Part shown: one piece after another, positions 1-64,000 of the stretch
Layout: each line of letters begins with the position of its first letter
How positions within the stretch are numbered: position 1 is the stretch's first letter
Source: an uncultured Victivallales bacterium
GTDB taxonomy: Bacteria > Verrucomicrobiota > Kiritimatiellia > UBA8416 > CAZWPN01
Length of the DNA: 64,000 nt
Direction of reading: 5' to 3'
NCBI GenBank assembly: GCA_964635275.1
Contig: CAZWPN010000005.1
Coordinates: 643-64,642 of the forward strand
Notes under the pieces: model-generated
The model's input: only the letters and a program-made list of their open reading frames with translations
The model's database searches: none
Told to the model about the DNA's origin: nothing
Translations under genes and position numbers: made by a program

Positions 1-1
1 C

Positions 2-490
2 GAGGCAGTCGCCGGTGGCGAGGCGGCCGTTGTTGGCTTGAGCACGTCTACGGTTCAGGCAGTTGCTGAGGAGGTTAAACCAGCGATACCTGGGCCGCAG
101 GAAGGGGGCATACCACAGGCAGGTGGGGGCGGGTTGCTCGAATCCAGGATTTCGGCTCGCTTCGACGAACTATGCGGGATGGTTCGTCGCCAGGATTTTG
201 AGTCGGCTGTGGCTCTTGTGGAGCCTGCCTATGTGTCTGAACAAGGGGCCAAAGCGACGCGTATGCGACTACGTTATGTGTTTTCGTACTTGATCGTGAA
301 GGAATCGGATGGCCGTTTGCAGTCCACTATAACAGTATCCGCGGCGGATCGACGCGCCGCATTGGTTCCGTGGATGATGAGTGGAACAGTCAAGAAGGAA
401 TACCCACCCATGAGTTGGGTGTTTGTGGATAACGAATGGTATGTGAGCCTCAAGGGAACGGGCACGTCAAGCACGGCCGGTGATCGCTGA
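2..490 (+). CDS. Hypothetical protein, 5'-partial; the frame is open to the window edge and the listed start is TTG
   Basis: The ORF runs from the first bases with no upstream stop, so the gene probably begins outside the window. No recognisable motifs. Confidence 0.35.
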   Translation, partial: EAVAGGEAAVVGLSTSTVQAVAEEVKPAIPGPQEGGIPQAGGGGLLESRISARFDELCGMVRRQDFESAVALVEPAYVSEQGAKATRMRLRYVFSYLIVKESDGRLQSTITVSAADRRAALVPWMMSGTVKKEYPPMSWVFVDNEWYVSLKGTGTSSTAGDR

Positions 491-539
491 GTGCCGTTGC
501 CCTTGCCTTGCGTTCGTCCGGAGTCCCTAATTCTGGTGC

Positions 540-1637
540 ATGCCGATGGCTGATCCCAAGATATTGGTTCTCAGGGGAGGGGCCATAGGCGACTTTGTCC
601 TGACCCTGCCTGCCTTCGCGATGTTACGGGAACGCTGGCCGAATAGCCGGATCGAAATCGTAGGGTATCCGCACATTGCACAACTGGCTTGTGTCGGGGG
701 GCTGGCTGACGACGTACGGTCACTTGACGCGGCGCGCATTGCAGCGCTGTTTTCCTTGAAGCCAGCCATTCCCTTGGAGTTGGCGTCATACCTCGCTTCG
801 TTCGATATCGTTCTCTCTTATCTATATGATCCTGATGGGACAGTGCAGGACAACATGACGGCTGCTGGGGCAAGGCGCCTCATCTACGGGAACCCTAGGG
901 TTAGCGGGATTCACGCGGCTGATTTTCTGATTCGACCACTTGAATCGCTCGCCATTTATCCCGAAGGTCCCGCCAGTCCACGACTGGCGGTGCGAAGCGA
1001 CTGCAGGGATGCCGGTGTCAGTATCTTGTCAGGATTTGGCCGGCGGGTGGCAATTCTTCACCCGGGTAGCGGCGGCGTGCAAAAGAGGTGGCCGCTGGCG
1101 GGTTTTCTGGCGCTGGCGCAGCTTCTGTCGCGAGAATGCCGCCTTGTTCCGGTCCTTATGCTCGGTGAGGCTGATGACGATATTGCTGTTGCGCTGCAGA
1201 CGGAAGGCGTTGTCTGGCCTGTACTTAGAGGTCTTTCCCTATCGGAGGTGGCTGGAGTCTTGTGTGGCGCGTCGCTCTATGTTGGGAACGATTCCGGCAT
1301 AACGCATCTGGCGGCGGCAGTCGGAACAAAGACCGTTGCATTGTTTGGCGCATCGGACCCGGCGATCTGGGGACCACGAGGTCTGCACGTGAGAGTTTGT
1401 CGTGTGGACCCTCCGGGTGTGCTTGCGGCTGGAACACTTTCCGTGCAAAAGGTGTGGTCCTGCGTCGAAGAGTTCATCAAAATGCAGGCCGACGGGGATT
1501 TCCTGCTTGACGGGGAGGGTGTAATGTCTCAATCTTCGCGTCAATCTATTGGGGCGGTTGAGATTGGGACGGTTGAGAGGGGCCAGTTTCATGTTGAACC
1601 GATTTCTGACCTTGTTTTCCAACGACATCGGCATTGA
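540..1637 (+). CDS. Glycosyltransferase family 9 (LPS heptosyltransferase-like)
   Basis: GT9 hallmarks are present: '[18 protein letters not shown]', '[12 protein letters not shown]' and '[24 protein letters not shown]'. The 3' tail overlaps the mreB start by ~46 bp. Confidence 0.7.
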
Positions 1638-2616
1638 CCTTGGCACGGCGAATACGCTTGTCTATGTCAAGGATCGCGGCATTGTCCTTCGGGAGCCTTC
1701 AGTTGTTGCGATACAGAAGGGGACCAAACGTGTCCTGGCAGTGGGCGAAGAAGCCAAGCGCATGTTGGGCCGCACGCCTGGCGAGATCGTTGCAATCAGG
1801 CCGATGAAGGCTGGTGTGATCGCCGATTTTGAGATTACAGAGGCCATGCTGCGGCATTTCATCCGAAAGGCCACGACTCCTCACAAGATGGTTAAGCCCC
1901 GCATTATCATTGCCGTGCCCAGCGACATCACCGAGGTGGAGCGTCGTGCTGTGAAGGATTCGGCCACCCATGCAGGGGCGCGTGAGGTGTTTCTGATCGA
2001 AGAGCCGATGGCGGCGGCTATCGGGGTTGGGCTGCCCGTTCAGGAACCGGCGGGCAACATGATAGTTGATATTGGCGGCGGCACCACCGAGGTGGCGCTG
2101 ATTTCACTTGCTGGCATCGTCTTCAGCCGCTCGGTTCGTGTGGGCGGCGATGAGATGGATGAGTGCATTGTGCAATACATGAAGCGGGTGTATAACTTGC
2201 TGATCGGTGAGCGAACGGCGGAGGAAATCAAGATCAAGATGGGTTCCGCCTATCCGCTGGAGGAAGAGACCACCATGGAGGTGAAGGGGCGCGATTTGGT
2301 GGCAGGATTGCCAAAGACGCTGACCGTGACCTCCGAGGAAATCCGCGAGGCTTTACAGGAACCGATATCCTCGATCGTGGATGCCATTCGCGTAACGCTG
2401 GAACGATGTCCGCCGGAGCTGTCGGCCGACCTCGTGGACCGTGGGATGGTCCTGGCCGGCGGCGGAGCGCTTCTGCGAAGCATCGACAAGTTGATCGCCG
2501 AACAGACCGGGTTGCCGGTTCACGTCGCCGACGATCCGCTGAGTGCGGTCGCCGAGGGAACGGGTGTTGTTCTGAGCGAGCTGGATTTTCTACGCAAGAC
2601 GGTTGAGCGCAGTTAG
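1591..2616 (+). CDS. mreB: Rod shape-determining actin homolog MreB
   Basis: The N-terminus '[26 protein letters not shown]' is classic MreB. Actin-fold motifs '[10 protein letters not shown]' and 'VLAGGGALL' are present. It sits upstream of mreC and mreD. Confidence 0.92.
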
Positions 2617-2722
2617 TGTTGGGTGGCGCTCCGTCGAGTCTCGTCTTCACTTCCCGGTTGGCAGGCTAGCCTGCCGTCAGGCTGGTGCCATTCTTGAATG
2701 ACGCCGGCCCGGTCTGGAGGAC

Positions 2723-3556
2723 GTGTTGAGACGCGTGGCGGTTTTCTTGGTTATAGTTGCCGGGATTGCCATCATACTCATCAATCTGCCCCCCGCCGGA
2801 TCGCAGCAAACCAAGTCCTTCCTGTCCGAACTGGTGACTCCGTTTCATGTGTCCGCCCGCAGCGGAGTTGCCTGGGTTCGTGATTTGTTCAGCTCGGTGG
2901 GTAGAATCAGTGAGGCCCTCGACAGGAATAGAAAACTGGAGACGGAGGTCGCCATCCTCCGACAGCGGATTGACGGCTTGCAGGCGTTGGCGCGTGAGAA
3001 CGATCAACTGCGGCAGCAACTGACATTCAAGAAACGTCGAAGTCAACGGGTAGTGCTTGGTGAAGTTACCGCGCGCGACGATGTGAGCGGGTGGTGGCGT
3101 TCGGTGCGAATCAACTGCGGAACTGCCGATGGCGTTGCTGCCAACCGGCCTGTGGTAACAACACAAGGGCTGGTCGGTAAGACGCTGAACCCGTCGCGCA
3201 ATTCCTGCGATGTGCTCCTGCTAACGGACCCGACTCTGAAGGTGAGCTGTCTGCTTCCCCGGTCAGGCGGGCATGGCATTCTGAAAGGGATGGGTGTGCT
3301 CCCTGCGTCGAGGGGCACGATGGAGCTTATGTGTCCGCCTCAGCCGTTTCGGGTCGACTATGTTGCACTCGAACATGAGATCCAGCCCGGAGACGAAGTG
3401 CTTACGTCTGGTCTGGGAGGGGTCTATCCGGGCGGGGTGGTTGTTGGGTACGTTAAGGCGGTGTACGTTGAGCCAGGAGGCTTGTACCGGACCGCAACGG
3501 TTGTGCCGTCGGCCGATCTGGGCGCGCTGCAATATGTATTCGTTCTAGTGGAGTAG
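2723..3556 (+). CDS. mreC: Rod shape-determining protein MreC
   Basis: N-terminal TM helix, then a coiled-coil ('LRQRIDGLQALARENDQLRQQL'), then a beta-rich C-terminus. Positioned between mreB and mreD. Confidence 0.8.
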   Translation: MLRRVAVFLVIVAGIAIILINLPPAGSQQTKSFLSELVTPFHVSARSGVAWVRDLFSSVGRISEALDRNRKLETEVAILRQRIDGLQALARENDQLRQQLTFKKRRSQRVVLGEVTARDDVSGWWRSVRINCGTADGVAANRPVVTTQGLVGKTLNPSRNSCDVLLLTDPTLKVSCLLPRSGGHGILKGMGVLPASRGTMELMCPPQPFRVDYVALEHEIQPGDEVLTSGLGGVYPGGVVVGYVKAVYVEPGGLYRTATVVPSADLGALQYVFVLVE

Positions 3557-3591
3557 TGAAGAGTGAAAAGCCATCAAGAGGCGCGTTAAGG

Positions 3592-4086
3592 ATGAGCCGA
3601 CCGGTCATTGTTGTTTTCATGATAATCCTTTGCGCTGTTCTCCAGATAGGGATGCCCTGCGCGAGTCTGTTCGCGAATGCCAAGGCGCCGTTTCTGGCGG
3701 CGGTGGTGGTCTACTATGGCGCAAGCGGTTCGATGGCGACTGCGTGTTCGGTGGCTGTTGCGGCGGGACTCATTCACGACGCCATGAGTCCTATTCCACT
3801 GGGGTATTCGGTGCTTGTGTTCGGCCTGCTTGCACTGCTTTCCTCGGAGTTGCGCCGGGTAGTTGACATGGATCAGTGGATTGCCAGATGGATCATGGGG
3901 CTCTTGGCGGGTGCATCCACGACAGTGTTCTTCGGTGTCCTGTTGAGCAGGCACGGCCTGATGGAATGTGGGCCGGGCGCATTGACTGCAAGAGTGATTG
4001 GAACCGCTTTGATGGGGATGCCGCTGGTACCGCTGGTCTACGCTACCGCCAGCGGATTGCATCGGTTGACATCGGAGCGGGCGTGA
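3592..4086 (+). CDS. mreD: Rod shape-determining protein MreD (polytopic membrane protein)
   Basis: Small, multi-TM and hydrophobic, located between mreC and PBP2. The start was chosen at 'MSRPVIVV', so the exact start is uncertain. Confidence 0.6.
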   Translation: MSRPVIVVFMIILCAVLQIGMPCASLFANAKAPFLAAVVVYYGASGSMATACSVAVAAGLIHDAMSPIPLGYSVLVFGLLALLSSELRRVVDMDQWIARWIMGLLAGASTTVFFGVLLSRHGLMECGPGALTARVIGTALMGMPLVPLVYATASGLHRLTSERA

Positions 4087-4092
4087 GGATGC

Positions 4093-5913
4093 ATGGATAT
4101 CGGTCTGAATGAACAGGCGTTAGGCGAGCGGTTTAGAGTCCAGTTGCTGATGCTGGGCGTAGCTGTTGTCGTGCTGGTGCTGTTTGTGGCGCTGTGGCGT
4201 ACGCAGGTCGTGGGTGCGGAAGGATACACGACAAGTTTGAACCGGCAGAGCATACGTCGCGTGCGGCTGCCTGCCACCCGGGGCATGATTCTTGACCGCT
4301 ATGGTGAATGTTTGGCGCGGAATCGGCCGTGCTATTCGATAGTGGTCTATGTTGAAGAACTGCGCCAACCGGGCAACTGGCGCAACACGCATCGCGAGGT
4401 TATGCGGACACTCGCGGCGGTGACCCGGTTGATAGGACAGGAGCCCAGCGTAGGGGATGCGGAAGTCCGGAGGCATGTGAGCCGACGGATTCCTCTGCCG
4501 CTGGTGGCGTGGAAAGATGTGCAGACAAACATGTTGGCCCGCTTTTCCGAGCACGCTGACGGCCTGGGCGGCGTCGATATTTTCGCGGAGCCGGTCCGAT
4601 GCTATCCGCAGGGAACTCTGGCGTCGCACTTGATTGGGTACGTTGGCAAGTCGAGTGGCGCTGAGGAATCGGCGGAGACGGATGACGAAACCTATCACTT
4701 CTATCTGCCAGACGTGCGTGGCCGGAACGGGATCGAGAGGGCGTTTGACTCCGTGCTGAGTGGTATTGCAGGCGGGGAACTCATCCAGGTGGACGCTACT
4801 GGTTTCAAGCGAGAGGGCGTGAGCCGCAGGGAGCCGGTGTCTGGGCAGGACCTGCGTCTGACCATGGATGTTCGCGTTCAGCGGCTGGCCGAGCGGGCGG
4901 TCATGGGGGATCGCGGCGCAGTAGTCGTGATGGACCCCAGAAGCGGCGACGTAATCGCCATGGCGAGTTCGCCGACGTTTGATCCCAATCGCTTCACCCC
5001 GGTTATAGCGGAGAACGAATGGAAAGCGCTTCTGGCGGACGAAGCGCATCCACTTCTGAACCGAGCTGTGGCCGGATTGTATGCACCTGGTAGCACCTTC
5101 AAGCCGGTGGTGGCCCTTGCGGCCCTTGCCGAGGACATGGATGTGTGTAATACCATCTACGATTGCCCAGGTTACTTTGAGGTGGGGGGGAAAAGGTTTG
5201 CTTGCTGGCAGACGGTTGGGCATGGCCCGGTGGGAATAAACAAGGCCATTGAGCAGTCGTGCAATGTCTTTTTTTGCCAACTGGGGCTGCGGATTGGAGC
5301 TGACAGCATCTACGCCATGGCCGCAAGTCTTGGTTTCGGGCGAAAGACTGGCATTGAACTCGGAGGTGAACTTGCCGGCTTGCTCCCAGATGACCGGTGG
5401 AAACGCGCTCGGATGCGTGAAGGTTGGCGTGGAGGCGACACCTGCAACCTCGCCATCGGGCAGGGTTTCCTTGGGGTGACACCCATACAGATGGCTGTGT
5501 ATGTCTCGGCCATTGCAAACGGCGGGAGACTGCTTAAGCCGAGGCTGGTTCAGTCCGAGCCCATGGCGGGCATGGTCCAGAGCCGCGTCCAGTGGCCGGC
5601 GGGAGTGCTCGACGTGGTGCGCCGAGGCATGCATGATGTCATCGAGTCGCCTGACGGGAGCGGGAAGCGGGCGCGAGTTGCGGGTGTTGAGATGGCTGGG
5701 AAGACAGGCACTGCGGAGTACGAGGTTCGGTCTGAGCGGCGAAAATATGCGTGGATGATTCTATACGCGCCCTATGATGAACCTCGTTATGCGGTGGTGA
5801 TGGTTCTGGAGAACGAGGTGTCCGGCGGCGTATCCGTGGCGCCGCGCCTGCACGAAATCATGGAAGGAGTGTTTCTAATGGAGACGGCTCCATTCGTTCG
5901 AGGGAGGACCTGA
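4093..5913 (+). CDS. mrdA: Penicillin-binding protein 2 (peptidoglycan D,D-transpeptidase MrdA)
   Basis: TM anchor, PBP dimerisation region, and transpeptidase motifs 'GSTFKP' (SxxK) and 'KTGTAE' (KTG). It is followed by rodA. Confidence 0.88.
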   Translation: MDIGLNEQALGERFRVQLLMLGVAVVVLVLFVALWRTQVVGAEGYTTSLNRQSIRRVRLPATRGMILDRYGECLARNRPCYSIVVYVEELRQPGNWRNTHREVMRTLAAVTRLIGQEPSVGDAEVRRHVSRRIPLPLVAWKDVQTNMLARFSEHADGLGGVDIFAEPVRCYPQGTLASHLIGYVGKSSGAEESAETDDETYHFYLPDVRGRNGIERAFDSVLSGIAGGELIQVDATGFKREGVSRREPVSGQDLRLTMDVRVQRLAERAVMGDRGAVVVMDPRSGDVIAMASSPTFDPNRFTPVIAENEWKALLADEAHPLLNRAVAGLYAPGSTFKPVVALAALAEDMDVCNTIYDCPGYFEVGGKRFACWQTVGHGPVGINKAIEQSCNVFFCQLGLRIGADSIYAMAASLGFGRKTGIELGGELAGLLPDDRWKRARMREGWRGGDTCNLAIGQGFLGVTPIQMAVYVSAIANGGRLLKPRLVQSEPMAGMVQSRVQWPAGVLDVVRRGMHDVIESPDGSGKRARVAGVEMAGKTGTAEYEVRSERRKYAWMILYAPYDEPRYAVVMVLENEVSGGVSVAPRLHEIMEGVFLMETAPFVRGRT

Positions 5914-5917
5914 CAAA

Positions 5918-7141
5918 ATGGGACGGTCGGGATTCGGCATGTTTGGGAGCATGAACTGGGCGTTGACGGCCACTGTCGTGGTGTTGCTGTCTATCGGTGT
6001 CGCCTTCATCTTCAGTGCGTGCAATGTGGATGACACCTCATCCCGCCCCCTGCATCGCCGTCAACTGGTATGGATCGCGGTGGGTGTGGCTGGTTACCTG
6101 GCAATGGCCTACCAGCACTACCGCCGCATGACCCGTGCCTCTCTGGTGTTCTACGTTGGCGCGCTGGCGTTGCTCGTCTTGGTGCTCCTGGTGGGACACC
6201 GTATTTATGGCGCCAGACGATGGTTGCTGGTTGGGGGCATGACGATCCAGCCATCTGAACTTGCCAAGATCTCGACCATCCTGCTTCTGGCGGAGTATCT
6301 GGGTTCTCTGGCGCCGCAGATCGCGTCGCGGCGGACGCTGTTCACGGTTCTCGCTATCATAGGAGCGCCGATGATTCTGATCATGAGGGAGCCGGACCTT
6401 GGCACTGCGATGGTCTTCATCCCGGTGACTGCCAGCATGCTTTTCGTGGCCGGTCTTCCGTGGCGTTACTGGGCAGCGATCACGGCGGGAGGGGTTGGGG
6501 TCGTCCTCATGGTGCTATCGGTGCTCTTTCTGCCAGGGCTCGTCGGCGTGAGCGCCGACGGGCAGCAGCGGATAATGAAGACGTTTGGACTCAAGGACTA
6601 TCACAGGGAACGAATCCTTGTCTTTGCGCAATCCGAGCGTGATCCACTGGGGAAGGGATGGAACAAGCGGCAATCGCTCATAGCGATAGGGTCAGGTGGG
6701 TTTTGGGGTAAGGGATTTCGGAAGGGAACCCAGAACATCCTGGGGTATCTGCCGCGTTCCGTTGCGCCCACGGATTTCATATACTCGGTCGTTGCCGAAG
6801 AAACGGGGTTTGTTGGTTCGTGCATTGTTGTCACACTGTTCGGGGTGGTGTTTGTCACGGGGTTGTATACGGCATTGATCGCACGGGACCGTGTGGGGCG
6901 GCTGTTCTGTACGGGGTTCGTTGTGTTGCTGCTAAGTCATGTTTTCGTCAACATCGGGATGACGGTTGGGATACTGCCGATTACCGGGGTGCCCCTGCCG
7001 TTGGTGAGTTATGGAGGTACGTTCATGGTAATGGTCCTGATCGGACTCGGACTCATTCAGAGCGTGCACATTCGTGCGCGCATGGGAAGCTGGGCAGATG
7101 CCAGTAAAGCACCGGGACTGTCGCTGCCGTTCGGGCGCTAG
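5918..7141 (+). CDS. rodA: SEDS-family peptidoglycan glycosyltransferase RodA
   Basis: A 10-TM SEDS protein with 'SEL(A)KI' and 'GGTFMVMVLIGLGL' motifs. It sits immediately downstream of PBP2. Confidence 0.85.
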   Translation: MGRSGFGMFGSMNWALTATVVVLLSIGVAFIFSACNVDDTSSRPLHRRQLVWIAVGVAGYLAMAYQHYRRMTRASLVFYVGALALLVLVLLVGHRIYGARRWLLVGGMTIQPSELAKISTILLLAEYLGSLAPQIASRRTLFTVLAIIGAPMILIMREPDLGTAMVFIPVTASMLFVAGLPWRYWAAITAGGVGVVLMVLSVLFLPGLVGVSADGQQRIMKTFGLKDYHRERILVFAQSERDPLGKGWNKRQSLIAIGSGGFWGKGFRKGTQNILGYLPRSVAPTDFIYSVVAEETGFVGSCIVVTLFGVVFVTGLYTALIARDRVGRLFCTGFVVLLLSHVFVNIGMTVGILPITGVPLPLVSYGGTFMVMVLIGLGLIQSVHIRARMGSWADASKAPGLSLPFGR

Positions 7142-7185
7142 GGCCGAGGGCCGCGGCGAAACAAGTCAAGGAAAGGCAGGTAACT

Positions 7186-8760
7186 ATGTTCGGATGGGGA
7201 TTGCGTAGTCGAAGCAAGCGTGAAATCATCATAAACTCGGAGGATTTGGAAACACGCGTGGCGGTAATGGACAATGGGAAGCTGGATGAGTACCAGGTTG
7301 AGCATCCTACCGAGGAGCGCATGGTAGGCAGCATCTTCAAGGGTAGGATTCAGAATCTTGAGAATGATCTGCAGGCGGCTTTTGTGGATATAGGGATGCG
7401 AAAGAACGCCTTCCTGCACTACTGGGACATGATTCCGGACGATGACCCGCTGCTCGAGCTTGATGATGAGGTGCGAAGCCGGATGCCCAAGAAACGGCGC
7501 TATAGCAACGAAGAGATTCGTGAACGTTTTCCGCCTGGATCCGAAACCGTTGTACAGGTGACGAAGGGACCGATCGGCACAAAGGGACCACGTGTGACCG
7601 CGAGTCTAAGCATACCGGGGCGGTATTTGGTCATGATACCCGGGGCAAAGACAAAGGGAATTTCGCGCAAGATTGCCGATGAGAAAGAGAGGCAAAGGTT
7701 AAAGAAGATCCTCTCACGACTGGAAGCCCCGGCCAACACCGGGCTCATCGTGCGGACGGTCGGCGCCGGCGCTCGCAAGAGCAGTTTTGTTACCGACATG
7801 GAAGGCCTGACGGCGAAGTGGGATGCACTGCAGAAGGCTGTGCGGGAGCAGCCTGCGCCAAGTTGCATCTACCAGGAGCCCGATCTTGTGGAACGTGTTA
7901 TCCGGGACTGGGTTACGGATGATGTGGATCGCGTCGTAATTGATTCGCCAAAGAACTATGAGCGAATCCGTAACGTCGCGGCGCAACTTGGCCGCCGGGT
8001 CCGGGGGCGCATTCAGCTTTACGAAGGAGAGTTGCCTATCTTCGACCACCACGAGGTCGAGCGCCAGCTCGAGGAAACCTTCCGGCGGCAGGTCCCTCTC
8101 AAGTCCGGCGGTTGCATTGTGATTGACGAGACGGAGGCGCTGGTGGCCATCGACGTCAACACGGGCCGGTACAAAGGCAAGGGATCTCAGGAGCAGTCTA
8201 TTCTGGAGGTCAACACTGAGGCCGTTGAGGAGGTTGCACGACAGTTGCGGCTGCGTAACATCGGCGGACTGGTGGTGATTGACCTGATTGACATGAAGGC
8301 GCGCAAGAATCAGGTGACCGTGTACCGGGCGATGAAGGATGCCCTGAAGCGGGACAAGGCCAAGGTGAACGTGATGCCGATTTCCGAACTCGGCATTATG
8401 GAGATGAGCCGCCAGCGGGTCGAGGAGAGCATTCTTTCTTCCATGTACATGGACTGTCCGTACTGCAAAGGCCATGGACTCGTCAAGGCCCCGCTGGGCA
8501 TCAGCGTGGAGGTTCAGCGCCAGATTAGAGCCATTTTCCGCCGACGGCGCAAGCAGGACCAGCCGGTTTCATTGCTGGTCGTGCTTCATCCCACAGTGTT
8601 GGAGCGCATGCGGCGGGAGGATGAGCAACTGCTCGTGGAGTTGGAGGGTGAGTATGGCGGGCGCTTGAGCTTCAAGTCCGATCCGACAAAACACATGGAA
8701 TTCTTTGCAATCAAGGACGCAGCAAAGGACGAAGTCTTGTATTCGACGAGCGAACAATGA
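7186..8760 (+). CDS. rng: Ribonuclease G/E family endoribonuclease (RNase G-like)
   Basis: S1 domain 'GSIFKGRIQNLENDLQAAFVDIG', the catalytic core 'IDVNTGRY' and 'LGGLVVIDLIDM', and a Zn-link 'CPYCKGHG'. The ~524 aa length is typical of RNase G. Confidence 0.82.
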   Translation: MFGWGLRSRSKREIIINSEDLETRVAVMDNGKLDEYQVEHPTEERMVGSIFKGRIQNLENDLQAAFVDIGMRKNAFLHYWDMIPDDDPLLELDDEVRSRMPKKRRYSNEEIRERFPPGSETVVQVTKGPIGTKGPRVTASLSIPGRYLVMIPGAKTKGISRKIADEKERQRLKKILSRLEAPANTGLIVRTVGAGARKSSFVTDMEGLTAKWDALQKAVREQPAPSCIYQEPDLVERVIRDWVTDDVDRVVIDSPKNYERIRNVAAQLGRRVRGRIQLYEGELPIFDHHEVERQLEETFRRQVPLKSGGCIVIDETEALVAIDVNTGRYKGKGSQEQSILEVNTEAVEEVARQLRLRNIGGLVVIDLIDMKARKNQVTVYRAMKDALKRDKAKVNVMPISELGIMEMSRQRVEESILSSMYMDCPYCKGHGLVKAPLGISVEVQRQIRAIFRRRRKQDQPVSLLVVLHPTVLERMRREDEQLLVELEGEYGGRLSFKSDPTKHMEFFAIKDAAKDEVLYSTSEQ

Positions 8761-10949
8761 TGCTTTCAGGCACCACCTTGCGTTGCCGGGCCGCAAGAGC
8801 CCTGGCGTTGGCTGTCTTGCTGTCGTCGTCGGCTTCGGCGGCCACCGGCCTCGGCTCCGCCTTGTCTTTCGGGCTGGCACCGACCACTAACGCGCCGATC
8901 CTCGCAAATGGCGAACGCGTCGAGATGGATAAACTAACGGGATGGGTTACGGTGTCAGGCAAGGCCATAGTAAGCTGGGGCGAAGAGACGCTCCAGGCTG
9001 ACCGGATTCGTGTCAATACGACGAACCGGGTAATGGAGGCCGACGGCCACGTCGTACTGACGCGGCCTTCTGGCCGATGGACCGGTGACAAGCTGACGTA
9101 CCGGTTCGGATCCGATTCGGGTGAGGCCCAAGGGATGGCTGGCACCGCGGATCCGTTCCGGGTCTGGGCGTCGCATGTCGATCGGGTATCACGAACGGAG
9201 AGCCGCCTGAAGGACGCGACGATCACCACATGCACCAACGAGAAGCACAGCCTGCATTTCTTGATCAAGGCCAGGGAACTTGACATCAAGGATGGCGAAT
9301 CGCTGGGCGCCAGAGGCGCAACATGGTACATGGGGCCCGTCCCGGTATTTTATCTTCCGGTGTGGCGCCGTAATCTTAGGGCGGAATCGGGTTGGCATTT
9401 TCGCCCGGGATACGATTCGCGCATGGGCGCCTTTCTCCTCTCCTCATACCGGCAGGGCCTTTTCCCATGGCTCCGCAGTGAGACACACATAGACTATCGT
9501 TCCTCCCGTGGTTGGGCTGCGGGAGAGGATCTGCTGTGGCGTGGGGAGGACTTCAGAGGGTCGATCAGAGGGTACTATGCCGACGACCTGGATCCTTTGG
9601 ATCCGAACGACGACCCTTTGCTGGACAGCTTGGGAAGCGAACGATACCGCATAGGGCTTCGCCATGAGTGGGCGATGAGTCCCAAGGATCAGTGGCACAT
9701 TCGTGCAGACTACCTTAGCGACACGGATGTTCTCGAGGACTTCTTTGAACTGGAGTCCCTGGAGAGACGGCAGCCGGAGAATTTCGTAGCGTTCACTCAT
9801 CGTGAGGATTCCTTCTCGGTCAGCGCCATAGTCATCCAGCGATTGAACGACTTCTATGCCACACTCAACCGACAGCCGGAGGTGGCGGTGGACGTTTCCC
9901 GACAATCGATCGCCGGAAGCGACATATACTACGCGGGGCGCACTGCCGCTGCTATGCTCGAGCAGACTGCGATCAGCCAGCTTTCGGGTGAGCCGTATTC
10001 GGCGTTCCGGCTCGACTCGGACCATGTGCTGTACTACCCGAAGACGTACGCCGGGTTCCTCAATGTTGTCCCCCGGTTCGGATACCGGGCGACGTACTAT
10101 TCAGTTACACGGGAATTCGATGCGGTGTCGTCAGGCACCGGAACGGTTGAAGACAGCACCACGTTCATTGAGTCGGAAGGCGGCGGTCGTCTTAGGTCCG
10201 TATTCGAGGCCGGCGTGGAAACCTCGTTCAGAGCCTTCCGCGTTTGGCTGAATGACGGCGACCCGATCCGGCATGTGGTCGAGCCGTATGCGAACCTGAC
10301 AATCGTTCCGGAGCCTACACTGACAGCGGACAAGTTGCTCCAATTCGACGACACGGATGGGTTGGCGGAGGTGCGGACGGTTCGCTTCGGAGTTCGCAAC
10401 AAGCTGCAGACAAAACGCGAGAATATGGCGCGCGACTGGATCGACGTTAACTTGTACGCGGACTGGGATCTCATGGCGAAAGGGGAGGAGGAGCCTGTGC
10501 CCTTTGCCTATCTTGCAGCGGACATAACGCCGATCGACTGGTTTCGCATCGATCTTGACGCCAAGTATGATGTGGAGTTGGAGAAGATATCGAAAGCAGA
10601 CCTGCGTCTCTACTGCGATCCAGGGCGATGGTGGAGCGCGGCCGTCGGCTATCGTTTTCGCAATGAGTCCAGCCAGTTGTTGAGCGCGGAGCTGAGTCTC
10701 AAGCCGCTACGCAGTTGGACGGTAACTTCCGGAACTCGCTATGAGTTTGAGGGTGACGGCCAACTGCAGGAGCAGAGCGCAGCGGTTCAGTATAACTGGG
10801 ATTGCATGGCCCTGCGGGTTGGTGGTCGTGTGATTCCAGGATACACCCTGAGCAATGGCGGAGATGTTCCTGACGAATGGCGGGTGATGGTTGAGTTCTG
10901 GTTCACGGCCTTTCCGGAATTTGGCATCAGTGGACGAAGTGGTCTGTAG
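8757..10949 (+). CDS. lptD: LPS-assembly outer-membrane protein LptD (OstA family)
   Basis: Signal peptide, an OstA-like N-terminal domain ('ADRIRVNTTNRVMEADGHVVLT...WTGDKLTY'), and a large C-terminal beta-barrel with aromatic-rich strands. Confidence 0.7.
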   Translation: MMLSGTTLRCRAARALALAVLLSSSASAATGLGSALSFGLAPTTNAPILANGERVEMDKLTGWVTVSGKAIVSWGEETLQADRIRVNTTNRVMEADGHVVLTRPSGRWTGDKLTYRFGSDSGEAQGMAGTADPFRVWASHVDRVSRTESRLKDATITTCTNEKHSLHFLIKARELDIKDGESLGARGATWYMGPVPVFYLPVWRRNLRAESGWHFRPGYDSRMGAFLLSSYRQGLFPWLRSETHIDYRSSRGWAAGEDLLWRGEDFRGSIRGYYADDLDPLDPNDDPLLDSLGSERYRIGLRHEWAMSPKDQWHIRADYLSDTDVLEDFFELESLERRQPENFVAFTHREDSFSVSAIVIQRLNDFYATLNRQPEVAVDVSRQSIAGSDIYYAGRTAAAMLEQTAISQLSGEPYSAFRLDSDHVLYYPKTYAGFLNVVPRFGYRATYYSVTREFDAVSSGTGTVEDSTTFIESEGGGRLRSVFEAGVETSFRAFRVWLNDGDPIRHVVEPYANLTIVPEPTLTADKLLQFDDTDGLAEVRTVRFGVRNKLQTKRENMARDWIDVNLYADWDLMAKGEEEPVPFAYLAADITPIDWFRIDLDAKYDVELEKISKADLRLYCDPGRWWSAAVGYRFRNESSQLLSAELSLKPLRSWTVTSGTRYEFEGDGQLQEQSAAVQYNWDCMALRVGGRVIPGYTLSNGGDVPDEWRVMVEFWFTAFPEFGISGRSGL

Positions 10950-10990
10950 TGCTGGCGGGAAGCAGGTTCTCGAGGCAAAGGGGTGTGCAT

Positions 10991-11926
10991 ATGCATCTTG
11001 TTACCGGTGGGGCTGGGTTCATAGGGTCCAATCTAGTCAGGGCATTGGTGGCTGCAGGGGCGGACGTCCGCGTGCTGGACAGCATGGTAGGTGGGCGTGA
11101 GCGCAACCTTGACGACCTACTGTCGAAGATCGACTGGGTCGTTGGCGATATTCGCGACGCACGGGTGGTTCAGGATGCCATGCGAAACGTGGCTGCGGTG
11201 TTTCACATGGCTGCGTTGCCGTCAGTTGAGGGATCCGTTCAAGACCCGTCCACATCGCATGCAGTCAATTTGACGGGCACGCTTAATCTGATGGTCGCGG
11301 CCCGCGATGCCGGTGTTGAGCGGTTCATCTTTTCGTCCTCCTGTGCAGTTTACGGGAATGCACCGGAACTGCCAAAGACGGAGCATATGATGCCCGATCC
11401 TCTTTCTCCGTACGCGGCACAGAAACTTGCGGGCGAGAACTACTGCCGGCTCTTCCACGATCTCTATGGCATGCGGACCTTCTCCCTGCGGTATTTTAAT
11501 GTCTTTGGTCCCCGCCAGAACCCGCGATCGCAGTATGCAGCGGCAATACCTTGCTTCATCGCGGCTGCGCGGGCTGGCCGGGCGCCGATCATTTATGGCG
11601 ATGGGGAGCAAACGCGGGATTTCGTATTTGTGGAAGACGTTGTGCGGGCTAATCTCTGTTGCGTAATGGCGCCGGAGAATACCGCTGGACGGGTGTACAA
11701 CATTGCCGGGGGGGAACGAATTACGGTCAAACGTGTTGCAACGGCAGTGCTCGACATCATTGGCTCCGGGGTTGAGCCTGTCTATCAGGCGGCCAGACCC
11801 GGGGAAGTCAGGCACTCACAGTCGGATACATCTTTGGCCAGGGAACATCTAAACTGGACGCCATCGGTGGGTTTTGAAGAGGGATTGCGGCATACAGTCG
11901 AGTACTTTCTCCGGAGGGAAACGTAG
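10991..11926 (+). CDS. NAD-dependent sugar-nucleotide epimerase/dehydratase (SDR family)
   Basis: Rossmann motif 'VTGGAGFIGSNLV' and the YxxxK motif ('YAAQKLAGE'). Size and layout resemble UDP-glucose/GlcNAc 4-epimerases. Confidence 0.8.
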   Translation: MHLVTGGAGFIGSNLVRALVAAGADVRVLDSMVGGRERNLDDLLSKIDWVVGDIRDARVVQDAMRNVAAVFHMAALPSVEGSVQDPSTSHAVNLTGTLNLMVAARDAGVERFIFSSSCAVYGNAPELPKTEHMMPDPLSPYAAQKLAGENYCRLFHDLYGMRTFSLRYFNVFGPRQNPRSQYAAAIPCFIAAARAGRAPIIYGDGEQTRDFVFVEDVVRANLCCVMAPENTAGRVYNIAGGERITVKRVATAVLDIIGSGVEPVYQAARPGEVRHSQSDTSLAREHLNWTPSVGFEEGLRHTVEYFLRRET

Positions 11927-14181
11927 TGGGCGCGAGCGCACATCTTGCGATGGAGCGCCCAGCGTTGCTTTTCGGGCACGGGGAGTCGGATGGTCTTGTG
12001 GCTGTCGAGCGCGTTGATGGCTGTGGCGGTCCGGATGGGATGGCATGCTTTTTCCGGCGTGGAAAGGAGACCGTACGCGAGGACTTTGATTTCAGGCCTT
12101 TCATTGTTATGGCAAAGGAGTTGTTGGATGGCCTCGCCGTCATGCCAGTGGCCCATCAGGCCTTGTCTGGAAGTGGGCCCCTCAACTGCCTTGCCGAATT
12201 TGCCTCGTGGCTGGACTGCCTCAAAGCCAAGGATGGGCTGGTCAAGAAGACCGGCGCCAGGCCTACCGATGCAGCGGCGCCGTATTTGTTTCTTAACGAT
12301 CCGGTTCAGCAGTACCTGCTTCGCAGCGGCCGGACGCAGTTTGGGCAGATGAGTTTTCGCGATGTGAAGCGAATGCAACTCGATATCGAATGCCGGACAA
12401 CCCCGGGATACGAGTTTTGCAATGCGGACCGTGAGGGAGATTGCATACTTGCAATCGGCCTGGGTGATTCCGTGGGATGGGAGAGAATACTCTCCTCGGC
12501 GGAGATGTCTGAAAAGGTGCTGCTGGAGAATCTGGTTGCGTGCGTTCAGGAAAGGGACCCCGATGTAATAGAAGGGCACAATCTGTTCAACTTCGACCTG
12601 CCGTACATCGAGAAGCGGGCCCGACGTCACGGAGTGAAGCTTGCATTAGGACGCGACGGGAGTGAGCCGCGTAGTCGTCCTGGCCGTTTCACGGCCGGTG
12701 AGCGTACAATCGGATATGAGCGCTTTGAAATCTTTGGGCGGCATATCGTGGACACGTTTCTGCTGGCCCATGCGTACGACGTGTCGCATCGTGCTTTCGA
12801 TGGATTTGGCCTTAAGGAAGTAGCTGCGCAGCTTGGGCTTGCAGCCCCTGACAGAGAGCACATCCCTGGTGATATGATCGGGGCCACATTCCAGACTGAA
12901 CCGGACAGGGTGCTTCGTTACTTGCGGCATGACGTCATGGAGACTGGCAGGCTGAGCGAGGTCCTCTCCCGAAGTCAGTTTGTCCAGGGACAAATGTTGC
13001 CGCTCGGCTATCAATCTGTCTGCGTTCGTGGCAACGCGGCACGGATTGATTCGCTGATGACTCGCGAGTACCTGCGTCGTGGGCTATCACTGCCGCTGCC
13101 GGATGCTCCCCGCGAATTCGAGGGGGGGTATACGGACATCTTCGCTACCGGCGTTGTTTCGAACGTGCATCATTGCGACGTTCGTTCGCTATATCCATCT
13201 ATCATGTTGCAAGGAAAACTCGGTCCTCGACGGGACGAGGCTGGCGCGTTTCTTGAAATGCTCAGAGCTCTTACCCTGTTTCGCATCGAAGCAAAGGCAA
13301 GGGCGAATAACGCCGTCGACGCTTCCGAGCGTGTGGAATGGGATGCCGTTCAATCCACCTTCAAGACGCTCATCAACTCTTTCTACGGGTATCTCGGGTT
13401 TGGACAGGCTCGGTTTAGCGATTTCGCCCGCGCCGAAGAAGTGACGCGGCAAGGCAGGGAGATTCTATGCCGGATGGTGGCGAGGTTGAAGTCGCTGGGG
13501 GCCCGGCCTATCGAGATTGACACGGACGGCGTATACTTTGTGCCCCCGGATGGGCTGAATGATTCAGGAATGACAGCATTTCAACTGGATGTGGCCGCAG
13601 ACCTTCCGGACGGAATTCAGGTCGAGTTCGACGGTAATTACCGTGCGATGTTCAGTTACCGAATGAAGAACTACGCGCTATTGGGAAATGATGGTGCTCT
13701 TATCATCAAGGGTGCGGCACTCAAGTCGCGTGGACTTGAGCCTTTTCAGAGGCGGTTTCTGCGCGATATGTTGCGTCTGAAGCTGAGCGGAAACGATGCG
13801 CAACTTTCGGGCCTGAAGACGAAATACGAGAATGCCATTCGCAATAGGGAGTGGCCAATTCGCGAGTTGGCGAAAACAGAGACATTGCAGGATGCTCCCT
13901 CAACCTACAAGGCCAAGATGGCGAGGAGCGCCAGGTCGCGCAATGCAGCGTACGAGCTTGCATTGGCCTCGGGGCGTGAATACCGGGCTGGGGACCAAGT
14001 GTCGTATTACGTGGCCGGTAATCGAAAGACCGTGGCTGTGCATGAGGCGGCAAAACTGGTAAGCGACTGGAATCCCTGTCAACGGGATGAGAATGTGCCT
14101 TATTATCTTGCCAAGCTTGATGCCTTATACGCAAAATTCGAACAAGAGGAGACGCAGGATGAGTGGGCCTTCCCGGAATAG
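11926..14181 (+). CDS. polB: B-family DNA polymerase (DNA polymerase II-like)
   Basis: Exonuclease motifs ('LDIECRT' DxE; 'EGHNLFNFDLPYIEKR') and polymerase motifs ('YPSIM', 'NSFYGYLG', 'IDTDGVYF' motif C). Confidence 0.75.
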   Translation: MGASAHLAMERPALLFGHGESDGLVAVERVDGCGGPDGMACFFRRGKETVREDFDFRPFIVMAKELLDGLAVMPVAHQALSGSGPLNCLAEFASWLDCLKAKDGLVKKTGARPTDAAAPYLFLNDPVQQYLLRSGRTQFGQMSFRDVKRMQLDIECRTTPGYEFCNADREGDCILAIGLGDSVGWERILSSAEMSEKVLLENLVACVQERDPDVIEGHNLFNFDLPYIEKRARRHGVKLALGRDGSEPRSRPGRFTAGERTIGYERFEIFGRHIVDTFLLAHAYDVSHRAFDGFGLKEVAAQLGLAAPDREHIPGDMIGATFQTEPDRVLRYLRHDVMETGRLSEVLSRSQFVQGQMLPLGYQSVCVRGNAARIDSLMTREYLRRGLSLPLPDAPREFEGGYTDIFATGVVSNVHHCDVRSLYPSIMLQGKLGPRRDEAGAFLEMLRALTLFRIEAKARANNAVDASERVEWDAVQSTFKTLINSFYGYLGFGQARFSDFARAEEVTRQGREILCRMVARLKSLGARPIEIDTDGVYFVPPDGLNDSGMTAFQLDVAADLPDGIQVEFDGNYRAMFSYRMKNYALLGNDGALIIKGAALKSRGLEPFQRRFLRDMLRLKLSGNDAQLSGLKTKYENAIRNREWPIRELAKTETLQDAPSTYKAKMARSARSRNAAYELALASGREYRAGDQVSYYVAGNRKTVAVHEAAKLVSDWNPCQRDENVPYYLAKLDALYAKFEQEETQDEWAFPE

Positions 14182-14605
14182 TCGCGCGGGGTTTACACTT
14201 CTTGAGATTCTGGTTGTCGTGATGATCATCACGATTCTGGCAACGATCGTAGGACTGAATGTGCTCAAGGAGCCAGGAAAGGCTCGCGTCACTGTCGCCA
14301 AGTCGCAAATCGGGGTTTTTCGCAGTGCGCTTCAGCGATACAAGATGGACAATGGGAGTTATCCGTCCCAGGTTCATGGATTGGCGGCGCTTTGCGAGAA
14401 GCCGTCTGTTGATCCGGTTCCAGCTCACTATCCGGATGACGGATACCTAGACTCTCGAAAGATTCCTCTTGACCCTTGGGGCCATGAGTATGTGTATCTT
14501 TCGCCGGGGCCGGAAGGCGAGCCGTTTATTGTGCTGAGCTACGGCGCCGACGGCGAACCCGGCGGAACGCAAGAAAACGCTGACCAGTCGAGCGCCGATC
14601 TGTGA
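14159..14605 (+). CDS. gspG: Type II secretion/type IV pilin-like pseudopilin GspG
   Basis: Prepilin leader and methylation site 'RAGFTLLEILVVVMIITILATIV', plus the conserved GspG core 'GSYPS...GL.AL'. It overlaps the polB 3' end by ~23 bp. Confidence 0.75.
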   Translation: MSGPSRNSRAGFTLLEILVVVMIITILATIVGLNVLKEPGKARVTVAKSQIGVFRSALQRYKMDNGSYPSQVHGLAALCEKPSVDPVPAHYPDDGYLDSRKIPLDPWGHEYVYLSPGPEGEPFIVLSYGADGEPGGTQENADQSSADL

Positions 14606-14702
14606 TGCGAATCGCCGGGAATTTCGTGTATGGACAAGGTGGTCGCAGGTGTTAGATAATAAACACCTCTGTGCTGGCCCGGAATTGGGTGGAGGGAAGA
14701 GG

Positions 14703-15212
14703 ATGAAATCATTCGGATGGGTCATTGCTCCAGTTGTTTTTTTGATTGTAGGGCAGCTCGCGGTGGCTGATGAGTCGCGGACGGAGTCGTCGAGCAACGA
14801 GTTGCCCAGATTAGAGATTTCGCAGGTCCCTGTTTCGGCAGACTCCCTGACGGAAACACTCGTTCGTCGGGAGCGTGAATTGGCCGAGGCAAGGACCGAG
14901 ATTGCTCGGTTACTGGAGCAGGTTAAGGCTCTGGAGTCATCGAATCGGCGCGAGAAGATAGCGCTACACTACAACCTGGGGTGTGTCTTCAAAGCGGCAC
15001 AGCACTTTGAAAGGGCCGAGTCTGAGTTTCTGAAGGTCTTGATCCTTGATTCCGATGACCCTGCGGTTCATTACAACCTGGGCATACTGTACGAGGATGA
15101 TCTCAAGAAGCCGTCGAAGGCCCGTGAACACTACACGCGGTTCCTGGAACTTGCACCCGAAGACCGGGATGCGCCAAAGGTCCGGGAATGGCTTGCCCGG
15201 TTGAAACCGTGA
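14703..15212 (+). CDS. Secreted TPR-repeat protein
   Basis: Signal peptide 'MKSFGWVIAPVVFLIVGQLAVA' and TPR-like 'HYNLGCVF..A..HFERAESEFLKVL' repeats. Confidence 0.5.
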   Translation: MKSFGWVIAPVVFLIVGQLAVADESRTESSSNELPRLEISQVPVSADSLTETLVRRERELAEARTEIARLLEQVKALESSNRREKIALHYNLGCVFKAAQHFERAESEFLKVLILDSDDPAVHYNLGILYEDDLKKPSKAREHYTRFLELAPEDRDAPKVREWLARLKP

Positions 15213-15215
15213 GAG

Positions 15216-16244
15216 GTGGGGCGCGTGATTATCTGTGCGAAAGGGTATCCTCGAGCTGGGCTTATCGGGAACCCCTCCGATGGCTATAACGGTAAGACCA
15301 TCGCGTTCGCATTTTCCAACTTCTCTGCTGAAGTAATCCTTTACGAGACACCGGAGTTGGAGATCCTGCCAGACAAGCGCGATCACTCGCGGTTCAGCTC
15401 GGTGAAGGAGTTGGTGGATGACGTTGGCCTTTACGGGTATTACGGCGGTATTCGGCTGCTTAAGGCCGCGATCAAGCGGTTTTACGAGTACTGCACGACC
15501 CAAGGCGCGACGCTGCACGGACGCAACTTTACGATACGCTATAGATCCGACATACCGCACATGGTGGGACTTGCAGGGTCCAGCGCCATTATTACCGCGT
15601 GCATGCGGGCGCTGATGGAGTTCTACGGCGTGCGTATTCCCCGGCCGCAACTGGCGAACCTCATCCTGGCCGTGGAAAAGGAGGAGTTGGGTATTTCGGC
15701 TGGTCTGCAGGATCGCGTGGCGCAGGTGTATCAGGGATTGGTCTATATGGATTTTGATCTGTCGCTGATGGAGCGCCAAGGGTACGGACGCTACGAGGAG
15801 ATGCCTTCCGAGCTGCTTCCTCCGCTCTATATTGCCTACCGATCCGCGCTGGCTCAGAGTTCCGAGGTGTTTCATAACACACTTCGGGATCGTTACGTGA
15901 AGGGGGATGCCGAGGTCATGAAGGCGATAGCGTTTTGGATGGGACTTACGGACACGGTGCGGGATTGTATCGTGGTCCGGCGGTACGCGGAACTGCCGGC
16001 ATTGCTCAACGCCAACTTCGACCGTCGGGCGGCCCTTTGTCAGATCAGCACCGGCAACCTCCGTATGGTGGCTGCCGCCCGGGCCACCGGAGCCAGCGCC
16101 AAGTTCACCGGCTCCGGAGGGGCAATTGTAGGAACCTACCGGGATGAGTCTATGTTCCAGGCGCTAAAGACCACGCTGGAACCGATGGGCATCCACGTGA
16201 TTCGTCCGGAAATCGCGCCGCCCGTTGGGGAGGCGAAACCATGA
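15216..16244 (+). CDS. GHMP-family sugar kinase
   Basis: GHMP ATP-binding motif 'GLAGSSAIITACMRAL' and an N-terminal 'RAGLIGNPSDGY' motif. It sits immediately upstream of galU. Confidence 0.6.
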   Translation: MGRVIICAKGYPRAGLIGNPSDGYNGKTIAFAFSNFSAEVILYETPELEILPDKRDHSRFSSVKELVDDVGLYGYYGGIRLLKAAIKRFYEYCTTQGATLHGRNFTIRYRSDIPHMVGLAGSSAIITACMRALMEFYGVRIPRPQLANLILAVEKEELGISAGLQDRVAQVYQGLVYMDFDLSLMERQGYGRYEEMPSELLPPLYIAYRSALAQSSEVFHNTLRDRYVKGDAEVMKAIAFWMGLTDTVRDCIVVRRYAELPALLNANFDRRAALCQISTGNLRMVAAARATGASAKFTGSGGAIVGTYRDESMFQALKTTLEPMGIHVIRPEIAPPVGEAKP

Positions 16245-17113
16245 TTCGCAAAGCCGTCATACCGGCAGCTGGACTGGGCACCCGGTTTCTGCCTGCCACG
16301 AAGTCTCAGCCGAAGGAAATGTTGCCAATCATAGACAAACCGGTCATACAACACGTCGTGGAAGAGGCTGTGGGCGCCGGTATCACCGACATTCTCATGA
16401 TCATCGGCAAGGGAAAGCGGGCCATTGAGGAGCATTTTGATCGTAATTTCGAACTGGAGAATGAGCTATCGACGAAGGGCCGGCTGGATGAGCTTGAATC
16501 CATGCGAAGGATTTCGTCGATGGCCGATATACATTTCGTCTGGCAGAAAGGGCTGAATGGCCTAGGCGATGCCGTCTCCTATGCAAGGAACCATGTGGGG
16601 CAGGAACCGTTTGCGGTGCTGTTGGGCGATACCATCATTCGCACCGAATCCGGCGAGCCGGTCATCCAGCAGATGGCGCGGGTCTTCGATCAGCATGAAT
16701 CGCCGGTTGTGGCGCTGGAAGAAGTGCCGTGGAGCAAGGTCAGCCGTTACGGGGTGATTGACGGCGGGGCGATTGGTGGTGGAGTATACCGGATTGATGA
16801 CGTGATCGAGAAGCCGTCGGCCGATGAGGCACCCTCCAACATGGTGGTAGCGGGACGATACATATTGACCCCCGACGTTTTCGACTGCCTGCAGCAAACG
16901 CCGCGTGGCAAGAACAACGAGATTCAACTGACGGACGCCTTGCGTATGCTGCTTAGGAAGCGCGCCATGTACGGGTTTCGCTTCGCTGGCAAACGCTACG
17001 ACATCGGCAACAAGTTGGATTTCATCAAGACCAACATGGAGTTTGCGCTGATGGATAAGGGGTTGAAGGGCGACTTCACGGCGTACGTCAAGGAACTTGC
17101 TGGTCGCTTATAG
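16241..17113 (+). CDS. galU: UTP--glucose-1-phosphate uridylyltransferase
   Basis: The N-terminus 'KAVIPAAGLGTRFLPATKSQPKEMLPI(I)DKPVIQ' is a near-textbook GalU signature. The ~290 aa length fits. Confidence 0.88.
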   Translation: MIRKAVIPAAGLGTRFLPATKSQPKEMLPIIDKPVIQHVVEEAVGAGITDILMIIGKGKRAIEEHFDRNFELENELSTKGRLDELESMRRISSMADIHFVWQKGLNGLGDAVSYARNHVGQEPFAVLLGDTIIRTESGEPVIQQMARVFDQHESPVVALEEVPWSKVSRYGVIDGGAIGGGVYRIDDVIEKPSADEAPSNMVVAGRYILTPDVFDCLQQTPRGKNNEIQLTDALRMLLRKRAMYGFRFAGKRYDIGNKLDFIKTNMEFALMDKGLKGDFTAYVKELAGRL

Positions 17114-17149
17114 CTGCTCCGTAGGCCTCACGACGCCTGCACGCGGACG

Positions 17150-19174
17150 TCAGATCGGTTTCAGGACCAGAGCCACACGGCTGGGCAGGTAAAGACGGAT
17201 GTAGCGCCTGAGATTATTACCCTCGATCACAGGCTGGGAAAAGTATCGCTGTTCGTGTGCCACATGCCCGTGTCCGCCAAATCGCCGGTCATCCGTGTCC
17301 AGCGCGAGACAGAAGTTGCCCGACGGAATCTCAACGGCGAAGTCGGTCCACGATGACGAGGGGTGGAAGTTGAAGGCGAACACCCAACCCGCACGTTCGA
17401 AACAGAGCGTCTTTCGTTCCTCATTCAGTGCCAGAAGACGTGGCTGGGCTTTGCCCAAAATTCCAGACGAGCGGAGCGTGGCGATCATCGCCTCATCGAA
17501 GTCGGCCAGAAACCGGTATAGCAGGTCGGGGGCATCCCGCAAGCTCCACTGCCGCCTGGCGTAGTGATAAGACCAGTGGTTGCCCTCCCGTGGAAAATCA
17601 ACCCACTCAGGATGGCCGAACTCGTTGCCCATGAAGTTGAGGTACCCGTGACCCGCAGTGGCAAGGGTGGCAAGCCTCATCATCTTGTGCAGCGCTATGC
17701 CGCGGTCCACCGTAAGCCGATGACTGCCAGCGCGCATGCCGTCATACATGTCGGCGCCGATCAGTTCGAAAATCATGCTCTTGCCGCCGACCAGGGCCTG
17801 GTCATGGCACTCCACGTAGCTGACAACACGCTCATCTGTTCGGCGATTGGTCAACTCCCGCCAGAGATACCCCATGCACCATGCTTCGTCGGCAGTGCTG
17901 TTGGCCAGTTTGAACCAACAGTCCGGTACCCCCATGGCAAGACGGCAGTCAAAACCGCATCCGCCTTCGCTGCTGGGCGCGGCCAGCCCTGGCATACCGC
18001 TAACGTCTTCCGCAATGGTCATGGCATGGGGCGCAACCTCGTGAATAACCTTGTTGGCGAGTGTCAGGTAGACGATCGCATCCTCGTCAACGGTATGATC
18101 GAAGTAGTTGTCGTACGACGTAAAGCTGCAGCCAAGCCCGCGATGCTCGTAGAGCATGCTTGTTACGCCGTCAAACCGGAAACCATCCACCCGGTACTCG
18201 TCGAGCCAGAAACGGCAGTTTGAAAGCAGGAAATGCAGGACCTCAGGCTTGCCGTAGTCAAAGCACCGGGAGTCCCACGCGACGTGGTATCCGCGTGGTC
18301 CCTCGTGGAAGAACTGGTAGGTGGTTCCGTCATAGCGGGACAGTCCTTCGGCCTCGTTCATCACGGCGTGGGAATGCACCATGTCGATGATGACGGCTAT
18401 GCCTGCTGCGTGGGCATCGTCCACCAGTGCCTTGAATTCCTCCGGTGTCCCGAATCGCGAAGATACGGCAAAGAAACTCGATACGTGATAGCCGAAGGAC
18501 CCGTAATATGGGTGCTCGAGTATGGCCATCAATTGGATCGTGTTGTAACCAGCTCGCACGACGCGGGGAAGAACTGTGCGGCGGAATTCCTCGAAGGATC
18601 CGACGCACGGCTTCTCCTGCGACATGCCGACGTGGGTTTCATAAATGAGGGGCACATCGATGGATGCCGCCGGGCTGGCGTGCCTCCATTCAAAAGGCGG
18701 CGGCGTCCAGACCTGCGCATTGAAAATCTTGGTGTTCTCGTCCTGCACAACGCGTCGGGCATACGCCGGAATACGGTCTCCTGATCCGCCGTTCCAGTGC
18801 ATCTTCAGCCTGTAAAGGTCGCCGTGTTTCAGGCAGTCGGCTCGTAGGCTGATCTCCCATATTCCATGGTCGTTCAGTCGTGTCAGTTCGAGCGACGGAG
18901 TTTCACTCCAATTGCTGAATGTGCCAGTGAGAACGATTCGTGTCGCATTGGGCGCCCACTCCCTGAGAACCCAGCCGGTTGCGGTTCGGTGAAGGCCGAA
19001 GAACTCGTGGCCACTGGCAAAATCGGCAAGACGGGTCTTTCCATTTGTCAGTCTGAGCTCTGTCTTGAGCGCCTGCTCATGGCGTTTTCGGAGGAGTGGC
19101 AGATAGGGTGTCAGAAAGCGATCGTCGGCAAGTTGCCGAAGTCCGGAACGTGAGAGGGCCATGATGCAATCCAA
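17150..19174 (-). CDS. glgB: 1,4-alpha-glucan branching enzyme (GH13, eukaryote-type GH13_8-like)
   Basis: GH13 catalytic regions ('GFRFDGVTSMLY', 'TIAEDVSGMPG'). The architecture and motifs resemble eukaryotic-type branching enzymes. Confidence 0.78.
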   Translation of the reverse strand: MDCIMALSRSGLRQLADDRFLTPYLPLLRKRHEQALKTELRLTNGKTRLADFASGHEFFGLHRTATGWVLREWAPNATRIVLTGTFSNWSETPSLELTRLNDHGIWEISLRADCLKHGDLYRLKMHWNGGSGDRIPAYARRVVQDENTKIFNAQVWTPPPFEWRHASPAASIDVPLIYETHVGMSQEKPCVGSFEEFRRTVLPRVVRAGYNTIQLMAILEHPYYGSFGYHVSSFFAVSSRFGTPEEFKALVDDAHAAGIAVIIDMVHSHAVMNEAEGLSRYDGTTYQFFHEGPRGYHVAWDSRCFDYGKPEVLHFLLSNCRFWLDEYRVDGFRFDGVTSMLYEHRGLGCSFTSYDNYFDHTVDEDAIVYLTLANKVIHEVAPHAMTIAEDVSGMPGLAAPSSEGGCGFDCRLAMGVPDCWFKLANSTADEAWCMGYLWRELTNRRTDERVVSYVECHDQALVGGKSMIFELIGADMYDGMRAGSHRLTVDRGIALHKMMRLATLATAGHGYLNFMGNEFGHPEWVDFPREGNHWSYHYARRQWSLRDAPDLLYRFLADFDEAMIATLRSSGILGKAQPRLLALNEERKTLCFERAGWVFAFNFHPSSSWTDFAVEIPSGNFCLALDTDDRRFGGHGHVAHEQRYFSQPVIEGNNLRRYIRLYLPSRVALVLKPI

Positions 19175-19183
19175 TCCGCCCCG

Positions 19184-20719
19184 TCAATACTCCGTTACGA
19201 GGGGGCGCTTCAACATGTTCTCGTAAATGTCTATGTAGTGACGGGCTGTGACGGCGTGATTGAACCGGCTCATGCTCTCCCGCATGATACGCGCAGTCTC
19301 GCGGCGCCGCACGTCGGCCGGTTCATGGTAGAAGGCCATCGCCTGGTCAATTGCCCAGCGCAATCCGGTGCTGTCATGGTTCTTGAACACGAATCCGTTT
19401 CCTTGCGACGTTGACAGCTCCAAGTGCTCCACCGTGTCGTGCAGTCCGCCAGTGTCGTGTGCGATTGGCAGGGACCCGTAAATGGCGCTGATCATTTGGG
19501 GAAGACCGCAAGGCTCAAAGCGGGATGGGATTAGCATAAAATCAGAAGCGGCGTAGCCCAAGTGAGACAGGGGCTCGCGGAAATCGCATACCGACACACG
19601 GCCTGCCATGTCGTGGAGGCGTACAATGTCGTGAAAGACGGATTGGTAGGCGCCGTTTGCCACAAAAGCCACCTGGAGCTTGTCGTCGGCGTAATCCGAT
19701 ATCAGCCTGAAAAGGATATCAGAAAGCAGGGAGCATCCCTTCTGCACCGGATCTAGCCGGGATGGCCAGAAGAAGATCGGCGCATTCTCATTGACCTCCA
19801 ATCCGACTTGGCGCTGGAACTCGCGCTTGATTTCACGTTTGGCTGTATCGTGATCGTCGGGGCCATAGCGACGGGGAATGTGCATGTCCGTGCGAGGATC
19901 GTAGCTTGGGTCCGGAGCATTGAGAATTCCAACGGCACAGCCCGTGTTCCGCTTATTGGCCATTTCCCGTCTGATGCTCTCAGGAACAAACGAGTGGTAG
20001 CCGTCCGCCACTTCGTGCAGGAACGTGGGGCTGACCGCATTGATGAAGTGAGCAGAGAAAAGGGCGCTGGCCATAAGGTCTATCGGGTTGTTGCCCCGGC
20101 TCTCCTCATAGCTGTGGGGCATACGCTGGTAGAAGAGGTGCTTATAGAACTGGGCCGCATCGATACCTCGGTCCTCTATCTCGGCGATCGTCACAAGGTG
20201 CGTATGGATATTGTGTACCGTGAAAAGGCTCGGGATACCCAGCCGACGCGCCATGGCCGGAATCAGCCCGGTCATCCAGTCGTTGCAGTGGATGAGGTCG
20301 GGTTTGACGATTGGGATGATGTTGTTGATGACCTCGCGCTGGAAGGCCAGAGCAATATGAAGGTTATCGTTTTCGTACCCATATACGCTGTCGCGGTAGT
20401 AGAAGACTCTGTCTTCGGCCAAGTGGATGCGGCTGTCTGGCAGTTTGCCCTGGTAGACGCGCAACTCCTCGCTGATGAACCTCGCTACGTCAATGTGGAA
20501 CATCTGCCGGTAATGCGGAAGCGCCACATGGACGTCAGCGCCCAAGTCAAAGAGGGCTGCGACAAGGGATGCCGAAACGTCAGCCAGTCCTCCAGCCTTG
20601 GCTGTCAGTGAGTTGGCAAGATTGCCCATTCCTGGAGGCAGGTAGGTTATTTCCGGTGTAACAACAAGAATGCGCGGATTCACCATGCGCTTGGAGCGCT
20701 TCGGTCGAGTCGTCTTCAA
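19184..20719 (-). CDS. glgA: Glycogen/starch synthase (GT5)
   Basis: 'ILVVTPEITYLPPGMGNLANSLTAKAGGLADVSASL' contains the KxGGL signature of ADP/UDP-glucose glycogen synthases. Confidence 0.85.
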   Translation of the reverse strand: MKTTRPKRSKRMVNPRILVVTPEITYLPPGMGNLANSLTAKAGGLADVSASLVAALFDLGADVHVALPHYRQMFHIDVARFISEELRVYQGKLPDSRIHLAEDRVFYYRDSVYGYENDNLHIALAFQREVINNIIPIVKPDLIHCNDWMTGLIPAMARRLGIPSLFTVHNIHTHLVTIAEIEDRGIDAAQFYKHLFYQRMPHSYEESRGNNPIDLMASALFSAHFINAVSPTFLHEVADGYHSFVPESIRREMANKRNTGCAVGILNAPDPSYDPRTDMHIPRRYGPDDHDTAKREIKREFQRQVGLEVNENAPIFFWPSRLDPVQKGCSLLSDILFRLISDYADDKLQVAFVANGAYQSVFHDIVRLHDMAGRVSVCDFREPLSHLGYAASDFMLIPSRFEPCGLPQMISAIYGSLPIAHDTGGLHDTVEHLELSTSQGNGFVFKNHDSTGLRWAIDQAMAFYHEPADVRRRETARIMRESMSRFNHAVTARHYIDIYENMLKRPLVTEY

Positions 20720-20798
20720 CAGATGTCATCTCCCTGTTCTGAATTTTCCAACGGCGTCAACGGTGCAAAGAGTCGTGAAGGGTTCCACGCCGGAACGA

Positions 20799-21080
20799 TC
20801 AATCGACAACAGCAACGCTGTTCAGTGAACCGTAGTTGTTGGCGACCCACTCAGGGCACTCAGGGTCAAGGCACCACACACCATTGATGACAAACTTGTA
20901 CTCATAACGCCCCTTCTGCAGCATCATGGTTCCAGAGAATTGGCCGTCGCCTTTCTTGTCCACAAGCGGTTTGCCGGTCGGATCCCAAGCGTTGAAAGCT
21001 CCTGCGACGTAAACGACGCTTCCCGGCTCAGCTCTGACGTGGAATTGTATTCGTTTGCGGCCCAAGGCGGTTGCAGGCAT
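20799..21080 (-). CDS. Stand-alone CBM48 / AMPK-beta-like glycogen-binding module
   Basis: 'FHVRAEPGSVVYVAGAFNAWDPTGKPLVDKKGDGQFSGTMMLQKGRYEYKFVINGVWCLDPE' matches the CBM48 fold motif. Confidence 0.6.
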   Translation of the reverse strand: MPATALGRKRIQFHVRAEPGSVVYVAGAFNAWDPTGKPLVDKKGDGQFSGTMMLQKGRYEYKFVINGVWCLDPECPEWVANNYGSLNSVAVVD

Positions 21081-21199
21081 ACGATCCCCCTTGCTTTTTG
21101 TATGCAGAACACCCTCTGTGCTCAGATCATATCCGAATGCACCGGATTGTCAACACCGCTGCAAATACAGCTGCAAACGACCATGGGGCGACCGAAGCA

Positions 21200-22888
21200 T
21201 CAGCCCGGGGGGGCGTGTGGCCCGCTTCTGCGGGGTGCCTTGTAGTGAAGAAGGACAAAACCATCCTGTTTCGACTTGTACGATGGCGGGGGGAACTCAT
21301 CGCGGCGCAGGTCGTACCACTTAGCGTGCACAAAGACAACCAGATCCGTCGTTCGCATCGGCTCGGAAAGCTCCCGTTGGAGGTCCTCCATCCGGGTCAG
21401 GCGGTGGCTATCGTCAGGATACTCCAGCCCGTAATGCATTTCTCCACCGTGGTTAATGATGTGAATGTCGATTCTCCCCGTGGTCCATGCGATGGCTGGT
21501 GCGATGTAGCTTGAGGTGTAGATCGTGCCCGCCGACATGAGGATAGCGTGATGGGCGCTGAGCGTTCCCTCCGGAGTCCTTGCAGAAGCCCAGCGTGCTG
21601 GCAGTACGCATTGAACGGATAGCAGGACTGGAATCATGGAAGCGGCAAACCATCTTATGGCACGCCCAGACTCCTGCATGAAGGCCGAGCGAATGGCGAG
21701 TGCTCCGGCCACAGCCAGAAAGAGAACCACCATAAGCAGGGATCCGATTTCGCGGTGTGCAAATACACGTAATTCAGGCCGGAGCGCAGTTTGAAGCAAG
21801 AGAATGCCGAGGAGGGCGGCTGTCAACAGGATGGCCCATGCAATGCAGGCTCCGCGGATCCATCGACTTCGTTGCCCCTGCGAAACCAAGCGGCCGACAC
21901 CTGCGGCTATCAAGATGCTGAGGGGCGCCATACACGGTAGAACGTAGGTGCCGAGTTTACCGCGGGAGCACGATAACAGGAGCAGTGGGAACGCGAGCCA
22001 GCACAGGGCGTAGCGCAGGAGTGGTGTAAGCGGACGGGATGCGTAGAGTCCGCGAATAGCGGCTGGAATGAGGAGCGTCCACGGCAGGATGCCTCCGACC
22101 AGAAAGGGTAGCAGCCACCAGAATGGTTCCGGGTGATGCGACCGGCGCGCGGCGCTGAAGAATCGCTCCAGATGTTCCTCCCACATGAAGTATCGCCAGA
22201 AGTCCTGTTCGCGAAAATGTATGAGTATCGCCCAGGGCAATACAACCGCGGTTGCCGTGGCGAGAGGTACCCATGGCAGCGTAAACAAAGAGCGCCTGTC
22301 CCTTTGCCAAAGCAGAAAGGGTGCTATAGCCACAGCCGGCAGGGCCAGACCAAGTATCCCCTTGGTGAGGAAAGCAAGTGCGGCCAGAACGCCGGATGCC
22401 GCCAGCCAAGCCAGTTGCCTGGCATGCGACTCGCGCCAGGCGCAATAGAAGCAGACGCAGACGCCAGTGACCAAGGCCGAGAAAAGACTGTCGATGAGAA
22501 TGTAGGTGCCAATTGCATAGACAAACCCATTGATCAGGAACGCGGCTGGCGCTATCCAACTGGCAAGGGAACTCTCTCGTTCGCGGCGGAGGAGGTGGAC
22601 GAGCGCGAAGGCGGCCAGTCCGGCAGCCAGCGCAGAAGGCAGGCGCGCGGCAAACCGGTTCTCGCCAAAGAAGAGGAACGTACACGCGGTGGCCCAATAT
22701 CCGGCTGGCGGTTTCTCAAAGTAGCGCACTCCGACGAGGCGCGGAACAATCCAGTCGCCGGATGTGAGCATTTCCCTGGGAATCTCTGCATAACGTGTCT
22801 CGTCGGGTGTTATCATGGGGCGGAGGCCAAGAGGCAGGATGTAGACACCCAGAAAGACGGCGAAAGCGAGTAGTATGTGGCTCTTCAT
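21200..22888 (-). CDS. arnT: Undecaprenyl-phosphate-alpha-L-Ara4N:lipid A transferase (GT83/GT39 ArnT family)
   Basis: Polytopic protein with the ArnT/PMT N-terminal motif 'PDETRYAEIPREMLTSGDWIVPRL...YFEKPP'. It is the last gene of the arn cluster. Confidence 0.75.
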   Translation of the reverse strand: MKSHILLAFAVFLGVYILPLGLRPMITPDETRYAEIPREMLTSGDWIVPRLVGVRYFEKPPAGYWATACTFLFFGENRFAARLPSALAAGLAAFALVHLLRRERESSLASWIAPAAFLINGFVYAIGTYILIDSLFSALVTGVCVCFYCAWRESHARQLAWLAASGVLAALAFLTKGILGLALPAVAIAPFLLWQRDRRSLFTLPWVPLATATAVVLPWAILIHFREQDFWRYFMWEEHLERFFSAARRSHHPEPFWWLLPFLVGGILPWTLLIPAAIRGLYASRPLTPLLRYALCWLAFPLLLLSCSRGKLGTYVLPCMAPLSILIAAGVGRLVSQGQRSRWIRGACIAWAILLTAALLGILLLQTALRPELRVFAHREIGSLLMVVLFLAVAGALAIRSAFMQESGRAIRWFAASMIPVLLSVQCVLPARWASARTPEGTLSAHHAILMSAGTIYTSSYIAPAIAWTTGRIDIHIINHGGEMHYGLEYPDDSHRLTRMEDLQRELSEPMRTTDLVVFVHAKWYDLRRDEFPPPSYKSKQDGFVLLHYKAPRRSGPHAPPG

Positions 22889-23796
22889 TTAGGCCCCTTC
22901 ATCGACTCCGTGACCTCATGCTGCGTGGCGACCCAACCTTCGCGGCCATTGACATGGCCTTGCCGTATTACTCCGGGCTGCGGATTGGTATTGCCATCCA
23001 GGATTTGGCGGAGAGGAGAGAACGAGCATCCGCGGCGGCGGGCGCCGTCCAGAAATGAGTCGAACATAGGAGCCTTGGCACCGCCCTCTACTTCGGCGTG
23101 AATCGTCAGGACGTTCAGTCCATCCGGGGTGATCCTTGAAAGCATGTATTCGTTGTAGTTCTGTTCGGACATGCCGTTTAGCCCGATGACTTCGTCATAT
23201 GTAGGCAACGTTGTTGGGATTTGCGGCTGGCGAAGTGCCTGCCCGTTGACATGAGGGCGGAAGATGCTGCGGCCCCGGCAATCACTGTTGTATCGGAAGG
23301 GAAACGTGTCCTTGGCCAGCAGGCTGTCGTTGTTGGCGCGCCAGCCTGGGGCGGCGCTGCACGATGGGGGGAATCCGAGGATCTGCGTGAAGAGCCGCGT
23401 GGCCCTGTCAAGGTCCAAGGACACTCGTCGGGTGTTCATATTGGCGATATGCGTCTGCCATGCATGGTGGTCCCATGCGTGGAGCCCGACTTCGTGGCCC
23501 TCGGCGGCTGCGAGACGGATGGCATCGCCAGCGGCCCGGCCGATGACGGGGCCCGGCCAGAAAGTTCCGCGAAGAAGGATGTCCCATCCGTACAGCTTGG
23601 ATGCGCGGCTGCGAAGCATCTTGAATAGAAATGCGGGCCTGAGTAAGCGCCATAGGTGGCGGCCCATGTTGTCCGGTCCTACCGAAACAAAAAACGTCGC
23701 CTGCACGCCCCTGCGTCCCAAGGACGCGCACAAGGCTGGTATTCCCATCCGCGTTCCGCGCAGCGTATCGACGTCAATTCGAAGCCCCACTATCAT
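22885..23796 (-). CDS. arnD: 4-deoxy-4-formamido-L-arabinose-phosphoundecaprenol deformylase-like polysaccharide deacetylase
   Basis: NodB/polysaccharide deacetylase fold ('[14 protein letters not shown]', '[10 protein letters not shown]'). It lies between arnA and arnT. Confidence 0.7.
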
Positions 23797-25793
23797 GACG
23801 CGTATTCGCCGGTCCGTACGGCTTCTCGCAGGAAGAAATCGAGCGTGTGCTCGACCGATTCGCGCATTCCCACCTTGGGTTCCCACCCAACATATCGCCG
23901 CGCGTTACGGATGCTTGGTTTGCGGTTTTGGACGTCCTGATAGCCGGCGCCGTAGTAGGTCCCGCTCTCGATGTCACGGTAGCCGGCGAAGGGCGGGAAC
24001 TGTCGGCGCAGGGGATGCCGGTCGAACGCTTCGACGAGCATTTCCGCCAGTTCCCTGATACTGGCCTCGTTATCCGGATTGCCGATGTTTATGATCTTAC
24101 CGTCGCACGCCCCCCCGGTATTCTCAATGATCCGGAACAGGCATTCGGCGCCGTCCGATACGTCTGTAAAGCAGCGCTTCTGCTGGCCGCCGTCCACCAA
24201 CTGTATCGGCGTGCCCTCGACAAGATTGAGAATCAGCTGGGTAATGGCCCGCGAACTGCCGACCCTGGCGGACGTTAGTGTGTCCAGCTTTGGTCCGACC
24301 CAGTTGAACGGGCGGAATAGCGTGAATTGGAGGCCTTCCTTCTGACCGTAGGCCCAGATGACGCGATCCAGGAGCTGCTTGCTGCACGAGTAGATCCACC
24401 GCTGCATCCGGATCGGGCCCAGCACGAGTTTGGATCGGTCTTCGTCGAATTCGGATTCCTCGCACATTCCGTAGACCTCGGACGTGGATGGGAAAACGAT
24501 GCGTTTCTTGTACTTGACGCAGTAGCGGACAATGCGGAGGTTTTCCTCGAAATCGAGTTCGAAAACTCGGAGCGGGTTGCGTGTGTACTCGATTGGCGTG
24601 GCGATGGCCACCAGGGGCAGTACTATGTCGCACTTGCGGACATGGTACTCAATCCATTCACGGTGGATGGCGATATCGCCCTCGTCGAAATGAAACCCCT
24701 TGCGATCGAGAAGGTGCTCGACATGGGTGGAGCGGAGGTCCATGCCATGAACCTCGTAGCGTCCGCTTTCGAGCAACCGCTCGCTCAGGGCATTACCAAT
24801 GAACCCGTTGACTCCGAGTATGAGAACGGTCTTCCGGCGCGTGCTCTGGGCGCGGAGGCTGGCCTGGGGACCGAAAACGATGCCTGGAACAAGGTGAAGA
24901 TCCCTGGCGAGCTGCGAGCCAGAGACGTAAACCCCGTTTTCCGGCTGGGCGGCGAGGATGCGGATTGCGCCGTCGCCGCAGGCAATATCGAGTGGGTTGG
25001 TGGAGAGCACGGCGCCTGGCTTGGCGGTCTTCCTGTGGGGAGGCACTGTGATGGCATCCGCCTTCCAGAAGAAGATCTTCCGGTCGCCTGTGTAACTGAA
25101 GGCGCCGGGGTAGGGGCGCGCTACGGCTCGAACAAGATTCCGTACCGCTTGTGCGGACTGCGACCATGGTATATCCCCGTCCGAAGGCTTACGGCCTCCG
25201 AAGTAGGTGGCCTGCGATGCGTCCTGCGGTCGGCGTGGCGCGGTTCCAGCCAGCAGCGTCGGCAGAATCTCGTCAAGGAGGATCTGTGTGGCGGCCGCTG
25301 TCTTTTCAAAAAGCGTCCGCGCCGTATCATCGTTGCCGATCGCGATGCGATGCTGCGCCACGATGTCGCCGTCGTCTGCCCGCGGCGTCATATAGTGCAG
25401 CGTGATGCCGGTCTCCGTTTCTCCTTTTACGAGCACCCAGTTTATCGGACAGCGGCCGCGGTACCTGGGCAACAGCGATCCATGCAGGTTGAGGCAACCT
25501 GCGTGTGGGATATCGAGTATGGCTTGGCTAACCAGGCGACGATAGTAGAACGAGAAAACGATATCCGGTGCCAGTGAACGGATGCGGGCAACCCACATGG
25601 GGTGGTTGATGTCAACTGGGGCGAAAACCGGGATGCCCCGGGACGCGGCCGACTCGGCAACGGACCGGTACATGGCGCTTTCGTGTGGTTCGTCGGCGTG
25701 GGTAAAAACAGCGGCTATGTCAAAACCGGAACGCAGGAGCGCCTCGATGCCCTCCACACCGATATCGGTATACGCCAATACGACTGCCTTCAT
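23793..25793 (-). CDS. arnA: Bifunctional UDP-glucuronic acid decarboxylase / UDP-Ara4N formyltransferase
   Basis: An N-terminal formyltransferase ('[30 protein letters not shown]') and a C-terminal SDR decarboxylase ('[54 protein letters not shown]'). The latter stretch is near-identical to E. coli ArnA as recalled. The start was set at 'MKAVVLAY'. Confidence 0.9.
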
Positions 25794-26773
25794 GATGTCT
25801 GCTCCGTTGTTGTGCGTGAAGGTGGTAGGGCGCTGAGCCCTGAGACTTGTTGGACATAGTAGCGCGGACGGGCGCGCACATCGTTGTATATCCGGCCGAT
25901 ATACTCCCCGAGTAAACCCATGCCGACGAACTGGGCACCTACGAAAAAGAACAGAATGGCGAAAAGCGAGAAGACCCCCTGGCCGGACCACTCTGCCCCC
26001 TTGATGATACGCAGGATCGCAAGCAGGACGCCGAATCCCATGCCTGCCATGGAAATCAGCATGCCAACCGTGCTGAGCATCCTTAGTGGCGAGGTGGTCA
26101 TGCTCGTCAGTAGGTCGAACTGCAGGTTTATCAGTTTCCAGAGACTGTACTTTGAATCGCCGCGGGACCGGCGCTCGTGGGCGACCTCAATCTCCGTCGT
26201 TCGCCGGGCGAAGCTATTGGCGAGGATCGGCACGAAAGTGCTGCGCTCGTGACACTGGAGCATGGCCTGAATGATGTGTCGGCGGTAGGCGCGCAGCATG
26301 CATCCGTAGTCGTGCATCAGGACACCTGTTGCCTTCTGAGCGGCTTTGTTTACGATGAAAGAGGCGAACCGGCGGAAGAGTGTATCTTGGCGGGGAGTAC
26401 GGACCGTTCCTACCACGTCGTAGCCTTCAAGCAGTTTTCTAACCAGTCGAGGAATCTCCTCCGGCGGGTTCTGAAGGTCGGCGTCGAGCGTTACGATTAC
26501 ATCGCCCCTGGCATGGGCGAACCCGGCCATGATGGCCGCATGTTGGCCGTAGTTGCGGTTCAGAAGGATTCCGATAAGAGATCCGGCGTGGGCCAGGGCG
26601 GCGGCTTCGATGGCCGCAGCGGAACCGTCGCGGCTCCCGTCATCCACAAGAATGACCTCAAACGGGTCGCCGATGGAACGACATGCAGCCGTGCAACGCT
26701 CCACGAGGGCTGGAAGACTTGCGACCTCGTTAAACACTGGAATCACAACAGATATGGATGTGCCGGTCTTCAT
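25790..26773 (-). CDS. arnC: Undecaprenyl-phosphate 4-deoxy-4-formamido-L-arabinose transferase (GT2)
   Basis: 'SVVIPVFNE', '[17 protein letters not shown]', '[16 protein letters not shown]' and '[22 protein letters not shown]' are all very close to E. coli ArnC. A 4-bp overlap couples it to arnA. Confidence 0.9.
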
Positions 26774-27939
26774 GGGTGTTTACGGCGTGCGCTCGCGAGG
26801 ACATCCTTGATGGCGGACGCTACGTCGTCCACGTCATTTTGAGTCATATCTGGAAATAACGGCAGCGAGCAGATGCGGTCCGAGTTCCACTCGGTGTCGG
26901 GGAGCAGGCCCCGCCGGCATCCCATCGACTCCTTGTAAAACTTCTGGAGGTGGATGGCCTTGAAGTGGAGGCCGGTTCCGATGTTGCGATTCTTCATCTC
27001 TTGCATGAACGTATCCCTGTCCATCCTAGCCCGATCGGTGTCGAGTCGCACGATGAAGAGATGCCATGCGTGAGTGACGGGGTAGGCCGGATCGGCCAAT
27101 GGGATGATTTCGGGGATTTCGGACAGTTGTTCCCGGTAGTACTGCGCGAGTGCGGCGCGTTGGCGGTTCATTGCGTCCAGCCGACTGAGTTGGGAGATGC
27201 CTAGAGCGGCGGCGATGTCTGGAAGGTTGTATTTGTAACCGGGCTCGAGAACTTCAGCCTGCGGCGAGCGGCCGTGCGTCTGCCGGTCGAATGCGTCTAC
27301 GCCGAGACCATGGAACTTGAGGCGGCGGACCCGATCAGCCAGTGTGCTGTCGTTGGTGCAGAACATCCCGCCTTCACCGGTGGTGATATTCTTGATCGGA
27401 TGGAACGAGAACAGACATGTGCCAGTCAGTCCGACGCGCTCACCGCGGCAGGCCGTTCCGGCAGCATGGGCTGCGTCCTCGGCCAGAAAAACGCCGTGTC
27501 GCAGGCAAAGTGAGCGGATCGGTTGCATGTCGACAGCCGCGCCGGCGAAGTGGACGGGGATCACGAGTTTCGTGCGTGGGCTGATGAGCGGCGCAATACG
27601 GTCGGCCGACGTCATCAACGTGTGGCGGTCCACATCAACGAATACCGGTTTTGCGCCGGCGAGCGTGATGAGGTTGGCGGTGGAGACCCAAGTCATGGAC
27701 GGTGTGATGACCTCGTCGCCGGCTTGGATGTCGAGAGCCTTGATCAGTACATGCATCCCGGCGGTGGCGGATGTAAGCGCAACGGCGGATGGGCATCCCA
27801 CATAGGCAGCGAACCGCTTTTCAAACTCGGCGGCGCACGGACCGGTGGTGATCCAGCCGGATCGCAGGACGGTGACGACCGCTGCGATGTCAGCGTCGGT
27901 TATGGACGGACGGGAAAACGGCAGGAACTCTTCACGCAT
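26770..27939 (-). CDS. arnB: UDP-4-amino-4-deoxy-L-arabinose--oxoglutarate aminotransferase (DegT/DnrJ/EryC1 family)
   Basis: '[11 protein letters not shown]...SGWITTGP' and the PLP-lysine region '[15 protein letters not shown]'. The start is uncertain (M at 27939 or 27969). Confidence 0.88.
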
Positions 27940-28144
27940 GGCAGGGCCGTTCTGTGTGCTGCTTTGCATGGACGGAAGATTGCCAGAGGAATGGCGTATG
28001 GTCAAACGTCTTGTCACAGCTTTTTAAGGCTTGCCAACGCAGGTGTTTCTGGCGTATTTTCCACCGCTTGCATGTGTATGACACGACTGCTCCGTCTGGG
28101 GGCGGAGGGGATCGGTCGTGCTGTGGGTACAACCAGGAAATGTT

Positions 28145-29944
28145 ATGGACCAGATAGAACAGACCGAACAGAAGAAGACCGTGGTGAGTGAGATGACCGT
28201 GTTCAGCGGCGCATCTCCGGAAATGACAAAACTTTACGAAGACGCTCTCAAAGACTTCAAAGAGGGCTCGATCATCCAGGGGAAGATTTTGGAAGTGCGT
28301 CCCTCGGAAGTCCTTGTGGACATAGGCTATAAGTCCGAAGGGATCATCAGCGGCCACGACTTCGGGGATCTCTCCGCCGTTAAGGTCGGCGACGTTGTTG
28401 AAGTGCTCCTCGTAGCAATCGAGGATGACGATGGCATGGTGGTTCTCAGCAAGCAGCAGGCGGACCAGCAGTTACAGTGGCAGCGTGTGCTTTCCTCCCA
28501 TAAGGAAGGCAGCGTGGTCGAAGGCATTGTGCGGTCGCGCGTGCGCGGCGGATTGATCGTGGACGTAAACGGCGTGGACGCGTTCCTGCCGGGATCTCAG
28601 ATCGACATCATTCCGGTGCACAACACGGATGCGATGGTCGGCGGCAAGTTCGAGTTCAAGGTTATCAAGATCAGCACGGAGCGGCGGAACATCATTGTGT
28701 CGCGGCGCGAGTTGATGGAGGATCGACTCCGCAGCAAGAAACGCGATCTGATGGATACTATTCAGGTCGGGCAGCGTCGTCGCGGCAAGGCCAAGAACAT
28801 CACCGACTTCGGGGTCTTCATTGACTTGGATGGGCTGGACGGACTGCTGCACATCACCGACATGAGTTGGGGGCGGATCAAGCATCCGACCGAGATGGTG
28901 CAGGTGGGCCAGGAGATCGAAGTTGTTATTCTGGAAGTGGACAAGGAGCGTGAACGTGTATCGCTGGGCCTGAAACAGATCCAGCAGAATCCCTGGGACG
29001 ATGTTGGTGGTAAGTTCCCGATCGGCAGCCGGCTGCGCGGCAAGGTGGTCAATCTGGTTCCGTACGGAGCGTTCGTCGAACTGGAGAAGGGCGTCGAAGG
29101 GCTTGTCCATGTGTCTGAGATGTCGTGGACGAGGCGTGTGGCCAGGGCGTCGGACATGCTCAATGTGGGCGACGAAGTCGGCGTGGTCGTGCTCAGCATC
29201 AACAAGGAAGAGCAGAAGATCGCATTGGGGATGCGTCAGACCGAGGAGAATCCGTGGGACACCGTGGTGGATCGCTATCCGGTTGGAACGCGCGTTTCCG
29301 GCAAGGTCCGCAACTTCACCTCGTATGGCGCCTTTGTGGAGCTTGAGGACGGGATTGACGGGATGATCCATGTGTCCGACATGTCGTGGACACGTAAGAT
29401 CAACCATCCGTCAGAAATGATGCAGAAGGGGCAGGAGGTCGAGGCGATTGTGCTGGAAGTGGATCCGCAGAATAACCGGATCAGTCTGGGCATGAAACAG
29501 GCTTCGGACGATCCGTGGAACACGATAGTGGCGCGCTTCAAGGTGGGACAACTGGTGAGCGGCAAGGTGAGCAAGGTCGCCTCGTTCGGTGCATTCATCG
29601 AAATCGAAGAAGGCATTGACGGCCTAGTTCACATCTCTCAGATCAGTGACGACCATGTGGAACGTGTGAAGGATAAGTTGCAGGTTGGCATGGATGTCAC
29701 GGCGCGCATTCTGCGGATTGATCGCGCGGAACGCCGGATCGGACTCAGCATCAAGGCGGCCTCGATGGCGGATGAGGAGTTTGAGAAACAGAAGGAAGAG
29801 ATTCTCGAAGGACTCAAGCCTGGCGAGCACATGGTGGACTTGGCCGGCGCTTTTGACGAGGCGCTGGGGCAGGCTGGAATGCTCGGCGAGGAATGGCGTC
29901 CTGGCGATAAGAAGGCCGAGGCGAAGCCGGAATCGGATGGGTGA
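28145..29944 (+). CDS. rpsA: 30S ribosomal protein S1
   Basis: Six consecutive S1 domains (a repeated 'G..V.G.V..I...GAFV.L..G..GL.H.S' pattern), ~600 aa. Confidence 0.92.
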   Translation: MDQIEQTEQKKTVVSEMTVFSGASPEMTKLYEDALKDFKEGSIIQGKILEVRPSEVLVDIGYKSEGIISGHDFGDLSAVKVGDVVEVLLVAIEDDDGMVVLSKQQADQQLQWQRVLSSHKEGSVVEGIVRSRVRGGLIVDVNGVDAFLPGSQIDIIPVHNTDAMVGGKFEFKVIKISTERRNIIVSRRELMEDRLRSKKRDLMDTIQVGQRRRGKAKNITDFGVFIDLDGLDGLLHITDMSWGRIKHPTEMVQVGQEIEVVILEVDKERERVSLGLKQIQQNPWDDVGGKFPIGSRLRGKVVNLVPYGAFVELEKGVEGLVHVSEMSWTRRVARASDMLNVGDEVGVVVLSINKEEQKIALGMRQTEENPWDTVVDRYPVGTRVSGKVRNFTSYGAFVELEDGIDGMIHVSDMSWTRKINHPSEMMQKGQEVEAIVLEVDPQNNRISLGMKQASDDPWNTIVARFKVGQLVSGKVSKVASFGAFIEIEEGIDGLVHISQISDDHVERVKDKLQVGMDVTARILRIDRAERRIGLSIKAASMADEEFEKQKEEILEGLKPGEHMVDLAGAFDEALGQAGMLGEEWRPGDKKAEAKPESDG

Positions 29945-30019
29945 TTGTGTTAGGCGATTGATGAGTATGAGCAGGCGCCCCGGTCGTCCGGGGCGCCTGC
30001 GTTTCTATAGGGTGGTGCC

Positions 30020-31306
30020 ATGCGGAACGTGGTTGATATTCTGAAGGAGCGTGGCCTTCTGGATGACATGACCAGTCCGGACCTGATCCGTGTGCTGGAT
30101 GCCTCCACCTCCGTCTACGCTGGCTTCGACCCTTCGGCGTCCAGTCTCCAAATCGGGAACTTTGTAACGATCATGGCGCTGGCGCACTTCCAGCGCTGCG
30201 GGCACCGGGTCATCGCACTGGTGGGCGGCGCCACAGGGATGATCGGCGACCCATCGGGAAAGACAACGTCGCGGACCATGTTGACGGCGGAGCAGATCGA
30301 GGCGAATTCGGCTGGAGTGAAAGAGAACCTGTCGCGTTTCCTCGATTTTGACGACTCACGGGCACCTGCCCTTATGGTCAATAATCACGACTGGTTCAAG
30401 CACTTTACCGTGGTGGACTTTCTGCGTGATGTGGGGGTGCATTTTCGCCTGGGCACCATGCTGGGCAAGGAGTCGGTCAAGACGCGCCTGAACAGCGAGT
30501 CGGGTCTGAGTTTTACTGAGTTCAGCTACCAGTTGCTTCAGGGATACGATTTCCTGAAACTTTACGACACGCACCACTGCCGCTTGCAGATTGGCGGCTC
30601 TGACCAGTGGGGCAACATCACGGCCGGTACTGACCTGGTGCGGAAGCTGCGCGGCTCTGAGTGCTACGGATTGACTTTCCCATTGGTCTGCGACAGCACT
30701 GGGAAGAAATTTGGCAAGAGCGAAGGCAATGCGGTCTACCTGGATGACCGGCTGACATCTTACTTTGACTTCTACCAGTTCTTTCTCCGTGTGGAGGACG
30801 CCGACGTGATTCGCTTTCTGAAGATCTTCACGTTTGTGCCAATTGAGGAGATCGCCGAACTGGAACGGGACAGCCTGTCGGCGCCTGAGAAACGAAATGC
30901 ACAGCGTCGGTTGGCTGATGAGTTGACTCGAGCGGTACACGGTGCGCACGGACTGGCCGTGGCCCAGCGGGCGAGTTCGGTTCTTTTCGGCGAAAGTATG
31001 GATGGCCTGAATGCGGATGACATTCTGGATATCTTTGCCCATGTGCCTTCCTCGCAGTTGTCTCCATCCGATGTAGTGGGGGCGTCCGCAGTGGATGTGG
31101 CCGTTCGCTCCGGCATGTGCAAGAGCAGAGGCGAGGCACGGCGGCTTGTGGATGGTGGCGGTTTGTATGTGAATAACCGCCGGGTGGATGGGGGCCAGAC
31201 CCTGGTGAATGAACGGGATGCGGTGGACGGACGTCTATTGGTGCTTCGCGCGGGGAAACGTAGTTTCCATCTTGTGAGGCTTGATGGTGAACGGACGCCG
31301 ATGTGA
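30020..31306 (+). CDS. tyrS: Tyrosine--tRNA ligase
   Basis: Class I 'HIGN' ('SLQIGNF') and 'KFGKS' (KMSKS-type) motifs, plus a C-terminal S4-like domain. Confidence 0.9.
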
Positions 31307-31358
31307 TTGTTCGCATAACTCGAGTGGACAGGCGTTTACAGCCGCAGGACGACAGACC

Positions 31359-32903
<1,545 letters not shown>

Positions 32904-34649
32904 TCAGATCCGGTCCGGTGCCTCGATGCCCAGGAGGTCGAGTCCTTTGCCCAGGACACGGGCTACAAGTCCGCAGAGCCTGACGCGGCTTTCCCGAATG
33001 CCGTCAGGCGCCTTCAGAAACGGCACGTTTTGGTAGAATGTACTGTAGAGTTGCGCCAGGTCGTAGAGATAGTCTGCAATGAAATTCGGCCGATAGTTCT
33101 GCGTTGCGCTCAGCACAACATCGGGGAAACGGATCACCTGCGCCGCCAGCGCGCGCTCGACCGGTTCGGTGAACCTTATCGGGAACTGCTTGAGTTCCAC
33201 GCCTGGATAGCGCTCCGAGTGCTTGTCGTGCACGCTGGCAATCCTGGCATGGGCGTACTGAAGGTACGGCCCGGAATTGCCGTCCAGCGCCAGCGCCTTG
33301 TCCCATGAGAAGACAACAGCAGTCTGAGGGGCCTGGCTGAGGTCCGCATACTTTACTGCGCCGATTCCGACGGCTCGGGCTATTTCACGCTGTCGTTCTG
33401 CAGGCATCTCCGGGCTGGATTCCTGAATGATGCGCAGTGCCCGCGTCTCGGCCTCATCAAGAAGACGTTCAAGTTTAATCACGTTTCCCTGCCGCGTTGA
33501 AAAGGTGCCCTCCGGCAGGCGCATCAGTCCGAACCAGACATGGTCGAGTTTGACTGTCTGGCCGAGTCGCCTGGATATGGTGAAGAACTGGCGAAAATGA
33601 AGCTGCTGGCGCTCGTCAGTGACGTAAACGATCTTGTCCGGTGCGAATTCCTCGACGCGGCTCAGTACGGTGGCGATGTCAGTAGTCGCGTAGTTGAAGG
33701 CGCCGTCGGTCTTCCGCACGATGCACAGTGGGAGCTTGTCCTCATCCAGCTGGACCACGGTGGCGCCTTCGCTGATGGAGGAAAGCCCATGGCTCTCTAG
33801 TGCTGCCAGAACGCCCGGCAGTCGGTCGTTGTAGTAGCTCTCGCCGCGGACAAGATCGAAGGAAACGCCCAGCCGTCTGTAAATGCCTTCGAATTCGACC
33901 ATGCTCATGTCCACGAACTGCTTCCACAACGCGCGGTTGGACGGGTCTCCAGCCTGCAGTTTTACGAGTTCCTGCCGGCATGCTGTCATCCACGCTTCAT
34001 CCGTCTTTGTTTGTGTGTAGCTCTGGACGTAGATGCGCTCCAATTCGGCGATCGGGTCTGCTTTCAAGGCCGCAGGGTCGGCAAATTCGCGGTAGCCCTT
34101 GATGATAATTCCGAACTGGGTGCCCCAGTCACCTAAATGATTGTCGGCGATCACCCGGTAACCTGTGAACCGGTGCAGGCGGTCGAGTGCGTTGCCTATG
34201 ATGGTCGAGCGGATATGCCCGATGTGCATCGGTTTGGCAATGTTGGGGCTGGAGTAGTCCAGCACGACGGTCTGGCCAGCGCCACGCGCCGGAACGCCCA
34301 GAAACGGGTCGGCCTCCATGGCGTAAAGGCGTGAAATCATCCAGTCGCTCTTCATGCGGATATTCAGAAAGCCAGGGCCGGCGATGGAGACGGATTCCAC
34401 CGCGTCGTGTGTAGCTGCCTTGGCCACGACGGCAGTGGCAACATCGCGAGGAGCGCGCTTGAGTGTCTTGCCGGCCGACATTGCATCGTTGCACTGATAA
34501 TCGCCGAACTCGGGATTCGTGGTTGGTGTAACACTCGCTGTCGTGAAATCCATACTGCTGTCGGCAAAGGCATCGTGGAAGGCCGCTCGCACCCACTGGG
34601 AAAGGACTTCCGTTGGCGTTGGCACTGTGCGATCAGATAAAGCGCTCAT
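32904..34649 (-). CDS. argS: Arginine--tRNA ligase
   Basis: Class I 'HIGH' variant 'PNIAKPMHIGHIRSTIIGN', the DALR anticodon-binding C-terminus, ~580 aa. Confidence 0.9.
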   Translation of the reverse strand: MSALSDRTVPTPTEVLSQWVRAAFHDAFADSSMDFTTASVTPTTNPEFGDYQCNDAMSAGKTLKRAPRDVATAVVAKAATHDAVESVSIAGPGFLNIRMKSDWMISRLYAMEADPFLGVPARGAGQTVVLDYSSPNIAKPMHIGHIRSTIIGNALDRLHRFTGYRVIADNHLGDWGTQFGIIIKGYREFADPAALKADPIAELERIYVQSYTQTKTDEAWMTACRQELVKLQAGDPSNRALWKQFVDMSMVEFEGIYRRLGVSFDLVRGESYYNDRLPGVLAALESHGLSSISEGATVVQLDEDKLPLCIVRKTDGAFNYATTDIATVLSRVEEFAPDKIVYVTDERQQLHFRQFFTISRRLGQTVKLDHVWFGLMRLPEGTFSTRQGNVIKLERLLDEAETRALRIIQESSPEMPAERQREIARAVGIGAVKYADLSQAPQTAVVFSWDKALALDGNSGPYLQYAHARIASVHDKHSERYPGVELKQFPIRFTEPVERALAAQVIRFPDVVLSATQNYRPNFIADYLYDLAQLYSTFYQNVPFLKAPDGIRESRVRLCGLVARVLGKGLDLLGIEAPDRI

Positions 34650-34746
34650 GGGGCGGAAGAATAGGGTTCCAATGCGTTGTGCGCAAGCCTTGTATTCGTA
34701 CGAAATGCGAGATACAATCAGACTGTGTTTCAGAGGATGGAGGGTT

Positions 34747-36066
34747 ATGATGGCTAGCAATACTCCCGCTCAGCAGGATAGTGATGCCGGACGGCCATCT
34801 GTCCAGTCGATGGTAGAGTCGTTGCGGTCTATCGACTCCGTGCTTTCCCCTGACGAGGACATAGTCAGGCTTCCACTCAAGGACTTGCTCGCACTGCTTC
34901 CACGGAAGTACCTGACGTCGGATGCGACCAGCGTGGATGGCGTCACCGTACCGGTCCGTATCGAGAACCTCTTCTATCGGCTGTCCCGAGGTAAAGTGGC
35001 CATGCCAATGGAGCAACTTGCCGCCTCGCTTCCCTCCGATATGCTTCTTCCCCATGCTAAGGCCGACACCACGGAGATCTGTATCCCTCTCAACGTCCTG
35101 GTTGGCGCCATTCGGCCGTCGATCTTTCTCGATCGCATGGCATCACGGGTGCGCAGGGGGGATCTCTCTGAGTTTCCCGACCATTTCCCTGAGCTGAAGC
35201 ATGCACTGGCGCGCCTGCAGCCCCAGTCTGAGCCACATCACAATACGCCGGTTCCTCAACCGCCGTCGTCTGTCAGTGTGCCGGCTTCTGCCCCTGTTCG
35301 TGCCCAGAGACCTGCCGAACCTTCTTCGCTCATTCCGCCAGCCGCGCCTGTGCCACCGGTTTCCGCGTCGTCTCCGCGTCGCCTCGAATCCTTGGATTCC
35401 GCGGACGAAGGTGACTATATCGAACTGGAAACACTTGGCGGCGTCAATCTCAACGCCGCAACGGTAGCACAGTTGGTGACGCTCGACGGCGTGACCGCCG
35501 GTATGGCCGGGGCCATCGTTGCCTACAGGCAAACGCATGGGCCGCTGGTCAGCATCTTCGACCTGGTAAATGTGCCCCGCCTGGGACGTGGCACATTCCG
35601 CCGGATCACGGGCATGCCATATAGCGAAACGCGCAGGCACCGCCGACGGAAACTGGCAAGGTTGCTGAGACTGCCGCCGCGTGAGGTGGGGGACCTTAAG
35701 AAGGTGGCCGGGGCGATTTGCGGTTTGTCGGGCGTTGCAGGATGCCTGGTTTCGGACGCGGATGGCATGCTGATGGCGGAAAGCGGCGCCACCTCCTATG
35801 CCGCGCCGATGAGTGCGGTGATCCCGCGGATGTTCCGACTGATTTACGAAAACATGGCAGTTGCCAGCGTTGGGAAATTGGATTCGGTCTCGCTCTGCGT
35901 TCGGGACCGGCTGTATACGATCGTAGCTGGCGAGCGGTTCTGTCTGACCGTCGTCCATCAGACCAGTCGTCTGACCAAGACACAAATTACGACGATTCAG
36001 AAGCTGGCGGGAGAATTAGACTGGCTTCTGAGTCACCGCGGTTACATCGGGCGGGCGACAACATGA
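34747..36066 (+). CDS. Hypothetical protein combining an unknown N-domain, a Pro-rich linker, a ComEA-like helix-hairpin-helix and a C-terminal Roadblock/LC7-like domain
   Basis: HhH region 'LETLGGVNLNAATVAQLVTLDGVTAGMAGAIVAYRQTHGPLVSIFDLVNVPRLG'. The C-terminus 'VAGAICGLSGVAGCLVSDADGMLMAESG...' resembles Roadblock/MglB. Strong SD 'GGAGGG' before the ATG. Confidence 0.5.
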   Translation: MMASNTPAQQDSDAGRPSVQSMVESLRSIDSVLSPDEDIVRLPLKDLLALLPRKYLTSDATSVDGVTVPVRIENLFYRLSRGKVAMPMEQLAASLPSDMLLPHAKADTTEICIPLNVLVGAIRPSIFLDRMASRVRRGDLSEFPDHFPELKHALARLQPQSEPHHNTPVPQPPSSVSVPASAPVRAQRPAEPSSLIPPAAPVPPVSASSPRRLESLDSADEGDYIELETLGGVNLNAATVAQLVTLDGVTAGMAGAIVAYRQTHGPLVSIFDLVNVPRLGRGTFRRITGMPYSETRRHRRRKLARLLRLPPREVGDLKKVAGAICGLSGVAGCLVSDADGMLMAESGATSYAAPMSAVIPRMFRLIYENMAVASVGKLDSVSLCVRDRLYTIVAGERFCLTVVHQTSRLTKTQITTIQKLAGELDWLLSHRGYIGRATT

Positions 36067-36097
36067 GTTGATACGTTTCACACAGTGGAGTACGGGA

Positions 36098-37735
36098 ATG
36101 GGGCAGGGTGCGACATCGGCGAAGGACAGCGCGTCTGGGACAAGAGACCGTGCCCATCAGGATACAGCCTCCGTGGACAAGATGTTGGCGGGCGTGTTCT
36201 CGTCGGCATTCGCCGTTCGGGCTCGCATTGCGCCTGTCCGCTATTCTGCGGCGACTGATACGGTGACCATCGCCGTCGCCGACCAGACCCGCATCGCTAC
36301 CGTCTCCGCGATGTTCAGGTTTCTTCTACACGCAGGCCAAGTTGAGTTCAAACCTGTGACGCGTGAGGAACTGGAGAAGGCGCAGGCTGACTTTCGTGAG
36401 CTGACCGAAAAGGTATTCCCTTCTACAAAACCCAAGGGACGGCAGTCGATAGGGGGGGCAACCAGCATCAATGTGGCCGCCGGAAGAGCGGCCGACATCG
36501 GGCGGAGCGGCCTGTTCAAACTCGGCGGTGGGCCGCTCAAACAGACCGTGTCGCTGCCCGGCTATGCCGAGATGGGCCCAGCGTTGCTCGCGGCAGTCTC
36601 GCTGCTCGCCCAGGATCGGCTTCGGCAATCGCCTGAGATGCCGGTAGTACAGGCACGGGTTCGGCACAGTCAACTGCTGGCCGTTCGGGTGGGTCTGGGT
36701 GAGGCCCAAACCGATGCCGTAGTTCTTGCTGCTTGGTTGTCCAGCCTGCCGGGGCGGGCGGACGTCCTGTCCCGCATCCCAAATCCGTTTCACCTTGACC
36801 AGATTCTGGAGCCGACGCAGTCCGGCCCCCTTCGAACGGAAGCGCGTGTCCTGGAAGTGGTTAGGGCCTACGAAACGCTAACCAGTGAGAATCCAGACGA
36901 TGCGCACGATGTCGGCGCCACTCGACGTCGGCTCAATGCCATGGTGCCGGGCGGCGATCCGGACGTCATCGAGCCGTTCCTTCAGATAATGATGGACGAG
37001 CAGTTTCTTGCTTCACTCGAACGAAATGCCGGATCGGTCTTGCTGGCTGATCAGGCTGAGCAGGCGACCGCCGCGCTCGCCGTCCCCCTTGCTGCAGATG
37101 GGTACCATGTGGAAACCGTTCCCGATATCGCCGGGATTCATGCGCGGGTAGCAGCCTCGCCTCCGGATGTTCTGATCCTCTCTGCCTCCCTGCCAGGCGG
37201 CAGTGTGCTTGGACTGTGCCGCGAACTCAGGCGGCAGGCCGTCACGCGCCATGTTCCCATCCTGGTATTGACCGACAATGCCGACAACAGGCAGTCTGCG
37301 GAGTTTCTTCGTGCTGGCGCGGATGATGTTCTGGCCAGGTCCGCCGGACCGGAACTGACGCTGCTGAAGGTGGAGCGGCTGATGGGACACCGCGCAGCGT
37401 TCTCCGACAGCGACGGCGTTGTGGGGTCCCTGCGCGATATGGAGTTGGCGGACATGGTGCAGATCCTCGGGGCCGGTGGGCGCAACGTGGAGATCCGGCT
37501 GCGCCGTGAGCGGCGCGAGGGGCGCCTCTACGTGCGGGAAGGCGCCATTATCCATGCCGAATGCGGACCGATTCAGGGGGCTCCCGCTTTCTTTGAACTG
37601 ATGCGCTGGCGGGAAGGGTCGTTCGTCACGCTGCCATGCACGCGATTCCCCGAGCGAACCATCCACGAAACCGTGATGGGGCTCTTGATGGAAAGTGCGC
37701 GTCAGGCCGACGAACGGCTGGATCCGGAAGTCTGA
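36098..37735 (+). CDS. Regulatory protein with a GspE-N1-like (T2SSE_N) N-domain, a degenerate receiver (pseudo-REC) and a DUF4388-type C-terminal domain
   Basis: N-domain 'IAPVRYSAATDTVTIAVADQTRIATVSAMFRFLLHAGQVEFKPVTREEL'. The REC-like block has 'PDVLILSASLPGG', with Ser at the phospho-acceptor position. The C-terminus 'LRDMELADMVQILGAGGRNVEIRL...REGAIIHAECGPIQG..AFFELMRWREGSF' fits DUF4388. Confidence 0.55.
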   Translation: MGQGATSAKDSASGTRDRAHQDTASVDKMLAGVFSSAFAVRARIAPVRYSAATDTVTIAVADQTRIATVSAMFRFLLHAGQVEFKPVTREELEKAQADFRELTEKVFPSTKPKGRQSIGGATSINVAAGRAADIGRSGLFKLGGGPLKQTVSLPGYAEMGPALLAAVSLLAQDRLRQSPEMPVVQARVRHSQLLAVRVGLGEAQTDAVVLAAWLSSLPGRADVLSRIPNPFHLDQILEPTQSGPLRTEARVLEVVRAYETLTSENPDDAHDVGATRRRLNAMVPGGDPDVIEPFLQIMMDEQFLASLERNAGSVLLADQAEQATAALAVPLAADGYHVETVPDIAGIHARVAASPPDVLILSASLPGGSVLGLCRELRRQAVTRHVPILVLTDNADNRQSAEFLRAGADDVLARSAGPELTLLKVERLMGHRAAFSDSDGVVGSLRDMELADMVQILGAGGRNVEIRLRRERREGRLYVREGAIIHAECGPIQGAPAFFELMRWREGSFVTLPCTRFPERTIHETVMGLLMESARQADERLDPEV

Positions 37736-37766
37736 AATTACGGATGTGGCCCAACTGGAGCTTGTT

Positions 37767-38258
37767 ATGATGTGGTTTGGACGGAAGAAGGATGGGGCGG
37801 TCTCCAAGGTCAGGGCCGCAGCCATCCAGGGGTTTGAATTGGCGATACGCCGTGAGGAGTCGCGCCTCTACGGGCTGGCGCTGTATTTTGAATGCCTGAG
37901 TCTTTTCCGGTCCGGACAGGAGGGGCTGATCGAGACCGAGCGAAAACAGTTCCGAAACCTGATCCAGGGGGGACGCAAGCAGGTGGATGATGCCACAACC
38001 CTGCTGGAGCATGTGCGGGCTGGGAGCCAGCCTCCGAAGGCGATCGAGCACTTTGTCTTCACCTATTCCAACGGCCATCCAACTCCGGTTGAACTCATTG
38101 CAAGGGCCGATGCGCTGGTGGCAGCTTTCCGAGCTGTGTTCCCGGTGCGGCCGATGGCCCAGCCGTTCACCCCCGAGGAGACCTACCGCCTTCTTGAGGC
38201 GGCCGCCGTCATGCCAGGAATCGCTGACGCAATACACAAGGCGTCAGGCGTCAAGTGA
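37767..38258 (+). CDS. Hypothetical protein (163 aa), co-oriented with the mgl module
   Basis: An ORF with an ATG start immediately after the preceding stop. No recognisable motif. Confidence 0.4.
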   Translation: MMWFGRKKDGAVSKVRAAAIQGFELAIRREESRLYGLALYFECLSLFRSGQEGLIETERKQFRNLIQGGRKQVDDATTLLEHVRAGSQPPKAIEHFVFTYSNGHPTPVELIARADALVAAFRAVFPVRPMAQPFTPEETYRLLEAAAVMPGIADAIHKASGVK

Positions 38259-38554
38259 CAGGACTGCTTCAGAGTTGACCTGATCCTCGGCTAAGGAAGG
38301 CAAAGCTTTGTGCGGACTCGTGTGCGTCCTTTGTTTACGGCTCGCTCGGAGAGCTCGCCCCACCTGGGGAACATATACAGACTGTATGTTTCGTCAGGTA
38401 GGGCGACGCCTCCGGCGGAGCCGCTGCCGCAAGGATGTCCGCAATGGGTCCCGCCGGTAGCTCAGCGCTTAGGCTAGGATTTGGGGTTAAGGATCGAGCT
38501 TGCGCGTGCGCCTTTTGTTGGGTTAGCATTCAACCATCATTCGGGAGAAACCGC

Positions 38555-39199
38555 GTGTCATTCGTTAATCTGGCCCGCAGGGAAATCAGTTTCAAGATCG
38601 TCTACTACGGACCGGCGCTCAGCGGCAAGACGACGAATCTTGAACTACTACACCAAGTGATGCCCGCCGAAGCGAAGGGGGCGATAACCATGCTCTCCAC
38701 TCGACAGGACCGGACTCTATACTTCGACTTCCTGCCGCTCCGGTCGGAAGCCATCAAGGGCTATACCTGCCGGTTTCAACTTTACACGGTGCCCGGACAG
38801 CCGGTGTACAATGAGACACGGCGCATCGTACTGGCAAGCGTGGACGGCATTGTCTTCGTGGCGGACTCGCAGTGGCAGGAGATGGAGAACAACGTAGGCA
38901 GTTTTGAGAACATGATAGAGAACCTGCGGCAGCACAACCGTGACATGGCCGACATACCCCATGTCCTGCAGTTCAACAAACGCGATCTTCCCAATGTTGC
39001 ACCGACCGCGTACATGGATTTCCTGCTCAACCAGCAGAAAACCAGGGCGCCGTTCTTTGAGGGCATCGCCACAAAGGGTGCCGGCATCTACGAGTGCCTC
39101 AATACAGTCTGCAAACTCGTTGTTGCCCAGTTCGTTGAGACGCACAACAAGCCTAAGGAACAAGCCGAAACCTGGGACTTTCAAGAGCGAAAGGCATGA
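38555..39199 (+). CDS. mglA: Ras-like small GTPase MglA
   Basis: 'ISFKIVYYGPALSGKTTNLELL', 'TLYFDFLP', 'YTVPGQ' and 'QFNKRDLPN' are nearly colinear with M. xanthus MglA. GTG start with SD 'GGGAGA'. Confidence 0.85.
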   Translation: MSFVNLARREISFKIVYYGPALSGKTTNLELLHQVMPAEAKGAITMLSTRQDRTLYFDFLPLRSEAIKGYTCRFQLYTVPGQPVYNETRRIVLASVDGIVFVADSQWQEMENNVGSFENMIENLRQHNRDMADIPHVLQFNKRDLPNVAPTAYMDFLLNQQKTRAPFFEGIATKGAGIYECLNTVCKLVVAQFVETHNKPKEQAETWDFQERKA

Positions 39200-39254
39200 T
39201 GTGAGACCCGCTGCGGTCGGATATACGCTGACCGGACCTCAGGAGGGAGTCCTT

Positions 39255-39692
39255 ATGGATTCTCTACAGGGGTTTCTCAAGCTGTCGGGCGCCGAGTCTG
39301 CGCTGGTCGCCGATTACGGCGGGAACTTGATTGTCGCCTGCGGTCCAGCCGGTGGCGACTCCTCGCTCCACACGATGGGCGCGCTCGCGGCTGGCGCCTT
39401 CAGCGCAACGCGCGAACTGGCCGCGCTCGTCCACGAGCCGGTTTTTCAGACCATGATTCACCAAGGTGAACGGCACAGCATGTTTCTTCAGGGCATCGGA
39501 AGAGAGTTCATTATACTTGTAGTTTTCGATTCAAAAACTACAGTTGGACTCGTGAAACTCTACACGGGTAAGCTCGTTCAGGAGATGGAACCCTTTCTTC
39601 GCCAGGCCGCACTTCAGCCTATCAGCAGCGGAGGGCCATCGTTTGAGGTAAGCGTCGGCGGCGTGTTCGATCACCGGTTAGCAAAGGAATAG
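39255..39692 (+). CDS. mglB: Roadblock/LC7-domain protein MglB (predicted MglA GAP)
   Basis: Roadblock fold signature 'GAESALVADYGGNLIVACG...SLHTMGALAAGAFSATRELA'. It is immediately downstream of mglA, with SD 'AGGAGGGAG'. Confidence 0.72.
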   Translation: MDSLQGFLKLSGAESALVADYGGNLIVACGPAGGDSSLHTMGALAAGAFSATRELAALVHEPVFQTMIHQGERHSMFLQGIGREFIILVVFDSKTTVGLVKLYTGKLVQEMEPFLRQAALQPISSGGPSFEVSVGGVFDHRLAKE

Positions 39693-39829
39693 TCGCCTTC
39701 GACCAGAATCAAGATCACACCGTATGGGTCAATCTCCAGCGCCTGTCCAGGTGCTCTTCGCCTCGCCGCCTGCATGGTTATGGTGCAGGTTGTGAGGTCT
39801 TCATCTCCTGTCCACCGGTTGGTTCGGCG

Positions 39830-42800
39830 CTAAGGGTTGAGGAGTAAGTCGGGCGGGCTGATGAAGATCCGGTCGCCCGTGACGAATGCGAAGCGGCCGT
39901 TAGCCAGGAGGTGGACCGCGTTCACCTCGGCTCCGCAGGGCACGCGGTCTCCGGACAGTTTCGTCATACCGTTGCCATCCAAAACGTACAGCAGCGGATG
40001 CACCCGCACCAGGAAGATGCCGTCGGGCGAGGGAAAGGCACTCACCGGCATGTAATTCTCCACCGCGATTTGCCTGGTGTCGGCGCCAGTTGAGATATAC
40101 CGCTGCCCCTTGCCGGTGTGCAATACCGGCATGCAACCGGGTTTGGCCTCCAGAAGGCCCGGGTCAAACCAGCGCAAGCCTTCGGTATCAACCAGGCATT
40201 TGCCGCCATACTCCAGCGGCGTCGGTTTGATGCCTTCGATTCGATACGTGTTGAACACCCAGTCATTCTCGCACAGCAAGTACAACTCACCGCGCAAATC
40301 GCGCGAAGCGCGCCCTTTGGGCACGGGGTTCCATGTCCTCCCGTCCCAAATGTTTCCCCGGAAGTAGACGCGGCCATCCGCGGCAACCGCCGGCGGTTCC
40401 CGTCCCGCGAATTCCCTGACGCCGAGGCTGACCAGTTTGAGCACGCCGCTCTGCATGTCAGGTGCCGCCTTCGGCGGCTGATTTGGAATCAGGACGAACG
40501 TGGCGCCGGCAACGTTGACCACCGCGCTCCCCTGATCGCTGACGACCAAATCGCCGCCACCGGTCATCTTCCACGACACCTCGTTTGTGCCATCGGTTCG
40601 TATCAACGTCCTGCGATCGGACGTCCAGTACCAGACGTTCCCGAAACCGCCGGCCGTGAAGGTGGGCAGGGCCGGCGCCAGACGCCAGCCGGACCATGCC
40701 AGCGCGTTTGTTCCGGCGGGTTGCGCCGGGTCGTACACCAGTAGTTGTTCGCTGCGCAGTATCCAGATGCGTCCGTCCGGCGCCTCGCGGAGCGCGATGG
40801 TATTGCCCGGTCGCACCCCTTCCTGCCAGCCGTAATCGGCCGCGCCCTGGGCGGCCGAGCCGATGATCAGCCGGTCCCTCCCATACGAATAGGCCAGCAC
40901 CCCGTTGGTCGTGCCGAGGAATTGATAAGCGCCTGAGTCTAGCATGGGTGGCACGGCCGGCGGGGTGCATGGCGCGAGTTGGGTCTCTTTCATGTCTTCG
41001 CTGGAAAACCGGGAGAGTTGTTTGCCCCTCCAAACATACAGGTTCCCGTTGCCATCGCTCCGGAATGCGCCGACGCGCGGAAATTTCACTTCACGCAGCC
41101 CCCCACGGATCAGATCAATGATAGCGCCGCGTGACGGCACGACCAGGCTGTCCCGGCCCAGTGTGCAGACGGGAAACGGAAGGACTCCCTCCCATTGTCC
41201 CCAGGAAATTGCGGGACTGAGATCGCCGTTGCGATAAACAAAGCAGTAGCCGTAGCACTGGATAACCAGCCCTTCGGGATGCGGAAGAACTTGCGCGGTA
41301 TGTCCGATGTCCCGCTCCCACCTCTGTGTGCGTTGCCCGTCCCAGCGCGAGGCGGTGCGGTGACCGATCGTCCAGATTCCGCCGATCATGTCCGTGTGGA
41401 TCGGCCCCTCGGCGTACCGCGGGTCGGCGTAGAGTTCGGCAGCGCGCCGGGCTCCATCCTGACGAAATTCATAGATCGGCAACCGCGCCGTGTCGCCCAT
41501 GATGGCGCCGGGCCCGACAGCCCAGACCCTGCCGCGCGCCGCCGAGAGAGAGTGCGCCTGAACCTTGTGAAACGCCGCCTGGCGATGCGCCAGATCTATT
41601 GCCATCACACCACCATCAATGAGGATCCAGACCACACCAGCGGAGTCGATTTCAAGCGCTCGCCCCATTACTTTGCGATCCGCCACCGTCGCGGGCAACG
41701 CCTGCAACCGCCGCGGATTGAGGGTCCATGCATCGTCCAGGGCATGAGTCGTTACTTGCGCTGACGGACCTCCGTCGAGCGTCAGGCGCAACGGTTCGTC
41801 CGAGACCACGCCAAACCCATCCGCCGCATACACCTCGATTTCATGCAGGCCCGGTTGCAGGGACGGAAGGTCGCCGCCCTCAGGCGCCGCTATCCTGTCA
41901 GCAAACTCGCCGTCGAAAAAGGTAAGAATCCGCAGTTTGTAGAGCGGTTCGGAACCGGCGATCCGGCAATCGAGTCGGTGCGCCGTTCCCGTGCTGACGA
42001 CTTCCCCGGCGATTGTCAGTTTTTGCGGGGCCTGAAAACGCAGTGTGTTGTCAGTGAGCATGTAGAGACCGTTCGTTCCGGGATAGACGCGACCGGAGAC
42101 AGGGTAGACCGCTGTGTAGAATATGCGGTTCGGCCCCATCCAGCCGCCTCCGGCGGCCGGCACAAAAGCTTCATTGTTCTGCACGGCGAGACTGCGCGGC
42201 GCGCCGTTCCCCGCAGGGTGACCGAGCAGTGAGGACAACACCATCTTCGGCTTTCCCTCGTACACGACCGGCAGACGCCCGGCACCCGCGCCAACTGCGA
42301 TACCGTCGAGGCCGACAGACAGCGGCGGCGCTTGCCTCTCGGCCCAGAGGTAGGTGCTGCCGTCGCTAAAACGGGTCGCGCCCGTTGTCACACTCTCGTC
42401 CCAGGCGCGCGTGGGCGCGTTCGGCCAGTTCGTGACGATGCCGTCCGTCACCAGGCATGACCCGGACTGAGTGTCCTGGAAACCGATCTGCAACCGGCCC
42501 TTGTCGTCAACGCTCATTCTTTGAGGGATGCGGTTTCCAAGATTCATGTCCAGGTGGCGCCATTCCTTCCCGTCGTGACTGCTGAGTTTGCCCGGAAAGT
42601 CGAACAGGAACGCCCACATTGTCCCGCTGCTGTCACGGACGCAAGGACCGGCCAGCTTCCACTTCGGCCTGTTGGCGATGCCGGCAGCCTGCGGCAGCGG
42701 CTCGGTGGTGCGCCAGACTGCCATCTTCCCGTCACCGGCCAGAATCAGGTCGTCGCCGACAACTGCGAGGCGTTCGACCCGTGGAATAGGCAGGCCACTG

Positions 42801-43804
42801 TCCGGCGCGAGGAGGGAAACCTCTTCCGGACCGAACACGGCGAGCGTGCCGTCAGAGATTGCGGCGAACCCGACACTGGAGGCAGCGAACACGACGTTCA
42901 ACTGGGCCATTCCATGTTTGCTGCGCCCTGTCCGTATGACGTCATCGGAGCCCTTGATATCGACCTGGCTGCGTCCGTCGGCCGCGTACCAGAAGAAGGT
43001 GAACTTCGGGTTCCTGTCAGTCTGCCCTAGGACCAGCAGACGGCCGTCCGGGGCCGTGACCATGCCGTAAAACCAATCCCAGCCGAGGTTCAGACGCTCA
43101 GGCGGATCGGATGGCTTGTTCGGATCAATGCGCCCTGAACTGATTCTGAAGCTTCGGCGATCGCACCCCGCCAGCAAGTGGTCAGGCCCGAGCCGGAACG
43201 GACCCACGCACGTGGAATCGCCCGCGAACGGAGGCGCAGGATCAACCGTCACCTTCTCCGGCGTGGCCCATATCGCATTCGGCCCGCAGATCAGGGCGAC
43301 GTGTCCGGGCCGCCATTCGCAGGGTTGACGGACGGTGGGGCCGTACCGTTGAGCCGGCATGTCCAGCAGCGCCTCCTCCTTGCCGACGACCAGAAGCCGT
43401 TCCCCGGTCTGGATCCACACGCGGCCGAGCGCATCCACGTACCACAAATCGCACGGCACGTTGGGCGTCGTGGTAACCGGCGTGGCTTCGCCGCCAGCCA
43501 GACGGTGTATGGCGAACCGGGTCTTCAGGTCCTGCCGGGCAAAGACCTCGCGCCCGGCGTTATCGGTGATGTCCACAACCCCGTCGAGGGCCAGAGCGTT
43601 CCAACCTTCCTCCGTGTTTTGGAGGTCCATCCACAGGATCTTCGTCGCCGTGCGGATATAGATATCGCCCGCCGCGTTGGCCCGCAGGTCAAGGATCTGT
43701 CCCGGCGGCGATGGCAGTGTGCGCACTGGATCCGCGGCGACTGAGAGGTGAATGGTCGCCAGTGCTATCCAACAGCGTGTGTACGATGTCATGGGGATCC
43801 TCAA
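39830..43804 (-). CDS. Giant secreted beta-propeller-repeat protein (two-component-regulator-propeller/Y_Y_Y-like repeats), paralog A
   Basis: Signal peptide, then repeated 'G.(I/V)W(I/V)...G(L/V)..(Y/F)D' Reg_prop-like units throughout the protein. 1324 aa. Confidence 0.7.
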   Translation of the reverse strand: MRIPMTSYTRCWIALATIHLSVAADPVRTLPSPPGQILDLRANAAGDIYIRTATKILWMDLQNTEEGWNALALDGVVDITDNAGREVFARQDLKTRFAIHRLAGGEATPVTTTPNVPCDLWYVDALGRVWIQTGERLLVVGKEEALLDMPAQRYGPTVRQPCEWRPGHVALICGPNAIWATPEKVTVDPAPPFAGDSTCVGPFRLGPDHLLAGCDRRSFRISSGRIDPNKPSDPPERLNLGWDWFYGMVTAPDGRLLVLGQTDRNPKFTFFWYAADGRSQVDIKGSDDVIRTGRSKHGMAQLNVVFAASSVGFAAISDGTLAVFGPEEVSLLAPDSGLPIPRVERLAVVGDDLILAGDGKMAVWRTTEPLPQAAGIANRPKWKLAGPCVRDSSGTMWAFLFDFPGKLSSHDGKEWRHLDMNLGNRIPQRMSVDDKGRLQIGFQDTQSGSCLVTDGIVTNWPNAPTRAWDESVTTGATRFSDGSTYLWAERQAPPLSVGLDGIAVGAGAGRLPVVYEGKPKMVLSSLLGHPAGNGAPRSLAVQNNEAFVPAAGGGWMGPNRIFYTAVYPVSGRVYPGTNGLYMLTDNTLRFQAPQKLTIAGEVVSTGTAHRLDCRIAGSEPLYKLRILTFFDGEFADRIAAPEGGDLPSLQPGLHEIEVYAADGFGVVSDEPLRLTLDGGPSAQVTTHALDDAWTLNPRRLQALPATVADRKVMGRALEIDSAGVVWILIDGGVMAIDLAHRQAAFHKVQAHSLSAARGRVWAVGPGAIMGDTARLPIYEFRQDGARRAAELYADPRYAEGPIHTDMIGGIWTIGHRTASRWDGQRTQRWERDIGHTAQVLPHPEGLVIQCYGYCFVYRNGDLSPAISWGQWEGVLPFPVCTLGRDSLVVPSRGAIIDLIRGGLREVKFPRVGAFRSDGNGNLYVWRGKQLSRFSSEDMKETQLAPCTPPAVPPMLDSGAYQFLGTTNGVLAYSYGRDRLIIGSAAQGAADYGWQEGVRPGNTIALREAPDGRIWILRSEQLLVYDPAQPAGTNALAWSGWRLAPALPTFTAGGFGNVWYWTSDRRTLIRTDGTNEVSWKMTGGGDLVVSDQGSAVVNVAGATFVLIPNQPPKAAPDMQSGVLKLVSLGVREFAGREPPAVAADGRVYFRGNIWDGRTWNPVPKGRASRDLRGELYLLCENDWVFNTYRIEGIKPTPLEYGGKCLVDTEGLRWFDPGLLEAKPGCMPVLHTGKGQRYISTGADTRQIAVENYMPVSAFPSPDGIFLVRVHPLLYVLDGNGMTKLSGDRVPCGAEVNAVHLLANGRFAFVTGDRIFISPPDLLLNP

Positions 43805-43805
43805 G

Positions 43806-46800
43806 CTATGGGGTGAGACGCAGGTCGGTCGGACTGATATAGAGACGGGAGTGGACAGCCAAGGCCCAGCGGCCGTCGGCCAGCGGCCAAACCCTGAGAC
43901 CCCATCCAGGATCGAGTTCGTCGCCGCAGGGAACGGCGCTGCCCGGGATGCGTGTCAGTCCCTGCGCGTCAAGCCGGTGGAGTTTGGCGCCGACGCGCAT
44001 CAGGAACTGACCGTCGCCCAGTGGCAAGGCCTGCAACGACCCGTGGGGATCGATCCTGATCCGCGTCGCGTTCACGTCGCTCGACACTTCCGGCGTCTCC
44101 TTGCTCGCATACCAGACCGGCAGGCAGCCGGGGTTGGCTTCCAGGATGCCCGGGTCGTACCAGCGCAAGCCATAGGCATCGATCAGACACTTCTCAACTT
44201 GCCCCAGCGGGATGGCCTTTACTCCGTCGATGCGATAGGCCACGGGCAGTGAACTGCGCTCCATGCAGAGCAGAAAGATCTCCCCGCGCGGATCGAGTGA
44301 GGCCCGTCCGTCCGGTACGCTCTGCCAGGCATGGCCGTCCCAGATCTTGCCGCCGAAATACACCCGCCCATCGGCGGCAACAGCCGGCGCCCCATCGCCT
44401 TCGAACGACTTGGCGCCGCGCTTGACAAGTTCCAGCACCGCGCTGCGCAGGTCCTTCACGCGCTCCGGCGGCTTGCCGGTCGAGAGAAGATAGGTATCCG
44501 TTCCGGCGCCAATCGCCGCGGCGCCGTTGTCGCTGACGATGATTGCGTTAGCGCCGGGATACCTCTGCGCCCACGTCATATCGTTAGTACCATCTGAAGA
44601 AGCGAATCCAGTCCGTTCCGGATTGCCGTACCAGACGCGACCGAATGCGCCCACCGCGAATCGCTCCTGCACCGGCGCCGCGCGCCAGCCCTGCCAGGCC
44701 GAAGGAATCGCGTCGGCGGGTTGGGTTGGGTCATACACAAGCAACTGCGCCTGACGCATGATCCAGATTCGCCCGTCAGGCGCTTCGCGGATTGCGTGTG
44801 TGCGGCCAGGCTGAACGCCGTGTTGCCAACCATATTCAGCCGCACCTTCGTCAGCCCGGCCGGCATACAATCGCTCGCTCCTGACCGTATAGGCCACGAC
44901 CCCGCCAGACGTGGCCAGAAACTCGTATCCGCCATCATCCCAAAGCGGGGGCATGGTGGGCGGCGGGGAATAGACGAGCTGGGTCATCGCCAGGTCGTCG
45001 CCTGAAATTCGGTAGAACTCCTTGCCCTTCCAGACATAGAGGCTGCTATCGGGGCCGGCCCGGTATGTATCGCCGAACGGGATCTTCCGGTCGCTGGGTC
45101 GGCCACTTTCCACCTCCAAAAGCAGCCGCTGCAGCGGCAGCAGCAAATAGTCGCGGCCCAGGGGATAGGCAATTCGGTCCGCCTGCTGCCAGCGGTACTT
45201 GAAGTCGCCCGGCCATGGGATGGACTTGCTGAGTTCGCCATCGCGATAGATCAGGTAGTGCCCACGCGTATAGATGATGGTGCCTTTAGCGCTCGTCGCG
45301 ACGAAGGGATCATAGTCGAGTGTTCGCTCCCACTGTCGCGTCTGTTTTCCGTCCCAACGTACGGCAGACCGGTGGCTGAGCGCCCAGATCCCGCCTTCGC
45401 CATCGGCGCTGATTTGCTGGTGGGCGTAGGAGGAGTCGTCGTAGAGGTCGACCGCGCGCCGGATGCCGTCGTGTCGCAATTCAAGAAGGGCGATGTGCAC
45501 CCCGTCCGAGCTTCGTTCCCCGCGCGCCCAGACGCGTCCGCGAGCAGCCAGCAGTTCCTGAGCGGGACAGCGGTAAAACGTGGCCTTCCGCTCCGCCGGC
45601 GCGAGCGCAACGACACCGCCCTCGACCAGAATCCAGACCACGCCATCGGAATCAATCTCGAGTGATCGTTCAAGCGCCGTGCGGCCGGCTATTGTCGCGG
45701 GCAGCACCTGCAGGCGCCGCGGTTTGAGATCCCAGTCCTCGCCCAGTTCAAGGTTCACGACTTCAAACTCGGGACCGCCATCGAGCGTCAGTCGAAGCGG
45801 CTGCTCCGATACCACGCCGAAGCCGTCCGCCGCGTAGACTTCAAGCATGTGATCGCCCGGCTTGATAGGCGGCAGATCGACACCGTCGGGCGCGGCGATC
45901 GAATCGAGAAACTCGCCGTCCAGGAAGGTCAGCAGCCGCGGTTTGTAAGGAGGTTCAACGCCGGCAATCTTGCATACCAAACGCCGCAGTTTTCCATCGG
46001 CAAGCACCGTCCCATCGATCGTCAGCGTCTGCCGTGGCTGATAGCGCAGTGTGTTGCCGTCGACGAGGTAGTGGCCGTTGGTTCCCGGATAGACTCGGCC
46101 CGCAACGGAGTAGTGCGCATCGCGGAAGATGCGCCATGAACCCACCCATCCGCCGCTGGGGCCAGGGATGAACGCTTCATTGCCCTGCAGCGTCAGGAAT
46201 CGGGGATTGCTGCTCGCCTGTGATCGCGGCAATGGCAGTTTCAGTTGCCCGTCATAGATCACGGACAGACGGTCTTTGCCTGTAATGTCGGCCCTGATGC
46301 CGTCGGGCCCAATGGACAGCGGAGGCACCTGCGTTTCTGTCCAGCGCCCGTCCGCGAAGGCCCACACCTTCTCTGCGCTACAGCGATAGCACACGCCGTC
46401 CGGGCCGAGCCAGAAATAACGGTAGGGAGGCTTGTCGTAGTAATCGTATTCCCGCTCACCGTCCCAAAGAGAGCGGCCGTTGTAACGCCAGAGCCATTCG
46501 GCTTTACCTGCTGCTATGTCATGCGATCGGAACGGGCTGCCGTCGCGGAACCGGGTTGCGCCCTGCCTTATGCTTTCAACCCAGGCTCGGACAGGCTGAT
46601 TGGGCCAGTTGGTGACTGCTCCATCACGGAAGAGCGCTGACCCGCTCGGCGCATGCGCGGAGCCAATCTGCAGCATCCCTTTGTCGTCGCCGGTCATGTC
46701 TTGGGGGCTAAGGTTCTGCAACTCGAGGGGGAACTGCCCCCACTGCTTGCCGTCGTGATGACAAATCTTGCCTGGGGCGTCGAGCAGGAATGCCCATAAG

Positions 46801-48050
46801 GTCCCGCTGATGTCGCGGACGCAGGGTCCGGTCAGCATCCACTCGCGCCGTTCGTCGAGTCCCGGGGCCGCCGGAAGGGGGGCGGTGGTCCCTTTGCGCC
46901 GCTCGTCTAGACCTGCGGCAGCGGGCAACGGTTCGGTGGTCCGCCACACCACGATCTTGCCGCCCCCGGCCATGATGAGATCGTCGCCGACTGCGGCCAC
47001 GCAATCGACTCTTGGTAACGGCAGGCCGGAGGCAGGCGTGATCATGACGGCCTCGTTCGTACGGAATACCGCCAGCATGCCGCCGGGTAATGCCGCGAAG
47101 CCCACACCCGTTGCAGCGAACACGACGCGTGACTTGCCCGGCTCGGCAAGAGAAGCCCCATTAAGGATGGGGCCGGATTCCTTCAGTTGCACTTCACTGC
47201 GGCCGTCGGCCGCGTACCAGACAAAGCCGCGATGCGGACGGCTGAGCAGTCGGCCGTCGGGGGCCGTGGCTACGCCATAGAACCAATCTCCCCGTCCCAG
47301 GTTCAGGCGTTCGGGCTCTTTGCCCGGCGTGCGCGGATCGAGCAGGAATGAGCCTGCGCCTTTGTTGTTGCACCCGCCCGAGACCAGGCGATCGGCTCCC
47401 AGGCGAAACGGGCCGTTGCCCGTGCCATCGTCGGCGAATAAAGGAGCCGCCTCGGCTATGACTTTCTCCGGCGTAGCCCACACGGCTATGGAAGCGAAGA
47501 ACAGCACGACATGCCCAGGCTTCCATTCGCATGGCTGGCGGAACCTTATCCCGTAGCCCGGCTGGCCCATCGGCCATTCTATCAGAGTCTCGTTCTTGCC
47601 CGCGACGAGGAGCCGCTCCCTGTTCTGGATCCATGCCCGACCCAGCGCATCCACGTACCAGTGCTCGTAAGGCACGTTCGGCGTGGTGGTAACGGGATTG
47701 GCCGTGGCGCCGGCGAGGCGGTGGATCGCTAAGCGGGTCTTCCGGTCCTGAAGCGCAAAGACTTCGCGCCCCGTGTTGTCGGTGAGGGCAACAACCCCGT
47801 CGAGCGCCAGAGCGATCCAGCCTTCCTCCGGGTGTTGAAGGTCCATCCACAGGACTTTCGTCGCCGTGCGGACATAGATATCGCCAGCCGCGTTGGCCCG
47901 CAAGTCAAGGATCTGTCCCGGCGGCGATGGCAGTGTGCGCACTGGGTCCGCGGCGATAACGCAAGAAGCCGCAGTCAGCGCCATCAAGCAAACTATACAT
48001 GGTCTCATGCTATGCTCCCGGACGGCGCTGCCCAACGGCGCTACCTTCAT
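43806..48050 (-). CDS. Giant secreted beta-propeller-repeat protein, paralog B (tandem duplicate of 39830-43804)
   Basis: N- and C-termini are shared with paralog A ('ADPVRTLPSPPGQILDLRANAAGDIY(I/V)RTATK(I/V)LWMDLQ'). 1414 aa. The likely true start is 'MRPCIVCLMAL' (~48008). Confidence 0.7.
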   Translation of the reverse strand: MKVAPLGSAVREHSMRPCIVCLMALTAASCVIAADPVRTLPSPPGQILDLRANAAGDIYVRTATKVLWMDLQHPEEGWIALALDGVVALTDNTGREVFALQDRKTRLAIHRLAGATANPVTTTPNVPYEHWYVDALGRAWIQNRERLLVAGKNETLIEWPMGQPGYGIRFRQPCEWKPGHVVLFFASIAVWATPEKVIAEAAPLFADDGTGNGPFRLGADRLVSGGCNNKGAGSFLLDPRTPGKEPERLNLGRGDWFYGVATAPDGRLLSRPHRGFVWYAADGRSEVQLKESGPILNGASLAEPGKSRVVFAATGVGFAALPGGMLAVFRTNEAVMITPASGLPLPRVDCVAAVGDDLIMAGGGKIVVWRTTEPLPAAAGLDERRKGTTAPLPAAPGLDERREWMLTGPCVRDISGTLWAFLLDAPGKICHHDGKQWGQFPLELQNLSPQDMTGDDKGMLQIGSAHAPSGSALFRDGAVTNWPNQPVRAWVESIRQGATRFRDGSPFRSHDIAAGKAEWLWRYNGRSLWDGEREYDYYDKPPYRYFWLGPDGVCYRCSAEKVWAFADGRWTETQVPPLSIGPDGIRADITGKDRLSVIYDGQLKLPLPRSQASSNPRFLTLQGNEAFIPGPSGGWVGSWRIFRDAHYSVAGRVYPGTNGHYLVDGNTLRYQPRQTLTIDGTVLADGKLRRLVCKIAGVEPPYKPRLLTFLDGEFLDSIAAPDGVDLPPIKPGDHMLEVYAADGFGVVSEQPLRLTLDGGPEFEVVNLELGEDWDLKPRRLQVLPATIAGRTALERSLEIDSDGVVWILVEGGVVALAPAERKATFYRCPAQELLAARGRVWARGERSSDGVHIALLELRHDGIRRAVDLYDDSSYAHQQISADGEGGIWALSHRSAVRWDGKQTRQWERTLDYDPFVATSAKGTIIYTRGHYLIYRDGELSKSIPWPGDFKYRWQQADRIAYPLGRDYLLLPLQRLLLEVESGRPSDRKIPFGDTYRAGPDSSLYVWKGKEFYRISGDDLAMTQLVYSPPPTMPPLWDDGGYEFLATSGGVVAYTVRSERLYAGRADEGAAEYGWQHGVQPGRTHAIREAPDGRIWIMRQAQLLVYDPTQPADAIPSAWQGWRAAPVQERFAVGAFGRVWYGNPERTGFASSDGTNDMTWAQRYPGANAIIVSDNGAAAIGAGTDTYLLSTGKPPERVKDLRSAVLELVKRGAKSFEGDGAPAVAADGRVYFGGKIWDGHAWQSVPDGRASLDPRGEIFLLCMERSSLPVAYRIDGVKAIPLGQVEKCLIDAYGLRWYDPGILEANPGCLPVWYASKETPEVSSDVNATRIRIDPHGSLQALPLGDGQFLMRVGAKLHRLDAQGLTRIPGSAVPCGDELDPGWGLRVWPLADGRWALAVHSRLYISPTDLRLTP

Positions 48051-48216
48051 TGAATCACGGCCCCTGACACGGTGCGTACCGGGATTCTGTCTAATTCCTG
48101 TGCCCGGAGTCCATCCCGATTCCCCGGCACGTCTTTAAACCCTTATGCCAGCGCCCAAACGGATTTCTTGCATGGTTACGGAAGAAAAGGATACCGGTAG
48201 CCGGAAACGGGCAGGA

Positions 48217-48609
48217 TTACTCCCGCCAGAGCAATAAACCGGAGACGCTTGAGAAGTGCGTGTCGTAGGTTACCAGGCGAGACCCGCTTTCGGTGGCGTG
48301 GGCGGCGATCCAAATATCATTGACGGGGATTGGCGTCCCCGCTTTGCGAAGCCGGTGTTTGATGGTGCCGAATATATCCGATGTCTCCCGCGTCGCTGAA
48401 AGGACGCGCACAGTTGGCCGGCGAAGAAAACCATCCAGTTGGGTGCGGTTTTCCATTTCCCTGGCGCCCCCCTTGAAACCCGCATAGAGTTCCCCGAGAA
48501 CGAAAACAGACATGAAGACCGTATCAGCATGGCCCAACACATCCAGAACAGCTGTCTCGCCTTGGAGCAGACGCGTGTAGGCGTTGGTATCCAAGAGTAT
48601 CTTGCTCAC
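48217..48609 (-). CDS. vapC: PIN-domain ribonuclease toxin VapC
   Basis: 'ILLDTNAY', an acidic PIN triad context, and 'VTYDTHF'. There is a 4-bp overlap with the upstream antitoxin. Confidence 0.85.
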   Translation of the reverse strand: MSKILLDTNAYTRLLQGETAVLDVLGHADTVFMSVFVLGELYAGFKGGAREMENRTQLDGFLRRPTVRVLSATRETSDIFGTIKHRLRKAGTPIPVNDIWIAAHATESGSRLVTYDTHFSSVSGLLLWRE

Positions 48610-48863
48610 TTCCAGTCTCCCGGATCGACAGTTTCCATGTCGGCGACACGTTCCTCAAACGCCCGGGCATCTTCCTCTTTCCACGTTCCGCAGAACTCCA
48701 AAAAATCGCCCCGATGTGGTGGTTCGGCGGCCAACTTGATGCCCAACCCCTCCGCCAAGAGTTGTTTCACAAGTACATTCATACTGACAGATTGTTCCTT
48801 GGAACGTCGCTTGATCAGCTCCGCCAACTGATCGTCAAGACCATGTATGGTGAGTGAGTTCAT
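48606..48863 (-). CDS. vapB: VapB-like antitoxin
   Basis: A small protein ('MNSLTIHGLDDQLAELIKRRSKEQSVSMNVLVKQLL', RHH/AbrB-like) translationally coupled to vapC. Confidence 0.6.
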   Translation of the reverse strand: MNSLTIHGLDDQLAELIKRRSKEQSVSMNVLVKQLLAEGLGIKLAAEPPHRGDFLEFCGTWKEEDARAFEERVADMETVDPGDWK

Positions 48864-49193
48864 TCCGGCCTCCATATGAATCGCATAGTGAGTCACAGTG
48901 TGGACCAGATAGTACGTATTACGACTCACAACGTCAACCAACGAATTTGAGCCACATGATTTCCCATCCGGGCGCTCTATTTCATTCACTGCGAAAGACG
49001 ATGGCATAAAGGACTGGTTTTGGTGCTCTCAGCCCAACCTCGGCGCTCCGACAAAGCCCTCTCACACTGCTGTTGCCCTCCTGCCCGCTTCTGGTGCAGC
49101 TTCTGCCATGAATTCATTCATGCATGCCGATCTCAACGGGCGTGTGCCCGTAATACTTGAAAAGCGAGATCCCGGACCACCCCGAAGTTCTGG

Positions 49194-49331
49194 TTATAAA
49201 TGGTCAGCGACGGCTCTGCCGCTGCCAACCCCGCCGCTACCGTTGGCTTCATCGCCCATGGCAACACTGTTGACGGTCACGATGGCGCACGCCGCGAATA
49301 CCAATCTGAATCGTCTCATCATTTCACTCAT
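49194..49331 (-). CDS. Possible small secreted peptide (45 aa), not in the ORF track
   Basis: Good SD 'GAGAAGGTG' 5 bp upstream of the ATG. Signal-peptide-like 'MSEMMRRFRLVFAACAIVTVNSVAMG' followed by a Gly/Ser-rich tail. Purely ab initio. Confidence 0.2.
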   Translation of the reverse strand: MSEMMRRFRLVFAACAIVTVNSVAMGDEANGSGGVGSGRAVADHL

Positions 49332-49370
49332 CACCTTCTCTCCAAGTCTTACCTATTGGTTCCTGCCGTA

Positions 49371-49392
49371 CACCGCGCCACACCGTGGCGCC
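49371..49392. repeat. REP-like hairpin element copy 1 (CGCGCCACACCGTGGCGCCCTA; stem GCGCCAC/GTGGCGC, loop ACC)
   Basis: 22/22 nt identical to the copy at 59573-59594. Intergenic, ~45 bp past the 3' end of the minus-strand gene 49434-51377. Confidence 0.6.
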
Positions 49393-49433
49393 CTAAAAAT
49401 AGCCAGTGCTTGAAGATCATGACTCATCAATGG

Positions 49434-51377
49434 TCAGTCCTTCTGCGGCACTGGTTTGAGCGCGGTTTCAAGCTGAGCGGGGGTCAGAATACGAACGCTA
49501 CCGTCGCAGAAGGCGACGCAGACGGGTTGTGTATCCGGTCCCGGCGGTGCGTAGGCCAGAACCGTCTCGTTGGGATTCTTGACTGAATCCAGCGGACGGC
49601 CGGTCACGGCCGGATTCAGCCGGAAGAACTGCCCGCTCCTGGCGTCGCGCAAGGCCGTGTCCTTATCGCCGACATACCGCTTGAGATCCGCAATCTCCGC
49701 AGGCAGTTTCTGATACTCCATCGCATACGTGTGGCAGGCCATGGCGACTTGCCTGAGACTGTTCCTTGTTTGGTTCTGGGTGTTCTGCGCAACGGCTGCG
49801 CGCCCCGCGCCAGCCAGGAGCCGTACGATGCCGGCCGCGAGATTCCGGCTGCCGCCTTCGACCCGGAGCGTCACTCCTGCAGCGTCGGAAGTCAGGCCTG
49901 CTGTAATCCGTTCCAAGCCGGACTGAGGAAAGCATCGGGCAGCGTCCAGCGTCGCAAATGCCATCGCGCCGGGCTGGCGCGCCGCCAGTGTCTTGCCAAT
50001 GCTGTCGCCTCCTTCAATGAAGTGCTTAAGGAAGCGTTCCGCGCCGGCCCGCGTCTGGCCGCGTGAGGGCGCCACCAGCACCACAGTGCCTTTCAGTGCG
50101 ATCAGTGCCTCGTCCGTTCTCCATACCGTCACGCCCCGCAGTTCCTCCTTACCCGCCTTGCCTTCCTTCTCCACCCGCGCCATCAGAACCCGCACAGAAG
50201 TCAGCATGCTCGTGGCATCCTTACCTTCGAAATATAGGGCCCCGCCGTGGTCGAGTTCCAATCCCCTGGCTGGATCCGTCACCACCACGGCAGCCGCGAC
50301 GAGGTTGGAGACGAGGTCAGCCTGGACGTCCAAGCCTGTTTCCCTGCGGAAATCTCGGATGAACTCCTCGCGTGGGCCTGTTCCGCCGTGTTCAAAGATT
50401 GCGATGTGGCCGAATCCAGCCTCGAGGAGATCCCATACCTTTGCCGTATCCCGGACACTGACCGCAAGCGCCAAACTCGCGTCCGCAGGAATGGCATCCA
50501 GCAGCGCCGGCGGGCGCTCGGGCGGCTTCAGTGCGGCCGCCAGCGGACTGCCCGGATCAATCTCTGCCCGCAGCACGATGGCGTCTCTGGTAACGCGCAA
50601 CGCCGCGCCACGCCATGCCGGCAAATCAAAGAACGCGCCGGCGGCCATGAACTCGGCACTGTCATGGTCTCCCATGGCAGGCAGAAGGCCGTTCACGACA
50701 GCGCCCACGTCGGCACGCATCTGGAGCAGCGGACGCGATGTTCCCGACACATCCAATCGGGCGGACGGGGGCGTTTTGGCAGCCGCAGCCGCCTGGAGCA
50801 GAAACGTCTCCGCCGCCATCGTATCGGAGGCCAGTACCAGCATTCCGTTGATTTCGGTGAGCCAGAGCGCCTCCCTCGGGTGGCGGCTCACGGAATGGAG
50901 TGTACGTCCCGCGTATACCACGGTGCGGCAGGGGCCGGCGTCGGACGCGCCCGCGACCGGATTGTTGGACAGCAACCTGGGCAGAATGTCGGGGGCGCCT
51001 CCACGATCACACACGACGACGAAACGAGGCCGTCGGCGATCGGCCATCCCCAGGGGCCAGAGTCCGACGGTGCGCACACGGGCGACGGCGTCGCGAAGCG
51101 CGGCGGGGTCCAGGCGCGTCCGCTCGCTCATGGCTTCAATGGCCTCGCCGTAGGCGGCCTCGGGCGTGCGGCCGTCGAACAGGGCCTTGGCCAGTTCGGG
51201 GTCCTCCCGGATCATCGCGCGCAATTGTGCGACGTCCAGCACGGCGGCGCCAACTGCCACGGTGGGCGTCAGGGATTCGAGTGCGATTCCACGATCGGCG
51301 TCCTTCGAACTGTCCGGAACGCTGAGGAACAGAACGAGAAGCAGTTTGAAGAATCCACTGACACTGATAGCTTCCAT
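49434..51377 (-). CDS. Secreted protein with a large unknown N-region and a DUF1559-like C-terminal domain
   Basis: Signal peptide 'MEAISVSGFFKLLLVLFLSV'. The C-terminus 'LRQVAMACHTYAMEYQKLP...VCVAFCDGSVRIL' resembles the H-x9 and '(F/L)ADGSV' ends of planctomycete DUF1559 proteins. The pilin-like N-helix is absent. Confidence 0.55.
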   Translation of the reverse strand: MEAISVSGFFKLLLVLFLSVPDSSKDADRGIALESLTPTVAVGAAVLDVAQLRAMIREDPELAKALFDGRTPEAAYGEAIEAMSERTRLDPAALRDAVARVRTVGLWPLGMADRRRPRFVVVCDRGGAPDILPRLLSNNPVAGASDAGPCRTVVYAGRTLHSVSRHPREALWLTEINGMLVLASDTMAAETFLLQAAAAAKTPPSARLDVSGTSRPLLQMRADVGAVVNGLLPAMGDHDSAEFMAAGAFFDLPAWRGAALRVTRDAIVLRAEIDPGSPLAAALKPPERPPALLDAIPADASLALAVSVRDTAKVWDLLEAGFGHIAIFEHGGTGPREEFIRDFRRETGLDVQADLVSNLVAAAVVVTDPARGLELDHGGALYFEGKDATSMLTSVRVLMARVEKEGKAGKEELRGVTVWRTDEALIALKGTVVLVAPSRGQTRAGAERFLKHFIEGGDSIGKTLAARQPGAMAFATLDAARCFPQSGLERITAGLTSDAAGVTLRVEGGSRNLAAGIVRLLAGAGRAAVAQNTQNQTRNSLRQVAMACHTYAMEYQKLPAEIADLKRYVGDKDTALRDARSGQFFRLNPAVTGRPLDSVKNPNETVLAYAPPGPDTQPVCVAFCDGSVRILTPAQLETALKPVPQKD

Positions 51378-51425
51378 ATGCGTGCCTTTCCTGTTGTTAC
51401 AACCATCCGCCCACGTGTGACAGAA

Positions 51426-54400
51426 CTAAAACGCGTACTTGATCTGAACGCCGCCGTTTTTTGTACGCCGCATCTGCTCGAACAACTGGATGTTCTTGCC
51501 CTGGATTTCCTGCTGGCCCTGGCGAAGGTTGTACTGGTAGTCCATCGACTGTTTTGGGAGTGGGGCCTGCTGCGGTTGCGGATCCGCTCGTTCCGCCGCC
51601 CCCAGCCAGTTGGCGCCGCGGTAGAAGGCGTACCGCGCCTCGCCGTCCCGTGCAATCACGGTCGCCTTTCCGCGCAGCCCGTCCGCCGCGAAGATCCCCC
51701 GCAGGTCCGTCTCGCCGCTCTTGAATTCGCGGTCGGCGCTGCCGATCGCCTTGACGTGTACCCCGGCCCGGTAGCCGCCCTTGGCGGCATCGAGCACGTT
51801 GGCGCGGACCTGCCCGCTCACCGCATCTTCCTGGACCTCCATCTTGAGCGGCGTCAACAGCACCAGGCCGCTCGAGAACAAATCGTCCCCGCGGCAGATC
51901 ACCAGGTACGCGCCGTCTTCCTTGAGGGCCAGTCGCGCCGTCTTCTCCTTCTCGACATAGTCCTTGCCGTCACCCAGCGGGACGATTACCTCGACCTCGG
52001 GCTTGATCCCCGCCAGACGCACACTGGTAATGTTGCTAAGGTTCTTCTCTCGCAAATAGAGTTTCATCAGGTCGACCCGGTAGACCTGCAGCGCCGCCTC
52101 GCGGATGTTCCTGTACTTGATCGTCACTTCCACCGGCGCTCCGGGCCGGAATACCGTGACTTCCTCCAAGGCCAGACGTTTCTCCTCGAAGTACGCAATA
52201 GCCTCTTTCGCGTCGCGGTACTTGTCCTGTACCTTCCGATACCATTCAATCGCATCGGGAGGCTTGCCTTCGGCGTGAAAGATCTGGCCCACAATATACC
52301 CGGCAAAGTCGTGGTCTGCGCTGTCGCCTTCGGCCACGGCCCGAGCCGCGTTCAACGCGCCTTGGTAGTCCTTCTGCCAGAAGAGGCCAAGGGCCGTCAT
52401 GTACTGGAAGCTGCTCAGCACCGGACTGTTGGTGTAGAGCGCCGTAAACCGCCGGCTCAAGTCCACCACCCGGCCGTAACCCTTGAGATCCAGCCATGTG
52501 TTGCACAGGCTGAACGCCGCGTCGTCCGCCAGCGGATCGTTCGGATAAAGCGCCAGGAACTGGTTCAATGTGGCCGCCGCGCGCCCGAGCATGGCGATCT
52601 TCTCCGGCACGCGCACGCCTTCCTTGGGCAGCTGGTGCGCATTCGGTGCCTTTTCCAGCAGCGTCTGGGCCAGCGCGAACCAGGAACTGACCACCTCTGC
52701 GGTGTCCGGATACTCGCGCCAGAGCCGTTCCTGGTAGTCAATGGCGCCCAGGAGGCGCCCCTGATCCTGGAGCGTCGCGCTCACGCCGGAGTCGTTGATG
52801 AAGCTGGCGGCGATGGTCGCCCGCGCAACAAGGCAGGCGCGCTCGAATTCGCCGATGTCCCGGTAGGCCCGCGCCACGATCAGGATCTTGTCGAACGGAA
52901 TCTCCAGTTCCGGATAGCGCTCGCGCAGGATCTCGAACATCTCGACGATCTTTCGGGCGTCATACCAGGCCTGCATCGTGTGAATCCACAGGAGCATACG
53001 GGCCGTGTCACGTTCGCTGTGGGCCCGGTTGCGCTTGAACAGTTCCGCCAGATTCTCCAGCGCCTTGTCGTAAACCCCATCCTCGAAATACAACCGGCCC
53101 AGCGCGAATAGCTCATCGTTGTTGATCTGGAATGGATCGGGCGACTTCTCACCCGGTGCCAGCACCTCGATCCGCATGGCCGGACCCACCTTCATGCGGG
53201 CTGGATTCACGGCATCGCGCATCGTCGTCGGCAGCGCCCGGTAAACGCCAGGCGCGTAAGCCACCAACTGGTAACTGAAGTCGCCGATATAGTTGCCGGC
53301 AAAGTACATGATGATCTTTCCCGGCGCCGTCTCGAAATGATTGAAGTTCCCCTGCAGCGATCCCTCTACCAGCGTGGTTCCAGCCGGCAGCGGCTCCTCA
53401 ACCACCATGTACCAATTCATTCCTGAATGGACCGTGCTTACCACCACGTCCATGCGCTGACCACTATCCAGCTTTTTCACGGGGGACGTGCTGTTGACGC
53501 CGATCGGACGGCCGCGGTATTCCAACGGCGCATGGCGATAGTTCCGCGAGGAAACAGACGGGTAGGTCCATGACCCGGGGTCCTTAAACTCCGGTGAGAA
53601 CCCGATCAGGCTCGCCGCGTACGCGTATTCACCGCGGCCCTCCATTTTGAAGTCCACCAGGTTCTTTCCGTCCTTGATGAGGGGTAGGGGAACAGCCACC
53701 GCGAGTGTGCTTGCACTGCCGCGCACGGTCAGGTTCGTGACCGTCTGTCCGTTCACCAGCACGCCGATCTGGTAGTCCGCGTCCGCCTCCTGCGCATGCC
53801 CGAACCATGCGGCCAGCGCCGCCACCACCGGTCCGCGTGCCTTGGCGGGGGCGATGCCGCCGCATCCCCGCGCGTTCAGCAGGTACTCCGCGGCGGCCCG
53901 GGCCACCGGCGACGCCGGCCGCCCACGCGCCAGCGCCATCAGCGTCAGGGCCGTGGTTTCGACGCGATCTTTCATCCATTCGTGGCGCGCCTTGGGATCC
54001 CATGAGAGCGTGCGTTTGGCCACATCTCTCCCCGCCTCCCCGCGCGCCTCCAGCAAGTCGAGCAGTTCTTTCGCGAAGTCGGGTCGGTCGAGGTTCAGGA
54101 ACGCCAGCGCCAGATAGGCCAGTGCTGCGTTCCCCATGCTCTGCCGTTCGCGATGCAACCGGTTGCAGTTCGCGAAATCGGCGGCCTTGTTCACCGACAG
54201 GGCATGCAGGACTACCGCCTTGGCATCGTTGTCGGTGGCCTCGAACGACTGCAGGTTGGCCATAAGGAATCCCTGCGCCCGCGCCACAGCATCGGTGTGA
54301 ATGGCAACGCCCAGATCCCGCGCCTGGATCAGCGCCCAGAAGGCACGGGCGCTGGCGGCCCAATCGGATCCACTGCTTTGCCCTTCCCAGGACCAGCCGC

Positions 54401-57400
54401 CGTCATTGCGCTGGGAGGCGACCAGCCCGCTGGCCAGGGCTCGGGAACCCTCCAGCAACTGAATAACATCCAGTTCGGGTGCCTTTCCGCGGCGCGCGTA
54501 GTCAAGCCCCGCCACCTTGGACAGCAACTCGCTGCCGTCCGTCCCGCCCCATTGGCAACCCCACGACGCCGGGACAGAGCACGCGAAGCCCCGCGCCCCC
54601 GGACGGTCCGACAACGCGAGGTCCAGCACGGTCCGGCTCAGCGTCGGGCCGACAGACATGAGCATCCACTTGCTGGAATACTTCTGACCGGCCGGCAGTT
54701 CCAACACCAGTCCCACATCGCCAGAGGCCGTTCCGCCTCCGTGCGCAGCGTACTCTAACCCGTACAACTGCACCGGCGTATCGAGCGTCAATGCGTCCGC
54801 CTGATCGCCCGCGCGAGCCCGCACGGTCCACGTCACGCCCGGTACGGCGGGGATTTCGACGGCATCGAATACCACCTCGACCCCGCTCCCGGCCTTGACC
54901 TCCACCGCCTTCTCCTGTTTCGCTGTTGTTGCGCCATCCTTGCCGGTGGCCGCCATCTCGAGTTCCAGCCGCACCGAACCCAGATCGTTGGACGTGAGAT
55001 TATGAACCCGGGCCAGTACCCGGATCGAGTCGCCTTCCTGAAGCGAACCCGGCGACTTGATCTCGATAAAGAAATCCTTGCGGGTCAGCGTCTTCGACCG
55101 CGCTTCGCCCACGAGCGTTTCGACCGAGCAGCCGCGTGCCGTGAGACGCCATTCCGTGGTCCTTTCGGGTAGCCGCACGGACACCACCGCTTTGCCGGCG
55201 GCATCGGTCACGATGTCAGGGAACCATCGGCCCTCCTGGGGAATCTCCCGGCGGACCTGCTCCTCACCGCCGCCCAGTCCCGCGCCCCCACCCGCTATCA
55301 TAAGATCGCTTCTTCGGCCACCCGGCGACCGGCTGGGGAAGGCACCTTGCATGACGACCGGGGCGTTCACCATTCCGGAAATGTCGGCCGGCTCGTTCAT
55401 CAGCCGCCCATCGCCGTCTGCGTTTTGTTCTTCCGTGCCGTTGGCCCACCCCACAGATTGTCCGGGTGGTCTGGAGACCTTGTCCTGCATGGATCGTGGT
55501 GCGTCCGCCAGTTGCGTGGCCTCAACCAGTCTGCGGGAATCCAGTTCTCGCCGTGCCCGATCCATCCGCTCACCCTCGGCCTGGATCGCCTTGACCACTG
55601 CGCGGGTGACGCCCGCATAACGGAATCCGCAGGTGGCGCCCGTCCGGAACTCGGCAAACCGGCGCGCATCGCGCTGGAAGAAGTCAAGGATGGCCGGCGT
55701 GCGGTCGGCCATGACGGCGAAAACGCCCTCATCCACCAGCGCCAGGCTCAACTCGGCCTTCACCGGCCGGCCCAGTTGATCTGTCACGGTGAGTTCGACC
55801 CTGCCATCCTCGCCGGGCAGGAAGGCGGCCTTGAGCGGCTTGACCGTCACCTTCAGTTCGCGTTCTACCGTTAAATCCTTCGCGGCAGCCCGAAGTTCCC
55901 GTCCGTCCATCAACGCCACGGAGACCCGGAAATTCGGGAAGTGTTCATGGCCCACTTCGAAACCGAGATCGTTGTATCCCTCGCGCACGGGAACGATGTG
56001 GTAGCGGAGGATCGTCTCCGCCTCGTGGGTCACCAGCGCCAAGGCATCCTTCAGCCGCGCGTGCAGGCGCAGCTCCGCCCGCCCGCCGACCCGCAACTGG
56101 GTGCTCTGTGTGAACAGGCGCAGCTTAACAGCATCGTCGCTGCCGGATACCTGCAAGGCGCCCTGGCCGGTGACCGTCTGGTCGAATTGATCCTGGCCGG
56201 TAACGCGGAGGACATACGGACCGCCCTTATCCAACGTAACATTCTGCGAGACGGCGCCGCTGAGCGGATCTGTCTTCAGCTTGAACTCCTGTACCTTCGC
56301 TTCGGCCTGGCCGCCGGCAATGCCTTCCGATGCCCAGGGCAGCATGCTGAGAATGACGTTCGGCGCGTCCTGTTCCAGGCGCAGGACCGTGAGCGTCACG
56401 TCGCGACCTGCCGGTTTGCCGTCCGCAGCGACGGCCTTCACGATAATATCCACGGATTCACCGGCCAGCACCGTTTCCTGACTGGGCTTCACCGAAAGAT
56501 CGAACCCGCGCATGGCCAGCATGGCCACGCTGGTGACCGAGACATTCTCGCCTTCGAGCGAGGCAAAGAATGGCAGCACCTGGCCCGGAATGCCGGGAGT
56601 TGTGTCGAACGTGAACCGGACCTTGCCCTTGTCGTCCGTTACCCCGCTCAACACCCGGCCGTCCGGCAGCGTGTAGCGGACAGGCTTCCCGGTAACCGGT
56701 TCGCCCCAGTAGTATTCCGCGCGCGCTTCCAGTTCCACGATTTCCCCCCGGAAATAGACGGTCCGGGGCATGTCCAGCGTCAGCCGGATCTTTTCCGGCG
56801 TGAAGATCTTGACGGCAAATGTTCCGCTGAAACTCAGCGGCTCCCGGTTCTTGCGTACCGCCCGTGCCATGATCGCATAGGTGCCCTCCGACGCCATGTC
56901 GGGGAGGCTGAACGCAGTGTGGAACGTGCCGAATTCGGACAGCTTGAGACTCTCCTCGCGCATGAGGCGTCCCTTGGAGTCCGTCACGGAAACCGTAAAC
57001 GTCTCGTTCTGCGGTACGATGTAGGAGCCCTCGCGCACATCGCGCAGGATGCCGCGGATGGCCACCTTGTCGCCAGGCTTGTAGACGGGCCGGTCGGTGT
57101 ACAGGTAGCCTTTCGGCACCAGGCTGGAACTGAGCCGGAGTCCGGAAAGATCCATGTTTTGAGCCGCCACGTGACCATCCTTGATCGCGAAAACGCGCAA
57201 GTCAGCTGGTGTTTTGAGTTCCTCGCCACTGTAGCGGTAGACGCCGTCCGCGCCGGTTGTGCCAGTCGCCACGATTGCCTTGCCGTCGCTCAGCAGTACC
57301 TTCACTCCGGGCGAGGGCTGTTTGGAGACCATGTTCTCCACGAACACCAGGGCTTCCCGGCGGCTGCTCTTTGTGATGAGTTCGATGTCTGACCGGATCG

Positions 57401-59453
57401 CCAGCGTGGTGGCCTCCCAATCGTCCTCGCTGACATTGACCACGCAAACGCCCGGTTTGCCTTCGGCCAAGGGAATTTCGATTTCCTGCTCGAAAGGCTT
57501 GTACTTGGCAAAGCCGTCGACCTTGAACTCCATGGTACGGTCCGGCTGGATGAGCGAAATGTCGAGGTCCTCGACGTTGCCGGTGCCGTGTGTCTTCCGG
57601 AAGAATGCTTCGAGGTCGAGGGTATAGTGCTTGACCGTCACCTTCGGGATGTTACGGGTGCGCAGGAGGACCTTGACCGGTTCGCCAGTGCGGCAGGTGC
57701 GGGGCGAGGATAGGGTCAGTTCCTTGCCGGTCATGGCCGCGACCCGGTTCCGGGCCATGCCGACGCAACTTCCCCATGCCACGCGGCGGTATTGGTCGAG
57801 CGCCTTTTCCAGGTCGCCGAGTTTCTCCTCGTAGATCTGTGCGGTCCGATGGAGCGCCTGAGACGATTCCTCGGTGTTCGGATACTTGCTGATGAGCGGC
57901 GCCCACTCCTCGATGGCAGCCTTGTACTCCGCCTCGATCTCGGGCCGCGCCGCCTTCTTTTCCTCCAAGTCATGCGCATGCGCGTAGCGGATCTGGCCGA
58001 AGATAAAGAGGATCTGGCGGGAACGCTGATCGAGGGGATGCGCGGCCAGAAAGGCCTCGAACAGGCGACGCGCCTCGGACTCCTTCTTATCCGCCAACGC
58101 CCGGATCCCCTTTTGGTACTCGGCGCCTATGATCCGGTTCTGGCACTCAGCCCACTTCGGGCCGTTGGGGAAACGCGTCACGTAGTTCTGCCACTCGATG
58201 ATCGCTTCGTCGTACTTCGCCTGGGCGTAGAGAATGGAGCCCACCTGGGCCAACGATTCCTTCTCCCAGCCGTCTTTCATTTCCGCGGGGGATTTGCCGG
58301 TTTCCGGATCGCGCTCGGTCGCCAAGGCGCCTTCGGGCAAGGCATAGCCCTTCCCGGCCGCGAAATCGCGATAGGCCTGCACGGCCTCTTCGCTTCGGCC
58401 TCTGGACTGGAACGCCTGGCCGATCTCGAAAGCTATGCGCACGGACCGGCGGTCCCGCGGAAAACGTTCCAGGAAGGCGCGCGCCGCTCGCATGGCCGGC
58501 TCGAGATCAGGGGAGCCACCTTGCGCAAGACTGTAGGTTCGGGTCAGGAGCCAGGCGATGTCTGCCCGGAAGTCCGGCGACACGGAGGCATCCTTGTCAA
58601 TCATGGAGGCCAGATCCTCCAGTTCGCGGCGGGCGTGCGCGGGATTCCCCGCTTTTCGGTAGGCATCGGCCAGCCCGTAGCGCGCTGCCCATCGTTGCTT
58701 GCCGGGCGGCGGCGGATTCTCCTGCCGCAACCGTGGTGCGACGCCCGCGCCGCCGACGCCCGACCAATCGGGGTCGAACTCCCGCAGGTAGTAGCTGAAG
58801 TCGTTGACGGACTGTACGACGTTGCCGGCCTTTTGGATCGCCATCGCCCGTTTGAACAGCACTTCCTCGCGCAACGCGCGGCCGATCTGCATCTCCATGA
58901 CCTTGCCGTACAGGGCGTACGCCTTGTTGTAGTCTGGCGGCGGGGCGTCGAGCGCGTTCGGCGGCGGGGTGGTGGCCAGCTCGTCGGCGAAGGCCACGAT
59001 CACGGATGCAATCTCTTGCTTCCTCGATTCCGAGAGCAGGCGGTTGGCCTCCTCGGAATAGATTGCTTCGGCCTCCTTAAACTTCCTGGCGTCGTACAGC
59101 GCGCGGGCCTTGAGGAAGCGGATTTTGCGGTACCAGGGCGAGCCGGTGTCATCCGCCAGCTCGTCTGTGGCAGCCACCGCGGCTGGCAGATTGCCCTTGT
59201 AGAATAGCGCCAGCGCCTTCAGGAAACCGGCCTCGCCGTTGGTTACGCTGTGCGCGGCCAGGACAGGCCCGATGGCCTTGAGAGCCCCGTCGAAATCCCG
59301 CATGCGCAGGCTTTCCCTCGCCGATTCCAGTGGGTTAGGGGCAGCGGTGGGCTTGTCCGACGGTGCGGCAAGCCCTGTGAGCAAGAGAGATGCGCAAACC
59401 GGCAAGGCCAGAAAGTCATGTCGAAACGAACGCAGTGTGAGGAACGATTTCAT
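51426..59453 (-). CDS. Giant (2675 aa) secreted alpha-2-macroglobulin-family protein flanked by N- and C-terminal TPR arrays
   Basis: Signal peptide, TPR repeats at both ends, and central MG (Ig-like) domains. An alpha/alpha-toroid TED-like region ('GLVASQRNDGGWSWEGQSSGSDWAASARAFWAL'). No CxEQ thioester motif was seen. Confidence 0.7.
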   Translation of the reverse strand: MKSFLTLRSFRHDFLALPVCASLLLTGLAAPSDKPTAAPNPLESARESLRMRDFDGALKAIGPVLAAHSVTNGEAGFLKALALFYKGNLPAAVAATDELADDTGSPWYRKIRFLKARALYDARKFKEAEAIYSEEANRLLSESRKQEIASVIVAFADELATTPPPNALDAPPPDYNKAYALYGKVMEMQIGRALREEVLFKRAMAIQKAGNVVQSVNDFSYYLREFDPDWSGVGGAGVAPRLRQENPPPPGKQRWAARYGLADAYRKAGNPAHARRELEDLASMIDKDASVSPDFRADIAWLLTRTYSLAQGGSPDLEPAMRAARAFLERFPRDRRSVRIAFEIGQAFQSRGRSEEAVQAYRDFAAGKGYALPEGALATERDPETGKSPAEMKDGWEKESLAQVGSILYAQAKYDEAIIEWQNYVTRFPNGPKWAECQNRIIGAEYQKGIRALADKKESEARRLFEAFLAAHPLDQRSRQILFIFGQIRYAHAHDLEEKKAARPEIEAEYKAAIEEWAPLISKYPNTEESSQALHRTAQIYEEKLGDLEKALDQYRRVAWGSCVGMARNRVAAMTGKELTLSSPRTCRTGEPVKVLLRTRNIPKVTVKHYTLDLEAFFRKTHGTGNVEDLDISLIQPDRTMEFKVDGFAKYKPFEQEIEIPLAEGKPGVCVVNVSEDDWEATTLAIRSDIELITKSSRREALVFVENMVSKQPSPGVKVLLSDGKAIVATGTTGADGVYRYSGEELKTPADLRVFAIKDGHVAAQNMDLSGLRLSSSLVPKGYLYTDRPVYKPGDKVAIRGILRDVREGSYIVPQNETFTVSVTDSKGRLMREESLKLSEFGTFHTAFSLPDMASEGTYAIMARAVRKNREPLSFSGTFAVKIFTPEKIRLTLDMPRTVYFRGEIVELEARAEYYWGEPVTGKPVRYTLPDGRVLSGVTDDKGKVRFTFDTTPGIPGQVLPFFASLEGENVSVTSVAMLAMRGFDLSVKPSQETVLAGESVDIIVKAVAADGKPAGRDVTLTVLRLEQDAPNVILSMLPWASEGIAGGQAEAKVQEFKLKTDPLSGAVSQNVTLDKGGPYVLRVTGQDQFDQTVTGQGALQVSGSDDAVKLRLFTQSTQLRVGGRAELRLHARLKDALALVTHEAETILRYHIVPVREGYNDLGFEVGHEHFPNFRVSVALMDGRELRAAAKDLTVERELKVTVKPLKAAFLPGEDGRVELTVTDQLGRPVKAELSLALVDEGVFAVMADRTPAILDFFQRDARRFAEFRTGATCGFRYAGVTRAVVKAIQAEGERMDRARRELDSRRLVEATQLADAPRSMQDKVSRPPGQSVGWANGTEEQNADGDGRLMNEPADISGMVNAPVVMQGAFPSRSPGGRRSDLMIAGGGAGLGGGEEQVRREIPQEGRWFPDIVTDAAGKAVVSVRLPERTTEWRLTARGCSVETLVGEARSKTLTRKDFFIEIKSPGSLQEGDSIRVLARVHNLTSNDLGSVRLELEMAATGKDGATTAKQEKAVEVKAGSGVEVVFDAVEIPAVPGVTWTVRARAGDQADALTLDTPVQLYGLEYAAHGGGTASGDVGLVLELPAGQKYSSKWMLMSVGPTLSRTVLDLALSDRPGARGFACSVPASWGCQWGGTDGSELLSKVAGLDYARRGKAPELDVIQLLEGSRALASGLVASQRNDGGWSWEGQSSGSDWAASARAFWALIQARDLGVAIHTDAVARAQGFLMANLQSFEATDNDAKAVVLHALSVNKAADFANCNRLHRERQSMGNAALAYLALAFLNLDRPDFAKELLDLLEARGEAGRDVAKRTLSWDPKARHEWMKDRVETTALTLMALARGRPASPVARAAAEYLLNARGCGGIAPAKARGPVVAALAAWFGHAQEADADYQIGVLVNGQTVTNLTVRGSASTLAVAVPLPLIKDGKNLVDFKMEGRGEYAYAASLIGFSPEFKDPGSWTYPSVSSRNYRHAPLEYRGRPIGVNSTSPVKKLDSGQRMDVVVSTVHSGMNWYMVVEEPLPAGTTLVEGSLQGNFNHFETAPGKIIMYFAGNYIGDFSYQLVAYAPGVYRALPTTMRDAVNPARMKVGPAMRIEVLAPGEKSPDPFQINNDELFALGRLYFEDGVYDKALENLAELFKRNRAHSERDTARMLLWIHTMQAWYDARKIVEMFEILRERYPELEIPFDKILIVARAYRDIGEFERACLVARATIAASFINDSGVSATLQDQGRLLGAIDYQERLWREYPDTAEVVSSWFALAQTLLEKAPNAHQLPKEGVRVPEKIAMLGRAAATLNQFLALYPNDPLADDAAFSLCNTWLDLKGYGRVVDLSRRFTALYTNSPVLSSFQYMTALGLFWQKDYQGALNAARAVAEGDSADHDFAGYIVGQIFHAEGKPPDAIEWYRKVQDKYRDAKEAIAYFEEKRLALEEVTVFRPGAPVEVTIKYRNIREAALQVYRVDLMKLYLREKNLSNITSVRLAGIKPEVEVIVPLGDGKDYVEKEKTARLALKEDGAYLVICRGDDLFSSGLVLLTPLKMEVQEDAVSGQVRANVLDAAKGGYRAGVHVKAIGSADREFKSGETDLRGIFAADGLRGKATVIARDGEARYAFYRGANWLGAAERADPQPQQAPLPKQSMDYQYNLRQGQQEIQGKNIQLFEQMRRTKNGGVQIKYAF

Positions 59454-59545
59454 GCGAACTCCTTTTCCGAATGCGGCAGAAAGGCGAAGTATCGCGCATC
59501 CTGCCTTGTTCTTCCACTTCCACTTCTACTTTCTTTCCTGTAGGA

Positions 59546-59594
59546 CCGCACGGTGTGCGGTCGGATCTCGCGCCACACCGTGGCGCCCTACAGA
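59546..59594. repeat. Two adjacent hairpins: GACCGCAC-GGT-GTGCGGTC and REP-like copy 2 (CGCGCCACACCGTGGCGCCCTA)
   Basis: Perfect inverted repeats read directly from the sequence. The second is identical to 49371-49392. A CT-rich 'cttccacttccacttc' tract lies upstream. Confidence 0.6.
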
Positions 59595-59661
59595 GCCGGA
59601 ACGGCGGCTACACCCTCCATTTATGCGCTTCCATGTTCTCCGGGGAATATTGTGCCCCTCC

Positions 59662-60792
59662 CTATTTCCGGATGCCGCAGACAATCTTAATCTCATCGTC
59701 TGACAGGACGCGGTTGTAGATGCGGATGTCGTCCAGTCTGCCGTTGAAGTAGTTGTTACTGCCGGGGTCGAAGTCCGCGTCCTTGCGCTTGCCGATCCGC
59801 AGCGGTTCGGTGGTGGGCTGTGAAAGAATGTGCCCGGTCTGGGTTTGTTCGGTGTAGATCAGGTCCCCGGTCTTCTGGCCGTCGAGATACACGCGCACGC
59901 GATTGTCTTCCCGGGAGATCGTGACTGCCAGATGGTGCCACTGGCTGCTTTTCAGAGACTTCAGAGGGAAGGTGTGTCCTTCGGAGCACATGTAGGGGGC
60001 CACCTGACTGCAGACATACACATGCCACAACCCTTCGTTGACATGGAAATTCAGGTCAAATTGGCCGCCATGATTGGACGAGGTGGGACTGTGATCCTGC
60101 GTCAGACTCCCGGACGGTTGTTTCGTGATAAAGAAGTGTGAACTGCGCCCGTGGCGCTGGTCATCCACCGGACAGACCCAGGCGGCAATGGTGATCTCCG
60201 TGAGCGCGTCGTAGACGCCGCTGGAGGGAACTTCGATCCACGCGCTCTTGCCGTCGAACGACATGGCACAGTCGGGGCGGTTACTGCGATCTGGCGCAGG
60301 TTTGGCGCCGCGCAGGATGCCGTTGCACTTGTTCTCGCTGGCGTCGTTGGCTGTGCCATCATTGAAGTTGTACCAGGCTATCAATCCATCCTTGGTTCCC
60401 GCGCCATCCAGGCCGCCGGGCAGAAGCCGAAGTTTGCGGATATGTTCGATGCGCACCGTGACCTTGCCGAACGCCGTTTCGAGCGGGATGGGGCCGAGAT
60501 TGATCACGCCTTTGATCGTGTCGCCGTTCAGCAGGTCGAAGGACACGGTTTCATGATCCTCACCTATCTTCATGCCCACGATCTGACTGAACGGCAGTTT
60601 CATTTTGGCATAGGGTGTCTCCACAGGCACGGAGTCTACGTTTGGGGTGCCGATGATGTGCGAGCCGTCCACGAGATCCAGTTTGAGACGGAGCTGTTGC
60701 GGTGCTTCTTTCGTATTGTCCGGTCCACCCCAAGCGCTTCCGCCTAGCGCCAATGCCAGCAGGGCCACCATCCTGATTGCAGCGATCTTCAT
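59662..60792 (-). CDS. Secreted LamG-like (Laminin_G_3/concanavalin A-like) domain protein, paralog 1 of a tandem array
   Basis: Signal peptide and a conserved N-module 'LRLKLDLVDGSHIIGTP...GEDHETVSFDLLNGDTIKGVINL'. The LamG_3 C-terminus has 'LIAWYNFNDG' ... 'GRLDDIRIYNRVLSDDEI'. Confidence 0.7.
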   Translation of the reverse strand: MKIAAIRMVALLALALGGSAWGGPDNTKEAPQQLRLKLDLVDGSHIIGTPNVDSVPVETPYAKMKLPFSQIVGMKIGEDHETVSFDLLNGDTIKGVINLGPIPLETAFGKVTVRIEHIRKLRLLPGGLDGAGTKDGLIAWYNFNDGTANDASENKCNGILRGAKPAPDRSNRPDCAMSFDGKSAWIEVPSSGVYDALTEITIAAWVCPVDDQRHGRSSHFFITKQPSGSLTQDHSPTSSNHGGQFDLNFHVNEGLWHVYVCSQVAPYMCSEGHTFPLKSLKSSQWHHLAVTISREDNRVRVYLDGQKTGDLIYTEQTQTGHILSQPTTEPLRIGKRKDADFDPGSNNYFNGRLDDIRIYNRVLSDDEIKIVCGIRK

Positions 60793-60877
60793 TGCGCTCG
60801 TCTCCTTTAAAATCCAAACGTTGCCGTTGAGGGCTTCGTCCCGTCGCCGGCGGCTTCAACTTCCTCTGCTGTCTCCG

Positions 60878-61915
60878 TCACTTCCCGGCGTCGTAGAGCA
60901 GCTTCACTTCGATGTCTGTTAGGGCGCGGTCAAAGATCATGACTTCATCGATCAGCCCCTCGAATCCGTAGTCCGCAACTGATGTTCCTCCAATCTCCAG
61001 GGGAGCGCTCACAGTCTTGTCCACGTTGTGGGGAACGCCCATGCTTCGGGCGATCGGACGCTCCTCAGCGTTATGAAAGATGCGCCATGTGCCGGCTTTG
61101 CACACCAGGGTAACGAGGCTCCATTCCTCTCTGGAAAACGACGCTGAATACTGCGCCCAATGGTCCGTCTGGAATGTCGTGTAGTAGGCACCTTCAGAAG
61201 GGAGGGTGAGCAGATTCATGCCCAACCCATTCCGGGCCAGGTCCCATTTTGTTATCAGGCATTTGTGCTGGAAGTCGCCTTCTGGTTTCCACCACAGGGC
61301 GTAGGTCTTGTCCTCCGTGAGTTTAAGGCTGAAATCCTTGCTGTCCGCCACTTCAATACGTTCCCGCCTGCCGCTAAAACGGAATGCCCCGCCCGCCTTG
61401 CCTTTCGACGTCCATTTTGCGCCATGCACGTCGCCCTGGTTGTTCTTTCCGCTCGCATCCGCTACTTTCCCGCCCTCGTCCCGGTCGAACGCATAGTACA
61501 GGACCAGTCCTTTTCGTAGAGCCTCCGGCAATGCGCCGCCCGTCCGCACGATCGTGAACTGCCGGATGTGTTCGACTCCGATGGAGACCGGGCCGAAGAC
61601 AGTGGTCAGCTTGATCGGCGCCAGAGTGATGACGCCTTTCAGCTTGTCGCCGTTCTGTAAATCGAAGTCTACTGTTTCGTGATCTTCCCCAATCCTCATG
61701 GTCCGGATTTGTCTGAGCTGCACATTCATCTTGGCGTAAGACGTCTCCACAGGTACCGTCTCGATGCCGGGGGTTCCGATGATACGTGAGCCGTCAACCA
61801 GATCCAGTTCAAGGCGCAGGGGCAGTTCCTTCGGAACGTTGTTTTCGCCGGCCGCCGTGATCAGAACCGTTACCGCGAGAATCAGAACACAAAGCGTGAA
61901 TCGGTGCATGTCCAT
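60878..61915 (-). CDS. Secreted LamG-like domain protein, paralog 2
   Basis: Same N-module ('LRLELDLVDGSRIIGTP...GEDHETVDFDLQNGDKLKGVITL') plus a LamG_3 C-terminus ('GLIDEVMIFDRALTDIEV'). Confidence 0.7.
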   Translation of the reverse strand: MDMHRFTLCVLILAVTVLITAAGENNVPKELPLRLELDLVDGSRIIGTPGIETVPVETSYAKMNVQLRQIRTMRIGEDHETVDFDLQNGDKLKGVITLAPIKLTTVFGPVSIGVEHIRQFTIVRTGGALPEALRKGLVLYYAFDRDEGGKVADASGKNNQGDVHGAKWTSKGKAGGAFRFSGRRERIEVADSKDFSLKLTEDKTYALWWKPEGDFQHKCLITKWDLARNGLGMNLLTLPSEGAYYTTFQTDHWAQYSASFSREEWSLVTLVCKAGTWRIFHNAEERPIARSMGVPHNVDKTVSAPLEIGGTSVADYGFEGLIDEVMIFDRALTDIEVKLLYDAGK

Positions 61916-61936
61916 CTCCTTTTCTCGTGCCGTTGC

Positions 61937-63001
61937 CTAGTTCCTGTCCCTTTGCATATCACACAAAACCTTGATCTCTTCCTCCGACAGTGCTCGCCTG
62001 TATATGCGCACCTCGTCCACCGTACCGTTGAAATACATGTCAGACCAGTCAATGAAGGGCTTCACGGCGGTGGTGCCGATCACCAGTTTGCTTGTGGGAT
62101 TGTCTACGAGCGGTTGTCCCGGTCGCCCGCCGCGTGCTTCTCCATCCAGGCTGCCGTTGACATAGAAACGCCCGACCTGTCCGTCATAGGTCATGCAGAC
62201 GTGATACCACTGCCCAAGAACCGGATACGGAGTGACCCCTGCCTGAAAGGTTCGCGTGGGTAGGGCCAGCGGTCCCACACCCCGGCCCCCCGTGTTCCAC
62301 TTCCCGCCATACTCGCCGCCTAACTGAATGCCAAACCCGCCCCCCCTTGTGCCGGCGACTTCGCCCCGGCCGATGAGGCTGCCGTAAGTGGTATACTGCT
62401 GAAACCGGCACCAGAGGGAAACGGTGATCTCCCGCCAGCCGTCGGTGTTCAATTCCTTGGCATCGGAAAGGATGTAACTGCCCGGGCCGGTGAACCGCGC
62501 GCCTTTCCCTTTACGCCCTGTCTCATACTGGACGGAGCCCACCGTGTAACCGTCATTTCCTCGTCCGCTGCTATCTTTGACCCCACCCGATTCGTCTTCG
62601 TCAAATGTGTAGTGCAGGACCAAACCCGCATCTCCACGGCTACCCGTGAAGGCGATACTGCGGCACTGCGTCAGCGGCACATCCACTCTTCCGAACAGAG
62701 TCTGCATCGGGAACGCGGGCAGATCCAGAACGCCCGTAAGCCGGTCGTTGTTCACGAACAGGACGACCGCAGTCTCTCGGTCCTCGTTGAACTGGACACT
62801 CCGGATTTGCCCAAGCGACATCTCGATCTTGCCGAGCGCACCAACGAAAGGGATAGACGTAGCCGTCGTGGTTCCGATCAGGCGCGAACCGTCGGCAAGA
62901 TCCATCGAAATGCGAACCTGTTCATTGCTCTTCTCCCCAGCCTGGGCAGCCAGAGCGATTCCGACCATAGCCGCCGCTATGCTCATCCTTTTGGTGTTCA
63001 T
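61937..63001 (-). CDS. Secreted LamG-like domain protein, paralog 3
   Basis: A divergent copy of the N-module ('ISMDLADGSRLIGTT...NEDRETAVVLFVNNDRLTGVLDL') plus a LamG_3 C-terminus ('GTVDEVRIYRRALSEEEI'). Confidence 0.7.
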   Translation of the reverse strand: MNTKRMSIAAAMVGIALAAQAGEKSNEQVRISMDLADGSRLIGTTTATSIPFVGALGKIEMSLGQIRSVQFNEDRETAVVLFVNNDRLTGVLDLPAFPMQTLFGRVDVPLTQCRSIAFTGSRGDAGLVLHYTFDEDESGGVKDSSGRGNDGYTVGSVQYETGRKGKGARFTGPGSYILSDAKELNTDGWREITVSLWCRFQQYTTYGSLIGRGEVAGTRGGGFGIQLGGEYGGKWNTGGRGVGPLALPTRTFQAGVTPYPVLGQWYHVCMTYDGQVGRFYVNGSLDGEARGGRPGQPLVDNPTSKLVIGTTAVKPFIDWSDMYFNGTVDEVRIYRRALSEEEIKVLCDMQRDRN

Positions 63002-63135
63002 GGCCTCTCCTTTGGTTTGCCCTTCGAAAACGGCAGTTACTATTAGGTACAGACGGCTGACCCAGCCGTCCGCGGACGCCTCGGTGAGGAGTCCCTACCT
63101 GGCGTCCATATTCATGGGAATCTTCAGTATGGGTG

Positions 63136-64000
63136 CTACTCCTCCGTCCGGTCGCTGAAGTCCGTCTTGGCGTAGTTCCAGATCTTGATGTTGTCGAAGG
63201 CGACGGTCCCGGATGCAAGTGCATGATGTTTCAACAAGCCGATTCTGCTGCCCTTCGGGAGGTCCAGGAAATGCGGGGCATTGCCAAAGATTCCGTGGGA
63301 TGAGTTAAGTTTGCCGTCAACAAAGACGGCTGCCTTGCGGGCGCCGTCTTCGATGCCGGGGATGCCTGCTGTATTCCACACCACGGCATAGTGATGCCAT
63401 TCGGCGATGTTCCCTCCGCCAATGGCGTTGGAATAGGTCCAAGATCCGAAATTGCCGGTCCCGATCCATGCCATGTTCGCTCGCAGGCATATACCGCCGT
63501 TTGCATTGCCGTCATTGGCGGCGAAAAACAGCACTTCGCCTTCGATCTTCTCGGAAGAGCCCCAGCCGATGAGGCCGGGCGCGGCACCACCTGGCAAACT
63601 GGTCGGGAAGTTGCTTATCTTGCACCAGAACTCGATGCAACCGGCGGGCGTCGCCAGCAGATCTGGTGGAAACGTGACACCGAACTGTTCCTGCATGTTC
63701 AGTTCAAGCCCCTGGCCGAAACGCCCGGGCACAAAACGACCGGCATTCAGCTTTCCGCCCGGTCCGACGCGGCTGTTCTTTACGTCGCTTTCCGACCCGA
63801 GCCGGTTCCACAACACCAACCCTTTCTGCCCTGTCCCGCCGCTCATCACGACGTCAAGCTGCTTGATATGCTCGGTGCCGATTGAGACCTGCCCGAAGAC
63901 GGTTGTCAGTTTGATTGGCTTCAGATTGATGACACCTTTAATCTTGTCGCCGTTCTGCAAATCGAAGCTTACGGTCTCGTGATCCTCTCCGATCCTTATG
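63136..64000 (-). CDS. Secreted LamG-like domain protein, paralog 4 (5' end outside the window)
   Basis: The frame stays open to the window edge and encodes '...IRIGEDHETVSFDLQNGDKIKGVINLKPIKLTTVFGQVSIGTEHIKQL', matching the paralog N-module. The listed 'M' is an in-frame TTG. Confidence 0.65.
   Translation of the reverse strand, partial: IRIGEDHETVSFDLQNGDKIKGVINLKPIKLTTVFGQVSIGTEHIKQLDVVMSGGTGQKGLVLWNRLGSESDVKNSRVGPGGKLNAGRFVPGRFGQGLELNMQEQFGVTFPPDLLATPAGCIEFWCKISNFPTSLPGGAAPGLIGWGSSEKIEGEVLFFAANDGNANGGICLRANMAWIGTGNFGSWTYSNAIGGGNIAEWHHYAVVWNTAGIPGIEDGARKAAVFVDGKLNSSHGIFGNAPHFLDLPKGSRIGLLKHHALASGTVAFDNIKIWNYAKTDFSDRTEE

Follow-up and report, generated by a model that had tools for sequence, protein, structure and literature searches.

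The five co-oriented genes at 34747-39692 of the 64-kb stretch of DNA analysed here (the window) lie on the + strand in the order p1, p2, p3, mglA and mglB (Table 1). They encode a Group-1 MglA, its MglB and three non-enzymatic partner proteins. The set is found again in bacteria of the Verrucomicrobia/Lentisphaerae (PVC) type, and the locus is therefore a real, lineage-specific variant of a known polarity switch. We propose that it is a PVC-clade MglA small-GTPase switch with dedicated proteins, which would position or activate, in a GTP-dependent manner, a machine encoded elsewhere; we put the probability of this reading at roughly 0.55. A preliminary description of this DNA had correctly placed three co-oriented genes upstream of mglAB, with the right coordinates, but had p1 and p2 swapped: the HhH/Roadblock protein comes first and the GspE_N/REC/PATAN protein second.

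Table 1. Genes, protein domains and intergenic gap of the locus, in positions of the window.
Feature	Position	Strand	Remarks
p1	34747..36066	+	439 aa; ORF, HHH_3 at 54.8 bits
p1 N-terminal domain	34855..35121	+	aa ~37-125; unassigned beta-alpha repeat fold
p1 Pro-rich low-complexity linker	35194..35421	+	sequence and homologue alignment
p1 helix-hairpin-helix (HhH), ComEA type	35440..35613	+	Pfam HHH_3 E 1e-14, aa 232-289
p1 divergent Roadblock/LC7, C-terminal	35725..35955	+	family-level support
p2	36098..37735	+	545 aa; DUF4388, Response_reg and MshEN matches; NCBI gene call also 545 aa
p2 GspE_N/MshEN-like remnant	36161..36388	+	Pfam MshEN 22.2 bits, just under 23.1 cut-off
p2 degenerate HD-GYP-fold domain	36563..37033	+	no metal-binding His/Asp
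p2 pseudo-receiver (REC)	37037..37351	+	Pfam Response_reg 43.8 bits
p2 PATAN (DUF4388/PatA_N)	37424..37717	+	Pfam DUF4388 E 1.2e-18, 67.8 bits, cut-off 25
p3	37767..38258	+	163-aa conserved orphan
Intergenic gap p3/mglA	38259..38554	.	296 bp
mglA	38555..39199	+	214 aa; Group-1 MglA GTPase
mglB	39255..39692	+	145 aa; Roadblock/LC7

The GTG start of mglA lies behind a GGGAGA Shine-Dalgarno sequence, and the 214-aa start is also called independently on a near-identical JGI contig. Comparison with PDB sequences gave an E of 9.4e-57 for M. xanthus MglA (6h17) and of 1.4e-55 for Thermus MglA (3t12); the protein is colinear with both over residues 1-193, and is ~50% identical over the G domain to MglA of M. 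xanthus and Thermus thermophilus. R53-T54, TVPGQ and NKRD are conserved, with the intrinsic Arg finger (DRTL) adjoining the G2 Thr and TVPGQ forming the G3 motif. As judged by the sequence criteria of PMC4316618, the window protein is clearly a Group-1 MglA. The colinearity with M. xanthus claimed earlier therefore stands, but the P-loop included in that claim, GPALSGKTT, is non-canonical: residue 21 (Ras G12) is Gly in the two MglAs of solved structure, Ala in the window and Pro elsewhere in the clade. Despite this replacement, mglB has been kept. Its product scores 30.2 bits against Pfam Robl_LC7 (cut-off 23), and the profile of the MglB clade matches M. xanthus MglB (6h5b) with an E of 2.9e-26; with translation from an alternative GTG at 39201 the protein would be 18 aa longer, and this extension aligns with the N-termini of homologues. 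These matches identify it, at the sequence level, as an orthologue of the MglB GTPase-activating protein and the predicted GAP of MglA. PDB and Pfam matches for both proteins thus support the initial description of a genuine MglA followed by a Roadblock MglB with non-canonical partners. The pair shares the Arg finger, TVPGQ, NKRD and a co-encoded Roadblock MglB with the Group-1 systems of M. xanthus and Thermus thermophilus (Wuichet & Sogaard-Andersen 2015); it differs from them in the loss of Gly21, in having no RomR/RomX, Frz, MglC, SgmX or AglZ genes near the window locus, in that p1, p2 and p3 come from other families, and in its host, which to judge from the contig labels of homologues most likely belongs to the PVC superphylum. 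Its location outside the Myxococcota, first put forward as a novelty, is not one, since Group-1 MglA has been documented in many phyla (PMC4316618).

To judge conservation, 32 distinct related loci were compared, the window's own strain being left out; where named, almost all are labelled PVC MAGs. p1 accompanies p2 in 28 of the 32 loci, in 24 of them directly upstream on the same strand, while p3 adjoins p2 in 23 of the 30 loci where it could be seen; mglAB would be visible in 21 loci and occurs in 14 of these. The strands of mglAB and p3 differ in distant loci, mglAB being divergent from p1 in all 14 that carry it and p3 lying on the other strand in 20 of 23, so that the gene set is conserved and the co-oriented layout is lineage-specific, being found only in the window, in L023 and, for p1-p2-p3, in L005. 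All five families occur together in 14 independent loci whose gene order is not that of the window, and four of the five in many more, which takes the adjacency beyond chance. An association kept through rearrangement is a classic sign of functional coupling. Related loci thus keep these neighbours, as the preliminary description had proposed to check, and what it called a five-gene arrangement holds as a gene set but not as an arrangement. These data clearly show that p1, p2 and p3 are co-inherited with mglAB across many PVC genomes despite rearrangements of order and strand.

However, p1-p2 occurs without mglAB nearby in 7 of the 21 observable loci, and the trio may therefore not need MglA, or may use one whose gene lies elsewhere. 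In four loci (L001, L008, L016 and L027) the sequence reaches more than 2 kb beyond p1 on its upstream side and contains no mglAB there. L025 is rather closely related, its p1 being 62% identical, and its upstream side ends at the contig edge; in it, p1-p2 is followed by unrelated genes and p3 is missing. In the window itself, p3 and mglA are separated by the gap listed in Table 1, in which a sigma-70-like promoter, a terminator and an Rfam match were looked for and none was found; mglAB is probably a transcription unit separate from p1-p3. Together with the much tighter pairing of p1 with p2 than with mglAB, this would fit p1-p2(-p3) being a self-contained signalling or scaffold module; mglAB would then often lie beside it, for example because of common regulation or a shared genomic island, without taking part in its function. 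We consider this rather unlikely, as mglAB stays adjacent although its relative orientation is inverted in the 14 other loci as compared with the window lineage, p1 carries a Roadblock domain (the partner fold of small GTPases), and there are independent reports from other phyla of an association of PATAN with MglA/B.

With regard to p2, its sequence suggests a four-domain adaptor in which degenerate signalling domains precede a PATAN domain. Profile searches on the upstream genes, the check proposed at the outset, did find Roadblock, REC and DUF4388 similarity, and the GspE-N1-like domain, pseudo-receiver and DUF4388 domain first described in p2 are all present; the fourth domain, a degenerate HD-GYP, had been overlooked. 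The first half of GspE_N/MshEN is deleted in the window, whereas distant homologues have the full-length domain. Neither the HD dyad nor any conserved His is left in the HD-GYP fold, and no His/Asp of the site is conserved in the family; in these losses, and in being embedded between GspE_N and the pseudo-receiver, it differs from the degenerate HD-GYP protein Bd1817 (PDB 3tm8). Aligned with CheY, the window receiver has Ser for D57, Gln for D13 and Arg for K109, and only 3 of 20 family members have Asp at D57. Judged by sequence, p1, p2 and p3 all lack an intact catalytic site and an intact phospho-acceptor site. p2 resembles the cyanobacterial PatA-type regulators PixG, PixE and LsiR, in which PATAN is the output domain, in combining PATAN with REC; unlike in those proteins, REC precedes PATAN, the receiver has no phospho-acceptor Asp, no Che-type kinase is encoded nearby, and dead HD-GYP and GspE_N domains are added.

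The dead HD-GYP domain, together with the full MshEN of relatives, could also make the module primarily a c-di-GMP receptor, in which p2 would bind c-di-GMP and gate MglA signalling. Such a role would not conflict with the main explanation and would add an input to it. We regard it as unlikely, since the window p2 has no N-terminal half of MshEN, no His/Asp of the HD-GYP site is conserved, and the conserved neighbours of the locus include no GGDEF or EAL gene; moreover, the leading Arg and trailing Gln of what we take to be the MshEN motif are not kept in one p2 homologue (L004).

The architecture first ascribed to p1, a Roadblock domain with a ComEA-like HhH and a Pro-rich linker, was confirmed, the Roadblock at family level. 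In the window sequence this domain is sub-threshold against Robl_LC7 (E 0.027, 14.6 bits), but 14 of 19 homologues match Robl_LC7 (best E 7e-8) and 12 of 19 match LAMTOR5, and the family profile matches a solved Roadblock protein (7f8f, E 0.0011). The label "MglC-like" could not be upheld: the profile matched neither MglC nor MglB in the PDB, and hhalign gave only a weak alignment with the MglB family (E 0.0023, probability 12.6%). The N-domain is a tandem duplicate in several homologues, and the linker varies strongly in length among the 19 aligned. The ComEA type of the HhH, the name "competence ComEA-like" given to p1 homologues by JGI annotators, and the pilus connections of both GspE_N and PATAN might suggest a role of the module in competence (DNA uptake) or in some other DNA transaction. 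This appears very unlikely: inspection of p1 by eye shows neither a signal peptide nor a transmembrane segment, so that, unlike ComEA, it is presumably cytoplasmic, TIGR ComEA models are far under their cut-offs (TIGR00426, 36.3 bits against 53.1), and no com, pil or dpr genes occur in the window or in conserved flanks.

The third upstream gene, p3, was rightly called a 163-aa unknown: it has no Pfam, NCBIfam or PADLOC match, nothing credible among PDB sequences and, by eye, no hydrophobic segment. It falls into 102 clusters among 1.84 billion representatives (17 homologues were aligned), and searches of 5.8 billion proteins gave only 5 relatives of p1 (word-indexed search) and 7 full-length relatives of p2. 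Chance adjacency of unrelated genes in one genome can be dismissed, being already refuted by the synteny data on the five families; all three partner families are, moreover, very rare in the databases.

In the switch that we propose, MglA would cycle between GDP and GTP forms under the control of MglB, and the replacement of Gly21 probably alters this cycle. Docking, GAP or GEF platforms of small GTPases are usually formed by Roadblock/longin dimers. p1 would provide a second Roadblock platform, tied to DNA through its ComEA-like HhH and reaching other partners through its N-domain and linker. p2 would act as the output adaptor, its PATAN domain contacting a secretion-ATPase-type machine (type IV pilus/type II secretion-like) or another localised complex, and p3 could be an accessory regulator, possibly RomX/RomY-like in role. 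The output proposal draws on cyanobacterial PATAN domains, which bind PilC and the N-terminal region of PilB1 (bioRxiv 10.1101/2021.06.11.447907); to name a type IV pilus or a type II secretion-like machine as the output is thus a guess by analogy. As stated in the preliminary description, RomR-like, Frz and type IV pilus genes were absent from Pfam scans of ORFs of at least 200 aa in the window (with shorter ORFs covered within 30-45 kb), and pilus, secretion-ATPase and gliding genes were neither present in the window nor conserved in the flanks of related loci. It should be underlined that missing pilus genes in one 64-kb window say little in favour of the non-motility role suggested in the preliminary description.

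MglAB-PATAN neighbourhoods, GspE_N-PATAN fusions and MglA outside the Myxococcota are already known. MglA and MglB genes have been found near PATAN genes (PMC4316618), which bears out the likeness to published neighbourhoods noted earlier; two PATAN proteins were recovered by MglA proximity labelling in M. xanthus (PMC11580455), and GspE_N+DUF4388 fusions have been described (bioRxiv 10.1101/2021.06.11.447907). The window locus resembles these neighbourhoods (Makarova et al. 2006; PMC4316618; PMC11580455) in encoding a PATAN protein beside mglAB. There, however, PATAN is an occasional, variable neighbour, whereas here it belongs to a fixed GspE_N, dead HD-GYP, pseudo-REC and PATAN architecture with two more fixed partners, p1 and p3, in a clade-wide gene set. 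The Streptomyces conservon (CvnA-D) is likewise a fixed multi-gene module, built around a GTPase of the MglA family together with a Roadblock protein and a further protein of unknown function, but it uses a Group-2 MglA (no Arg finger, GTPGQ) and a histidine kinase, and none of p1, p2 and p3 is related to CvnA or CvnC. In M. xanthus, the GYF domain of GltJ binds the Pro-rich sequence of AglZ next to MglA-GTP, and ZnR-GYF proteins show no correlation with mglAB outside the Myxococcales (PMC11135422). p1 is unrelated to AglZ, and the GYF protein of the related loci differs from GltJ in having no ZnR and a TPR C-terminus; it was not found in the 64-kb window. As in the focal-adhesion switch, however, 10 related loci encode this membrane protein with an N-terminal GYF (GYF_2-TM-TPR) beside the Pro-rich p1 and MglA, and by analogy with GltJ-GYF/AglZ it may be a partner of p1 in many relatives.

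The three genes upstream of mglA and mglB, here called p1, p2 and p3, were sought in other genomes. All three families are rare: a word-indexed search of 5.8 billion proteins retrieved seven full-length relatives of p2, five of p1 and four of p3. Pattern scans gave 16 full-length loci in species-representative genomes (a weak 101-residue match, L022, being left out) and 18 in metagenomes, to which contig look-ups added further loci. After duplicates and the window's own strain had been dropped, 32 distinct loci were counted. The named genome contigs carry the labels Lentisphaerota/Victivallales, Kiritimatiellia, Verrucomicrobia or 'bacterium', with a single exception labelled Gemmatimonadales.

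p1 accompanies p2 in 28 of the 32 loci (directly upstream on the same strand in 24), p3 adjoins p2 in 23 of the 30 loci in which this could be observed, and adjacent mglA and mglB were found in 14 of the 21 loci with at least 1.5 kb visible upstream. The mglAB pair is divergent from p1 in all 14 loci having it, and p3 lies on the opposite strand to p2 in 20 of 23. The co-oriented order p1-p2-p3-mglA-mglB is common only to the window and L023, a near-identical strain, with L005 sharing the p1-p2-p3 part. These differences in strand and order elsewhere indicate that the gene set is conserved and that its co-oriented order in the window arose by rearrangement within this lineage. Thus, of the five-gene arrangement that the preliminary description had singled out as apparently undescribed, the gene set is conserved across related loci, whereas the co-orientation is confined to the window's lineage. 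That the neighbours had come together by chance, a possibility raised in the same description, is ruled out by a gene set kept despite rearrangement. Such conservation argues strongly for functional coupling, and we put the probability that these genes form a functionally coupled module at roughly 0.8. Against a coupling of p1-p2 with mglAB stands the observation that mglAB is not nearby in seven of the 21 observable loci. Moreover, in L025, a moderately close relative (p1 62% identical), p1-p2 is followed by unrelated genes, and together these loci point to the p1-p2 pair as the tightest core.

Coordinates of the MglA module, of a conserved neighbour in related loci and of surrounding features (window positions unless a locus is named)
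Feature	Position	Strand	Remarks
Five co-oriented genes, p1-p2-p3-mglA-mglB	34747-39692	+	ORFs
p1, 439 aa	34747-36066	+	ORF; first of the five genes
p2, 545 aa	36098-37735	+	Starts 31 nt past p1; Pfam: MshEN/GspE_N, receiver, DUF4388
p3, 163 aa	37767-38258	+	ORF
mglA, 214 aa	38555-39199	+	GTG start six bases after GGGAGA
mglB	39255-39692	+	ATG start at 39255; start 2-56 nt past mglA stop, by start chosen
GYF-TM-TPR gene (examples)	L001:12579-13739; L019:8158-9369; L006:12090-13226		Seven further loci; usually divergent from p3
Family-B DNA polymerase	11926-14181	+	DNA_pol_B and exonuclease domain
Tandem paralogues, 1324 and 1414 aa	39830-43804; 43806-48050	-; -	49% identical; convergent on mglB
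Likely VapBC-type toxin-antitoxin pair	48217-48609; 48606-49007	-; -	Overlapping ORFs
Giant protein, 2675 aa	51426-59453	-	TPR/YfiO-like repeats and alpha-2-macroglobulin core (MG2, bMG3, A2M_BRD, A2M)
Tandem array of four paralogues, ~270-380 aa	59662-63960	-	C-terminal Laminin_G_3 (LamG)

Profile searches did match the Roadblock, REC and DUF4388 domains that had been proposed for the upstream genes, the Roadblock at family level. The gene order given earlier had to be corrected, since the HhH/Roadblock protein (p1) comes first and the GspE_N/REC/DUF4388 protein (p2) second. In p1, an N-terminal domain is followed by a Pro-rich linker, a ComEA-type HhH (HHH_3, 54.8 bits, Pfam) and a C-terminal domain. 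The latter is sub-threshold for Roadblock in the window copy alone (E 0.027), while Robl_LC7 was matched by 14 of 19 p1 homologues (best E 7.3e-8) and LAMTOR5 by 12 of the 19, and the p1 family profile matched the PDB Roadblock protein 7f8f over 87 columns (E 0.0011). As judged by these family-level matches, the p1 C-terminus is a divergent Roadblock. Its profile retrieved no MglB or MglC chain from the PDB at E of 1 or below, where the MglC structure is one that we only assume to be included in the copy searched, and hhalign against the clade's MglB gave a probability of 12.6% (E 0.0023). A true ComEA was rejected: the HhH is there, but no N-terminal hydrophobic segment that could serve as export signal or anchor was seen by eye in the sequence, and the ComEA models scored below their cut-offs (TIGR00426, 36.3 versus 53.1; TIGR01259, 32 versus 152).

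With regard to p2, the match to PF14332 (DUF4388/PATAN) reached 67.8 bits (cut-off 25) over profile positions 2-121 of 122, and the receiver fold was matched by Response_reg at 43.8 bits (Pfam). Compared with CheY, the window receiver has Ser for D57, Gln for D13 and Arg for K109; in the p2 family the equivalent of D57 is Asp in just three of 20 members, and that of D13 is Gln or Pro. Read from these residues, the domain is a pseudo-receiver without phospho-acceptor Asp and acidic pocket, and a phosphorylatable response regulator was rejected. In PatA-type regulators PATAN stands at the N-terminus, ahead of a receiver that can be phosphorylated, whereas in p2 a dead receiver is followed by PATAN.

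Between the GspE_N remnant of p2 and the receiver lie ~157 strongly conserved residues without any sequence-profile match; sequence-level searches were blank, and this central domain was identified solely by fold search. Its AlphaFold2 model, from six homologues, was confident (mean pLDDT 86.8, pTM 0.83), although the alignments behind the structure models were shallow, with 4 and 6 sequences. Among 19 homologues no His is invariant, a manual comparison with the canonical HD-GYP motif puts Ser-Ser or Ser-Gly in place of the HD dyad, and Pfam HD_5 was matched at E 0.13 or weaker in two of the 19. According to the model, the central domain is an HD-GYP fold, predicted to be catalytically dead; an active HD-GYP phosphodiesterase was rejected because p2 lacks the metal-binding H...HD...H...D and GYP motifs.

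The N-terminal MshEN match of p2 is 22.2 bits, under the Pfam cut-off of 23.1, and a full MshEN with the 24-residue c-di-GMP motif of the published consensus was not found. GspE_N/MshEN is whole in distant p2 homologues, whereas its first half is gone in the window's lineage (window 36098-36400), a loss common to L005 and the p2 relative P0003, as opposed to L001, L003, L004 and other p2 homologues. In the same lineage the p1 N-domain is single-copy and the linker short; the window lineage is a reduced form of the module of Lentisphaerota/Kiritimatiellia MAGs. With three degenerate signalling domains and a PATAN, p2 looks like an adaptor.

p3 had no match in Pfam, NCBIfam or PADLOC, and its family profile retrieved only designed proteins from the PDB sequences (E at least 0.044). 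The family is small, comprising 102 clusters (50% identity) in 1.84 billion representatives, and longer p3-containing proteins (250-450 aa) carry N-terminal extensions without Pfam domain, giving no informative fusion. The 296-bp gap between p3 and mglA contains nothing recognisable; no sigma-70 promoter was found, the two terminator-like hairpins were weak and fewer than in shuffled sequence, and there was no Rfam family in 34-40 kb of the window. An anti-phage defence system was dismissed, PADLOC giving 0 matches for all five proteins. Taken together, our comparisons demonstrate that p1, p2 and p3 are co-inherited and that none has an intact predicted catalytic or phospho-acceptor site.

The window MglA matched the solved MglAs of M. 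xanthus (6h17, E 9.4e-57) and T. thermophilus (3t12, E 1.4e-55) in the PDB search and is colinear with both over residues 1-193; G1 (GxxxxGKT), G3 (TVPGQ) and G4 (NKRD) were all found in the alignment, and the 214-aa call is identical on the JGI contig L023. Group-1 MglAs are recognised by an intrinsic Arg finger beside the G2 Thr together with the TVPGQ G3 motif (Wuichet & Sogaard-Andersen, PMC4316618). Since both features are present, with R53-T54 (DRTLYFDF) and YTVPGQ unchanged across the window protein and nine clade members, the window protein is, on its alignment, a Group-1 MglA. MglB scored 30.2 bits for Robl_LC7 (cut-off 23, Pfam), its clade profile matched the MglBs of M. xanthus (6h5b_B, E 2.9e-26) and Thermus (1j3w, E 3.3e-18), and the NCBIfam Thermus-type MglB model gave 59 bits, under its 200-bit equivalog cut-off. 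Starting instead at an in-frame GTG at 39201 would lengthen the protein by 18 residues, alignable to the N-termini of homologues; the better Shine-Dalgarno sequence precedes the ATG at 39255, which is also the JGI call. The PDB and profile matches confirm the MglA followed by a Roadblock MglB of the preliminary description and demonstrate, as far as sequence can tell, a genuine Group-1 MglA/MglB pair at this locus.

The P-loop GPALSGKTT, however, is not canonical as had been supposed, since at residue 21 (the Ras G12 position; codon at 38615-38617) the window and L023 have Ala, where the MglAs of M. xanthus and Thermus have Gly. Among the related PVC loci, the 14 distinct ones with an MglA all have Pro here (GPPL[SCG]GKT). 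The window MglA thus lacks the P-loop Gly21, which is not a formal defining feature of Group 1. In Ras, G12P is the only G12 substitution known not to be transforming, and by this analogy the residue-21-substituted MglAs could plausibly still cycle, though with altered kinetics. MglAs that have kept MglB typically have Gly21, and Milner et al. proposed that Ser21 of Bdellovibrio MglA implies a GTP-locked protein, explaining the loss of mglB (PMC3983030). In contrast to Bdellovibrio, where Ser21 occurs without mglB, every mglA of this set with Pro21 or Ala21, in the window and in the related loci, has mglB beside it. Natural G21P/A substitutions with mglB kept bear directly on the proposal that a residue 21 other than Gly gives a GTP-locked MglA and a useless MglB (PMC3983030).

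Ten loci contain a sixth conserved gene adjoining p3. Its product of ~380 aa (GYF-TM-TPR) has GYF_2 at the N-terminus, TPRs at the C-terminus and a hydrophobic segment; no homologue was found in the window (tblastn, best E 0.91). Through its GYF domain this neighbour recalls M. xanthus GltJ, whose GYF binds a Pro-rich sequence of AglZ beside MglA-GTP, and outside Myxococcales ZnR-GYF proteins are reported not to follow mglAB (PMC11135422). The GYF-TM-TPR protein, unlike these, has no ZnR domain, and it is a candidate counter-example to GYF proteins not tracking mglAB outside that order.

Roadblock/longin dimers are generic platforms for small GTPases (MglB, Ragulator, Mon1-Ccz1). As a working mechanism for the coupled module, MglB would be the GAP of MglA, as its sequence suggests, and p1 would offer MglA or MglB a second Roadblock platform, with a possible link to DNA through its HhH, which is of the DNA-binding type. 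In relatives, the Pro-rich linker of p1 may bind the GYF membrane protein, in analogy to AglZ-GltJ, and p2 would be the output adaptor via PATAN. The PATAN of cyanobacterial regulators binds the N-terminal region of PilB1 as well as PilC and is enough to switch phototaxis (bioRxiv 10.1101/2021.06.11.447907), and proximity labelling of M. xanthus MglA recovered two PATAN proteins (PMC11580455). By analogy with these precedents, the target is most likely a secretion-ATPase-type machine encoded elsewhere in the genome; no genes for such a machine were found in the window (ORFs of at least 200 aa, Pfam) or conserved in the flanks of the related loci. Nor did window ORFs of at least 200 aa contain the Pfam architectures of RomR, Frz, SgmX or AglZ, the libraries used containing no RomX or RomY profiles. 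This specific wiring of p1, p2 and p3 with MglA and MglB is tentative, and we consider it somewhat less likely than not. As an addition to the coupled-module explanation, the dead HD-GYP of p2 might bind c-di-GMP.

A more far-reaching reading, which we consider unlikely, is a self-contained five- to six-component MglA system of PVC bacteria with a cycle unlike that of Myxococcus or Thermus, in which a machine would be positioned relative to nucleoid or envelope, unrelated to motility polarity. Its components would be the G21P/G21A MglA, MglB, a Roadblock scaffold that binds DNA, a PATAN adaptor made up of pseudo-domains throughout and a new small protein, with GYF-TM-TPR as a frequent membrane anchor; MglB might have the substituted MglA as its substrate, or might serve chiefly in exchange or docking. 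If true, this would be small-GTPase spatial organisation in largely non-motile cells.

Among bacterial Ras-like polarity switches MglA is the best understood, nearly everything known of its mechanism coming from Myxococcus, with a contribution from Thermus and Bdellovibrio. Its occurrence outside the Myxococcota is well documented, PATAN genes have on occasion been reported beside mglA of Group-1 and Group-5, and the 2014 survey has Verrucomicrobia under Group-5 MglA only (PMC4316618). GspE_N+DUF4388 fusions and MglAB-PATAN neighbourhoods have also been remarked upon (bioRxiv 10.1101/2021.06.11.447907), and the general MglA-PATAN theme is already known. In the searchable literature we found no report of the fixed PVC gene set, the p1 architecture, a dead HD-GYP inside a PATAN adaptor, the p3 family, the GYF-TM-TPR neighbour or a clade-wide G21P/A substitution with mglB kept. 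The clade-wide, tightly linked PVC set supplies concrete candidates for MglA partners beyond Myxococcus, namely a second Roadblock platform fused to a DNA-binding HhH, a PATAN adaptor of dead HD-GYP, REC and GspE_N, and a new orphan family, and a vague, long-noted association of PATAN near MglAB thereby becomes testable pairs. It should be underlined that this is useful to the polarity field, and testable, rather than paradigm-changing, and the carriers are mostly uncultured MAGs.

The two large tandem paralogues next to mglB each have a signal-peptide-like N-terminus, with only faint Pfam matches to Reg_prop and BiPBP_C. Both recur in the near-identical L023, no homologue of the 1324-aa copy was found in L001-L022, and the two were rejected as members of the module. 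The likely VapBC-type pair consists of a 130-aa ORF, annotated on L023 as a PIN-domain protein, and an overlapping upstream ORF for a short putative antitoxin. The labels of the homologues' contigs, together with context genes such as a DUF1559-like segment and the LamG arrays, suggest that the window comes from the PVC superphylum. Cumulative GC skew climbs until ~40 kb and then drops, with its turn at ~38000-42000 matching the switch from mostly plus- to mostly minus-strand genes at the boundary between mglB and the large paralogues; this could be a replication-related switch or a mere effect of gene orientation. The family-B DNA polymerase lies amid LPS and sugar-nucleotide genes, in a housekeeping stretch with mreBC-pbp2-rodA, rng and lptD.

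Follow-up and report, generated by a model that had tools for sequence, protein, structure and literature searches.

Concerted evolution and segmental gene conversion are general phenomena in tandem surface-protein paralogs. Among described systems with a related build, the periplasmic sensors of hybrid two-component systems in Bacteroides (BT4663 and BT4673; PDB 4a2l, 3ott and 3va6) carry tandem propellers followed by a beta-sandwich, and PorZ (PDB 5m11), a component of the attachment complex of type IX secretion, is secreted, contains two beta-propellers and lacks any enzymatic domain. Type IX secretion is known as a Bacteroidota system. At the level of whole loci, giant-protein replacement flexible genomic islands have been described in aquatic bacteria (Lopez-Perez et al. 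2014, PMC4033161), where very large exported proteins occupy a fixed position between conserved flanks, the alleles of close strains differ strongly, homologous recombination is implicated, and selection via phage sensitivity is proposed. The locus presented here lies in a window of 64,000 nt from an uncultured Victivallales bacterium and resembles each of these systems in part. We favor, with a probability of roughly 0.6, a reading in which two ancient tandem paralogs encoding putative extracytoplasmic scaffolds would have been shaped by 5' gene conversion and domain swapping within a replacement-type island.

The two giant genes lie next to one another on the minus strand, as the earlier note had described. 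The upstream gene, W1414 (43806..48050), is an ORF of 1414 aa with an ATG at 48050, for which JGI places the start at M23 (1392 aa). The downstream paralog, W1324 (39830..43804), has a maximal ORF of 1324 aa from a TTG at 43804 and is called as 1320 aa by NCBI and JGI (39830-43792); since both calls start at the ATG at 43792, the gap between the genes is 13 nt. The pair is collinear over its full length at 54% protein and 62% DNA identity. From strand patterns, pLDDT dips and family breakpoints, the layout of W1414 is placed as a signal peptide, propeller 1 (aa 34-375), a P/A-rich linker, propeller 2 (aa 404-670), an Ig-like sandwich (677-770), propeller 3 (780-1045) and propeller 4 (1050-1414), and W1324 follows the same layout collinearly. 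Shared architecture and sequence had been claimed for both termini; the collinearity stands, but the similarity of the 3' ends (47-50% aa and about 61% nt) does not rise above the average of the gene. The central regions are indeed far more diverged, at 51-72% DNA identity. The family to which both genes belong is a rare, uncharacterised orphan with members of about 1,300-1,450 aa, with 11 clusters recovered from 1.84 billion representatives at E<=1e-30, 6 loci in 185,579 species genomes and 8 loci in 241 million metagenome records. All 11 clusters come from PVC-group metagenome genomes labelled Kiritimatiellia, Lentisphaerae or Pirellulaceae.

Inspection of AF2 models of W1414 reveals an all-beta protein (pLDDT 81 for aa 34-420 and 78.6 for aa 400-1414) whose Foldseek matches are propeller proteins, in keeping with the earlier reading of giant beta-propellers and with a predicted family layout of signal peptide, four propellers and one Ig-like domain. 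The N-terminus of each protein presents a hydrophobic segment followed by an A-x-A motif, and the family is predicted to be Sec-exported. Neither a kinase domain nor a further transmembrane-like hydrophobic window of 19 residues was found in the giant proteins, so that their description as devoid of kinase or transmembrane output holds. The assignment to the Reg_prop repeat type is not confirmed, given Pfam scores of 19.0 and 13.1 bits against a cut-off of 20.4. One alternative would nonetheless make these proteins degenerate kin of the Bacteroides sensor domains (Reg_prop plus Y_Y_Y) that have lost the kinase and now sense or bind glycans as soluble proteins. BT4663 and BT4673 are among the top Foldseek matches of both models (E=1e-8 to 1e-13), the Reg_prop scores fall just under threshold with a "faint" Reg_prop on the family gene L009b, the propeller-propeller-Ig order in the N-terminal half is similar to that of the sensors, and glycoside hydrolase, sulfatase and LamG genes lie close by in several loci. 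In contrast to the sensors, the window proteins lack a transmembrane segment as well as any kinase or regulator output, continue with two more propellers after the sandwich, and give no match to Y_Y_Y. TM-scores reach just 0.2-0.5, and BamB, WD40 proteins, PorZ and Sevenless match equally well. No PDB chain gave a profile match. Of eight proteins sampled from the immediate surroundings of the family in an exhaustive profile search, seven were WD40 and one was DUF5122, with none of the Reg_prop type. We consider descent from such sensors unlikely. The match to PorZ 5m11 (E=9e-13, TMq 0.27) is one of generic fold only: the window proteins have no T9SS C-terminal domain, and none of the genomes carrying the family is labelled Bacteroidota.

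Similarity between the two genes peaks near their 5' ends. The best segment spans 166 nt at 92.8% identity (W1414 codons 32-87, 47790..47957; W1324 43574..43741, codons 22-77 of the 1324-aa ORF; both minus strand), and its score was reached by 0 of 2000 codon shuffles (permutation p<1/2000). Codons 32-100 as a whole are 88.9% identical, and blastn aligns 387 nt at 83%. The start of the tract coincides exactly with the predicted signal-peptide cleavage site, between "..VAA" and "DPVRTLP"; the signal peptides therefore lie outside the tract, and the first 22-31 codons of the two genes can hardly be aligned. That is to say, the reported identity of about 90% over the first 100 codons is confirmed from codon 32 onward and not for the leading codons, and "near-identical" overstates ends whose best tract is 93% identical. 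Divergence is far from uniform along the pair, with 92.8% in the tract set against 62% for the whole-gene DNA.

Part of this 5' similarity is not specific to the pair, since some 100 mature N-terminal residues are conserved family-wide. This N-terminal module (47646..47951, minus strand; W1414 aa 34-135) shows 70-98% aa identity among most members from separate genomes, as against the 40-55% to which other regions drop. It is modeled at pLDDT 90-97 and, judging by the strand pattern, appears to consist of the closing strand and first two blades of propeller 1. A breakpoint at about aa 90-135 recurs in the family. Stronger purifying selection on an essential module might thus explain the 5' similarity by itself, with no conversion at all: the window pair is 83% identical in aa within the module, compared with 81-84% for cross-genome pairs, and dN is at its minimum in this segment. 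Synonymous sites argue otherwise. The N-terminal segment has a dS of 0.42 versus 1.14-1.64 elsewhere, 3-4 times lower, and pS in codons 26-75 is 0.22. Moreover, the two genes are mutually nearest in nucleotide sequence solely at codons 32-87, where they are 92.0% identical and neither exceeds 87.7% to any other genome's copy. Neighbor-joining bootstrap for W1414 with W1324 is 93.5% at codons 32-87, 1.5% at codons 88-135 and 0% further on, and at codons 136-770 W1324 joins P0011, the second gene of the L002 pair, with 100% bootstrap. Selection alone is for these reasons an improbable account, and gene conversion limited to codons 32-87 is supported by a case based on 168 nt and four nucleotide states found exclusively in W1414 and W1324. 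Conversion of the N-terminal region, as first suggested, is in this way upheld with the signal peptide excluded, but "recent" is not: a short tract of about 170 nt that is 7% diverged with a pS of 0.22 suggests an event that is not very recent. The 5' similarity would then be two-layered, a converted tract of some 170 nt inside a family-wide conserved module of about 100 residues, where strong purifying selection contributes in a manner not fully separable from conversion. As in concerted evolution, a short tract appears homogenized between old, diverged neighbors, on the evidence of low dS and phylogenetic incongruence. Unlike known surface-protein conversion systems, the locus displays no silent donor cassettes, invertible elements or signs of programmed variation, and the tract lies in the conserved rather than the variable part of the protein.

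Exchange of larger segments is suggested by the mosaic structure of family members. W1414 is 70-96% identical to its ortholog P0002 throughout (dN/dS 0.14-0.34), except in the propeller-3 cassette (44916..45713, minus strand; aa about 780-1045), where identity drops to 30-56% and W1414 instead groups with P0008 (100% bootstrap, codons 790-1045). The gene L007a is of the L001/L012 type at aa 100-780 (80-93% nt) and of the L002a/L009a type at aa 840-1414 (75-98% nt), its neighbor L007b shows the converse, and the two are apparently reciprocal chimeras. Between L002a and L009a, dS jumps from 0.11-0.13 to 0.88 from one domain to the adjacent one. The family accordingly appears to evolve via whole-segment exchange at domain boundaries (about aa 100-135, 780-810 and 1045-1110), both among tandem copies and among alleles, and outside the converted tract each of the two window genes has a history of its own.

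The pair fills the gap between two gene modules, as the earlier note had stated. On one side, an mglA-like small Ras/Arf-type GTPase (38555-39199) and an mglB-like Roadblock/LC7 gene (39255-39692), both identified by Pfam on the plus strand with gene calls in L017, span 38555..39692. They are convergent with W1324, but adjacency to mgl is not a property of the family: a search of other family loci turned up no homolog of mgl, and a SpoU methylase or another gene lies downstream there. On the other side, directly upstream of W1414, a vapBC-like pair on the minus strand consists of a PIN toxin (48217-48609; E=1.9e-15) and a weakly matching FitA-like ribbon-helix-helix antitoxin ORF (48606-49007). 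Beyond it lies orf647 (49434..51377, minus strand; 647 aa), a conserved partner gene with no Pfam domain whose hydrophobic N-terminus looks, by eye, like a signal peptide or membrane anchor. Its family holds 12 clusters only, and homologs at 56-59% aa identity stand upstream of family genes in L002, L007, L009, L012 and L021/22. A LamG_3 (concanavalin-A-like lectin) tandem array at 59662..63960 (minus strand) comprises three complete copies (Pfam E=1e-16 to 1e-27) and one ORF with a related N-terminal region (63136-63960), recognized only by its tblastn similarity to the N-terminal part of LamG genes; the array genes have signal-peptide-like N-terminal segments, and a LamG gene adjoins family genes in L001, L002, L007, L009, L012 and L019.

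The accessory-like character of this context is firmer than could be seen in the window, because close relatives are cleanly polymorphic for the presence of the pair. In L028 and L029, orf647, LamG and SpoU genes are found with 40 bp where the 8.4-kb pair would be, and the flanks are 96-98% identical to those of L007; these "empty site" contigs are metagenome assemblies. Between L002 and L007, the flanks are 95-98% identical and the pairs just 77-81% identical and rearranged. For these relatives, in which the partner genes share 56-59% identity with their window counterparts, the behavior of the locus is that of a replacement-type flexible genomic island between flanks 92-98% identical; the only close relative of the window itself, L017, is practically identical in sequence. 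The likeness to the islands of aquatic bacteria (PMC4033161), in which conserved flanks enclose a divergent or absent insert, is thus seen in L002, L007 and L028 rather than in the window's lineage. It differs in that the family alleles are homologous mosaics instead of unrelated gene sets and that the surface exposure of the proteins is putative.

Such strain-level presence and absence might also be expected if the giant genes were carried as cargo on a defence or toxin-antitoxin island and acted in phage defence. Besides the vapBC pair immediately upstream in the window, HepT/MNT genes flank the family gene in L005 and adjoin P0008, vapC does so in L012 and beside P0006, and L030 carries zeta-toxin and restriction-modification genes downstream of orf647 homologs. 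Yet PADLOC and PHROGs gave 0 matches, signal-peptide-like N-termini and all-beta repeats point outside the cytoplasm, and it is orf647 and LamG that stay linked to the family while toxin-antitoxin genes vary by locus, which makes a defence role very unlikely. The favored reading of extracytoplasmic scaffolds places the proteins outside the cytoplasm, where each would probably act as a variable binding protein. The conserved blades at the N-terminus would serve to dock each protein to a conserved partner, for which co-location alone proposes the 647-aa protein and the LamG lectin-like proteins as candidates, and the exchangeable propellers 3 and 4 would bear variable ligand or recognition specificity under frequency-dependent selection.

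A recent tandem duplication followed by fast central and C-terminal divergence, the other origin the earlier note had offered, accords with a collinear, same-strand pair 13 nt apart and is otherwise barely credible. Outside the 5' tract, synonymous sites are near saturation (dS 1.1-1.6), and dN/dS is 0.2-0.35 along the whole length, such that neither relaxed nor positive selection is visible at this resolution. Past codon 135, each copy pairs with a different gene of other genomes at 99-100% bootstrap, on which grounds we rejected this origin: while W1324 joins P0011, W1414 clusters with P0002, P0005 and P0006 at codons 136-770 and with P0002 at codons 1050-1414 (99%). Tandem pairs of the family occur in at least four other lineages, and the 13-14 nt spacing is repeated in L002, L007 and L018. 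The sequences point to W1414 and W1324 being ancient tandem paralogs.

A collapsed or chimeric repeat in this metagenome-derived contig, conceivable for genes with a common repeat, is the most remote alternative. The separate JGI assembly L017 reproduces the order of the PIN gene, the two giant genes and mglBA with 4 mismatches in 11,496 nt (99.965%; window 37255-48750), neither reading frame is interrupted, and both evolve under purifying selection. The copies are only 62% identical overall, and a shared tract of 166 nt at 93% has neither the length nor the similarity that would confuse an assembler.

Two smaller features accompany the paralogs. The linker between propellers 1 and 2 of W1414 contains a 17-codon tandem duplication (46839..46940, minus strand), with units TTEPLPAAAGLDERRKG and TTAPLPAAPGLDERREW matching at 36 of 51 nt, which is present in no other family member. 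Within the spacer between the stop codons of W1324 and mglB, the segment 39694..39754 (minus strand) is 72% identical in nucleotides to 45617-45677, and its in-frame translation, ...ALEIDPYGVILILVEG, resembles the family motif at the Ig/propeller-3 boundary, a weak indication that it may be a relic of an additional family copy.

Positions 39830-48050 of the window are occupied by two long minus-strand ORFs, the upstream of which (W1414, 43806-48050, minus strand) encodes a protein of 1414 aa. The downstream paralog (W1324, 39830-43804, minus strand) has 1324 codons when read as the maximal ORF that opens with a TTG at 43804; NCBI and JGI place its start at an ATG at 43792, 13 nt past the W1414 stop, for a protein of 1320 aa. 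The two proteins can be aligned over their full length and are 54% identical, the codon alignment is 62% identical and GC content is even along both genes at ~63-65%. The earlier note had raised the possibility of an assembly artefact. Comparison of 37255-48750 with L017, a contig of a separate JGI assembly, reveals 4 mismatches in 11,496 nt (99.965% identity) and the same order of the PIN gene, both giant genes and mglBA. The sole differences lie at positions 37381, 37786, 47517 and 48624, and the one inside W1414 leaves the protein unchanged (homolog P0001, 100% identical). The arrangement of the pair is no assembly artefact.

A maximal-segment scan of W1414 against W1324 identified one outstanding tract, 166 nt at 92.8% identity over a background of 62%, which covers W1414 codons 32-87 (47790-47957, matching 43574-43741 in W1324). 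The tract score of 41.5 compares with a shuffle maximum of 17.3 and was reached by 0 of 2000 codon shuffles. Similarity detectable by blastn extends to 387 nt at 83%. The signal-peptide codons of the two genes are essentially unrelated in the alignment, and identity starts at the predicted cleavage site (..VIA followed by ADPVRTLP in W1414, ..SVA followed by ADPVRTLP in W1324). At the 3' ends, similarity is no higher than the gene average. The pair had been described as sharing sequence at both termini, with near-identical 5' ends that include the signal peptide; the similarity holds for the 5' end only, excludes the signal peptide and peaks at 92.8% over the 166 nt of the tract.

To what extent this tract reflects gene conversion was addressed using synonymous divergence, nearest neighbors and bootstrapped neighbor-joining (NJ) trees, one per segment. 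Between the two genes dS is 0.42 in codons 34-135 versus 1.14-1.64 in all other domains, and pS is 0.22 in codons 26-75 versus 0.5-0.77 beyond. Over codons 32-87 the window genes are mutually closest, at 92.0% nucleotide identity versus at most 87.7% to the copy of any other genome. This no longer applies to codons 88-135, where they are 78% identical versus 82-84% for W1324 with L001, L007a or L012 (genes from other assemblies), nor to codons 136-400, where the closest sequence to W1324 is P0011, the second gene of the L002 pair (78.6% nt), and those closest to W1414 are L007a, L001 and L012 (82-84%). The segment trees follow the same pattern. Bootstrap support for grouping W1414 with W1324 is 93.5% in codons 32-87, drops to 1.5% in codons 88-135 and is 0% in all other segments; W1324 joins P0011 at 100% for codons 136-375 and 404-770, while W1414 joins its relatives P0008 at 100% for 790-1045 and P0002 at 99% for 1050-1414. 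The local identity run beyond chance, the reduced dS and the conflicting segment tree together support a short conversion tract between the two genes, as the earlier note had suggested for the 5' end.

Part of the 5' similarity is explained by purifying selection on residues 34-135, which are conserved family-wide: most members from different genomes are 70-98% identical there, and other parts of the protein fall to 40-55%. Between W1414 and W1324, dN/dS is 0.20-0.35 throughout, indicating purifying selection within the modules. The other reading offered earlier, a recent duplication followed by rapid central divergence, is rejected, as dS reaches 1.14-1.64 outside the 5' module and the copies have different closest relatives, with W1324 joining P0011 at 100%. 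The paralogy is ancient, and the 5' similarity should not be read in annotation as a sign of recent duplication. The earlier finding is real and was partly misread.

Segment-wise comparison with relatives from other loci shows that the family is a mosaic that has recombined in modules. Over five segments the homologous proteins P0004 and P0010 are 98, 79, 68, 44 and 46% identical, and P0004 and P0003 are 85, 51, 69, 96 and 79% identical. W1414 and P0002 share 70-96% identity save in propeller 3, where identity is 30-56% and P0008 is closest. Similarly, two domains of L002a and L009a have diverged to a dS of 0.11-0.13, and the domain that separates these two has a dS of 0.88. In the L007 pair, L007a is of the L001/L012 type at aa 100-780 (80-93% nt) and of the L002a/L009a type at aa 840-1414 (75-98%), and L007b has the opposite type order; the switch falls at ~aa 780-810, the boundary between the Ig-like domain and propeller 3. 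These two genes resemble reciprocal chimeras between two types known from other loci. Copy number varies as well, with a single family gene in L001, L005 and L012, gene pairs in the window, L002, L007 and L018, and three family ORFs in a row at L009 1288-10451 (also in L010 and L013). Besides the full-length P0009, the L009 ORFs comprise a copy of 1062 aa without propeller 1, which retains a signal peptide and 'AAEPDRTLPAS', and an N-terminal fragment of 554 aa with 98% identity to P0011, an arrangement that looks like a snapshot of paralog rearrangement. A diversity-generating retroelement was set aside as the source of variation because the difference between cassettes amounts to 50-70% of residues, unlike point hypermutation, and because no reverse transcriptase was present among the called genes of the P0008 locus. 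A bAvd/23S_rRNA_IVP-like gene, encoding an accessory protein of such retroelements, lies ~8 kb from P0008 (L006, 13388-13813).

To describe the encoded proteins, both were compared with Pfam and NCBIfam, where no model reached its cut-off. The earlier note had named Reg_prop and Y_Y_Y as the Pfam models to check; neither is supported, since Reg_prop (PF07494) scores 19.0 bits for W1414 and 13.1 bits for W1324 under a gathering cut-off of 20.4, and Y_Y_Y (PF07495) has no match at E<=1 in either protein. A sandwich at aa 682-743 weakly matches BiPBP_C (23.4 bits versus a cut-off of 26.8), and a search of all PDB sequences with the family profile returned nothing at E<=10. The absence of kinase or transmembrane output holds: neither database returned a kinase or receiver domain, and in windows of 19 residues strong hydrophobicity is confined to the N-terminal signal segment. 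HTCS-type periplasmic sensors carry Reg_prop above threshold, Y_Y_Y, and a transmembrane segment with kinase or regulator output. The giants have none of these features, and proteins of this kind should not be read as Reg_prop sensors. Their N-termini resemble signal peptides (MRPCIVCLMALTAASCVIA and MTSYTRCWIALATIHLSVA, each followed by ADP), with a weak hydrophobic core in W1324, and all homologs have analogous segments.

The proposed beta-propeller architecture is borne out by structure prediction using AlphaFold2 with the family alignment. The N-domain model (aa 34-420) is all-beta, with 31 strands in four-stranded groups (pLDDT 81, pTM 0.81), and the model of the C-terminal 1015 residues is likewise all-beta (pLDDT 78.6, pTM 0.55). 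Foldseek searches return hundreds of beta-propeller matches at E<=1e-3 for the N-domain and matches to multi-propeller proteins for the C-terminal model. The best matches include the BT4663/BT4673 periplasmic sensor domains, BamB, designed 'Pizza' propellers, WD40 proteins, PorZ and the Sevenless ectodomain, with TM-scores of just 0.2-0.5 that indicate likeness at fold-class level; viral structures gave only generic propeller matches with low TM-scores. On these models, the giants are predicted to be beta-propeller fold proteins. From strand patterns, pLDDT dips and family breakpoints, we infer a layout of signal peptide, propeller 1 (aa 34-375), a P/A-rich linker, propeller 2 (404-670), an Ig-like sandwich (677-770), propeller 3 (780-1045) and propeller 4 (1050-1414).

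A word-indexed search of 5.8 billion clusters yielded 14 relatives, all annotated 'hypothetical', the few with an organism label being named Lentisphaerae or Kiritimatiellia; a second such search with the family profile added no further members. Six loci were found among 185,579 species genomes and eight among 241 million metagenome records. When 1.84 billion representatives were searched exhaustively with a propeller-1 HMM, 11 proteins were returned at E<=1e-30. Weaker matches hit one blade over and over, and Pfam placed seven of the eight that were checked in bacterial WD40 and the eighth in DUF5122. By these searches the giants form an orphan propeller family that lies outside Reg_prop. This family, very rare and without annotation so far, has a clear recombination history and occupies a strain-variable locus. 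A literature search on Kiritimatiellota with beta-propeller or laminin G found nothing relevant. A distant homolog (~31% identical) occurs at L014 7561-20028, in a MAG labelled Pirellulaceae, where it follows an ECF sigma factor and a 430-aa ORF and precedes DUF1549/DUF1553, DUF1501 and PPC-domain genes, a context unlike that of the core clade. Two family-gene fragments only (aa 108-231 and 324-386, 67-70% identical) occur at L015 10084-10641, in a low-coverage MAG labelled Verrucomicrobia ('casp150'), and are probably a degraded copy.

The genes flanking the pair are as described earlier, with mglAB-like genes on one side and a PIN toxin and ribbon-helix-helix ORF on the other. On the mglAB side, a small GTPase of Arf/Ras type and a Roadblock/LC7 protein are encoded convergently to W1324, with a receiver-DUF4388 protein ahead of them. 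The full plus-strand group (36068-39692) consists of an MshEN-receiver-DUF4388 protein, a 187-aa ORF without matches, the MglA-like GTPase and the MglB-like Roadblock protein; mglA and mglB share ~260 nt as maximal ORFs and none as called genes. The other family loci searched yielded no mgl homolog, and a functional link of the pair to mglAB is therefore rejected. A scan of the locus for promoters and terminators gave no more sites than shuffled sequence.

Two other genes co-locate with the family. Homologs of orf647, a 647-aa gene at 49434-51377 (minus strand), are 56-59% identical and those of the LamG_3 genes 32-58% identical, and both adjoin family genes in several other loci: orf647 in L002, L007, L009, L012 and L021/22, and a LamG gene additionally in L001 and L019. 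The orf647 family comprises just 12 clusters and has no known domain. In the window the LamG_3 genes form a tandem array (59662-63960, minus strand) of three complete copies and one ORF with a related N-terminal region, with signal-peptide-like N-termini and a shared N-terminal domain ('..LDLVDGS.IIGTP..'); L028 has five LamG copies in a row and a sixth next to orf647. Between the array and orf647 sits a 2675-aa protein (51426-59453, minus strand) with TPR and BamD/YbgF-like repeats and the alpha-2-macroglobulin domains MG2, bMG3, A2M_BRD and A2M, in place of which L012, L028 and L030 have a VIT-VWA protein. A link of the pair to this adjoining giant, hinted at by the weak BiPBP_C match, was discarded, as the other loci have no A2M homolog. 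PADLOC and PHROGs profiles gave zero matches at E<=0.01 for both giants and orf647.

Comparison of relatives (L028/L029, empty; L007/L008; L002-4) shows how this locus varies. In L028 and L029 the order is orf647, LamG gene and SpoU methylase, with the last two genes 40 bp apart. The L007 flanks are 96.0% and 98.0% identical to L028/L029, and an 8.4-kb gene pair lies at the 40-bp spot. The L002 flanks are 92-98% identical to those of L007 and L028/L029, and its pair is 77-81% identical to that of L007 and rearranged. Relatives therefore lack the pair or carry divergent alleles between 92-98% identical flanks, in agreement with the accessory-like context proposed earlier. The orf647 homologs of L030 and L031 are followed by different cargo, namely genes for a zeta toxin and restriction-modification, or for a DUF1016 protein. 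In the window, L005 and L012, toxin-antitoxin modules of differing types abut the family genes. In a published account (PMC4033161), the replacement flexible genomic islands of aquatic bacteria explicitly include giant-protein clusters, and phage sensitivity is proposed as the route of selection. The sequences of the L002/L007/L028 relatives fit this pattern in their fixed position, conserved flanks and absent or strongly divergent content. For the window's own lineage, no alternative allele or empty site was retrieved, the sole close relative found being L017.

The giants are probably exported and would act as binding scaffolds. Their invariant first blades would dock onto a conserved partner, the exchangeable propellers 3 and 4 would confer variable specificity for a ligand that may be a glycan, a protein or a phage, and frequency-dependent selection would maintain the diversity. 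Going further, we consider it possible, with a probability of roughly one in five, that the pair is the variable part of an undescribed cell-envelope system of freshwater PVC-group bacteria with a docking module and shuffled propeller cassettes for surface recognition. Besides one to three giants of four propellers each, such a system would contain the conserved 647-aa protein and lectin-like LamG proteins, and a conserved N-terminal two-blade module would dock the giants to its invariant partners. Whole cassettes might be shuffled between tandem copies and strains, altering surface recognition for phage or predator evasion, or for glycan or particle capture. If this holds, domain-cassette surface variation would be driven by ordinary homologous recombination. 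The giants, if surface-exposed, would be candidate determinants of strain-level interactions with phage, grazers, particles and glycans in uncultured lake Kiritimatiellia-like bacteria. The locus combines known kinds of element, namely multi-propeller exported proteins, tandem-paralog gene conversion and flexible-island giant proteins. It provides a worked example of giant repeat protein diversification, in which conversion and exchange use a conserved 5' module as their common segment, propellers are swapped whole with breakpoints at domain boundaries, and near-identical genomes differ by gain, loss or replacement of the locus.

Two smaller features accompany the pair. W1414 alone has a 17-codon tandem duplication in the linker between propellers 1 and 2 (46839-46940, minus strand; TTEPLPAAAGLDERRKG and TTAPLPAAPGLDERREW, 36 of 51 nt identical); Tandem Repeats Finder returned nothing relevant and missed this diverged 51-nt repeat, which was spotted by eye and then checked. 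In the 137-nt spacer between the W1324 and mglB stops, a 61-nt stretch (39694-39754, minus strand) is 72% identical to 45617-45677, and its in-frame translation (...ALEIDPYGVILILVEG) matches the family motif at the Ig/propeller-3 boundary, such that it may be the relic of a lost third family copy.

Follow-up and report, generated by a model that had tools for sequence, protein, structure and literature searches.

A predicted exported alpha-2-macroglobulin relative without a thioester and with TPR-containing modules at both ends, encoded by an uncultured Victivallales bacterium

Monomeric alpha-2-macroglobulins (A2Ms) of bacterial type I hold their prey by a thioester, and a thioester mutant of the Salmonella protein cannot trap (PMC5764988). 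The type II proteins MagD and YfaS carry no CxEQ thioester; MagD, a periplasmic protein, captures TEV protease with no covalent bond (PMC5764988). Another giant system is CAGE, a tetramer of ~1 MDa formed by proteins of ~2100-2360 aa, such as Tetrahymena CAGE1 and Dictyostelium DDB_G0291229 (structures 11KS/11KT), in which the N- and C-terminal helical domains are alike and domains 4-6 belong to the ECOD groups YfaS_2nd, A2M_N_2 and MG4 (bioRxiv 10.1101/2025.09.22.677704). The bacterial members of CAGE have signal peptides, are centred on Planctomycetota and Verrucomicrobiota and, in a few cases, carry the names "TPR" or "MG2 domain" protein (bioRxiv 10.1101/2025.09.22.677704).

The window analyzed here, a stretch of 64,000 nucleotides from an uncultured Victivallales bacterium, contains on its reverse strand an ATG-started open reading frame (51426..59453) of 2675 codons and a stop codon. 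Homologs spanning the full length of the product, with 30-81% identity, were identified in many genomes, so that the gene is real. Based on its sequence, the product is predicted to be an exported A2M relative, export being deduced from a signal peptide. Its core is composed of an MG array, a bait-region domain (BRD), a thioester-type domain (TED) and bMG10, in this order, with TPR arrays on either side (Table 1). Residues 1-30, read by eye, comprise a basic n-region, a hydrophobic core and the sequence ..GLAA/PS; all N-termini of the family, read in the same way, resemble Sec signal peptides and have no conserved cysteine. Cys20 is Phe in an ortholog of 81% identity (P0002), and since this residue is not conserved it does not indicate a lipobox.

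Table 1. Positions in the window of the features recognized in the 2675-aa protein
Feature	Position	Strand	Evidence
Whole ORF, 2675 aa + stop	51426..59453	-	Full-length homologs
Putative Sec-type signal peptide, residues 1-30	59364..59453	-	N-termini read by eye
N-terminal TPR block a, residues 40-256	58686..59336	-	Pfam TPR_16/ANAPC3; hhalign
N-terminal TPR block b, residues 257-571, YbgF/CpoB- and BamD-like	57741..58685	-	Pfam YfiO 409-541
First beta-sandwich (MG0/NIE/MG1-like), residues 572-685	57399..57740	-	hhalign
bMG3 + MG2, residues 688-881	56811..57392	-	Pfam, 45.9 and 67.8 bits
Further MG domains + bait-region domain (1114-1246), residues 886-1246	55716..56798	-	Pfam A2M_BRD, 49.2 bits
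Bait-like insert, residues 1285-1400	55254..55601	-	Consensus identity, gaps, position
A2M (PF00207) domain, residues 1410-1491	54981..55226	-	Pfam, 59.7 bits
Thioester-type domain (alpha/alpha toroid) without thioester, residues 1600-1885	53799..54656	-	hhalign, AF2, Foldseek
Loop at the canonical PYGCxEQ site (..SWGCQWGGT..), residues 1617-1634	54552..54605	-	Family alignment
CUB return strands + MG8/bMG10, residues 1893-2097	53163..53777	-	Pfam (below cut-off), AF2, Foldseek
C-terminal TPR solenoid, residues 2112-2422	52188..53120	-	AF2 pLDDT >90; Foldseek
Two C-terminal MG-type beta-sandwiches, residues 2426-2617	51603..52178	-	AF2; Foldseek
Conserved C-terminal tail, residues 2641-2675	51429..51533	-	Family consensus; AF2 pLDDT 85-94

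The A2M character of the core, which a sequence-only reading had proposed by eye, was confirmed by Pfam, which found, besides TPRs, the domains bMG3 (residues 688-774, cut-off 34.9 bits), MG2 (781-881, cut-off 32.8), A2M_BRD (cut-off 22.7) and A2M (cut-off 21), all scoring over the curated cut-offs. A bMG10 match at residues 1989-2084 remained below the cut-off (17.3 vs 26.2 bits, E 0.005) and exceeded it in the relative P0131. Of the characters of the A2M superfamily, the MG array, the BRD followed by the PF00207 domain, and the CUB-TED-MG8 head were all present, while CxEQ was absent. The best matches in the PDB, in sequence and in structure, were the type I proteins ECAM (YfhM) and Salmonella A2M (SaA2M), with E values of 4e-39 (4rtd/5a42) and 7e-38, respectively, for the family profile, which also matched human A2M, C3 and C4. 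The BRD-containing region (886-1246) showed profile similarity to ECAM and Salmonella A2M, and the PF00207 domain could be aligned with residues 703-856 of human A2M.

A scan for a bait region revealed a hypervariable insert between PF07703 and PF00207, the same place which the bait occupies in A2Ms. It consists of a conserved amphipathic helix and then a hypervariable low-complexity stretch, whose consensus identity is 0.12-0.13 with 24-32% gaps, compared to an identity of 0.4-0.7 in the rest of the protein, and whose length ranges from 87 to 237 aa across the family. This bait-like stretch could be a mere disordered linker. It is far longer than the known bacterial baits.

The segment "RNDGGWSWEGQSSGSDW", quoted as TED-like in the sequence-only reading, falls within a region matching canonical thioester domains; the TED region was aligned with canonical TEDs by hhalign at 99.9% (E 6e-33), and Pfam gave no match to PF07678 in the 2675-aa protein. 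An AF2 model of residues 1476-2675 (pLDDT 86.5) showed an A2M-like head in which the TED is helical and the CUB/bMG10 region is beta. Using Foldseek, the TED was matched to Salmonella A2M, ECAM, CD109 and C5, and alignments of ~690 columns to 4u48, 4ziu and C5 took in CUB, TED and MG8/bMG10; the best values were E 2e-17 (4u48) and TMt 0.60 (4ziu). The rmsd between the model and the native forms of Salmonella A2M, ECAM, CD109, C5 and TEP1 was 6-8 A, compared to 14-33 A for activated forms, so that the CUB-TED-MG8 head appears in the "native" pose, at least in the model, whose inter-domain geometry comes from AF2 (pTM 0.61). Complement C5, which was among the best structural matches, has the MG-CUB-TED-MG8 fold and lacks the thioester, as here, and chicken ovostatin is a thioester-less member of the A2M family which keeps the same fold. 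Both differ from the present protein in belonging to other lineages and having no TPR modules, and in C5 the place of the bait is taken by an anaphylatoxin domain.

As noted in the sequence-only reading, there is no canonical thioester: C.EQ occurs nowhere in the 2675-aa protein, and the loop aligned with the canonical site reads SWGCQWGGT. The idea of a canonical covalent A2M whose motif had been overlooked is thereby refuted by the sequence and keeps practically no probability, although one relative bears GCTEQT at the canonical site. This relative, the early-branching P0131, is the only one of 162 family members with the motif (GGGCTEQT, in the exact canonical column); in the other 161 the thioester is absent and the column is variable and gapped. 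The SWGCQWGGT loop is not kept even in orthologs of 77-81% identity, and in the model of residues 1476-2675 only this loop and one other stretch have a pLDDT below 50. Since P0131 branches early and retains GCTEQT, the loss is secondary: the ancestor bore a thioester, which was lost in the present lineage. Because one family member still has it, the loss took place within the family and independently of YfaS/MagD. The sequence-only reading had treated the missing thioester as unusual for a bacterial A2M, which does not hold, as the type II proteins also lack it (PMC5764988).

An A2M core with a bait and without CxEQ is thus shared with type II, and YfaS scored 246 bits with the family-core HMM, above YfhM. 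Even higher scores (480-603 bits) were obtained for the nearest ordinary relatives, three metagenomic A2Ms of ~2000-2260 aa (P0061-P0063), which like the present one are encoded by stand-alone genes without pbpC and which differ in having their own CxEQ and PF07678 TED matches and no TPR flanks. The type I proteins possess a CLEQ thioester, a lipobox (LAGC in YfhM) and a pbpC partner, all three of which are missing here; TPR arrays and a pair of MG domains at the C-terminus are additional in the present family. [quoted passage not shown] With neither the pbpC association of type I (ECAM) nor the mag operon of type II (MagD), the present design belongs to neither type.

With regard to the flanks, the sequence-only reading placed an A2M core without thioester between two TPR arrays of ~600 aa each. 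The arrangement stands and the sizes do not. The N-terminal flank comprises ~530 aa of TPR, with TPR/YfiO-type repeats found by Pfam at residues 44-560, whereas the C-terminal flank (2098-2675) has only ~310 aa of TPR (TPR_12 at 2361-2412 over the Pfam cut-off), followed by two MG-like sandwiches (~190 aa) and a tail of ~60 aa (AF2 pLDDT 88). When compared by hhalign, the C-terminal module and the N-terminal module of TPR plus first sandwich matched at 99.7% (E 2e-25), and the former is a paralogous copy of the latter. The sandwich at 572-685 matched that at 2420-2540 at 98.9% (E 1e-17) and the protein's own other MG domains at less than 3%; TPR block b matched the C-terminal TPR at 97.7%, and block a matched the other TPR blocks at 95-97%. 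The two paralogous TPR-MG arms are an innovation of the family. By Foldseek the C-terminal TPR resembled CTPR and OGT TPRs, and the C-terminal sandwiches the MG0-NIE-MG1 region of ECAM (4zjg/4zjh, E 6e-7, rmsd 4.3 A), so that the terminal sandwiches provide a further likeness to type I. The C-terminal module is the best-conserved part of the protein. Its tail, with the consensus DYxxNLxxxNxxIQ...RRxxxKGVQxxxA, is predicted to form a helix and a short strand and is modelled at a pLDDT of 85-94 after a low-confidence linker.

The C-terminal MG domains, the duplication of the terminal modules, the hypervariable bait-like insert and the GCTEQT-bearing relative are points beyond the sequence-only reading, which had left the choice between a non-covalent trap and a scaffold unrelated to protease inhibition. 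Based on the C-terminal MG duplicate, the insert and the GCTEQT-bearing member, a derived protease trap is favored over an unrelated scaffold. We infer that the protein acts in the periplasm or after secretion as a protease trap which is triggered at its bait and holds its prey without a covalent bond, and consider the chances of this to be about even.

The TPR arms could also be read as those of an envelope scaffold or coordinator which recruits factors of peptidoglycan synthesis, Tol-Pal or outer-membrane assembly, the A2M body being only a rigid spacer or sensor, as in a single-chain version of the A2M-PBP1c pairing. The best matches of the arms in the PDB were indeed CpoB (6g5s, E 1e-8), YbgF (2xev) and BamD (3qky), the BamD profile scored 43.9 bits, nearly all members have lost the thioester, conservation is highest in the TPR-MG modules, and the family is widespread in the PVC phyla with a fixed length. 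On the other hand, all of the TPR matches fell below the curated equivalog cut-offs (TIGR02795 for YbgF gave 70.6 bits over three stretches, with a cut-off of 90.1), the repeat type is generic among periplasmic TPR proteins, and the CpoB/YbgF match reflects similarity of repeat type only. Furthermore, BRD, TED, CUB and MG8 have been retained under selection together with the hypervariable insert at the bait position, and genes for PBP, Tol-Pal or Bam proteins were never conserved neighbors in 69 loci. A scaffold is accordingly regarded as unlikely.

A similarly low probability is given to a cage reading, in which several copies of the protein would form a closed, hollow homo-oligomer related to CAGE, joined head to tail through the TPR-MG arms. 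Judged from their description, both are giant exported proteins centred on PVC bacteria, with N-terminal helical repeats, an array of MG sandwiches and alternating helical and beta domains in the same order (alpha - beta-sandwich array - alpha - beta - alpha - beta). The ECOD groups of CAGE domains 4-6 (YfaS_2nd, A2M_N_2 and MG4) speak for this reading, the signal peptides and the PVC distribution also apply to the present family, and here the terminal modules are paralogous and the conserved C-terminal tail adjoins a TPR groove. However, CAGE proteins are described as tetrameric cages with no recognizable TED or Pfam A2M domains; the bacterial members are ~550 aa shorter and mostly without Pfam matches, while in the present family A2M domains are clearly recognized, as is a TED. 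Accessions of the family were not found among the best 1,919 rows of CAGE Table S2, and no CAGE entry (11KS/11KT) was found among the Foldseek or HMM matches in the PDB, where these entries may be unreleased. It is likewise doubtful, though conceivable, that the family represents a still-recognizable A2M-type relative of CAGE whose arms let it enclose a hollow space, either by assembly or by folding back on itself. If true, this would link the recently described megadalton cages of bacteria and protists to thioester-less macroglobulins, open a way to study how the cages evolved and what they do, and point to capture or sequestration as a role of both.

The gene neighborhood was as described in the sequence-only reading: downstream lies the gene of a 647-aa protein whose tail is weakly of DUF1559 type, and upstream lie four Laminin_G_3 paralogs. 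Seven neighborhoods of related genes were read by Pfam, and the neighboring ORFs of 69 loci were clustered. No conserved gene partner emerged from the 69 loci, the recurrent neighbors being attributable to lineage-level synteny and ubiquitous PSCyt1 paralogs only. The LamG and DUF1559 neighbors are not kept with the gene across these loci and are therefore uninformative on its function. The protein might instead be an adhesin, secreted or on the cell surface, or might capture polymers or peptides, in either case binding through its MG/Ig-like domains and TPRs, which would agree with the LamG paralogs and with the LamG gene downstream of the 81% ortholog (locus L005). Beyond close relatives, however, this neighborhood is not conserved, and BRD, TED, CUB and MG8 are kept in a native-like geometry which is specific to A2M-type machines; such a function seems very improbable.

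The absence of a neighboring pbpC was also verified. None of the window's ORFs of at least 600 aa has a transglycosylase domain, and the only PBP in the window is a class-B PBP2 with RodA, ~45 kb away. No transglycosylase gene was found in the related loci (seven read by Pfam, 69 clustered), and the DUF2138, DUF1175, DUF2300 and DUF2135 partners of mag/yfaSTAQP were absent from the gene's own locus and across the 69 loci. Two ORFs were considered as pbpC candidates and rejected: a downstream one of 1414 aa has a BiPBP_C match below the cut-off and no transglycosylase or transpeptidase domain, and one of 796 aa adjoining the thioester-bearing P0131 has DUF4159 instead. An anti-phage defence role was considered as well, and PADLOC gave no match.

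If the protein is a protease trap, a protease reaching the periplasm or the cell surface would cut the exposed bait, upon which the MG ring and the head would change their arrangement and confine the protease by steric means alone, the non-covalent way of trapping shown for MagD. Since type I monomers need the thioester for their prey, a monomeric non-covalent trap would require a compensating feature, which is here a matter of conjecture. The TPR-MG arms may replace the lipid anchor or the operon-encoded partners of other bacterial A2Ms; they may possess protein-binding grooves docking the trap to envelope partners, or form added walls or latches which close the cage where the prey has no covalent bond. 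The family represents a third, widespread bacterial A2M design, consisting of a stand-alone gene, a predicted soluble exported product, two TPR-MG arms and an unusually long variable bait-like insert. It offers a natural series with and without thioester in which to study how a macroglobulin holds its prey without a covalent bond. The periplasm of Planctomycetes and Verrucomicrobia is unusually large and active, and the family is a candidate envelope-protection system of these bacteria.

When grouped at 50% identity, the family forms at least 501 clusters. It occurs in at least 287 species of Verrucomicrobiota, Planctomycetota, Lentisphaerota and Poribacteria and has a conserved length of about 2.5-2.9 kaa. 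It formed its own clade in two NJ trees (90-99/100) and was monophyletic with P0131 included (99/100, NJ tree); YfaS was its sister at just 67/100 in one tree and had no resolved position in the other. The wide, apparently vertical conservation at the phylum level, together with the conserved C-terminal module, would fit a housekeeping role in the envelope better than a rapidly evolving defence factor. In a profile search of a 5.8-billion-protein set with the C-terminal module, the matches listed were all of at most 1,106 aa and read as fragments of the family. Apparent stand-alone C-terminal modules of ~600 aa on long contigs were traced to one gene split into 1625, 381 and 628 aa in a long-read assembly, and variants of ~1800-2050 aa proved to be N-terminally truncated fragments.

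The open reading frame at 51426..59453 on the minus strand, proposed in the sequence-only reading as an alpha-2-macroglobulin (A2M)-like protein between TPR arrays, is real and encodes 2675 amino acids. Pfam searches detected A2M_BRD, A2M, MG2, bMG3 and TPR, all above curated cut-offs, and no match to the thioester-type domain (TED) was obtained in this protein. The best solved relatives of the family profile, built on its TPR-flanked A2M relatives, were E. coli YfhM/ECAM (E 4e-39) and Salmonella A2M (E 7e-38), followed by human A2M, TEP1, CD109 and C3/C4/C5.

Predicted features of the 2675-aa A2M-like protein
Feature	Residues	Source
TPR / YfiO-type repeats	44-560	Pfam, above cut-off
bMG3	688-774	Pfam, above cut-off
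MG2	781-881	Pfam, above cut-off
A2M_BRD	1114-1246	Pfam, above cut-off
A2M	1410-1491	Pfam, above cut-off
bMG10	1989-2084	Pfam, under cut-off
TPR solenoid	2112-2422	AlphaFold2
TPR_12	2361-2412	Pfam, above cut-off
Two beta-sandwiches	2426-2533, 2536-2617	AlphaFold2
Low-confidence linker	between second C-terminal sandwich and tail	AlphaFold2
Tail, helix and short strand, well predicted	2641-2670	AlphaFold2

Residues 1560-1990, missed by Pfam, were aligned by hhalign with canonical CxEQ-bearing TEDs (99.9%, E 6e-33). In the hhalign and MAFFT alignments the canonical 'PYGCxEQT' column is a short, gapped, non-conserved loop in the family, reading SWGCQWGGT in the window protein and PPTRWDGF or SPPAWGDT in relatives. 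The missing thioester, first noted by eye, was borne out by a C.EQ scan of the whole protein; since the motif is absent throughout, an overlooked canonical thioester is refuted. An AlphaFold2 model of residues 1476-2675 had a mean pLDDT of 86.5 and a pTM of 0.61, with values below 50 only in the loop at 1617-1634 and the linker preceding the C-terminal tail. Over about 690 columns Foldseek matched this model to Salmonella A2M (E 2e-17), native CD109, C5 and TEP1, and to ECAM from MG7 to the C-terminus (TM 0.60 on target). The rmsd was 6-8 Å against native forms and 14-33 Å against protease- or methylamine-activated forms and C3b. The A2M core is thus complete except for the thioester; the protein looks exported and, as modelled, has every structural module of an A2M in a native-like pose. 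That a protein with such a core should be an adhesin or binder is very improbable.

A conservation profile was constructed from an alignment of 58 full-length relatives. Consensus identity was 0.4-0.7 nearly throughout, falling to 0.12-0.13 with 24-32% gaps at residues 1301-1400. This hypervariable segment separates A2M_BRD from the A2M domain and occupies the bait position of A2Ms; it begins with a conserved amphipathic helix followed by low-complexity sequence. Its length in the family, 87-237 aa, is much greater than that of typical bacterial baits (BRD 66-126 aa; PMC12939704). Judged by sequence, the insert is consistent with a bait.

The N-terminal flank (about residues 40-571) is TPR, as first described, while at the C-terminus only the solenoid is TPR and the remainder consists of sandwiches, linker and tail (AlphaFold2 model of this flank, pLDDT 88.1, pTM 0.70). 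The N-terminal repeats matched YbgF/CpoB and BamD best, though no score reached its equivalog cut-off; a role as envelope scaffold or coordinator, with CpoB/BamD-like TPRs, would suit these names and is considered unlikely. The C-terminal sandwiches resembled ECAM MG0-NIE-MG1 (4zjg/4zjh; Foldseek E 6e-7, rmsd 4.3 Å). In profile-profile comparisons, residues about 257-695 were homologous to about 2114-2541 (382 columns, 99.7%, E 1.9e-25), as were the N- and C-terminal sandwiches alone (98.9%, E 1e-17); neither of these matched another MG domain of the protein (<3%), and the second C-terminal sandwich weakly resembled bMG3. The protein therefore ends on both sides in a TPR-MG module, the two being paralogous. 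Few parts of the 58-relative alignment are better conserved than the C-terminal copy, and the tail motif DYxxNLxxxNxxIQ...RRxxxKGVQxxxA is conserved across the family.

Taken together, our analysis puts at about even the chance that the family protein is a non-covalent, bait-triggered protease trap. The original interpretation is partly supported: the cage-type trap is favoured, and the gene context has no bearing on it. A protease would cleave the variable insert, the body of the A2M would rearrange, and the protease would be retained non-covalently, as with MagD (a type II A2M, without thioester), which holds TEV protease in this manner (PMC5764988). A type I A2M with an inactivated thioester does not trap (PMC5764988), so that non-covalent trapping would have to be compensated by some other feature. 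For this the conserved TPR-MG arms and tail would be obvious candidates, conceivably serving as additional walls, as a latch, or as grooves in which envelope partners dock.

Cage-forming giant proteins (CAGE) of about 2100-2360 aa assemble, according to a 2025-26 preprint, into a tetrameric hollow cage of about 1 MDa; of 3,521 homologues over two thirds come from bacteria, centred on Planctomycetota and Verrucomicrobiota, and the bacterial ones carry signal peptides (10.1101/2025.09.22.677704). Their order is N-terminal helical domains, at least six beta-sandwiches, then helical, beta, helical, beta; domains 4-6 are YfaS_2nd, A2M_N_2 and MG4 in ECOD, and the N- and C-terminal helical domains are alike (10.1101/2025.09.22.677704). 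This order, compared by published description, parallels the architecture of the window protein. Family accessions were not found among the rows listed of CAGE Table S2, nor CAGE entries among PDB matches of the window protein. The link is a lead rather than a finding, and a CAGE-related homo-oligomeric cage, which is compatible with the trap, is a doubtful alternative.

A first search gave about 60 full-length clusters (2600-2950 aa, 30-81% identity). Exhaustive phmmer with the C-terminal module returned 1205 representatives at E<=1e-3 and 501 at E<=1e-30; full-length matches all measured 2536-2933 aa and carried the module at their very C-terminal end, as a rule matching it a second time in their N-terminal part. 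Shorter matches were rejected as separate variants, being incomplete or split gene calls. On long-read metagenome contig L092 (3910-11887) a family gene was split by gene calling into three successive ORFs (1625, 381 and 628 aa), probably through frameshift errors, which probably also account for many of the TPR fragments that protein databases list as 'stand-alone'. Scanning GTDB species genomes gave at least 287 confirmed loci. Among the matches listed were Verrucomicrobiota (Akkermansiaceae, Prosthecobacter, Opitutales, Pedosphaera, Chthoniobacteraceae), Planctomycetota (Pirellulales, Phycisphaerae, Brocadiia, Isosphaeraceae, Tepidisphaerales), Lentisphaerota and Poribacteria, the closest (92%) labelled an uncultured Akkermansia-like MAG. 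All family proteins have Sec signal peptide-like N-termini, and a lipobox cysteine is not conserved. Their database names go no further than 'tetratricopeptide repeat protein' or 'MG2 domain-containing protein', and our literature search brought up no account of an A2M flanked by TPRs. The family occurs widely in the PVC group and, differing from both type I and type II, constitutes a new bacterial A2M variant.

Among 162 family sequences spanning the site, one, P0131, retains the thioester (GGGCTEQTVAAGL) at the canonical column. This stand-alone gene (contig L093, 8001-16097) encodes 2698 aa with the whole family architecture and GCTEQT where the TED begins. It lends itself naturally to comparison with the thioester-less majority. 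The family-core HMM scored 480-603 bits for P0061-P0063 (metagenomic A2Ms outside the family, CxEQ present), 246 for E. coli YfaS (type II, thioester absent) and 135 for E. coli YfhM (type I, CxEQ present). Neighbour joining (1410 columns, 100 bootstraps) recovered the family, P0131 included, as monophyletic (99/100), placing P0131 among early-branching members and YfaS as a weakly supported sister (67/100). The family thus goes back to an A2M with a thioester, the motif having gone from nearly all lineages, probably more than once; the loss was not simply inherited from type II A2Ms.

The neighbours were as first described: downstream, a 647-aa protein with a weak DUF1559-type tail, and upstream, four Laminin_G_3 (LamG) paralogs of 274-376 aa (59662-63960, minus strand), of which the two scanned (59662-60792, 60878-61915) gave weak TafC-like fimbrial NCBIfam matches. 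Likewise no pbpC adjoins the gene, a transglycosylase domain being absent from window ORFs of at least 600 aa; the sole PBP is a class-B PBP2 adjoining RodA, about 45 kb off. Seven neighbourhoods were read by Pfam and neighbour ORFs clustered over 69 loci, revealing no partner gene conserved beyond close lineages. The LamG/DUF1559 context is not kept beyond these either, and gene context is irrelevant to the interpretation. Compared with reference operons, pbpC and mag/yfa-type genes were absent from the examined family loci; the nearest ordinary thioester-carrying relatives are stand-alone genes too.

A PIN-domain toxin and ribbon-helix-helix antitoxin with a 4 bp overlap (48217-49007, minus) are inserted between the 647-aa gene and two adjoining giant ORFs of 1324 and 1414 aa (39830-48050, minus). 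Neither giant ORF could be placed in a Pfam, NCBIfam or PADLOC family; the longer one, of 1414 aa, gave only sub-threshold BiPBP_C and Reg_prop matches. Over 40000-60000, comprising the giant ORFs and A2M gene, G+C is 0.62-0.65 in most 2-kb bins (0.57 at 48001-50000), against 0.55-0.62 elsewhere in the window, and GC skew is mostly negative, in agreement with the minus-strand location of most genes there. An arn-like cluster (21200-28017, minus), of the kind that modifies lipid A with aminoarabinose, encodes an ArnT/PMT-type glycosyltransferase, polysaccharide deacetylase, ArnA-like formyltransferase-epimerase fusion, GT2 and DegT-type aminotransferase. PBP2, RodA, RNase G and LptD form a housekeeping envelope block (4093-14181, plus), which continues with an NAD-dependent epimerase and a family-B DNA polymerase. 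On contig L005 a LamG gene also lies downstream of the 81% orthologue, a neighbourhood not more widely conserved. An ordinary 1396-aa A2M (TED_complement match) and a VIT/VWA protein (19806-27084) are located just downstream of the same orthologue; such organisms can therefore have more than one macroglobulin type.

Follow-up and report, generated by a model that had tools for sequence, protein, structure and literature searches.

The array described here is most readily compared with the LamG_3 (PF13385) proteins, which it resembles in being exported and in having a bona fide LamG_3 jelly roll over the C-terminal ~200 aa, and its homologues in public MAG records are already named 'LamG domain-containing protein'. 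However the conserved part that defines the family is an N-terminal module of ~95 aa (the N-module) lying outside PF13385, and this module is also joined to lectin domains other than LamG. No relevant paper was found in the literature on LamG or PF13385 in Kiritimatiellota/PVC bacteria.

The N-module itself has a likeness to the Sm/LSm/Hfq proteins (PF01423 and PF17209; SmD1, for example 1b34), as each of its ~45-aa units has five beta strands and the unit pattern h-x-h-x-L-x-[ND]-G-[SD]-x-h-x-G is reminiscent of Sm1. It differs from these proteins in having no N-terminal helix (absent from both units of the AlphaFold2 model) and no Sm2 motif match, in scoring under the family thresholds, and in that its units are extracytoplasmic and fused in tandem. 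Ring formation or RNA binding by the module would be hypothetical.

[quoted passage not shown] This barrel is the closest solved fold to the N-module in Foldseek, but the match is not significant (E = 0.024, TMq 0.55-0.60, sequence identity 9-10%) and the barrel has 12 strands against the 10 of the module. TagJ is also a cytoplasmic protein, its helical TPR-like N-domain has no counterpart in the N-module, and a Pfam search gave no match to the ImpE/TagJ family PF07024 in the array proteins or modules.

The SusD/SusE-like binders and cohesin-dockerin systems of polysaccharide-degrading bacteria may be likened to the array in logic alone, in that gene clusters there likewise code for a constant module joined to differing carbohydrate-binding heads. 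Neither system is related to the array in sequence or fold, the array proteins have no lipoprotein signal, and the window (the whole 64-kb stretch of DNA that was analysed) has neither a TonB-dependent transporter nor a scaffoldin partner.

The tandem genes and their LamG heads

As the original prediction had it, four consecutive genes (g1 to g4) of an uncultured Kiritimatiellia-like bacterium occupy positions 59662-64000 on the minus strand (Table 1), and both the list of open reading frames with its translations and an alignment support this arrangement. The last gene runs past the window edge, and g4 as seen here therefore lacks its N-terminus. All four N-modules can be aligned over the predicted module, and the motif given for it suits g1, g2 and g4 well, but g3 departs from it (NEDRET and VNNDRLTG). 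A hidden Markov model of the N-module scored 137.5 bits for g1, 89.8 for g3 and 73.5 for g4, the last over HMM positions 44-96 only, and these four are the only copies of the module in the 64-kb window.

Table 1. Positions of the array genes, their N-modules and the hairpin in the adjoining gap, numbered within the window.
Feature	Position	Strand	Description	Basis
g1	59662..60792	-	Complete, 376 aa; signal peptide (predicted), N-module and LamG_3	ORF, Pfam, module HMM
g1 N-module	60415..60705	-	Two ~45-aa beta units	Alignments; hhalign of half-profiles
g2	60878..61915	-	Complete, 345 aa; signal peptide (predicted), N-module and LamG_3	ORF, Pfam, AlphaFold2, Foldseek
g2 N-module	61532..61828	-	Modelled with 10 beta strands (5+5)	AlphaFold2; no Pfam match
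g3	61937..63001	-	Complete, 354 aa; divergent N-module and LamG_3; conserved orthogroup	ORF, Pfam, HMM, orthologues
g3 N-module	62636..62926	-	Divergent version, 32% identity to g2 module	Alignment
g4	63136..64000, continuing beyond	-	Second half of N-module and degenerate LamG-like domain	Translation, module HMM
RNA hairpin	59538..59593	-	Between g1 and the A2M-TPR gene	MFE fold compared with shuffles

The LamG assignment stands for g1, g2 and g3, which exceed the PF13385 Laminin_G_3 gathering cutoff of 27.6 bits with 76.4 (aa 180-369), 59.9 and 95.7 bits, respectively. It is less secure for g4, a marginal member that falls just below the cutoff (27.3 bits, E = 4.5e-6) and whose C-terminal LamG signature is degenerate (FDNIKIWNYAKTD). 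The TafC family fimbrial protein model NF052521 was rejected as an assignment, since it scored 26.8-52.3 bits against a cutoff of 410 and covered the LamG part alone. In the AlphaFold2 model of full-length g2 (pLDDT 88.9) the LamG part has the concanavalin-like jelly-roll beta-sandwich fold, and Foldseek matched it in the PDB to a trans-sialidase lectin domain, domain 4 of AbnA and BoNT HcN at E values of 1e-11 to 1e-9. A block with a mean pLDDT of 67 separates the two well-modelled domains, and the model depicts the N-domain and the LamG jelly roll as being joined by a short flexible linker.

By inspection the N-termini of g1, g2 and g3 are hydrophobic and signal-peptide-like and have no lipobox Cys, and residues 5-20 of g2 form a helix in the AlphaFold2 model. 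They look like plain Sec signal peptides, and any cellular location of the array proteins beyond Sec export is putative. Pfam and NCBIfam searches at E <= 1 gave no prepilin N-terminal, PEP-CTERM, T9SS C-terminal, LPXTG or autotransporter match.

The duplicated N-module

The N-module is a tandem duplicate of a ~45-aa unit, the two halves being homologous when their profiles are compared (hhalign 94.6%, E = 7e-8). AlphaFold2 gave a confident, all-beta model of the g2 module with 5+5 strands (pLDDT 88.9, pTM 0.75). The suggestion that this module lies outside known Pfam domains holds in a 2025 copy of Pfam and extends to NCBIfam (2026), neither of which assigned a family to it in searches with whole proteins. 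When 37 isolated modules were searched at E <= 10 there was again no family in either collection, and just scattered sub-threshold matches to small barrels were seen. In a few of these modules the Pfam matches were to LSM (E = 0.19), Hfq_1 (E = 0.017) and bPH; one family member (P0202) reached 20.5 bits for LSM against a cutoff of 23.4, and DUF3247 was weakly matched, below threshold, by individual members.

Structural comparisons gave a similar picture. Foldseek searches of the N-module model against PDB and BFVD returned nothing at E <= 1e-3, and among the weaker matches Sm/Hfq proteins were marginal (E 0.3-0.7) and the periplasmic lipoprotein YgdR (3fif) was present. A profile of the unit searched against the PDB matched SmD1 weakly (E = 9e-4) and otherwise nothing, and a homologue search with the 45-aa single-unit profile gave one match from 28 candidates. 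The ~45-aa units are probably Sm/SH3-like small barrels, and the N-module as a whole is a candidate for a new, undescribed domain family. The conserved polar residues (DGS, NGD and the EDHET linker) could have a purely structural role. Repeats of the 'NGD.L.G' type are presumably also present at the N-terminus of DUF481 proteins, an assumption on which we do not rely.

Divergence and distribution of the family

It had been predicted that the LamG parts are more divergent than the N-modules, and this is confirmed. The modules of g1 and g2 are 60% identical and their LamG parts 23%, the corresponding values for g2 and g4 are 76% and 17%, and in 120 homologues compared with g2 the module is 61% and the LamG part 35% identical. 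Between paralogues the module has a dN of 0.17-0.28 and a dS of 0.9-1.4, giving a dN/dS of ~0.2, and it is under purifying selection. Recent gene conversion was rejected as the cause of module conservation, as dS is ~1 and nucleotide identity is 65-76%. A mechanism of the diversity-generating retroelement type was likewise rejected, since near-identical repeats are lacking and nucleotide divergence between paralogues is distributed across all sites (dS near 1); the direct repeats within 59400-64000 are just the paralogous segments, 65-83% identical. The array paralogues are ancient. Synonymous sites between them are near saturation, and orthologues of g3 at 46-53% identity are found in 7 other loci, well apart from the remaining paralogues. 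The diversification named in the original prediction, if taken as an ongoing rapid process, is not supported by these two observations.

The family comprises 2311 clusters at 50% identity (E <= 1e-3), and nearly all of its named sources are MAGs of the PVC superphylum. Far from being absent in related genomes, homologous arrays, sought among others with the single g2 module as query, are widespread there, and in other PVC MAGs they typically have 4 to at least 12 tandem genes. The module starts within 60 aa of the N-terminus in 227 of 237 proteins and is thus nearly always the first domain behind the signal peptide. It does not always precede LamG: LamG_3 follows it in 67 of 115 representatives, and C-type lectin, F5/8 type C, ricin-B, NPCBM, DUF1080 and FG-GAP domains are also found in this place. 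The combination of a constant module with a variable head holds family-wide, and the module is consistently N-terminal to a lectin-type domain, even inside multi-unit proteins.

Some long proteins have two to four internal copies of the module, placed downstream of TM helices that belong to a Ser/Thr kinase in one case and to a BlaR1/M56 protein in another. In one of these proteins (P0127) a kinase and a TM segment are followed by three repeats of module plus LamG, and in another (P0135) a BlaR1/M56 membrane domain precedes four modules with LamG and DUF642 domains. Recurrence of the module inside membrane-anchored proteins of the kinase and BlaR1 types means that it must be more than a signal for secretion. 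The role of an 'anchoring or secretion module' given to it earlier is putative, and copies placed after TM helices oppose a purely N-terminal secretion signal.

Possible roles of the array

We suggest, with a probability of roughly one half, that the array encodes a repertoire of extracytoplasmic lectin-like cassettes, which would be Sec-exported, soluble, two-domain proteins whose constant domain serves docking or assembly. The LamG head of each would bind a glycan or other extracytoplasmic ligand, a putative activity in keeping with its fold, and ligand specificity would vary between paralogues. The N-domain may supply a function common to all of them, most likely protein-protein docking or assembly, either of the paralogues with one another or with a shared envelope partner. 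As its fold has no significant solved homologue, this putative docking role is argued from conservation and architecture. The tandem array could then be viewed as a set of ligand-binding cassettes which in some genomes are fused in series to membrane signal transducers, where they may serve envelope sensing or capture. A more elaborate version, in which the N-domains are Sm-like hetero-oligomerising units that pair in rings or chains or dock on transducers bearing the same module, so that the products of one array form a multi-headed, combinatorial lectin complex, seems to us quite improbable. If true, it would amount to a bacterial repertoire for glycan pattern recognition, wired in some lineages to Ser/Thr kinase and BlaR1-type signalling.

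Bacteria of the PVC superphylum (Kiritimatiellia, Lentisphaerae, Verrucomicrobia and Planctomycetes) have a major part in the breakdown of complex and sulfated glycans, and their genomes are rich in unannotated exported proteins. Although the proposed mechanism is not surprising in itself, a compact, confidently modelled and undescribed domain has been defined across over 2,000 clusters of proteins, the genes for which are often in arrays of ten or more. With a formal domain family, thousands of proteins now listed as hypothetical or "LamG domain-containing" would be better annotated, and the pairing of a putative constant docking domain with variable heads may offer a handle on polysaccharide recognition and sensing by PVC bacteria.

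Other functions for the N-domain have to be weighed against docking. Anchoring was raised in the original prediction, and a non-covalent envelope anchor would have tandem small barrels that bind peptidoglycan or an outer-membrane glycolipid in the manner of SH3b and tether the heads to the cell surface or periplasmic face. The all-beta, five-stranded units, the weak small-barrel matches (YgdR by Foldseek; bPH, Hfq and LSM in Pfam) and the usual position first behind the signal peptide are consistent with it, but no SH3b, LysM, OmpA or other wall-binding family was matched in Pfam or NCBIfam, and an anchor before each head seems redundant in P0127 and P0135, which are already membrane-anchored; we consider it unlikely. 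The same position directly behind the signal peptide, always N-terminal to a lectin-type domain, could also suit a passive spacer or a helper in export or folding with no binding of its own, recognised for example by type II secretion or acting as an intramolecular chaperone of LamG. Conservation across phyla (61%, against 35% for the head) at a dN/dS of ~0.2 exceeds what a spacer needs, a dedicated folding chaperone is difficult to reconcile with heads that share no structural relationship (C-type lectin, beta-trefoil, FG-GAP propeller), and the internal copies downstream of TM helices count against a secretion signal, which together make this role improbable. As to the heads, GH16, GH7 and the DUF1080/3-keto-disaccharide hydrolase domain carried by one relative (P0121) all belong to the concanavalin-like superfamily, and PVC bacteria are specialised in polysaccharide degradation, so the array might be thought to encode hydrolase- or lyase-like isozymes. 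We regard this as very improbable, given that the best Pfam and structure matches are non-catalytic (LamG_3, pentraxin, the sialidase N-terminal lectin domain, AbnA domain 4 and BoNT HcN), that no GH-family match was found, and that every alternative partner of the N-module is itself a binding module.

The array adjoins, as had been noted, a giant gene on the same strand for a 2675-aa protein with TPR and alpha-2-macroglobulin (A2M) regions, from which it is separated upstream by a gap of 208 nt. This proximity, and the presence inside another array (L012) of a 66% identical homologue of the 647-aa protein encoded beside the A2M gene, might suggest functional coupling, with lectins steering the protease-trapping A2M to its substrates, for example. 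However no A2M homologue was present in the flanking sequence, up to 10 kb per side, that was retrieved for 13 other array loci, for which reason the adjacency looks incidental and a conserved functional link was rejected. A very stable hairpin also lies between g1 and the A2M-TPR gene, and coupling of any kind is in our view barely credible. The other loci are flanked instead by genes for HEAT-repeat proteins, DUF4139 proteins or cell-wall synthesis, and neighbours that differ from locus to locus provide no consistent partner gene. The 647-aa protein (49434-51377, just downstream of the A2M gene) had no match in PDB or NCBIfam. A terminator scan found none of the T-run type, and the 81-nt fold at 59530-59610 that contains the hairpin has an MFE of -42 kcal/mol (z = -4.56), with none of 200 shuffles equally stable. 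It is possible that the hairpin marks a transcript boundary.

The four genes and their two-part products

The four genes under study, g1 to g4, lie on the minus strand with 85, 21 and 134 nt between successive members. The original prediction that all four pair a signal peptide and a conserved N-terminal module with a LamG domain is confirmed by the ORFs, the alignment and Pfam. By inspection, g1 to g3 begin with a Sec-type hydrophobic signal peptide that has no lipobox, residues 5-20 of g2 being helical in the AlphaFold2 model, and the conserved segment (N-module) that follows immediately can be aligned across all four proteins. A module HMM detected exactly four copies in the 64-kb window, those of g1 to g4. 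The C-terminal ~170-200 aa match Pfam PF13385, Laminin_G_3, with 76.4 (g1), 59.9 (g2) and 95.7 bits (g3), g4 reaching 27.3 bits, below the 27.6 cutoff; the C-terminal LamG signature noted earlier is clear in g1 to g3 and degenerate in g4. As a member of LamG_3 this domain is ordinary, and its homologs are already so annotated. TafC membership was rejected, as the NCBIfam match is weak (27-52 bits against a cutoff of 410) and confined to the LamG part. What is new here is an undescribed, widespread constant domain in modular exported lectin-like proteins.

Features of the window discussed in the text
Feature	Positions	Strand	Description
mrdA and rodA	4093-7141
751-aa ORF	11926-14181	+	Only weak matches, to family-B DNA polymerases (Pol II-like)
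647-aa protein	49434-51377	-	Just downstream of the A2M-TPR gene
A2M-TPR gene	51426-59453	-	Giant protein, 2675 aa; TPR/YfiO-like repeats N- and C-terminal; core of bacterial alpha-2-macroglobulin type (bMG3, MG2, A2M_BRD, A2M)
RNA hairpin	59538-59593	-	Between g1 and the A2M-TPR gene (gap of 208 nt); extended, very stable
g1	59662-60792	-	ORF, 376 aa
g2	60878-61915	-	ORF, 345 aa
g3	61937-63001	-	ORF, 354 aa
g4	63136 to beyond 64000	-	ORF, N-terminus missing, cut by window end

Conservation and fold of the N-module

The LamG parts had been described as more divergent than the N-modules, and this was borne out: 120 homologs show 61% identity to g2 in the module and 35% in the LamG part. The corresponding values are 60% and 23% for g1 and g2, 76% and 17% for g2 and g4, and 32% and 29% for g3 and g2. 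Among g1, g2 and g4 the module has a dN of 0.17-0.28 and a dS of 0.9-1.4 (NG86), and its segments are just 65-76% identical at the nucleotide level. Purifying selection thus keeps the module conserved, recent gene conversion is rejected as the source of its conservation, and the paralogs are old. For the LamG part dN is 0.8-1.2 and dS is saturated, so that positive selection on the heads is not inferable.

As had been supposed, the module is not a known Pfam domain. The N-terminal ~100 aa gave nothing at E <= 1 against Pfam-A and NCBIfam; the module is covered by neither Pfam (2025 copy) nor NCBIfam (2026), and is undescribed in the literature searched. At E <= 10, 37 isolated modules returned only scattered sub-threshold SrpI-like, bPH, DUF3247, Hfq, LSM and ROF matches. 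Internally the module is a tandem duplicate: its two halves, aligned as profiles, match each other over 40 columns (hhalign probability 94.6%, E = 7e-8). The repeat unit of ~45 aa has the pattern h-x-h-x-L-x-[DN]-G-[SD]-x-h-x-G-(10)-T-x-[YF]-[AG]-x-h-x-h-(3)-I-x-x-h-x-h, and the two units are joined by an acidic/His, nearly invariant linker, G-E-D-H-E-T.

Modelling with AlphaFold2, proposed in the original prediction, gave a confident all-beta structure from a 37-sequence alignment (pLDDT 88.9, pTM 0.75), with ten strands arranged 5+5. Foldseek found no solved structure at E <= 1e-3, and there was no match among the predicted viral structures of BFVD. The top Foldseek match is TagJ/HsiE1, an accessory protein of the T6SS (E = 0.024, TMq 0.55-0.60), whose "ImpE-fold" barrel has twelve strands against ten in the module model, and membership in this family was rejected; small barrels of mixed type (Tudor, Sm/Hfq, LytTR, PH, YgdR) came next. 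A sequence-profile search of the PDB gave SmD1 only (E = 0.006 for the whole module, 9e-4 for a single-unit profile, whose alignment falls on the Sm1 motif region), and one relative, P0202, scores 20.5 bits for LSM against a cutoff of 23.4. The module was rejected as a member of Sm/LSm, for which its matches stay below the family threshold, and of the known sorting domains.

Family, fusions and arrays

A word-indexed search with g2 retrieved 205 homologs. Almost all are of full length (~340-370 aa) and share its architecture, and those with names are entered as "LamG domain-containing protein" in MAGs of Kiritimatiellia, Verrucomicrobia and Planctomycetota. An exhaustive module-only profile search gave 2311 clusters (50% identity) at E <= 1e-3, of which 1015 remain at a cutoff of E <= 1e-10 and 165 at one of E <= 1e-30. 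Among 237 proteins retrieved, 227 have a module that begins no more than 60 aa from the N-terminus (median 29), and 14 carry two to four copies. Pfam places Laminin_G_3 beside it in 67 of 115 representatives, and several Pfam-negative proteins such as P0116 have a sub-threshold LamG domain. The module does not always precede LamG in other genomes, as other partners are Lectin_C (5 of the 115), F5/8 type C (2-3), FG-GAP (2) and RicinB, NPCBM and DUF1080 (one each). P0159 reads HEAT, module, C-type lectin, module, and P0121 module, DUF1080, module, FG-GAP. In P0127 (1417 aa) a Ser/Thr kinase (aa 64-321) and a TM helix (337-355) are followed by three module-LamG units; in P0135 (1586 aa) a BlaR1/M56 membrane domain, predicted to have five TM segments, precedes four modules among which LamG and DUF642 domains are interspersed. 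The extracytoplasmic part of these two membrane-anchored proteins consists of 3-4 such cassettes, and they amount to a gene array fused into one protein. The range of partners and fusions marks the module as a mobile extracytoplasmic domain, immediately N-terminal to a binding head, internal positions included.

A search of representative genomes with the g2 module yielded 13 loci, in MAGs of Kiritimatiellia, Lentisphaerae/Victivallales, Chthoniobacteraceae and Planctomycetota and in others labelled PVC. Tandem arrangement is the norm among them: a six-frame HMM search found 10 module copies in L001, at least 10 in L006, 5 each in L007 and L012, and 4 in L010. The locus found via P0011 has an unbroken row of 12 or more genes, each of ~340-370 aa. 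Clustering of the LamG parts gave orthogroups conserved between loci together with many singletons. The g3 orthogroup has one member per array in 7 loci, and g3 shares 46-53% full-length identity with these members, against ~30% with other paralogs. On these sequence comparisons the arrays contain both ancient, conserved members and others specific to a lineage.

The neighbouring genes differ from locus to locus, with HEAT-repeat proteins downstream of the arrays in L008 and L010, DUF4139 proteins upstream in L010, and module-LamG genes directly after PBP transpeptidase and Mur ligase genes in L005 (5244-10801). In the window mrdA and rodA lie ~50 kb from the array. The proteins immediately downstream of the arrays in L008 (2789-7956), L010 (11596-18161), L012 (11393-12361) and L014 (14334-14948) are interrelated, some having HEAT repeats and some sharing a ~100-aa segment (…GSATLPHADAFRIQCRKPADHVAVTVG…) without Pfam match. 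It is possible that they form an array-associated partner family, which is absent from the window.

Proposed function of the array, and its surroundings

The best-supported reading is that the array encodes a repertoire of ligand-binding cassettes exported by the Sec route, for which we infer binding roles, partner and localisation. The variable lectin-type head would recognise ligands, probably glycans, and the constant domain, probably a double barrel, would serve all members in the same way, docking or assembly being the most plausible role. This reading is preferred because the module is far more constrained than the heads and indifferent to the fold of the head behind it, and because the cassettes are serial, either as tandem genes or joined within a single polypeptide of a signalling membrane protein. 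The full-length model of g2 has two well-modelled domains and a lower-confidence linker (aa ~125-135), and the matches to its LamG part are jelly rolls with a lectin or receptor-binding role and no catalytic one (trans-sialidase lectin domain, AbnA domain 4, BoNT HcN); that the heads are enzymes seems very improbable.

There is a minor chance that the N-domain is instead an envelope anchor, and it is rather unlikely to be a spacer or export helper; what speaks most against a pure secretion signal is the presence of internal copies downstream of TM helices. Sm-like hetero-assembly of the array products, giving combinatorial lectin complexes coupled to signalling, is a doubtful proposal. Functional coupling to A2M would fit the adjoining A2M-TPR gene but is highly unlikely, no homolog of that gene having been found in the fetched flanks (<=10 kb per side) of the 13 loci; adjacency as a functional link is unsupported. 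Although the array and sensor-fusion pattern is intriguing and the N-module is a good candidate for a new domain family, the array finding shows no unexpected mechanism.

In the gap between g1 and the A2M-TPR gene, the 81-nt fold at 59530-59610 has an MFE of -42 kcal/mol (z = -4.56; 0 of 200 shuffles equally stable). The hairpin within it has no T-run and could be a terminator-like or REP-like element dividing two transcription units. The A2M-TPR gene is followed by same-strand genes for proteins of 1414 and 1324 aa, nearly without family matches, the sole one being a weak BiPBP_C. For the 647-aa protein, sequence searches of Pfam, NCBIfam and the PDB gave no match; a 66% identical homolog lies within the L012 array (12396-14435), making it the only non-array neighbour common to the window and any of the 13 loci compared. 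The window is chromosomal, its genes including mrdA, rodA, rng, rpsA, glgB and an ArnT-like gene, and its ribosomal protein S1 shares 70-75% identity with named sequences in MAGs of Kiritimatiellia, Lentisphaerae and Verrucomicrobia. The contig is 65,630 nt long, and the at most ~1.6 kb beyond the window would suffice for the rest of g4 and perhaps the start of one more gene. The 751-aa ORF, whose polymerase matches reach 85 bits against cutoffs above 500, has a sugar epimerase/dehydratase gene on one side and other housekeeping genes on the other.
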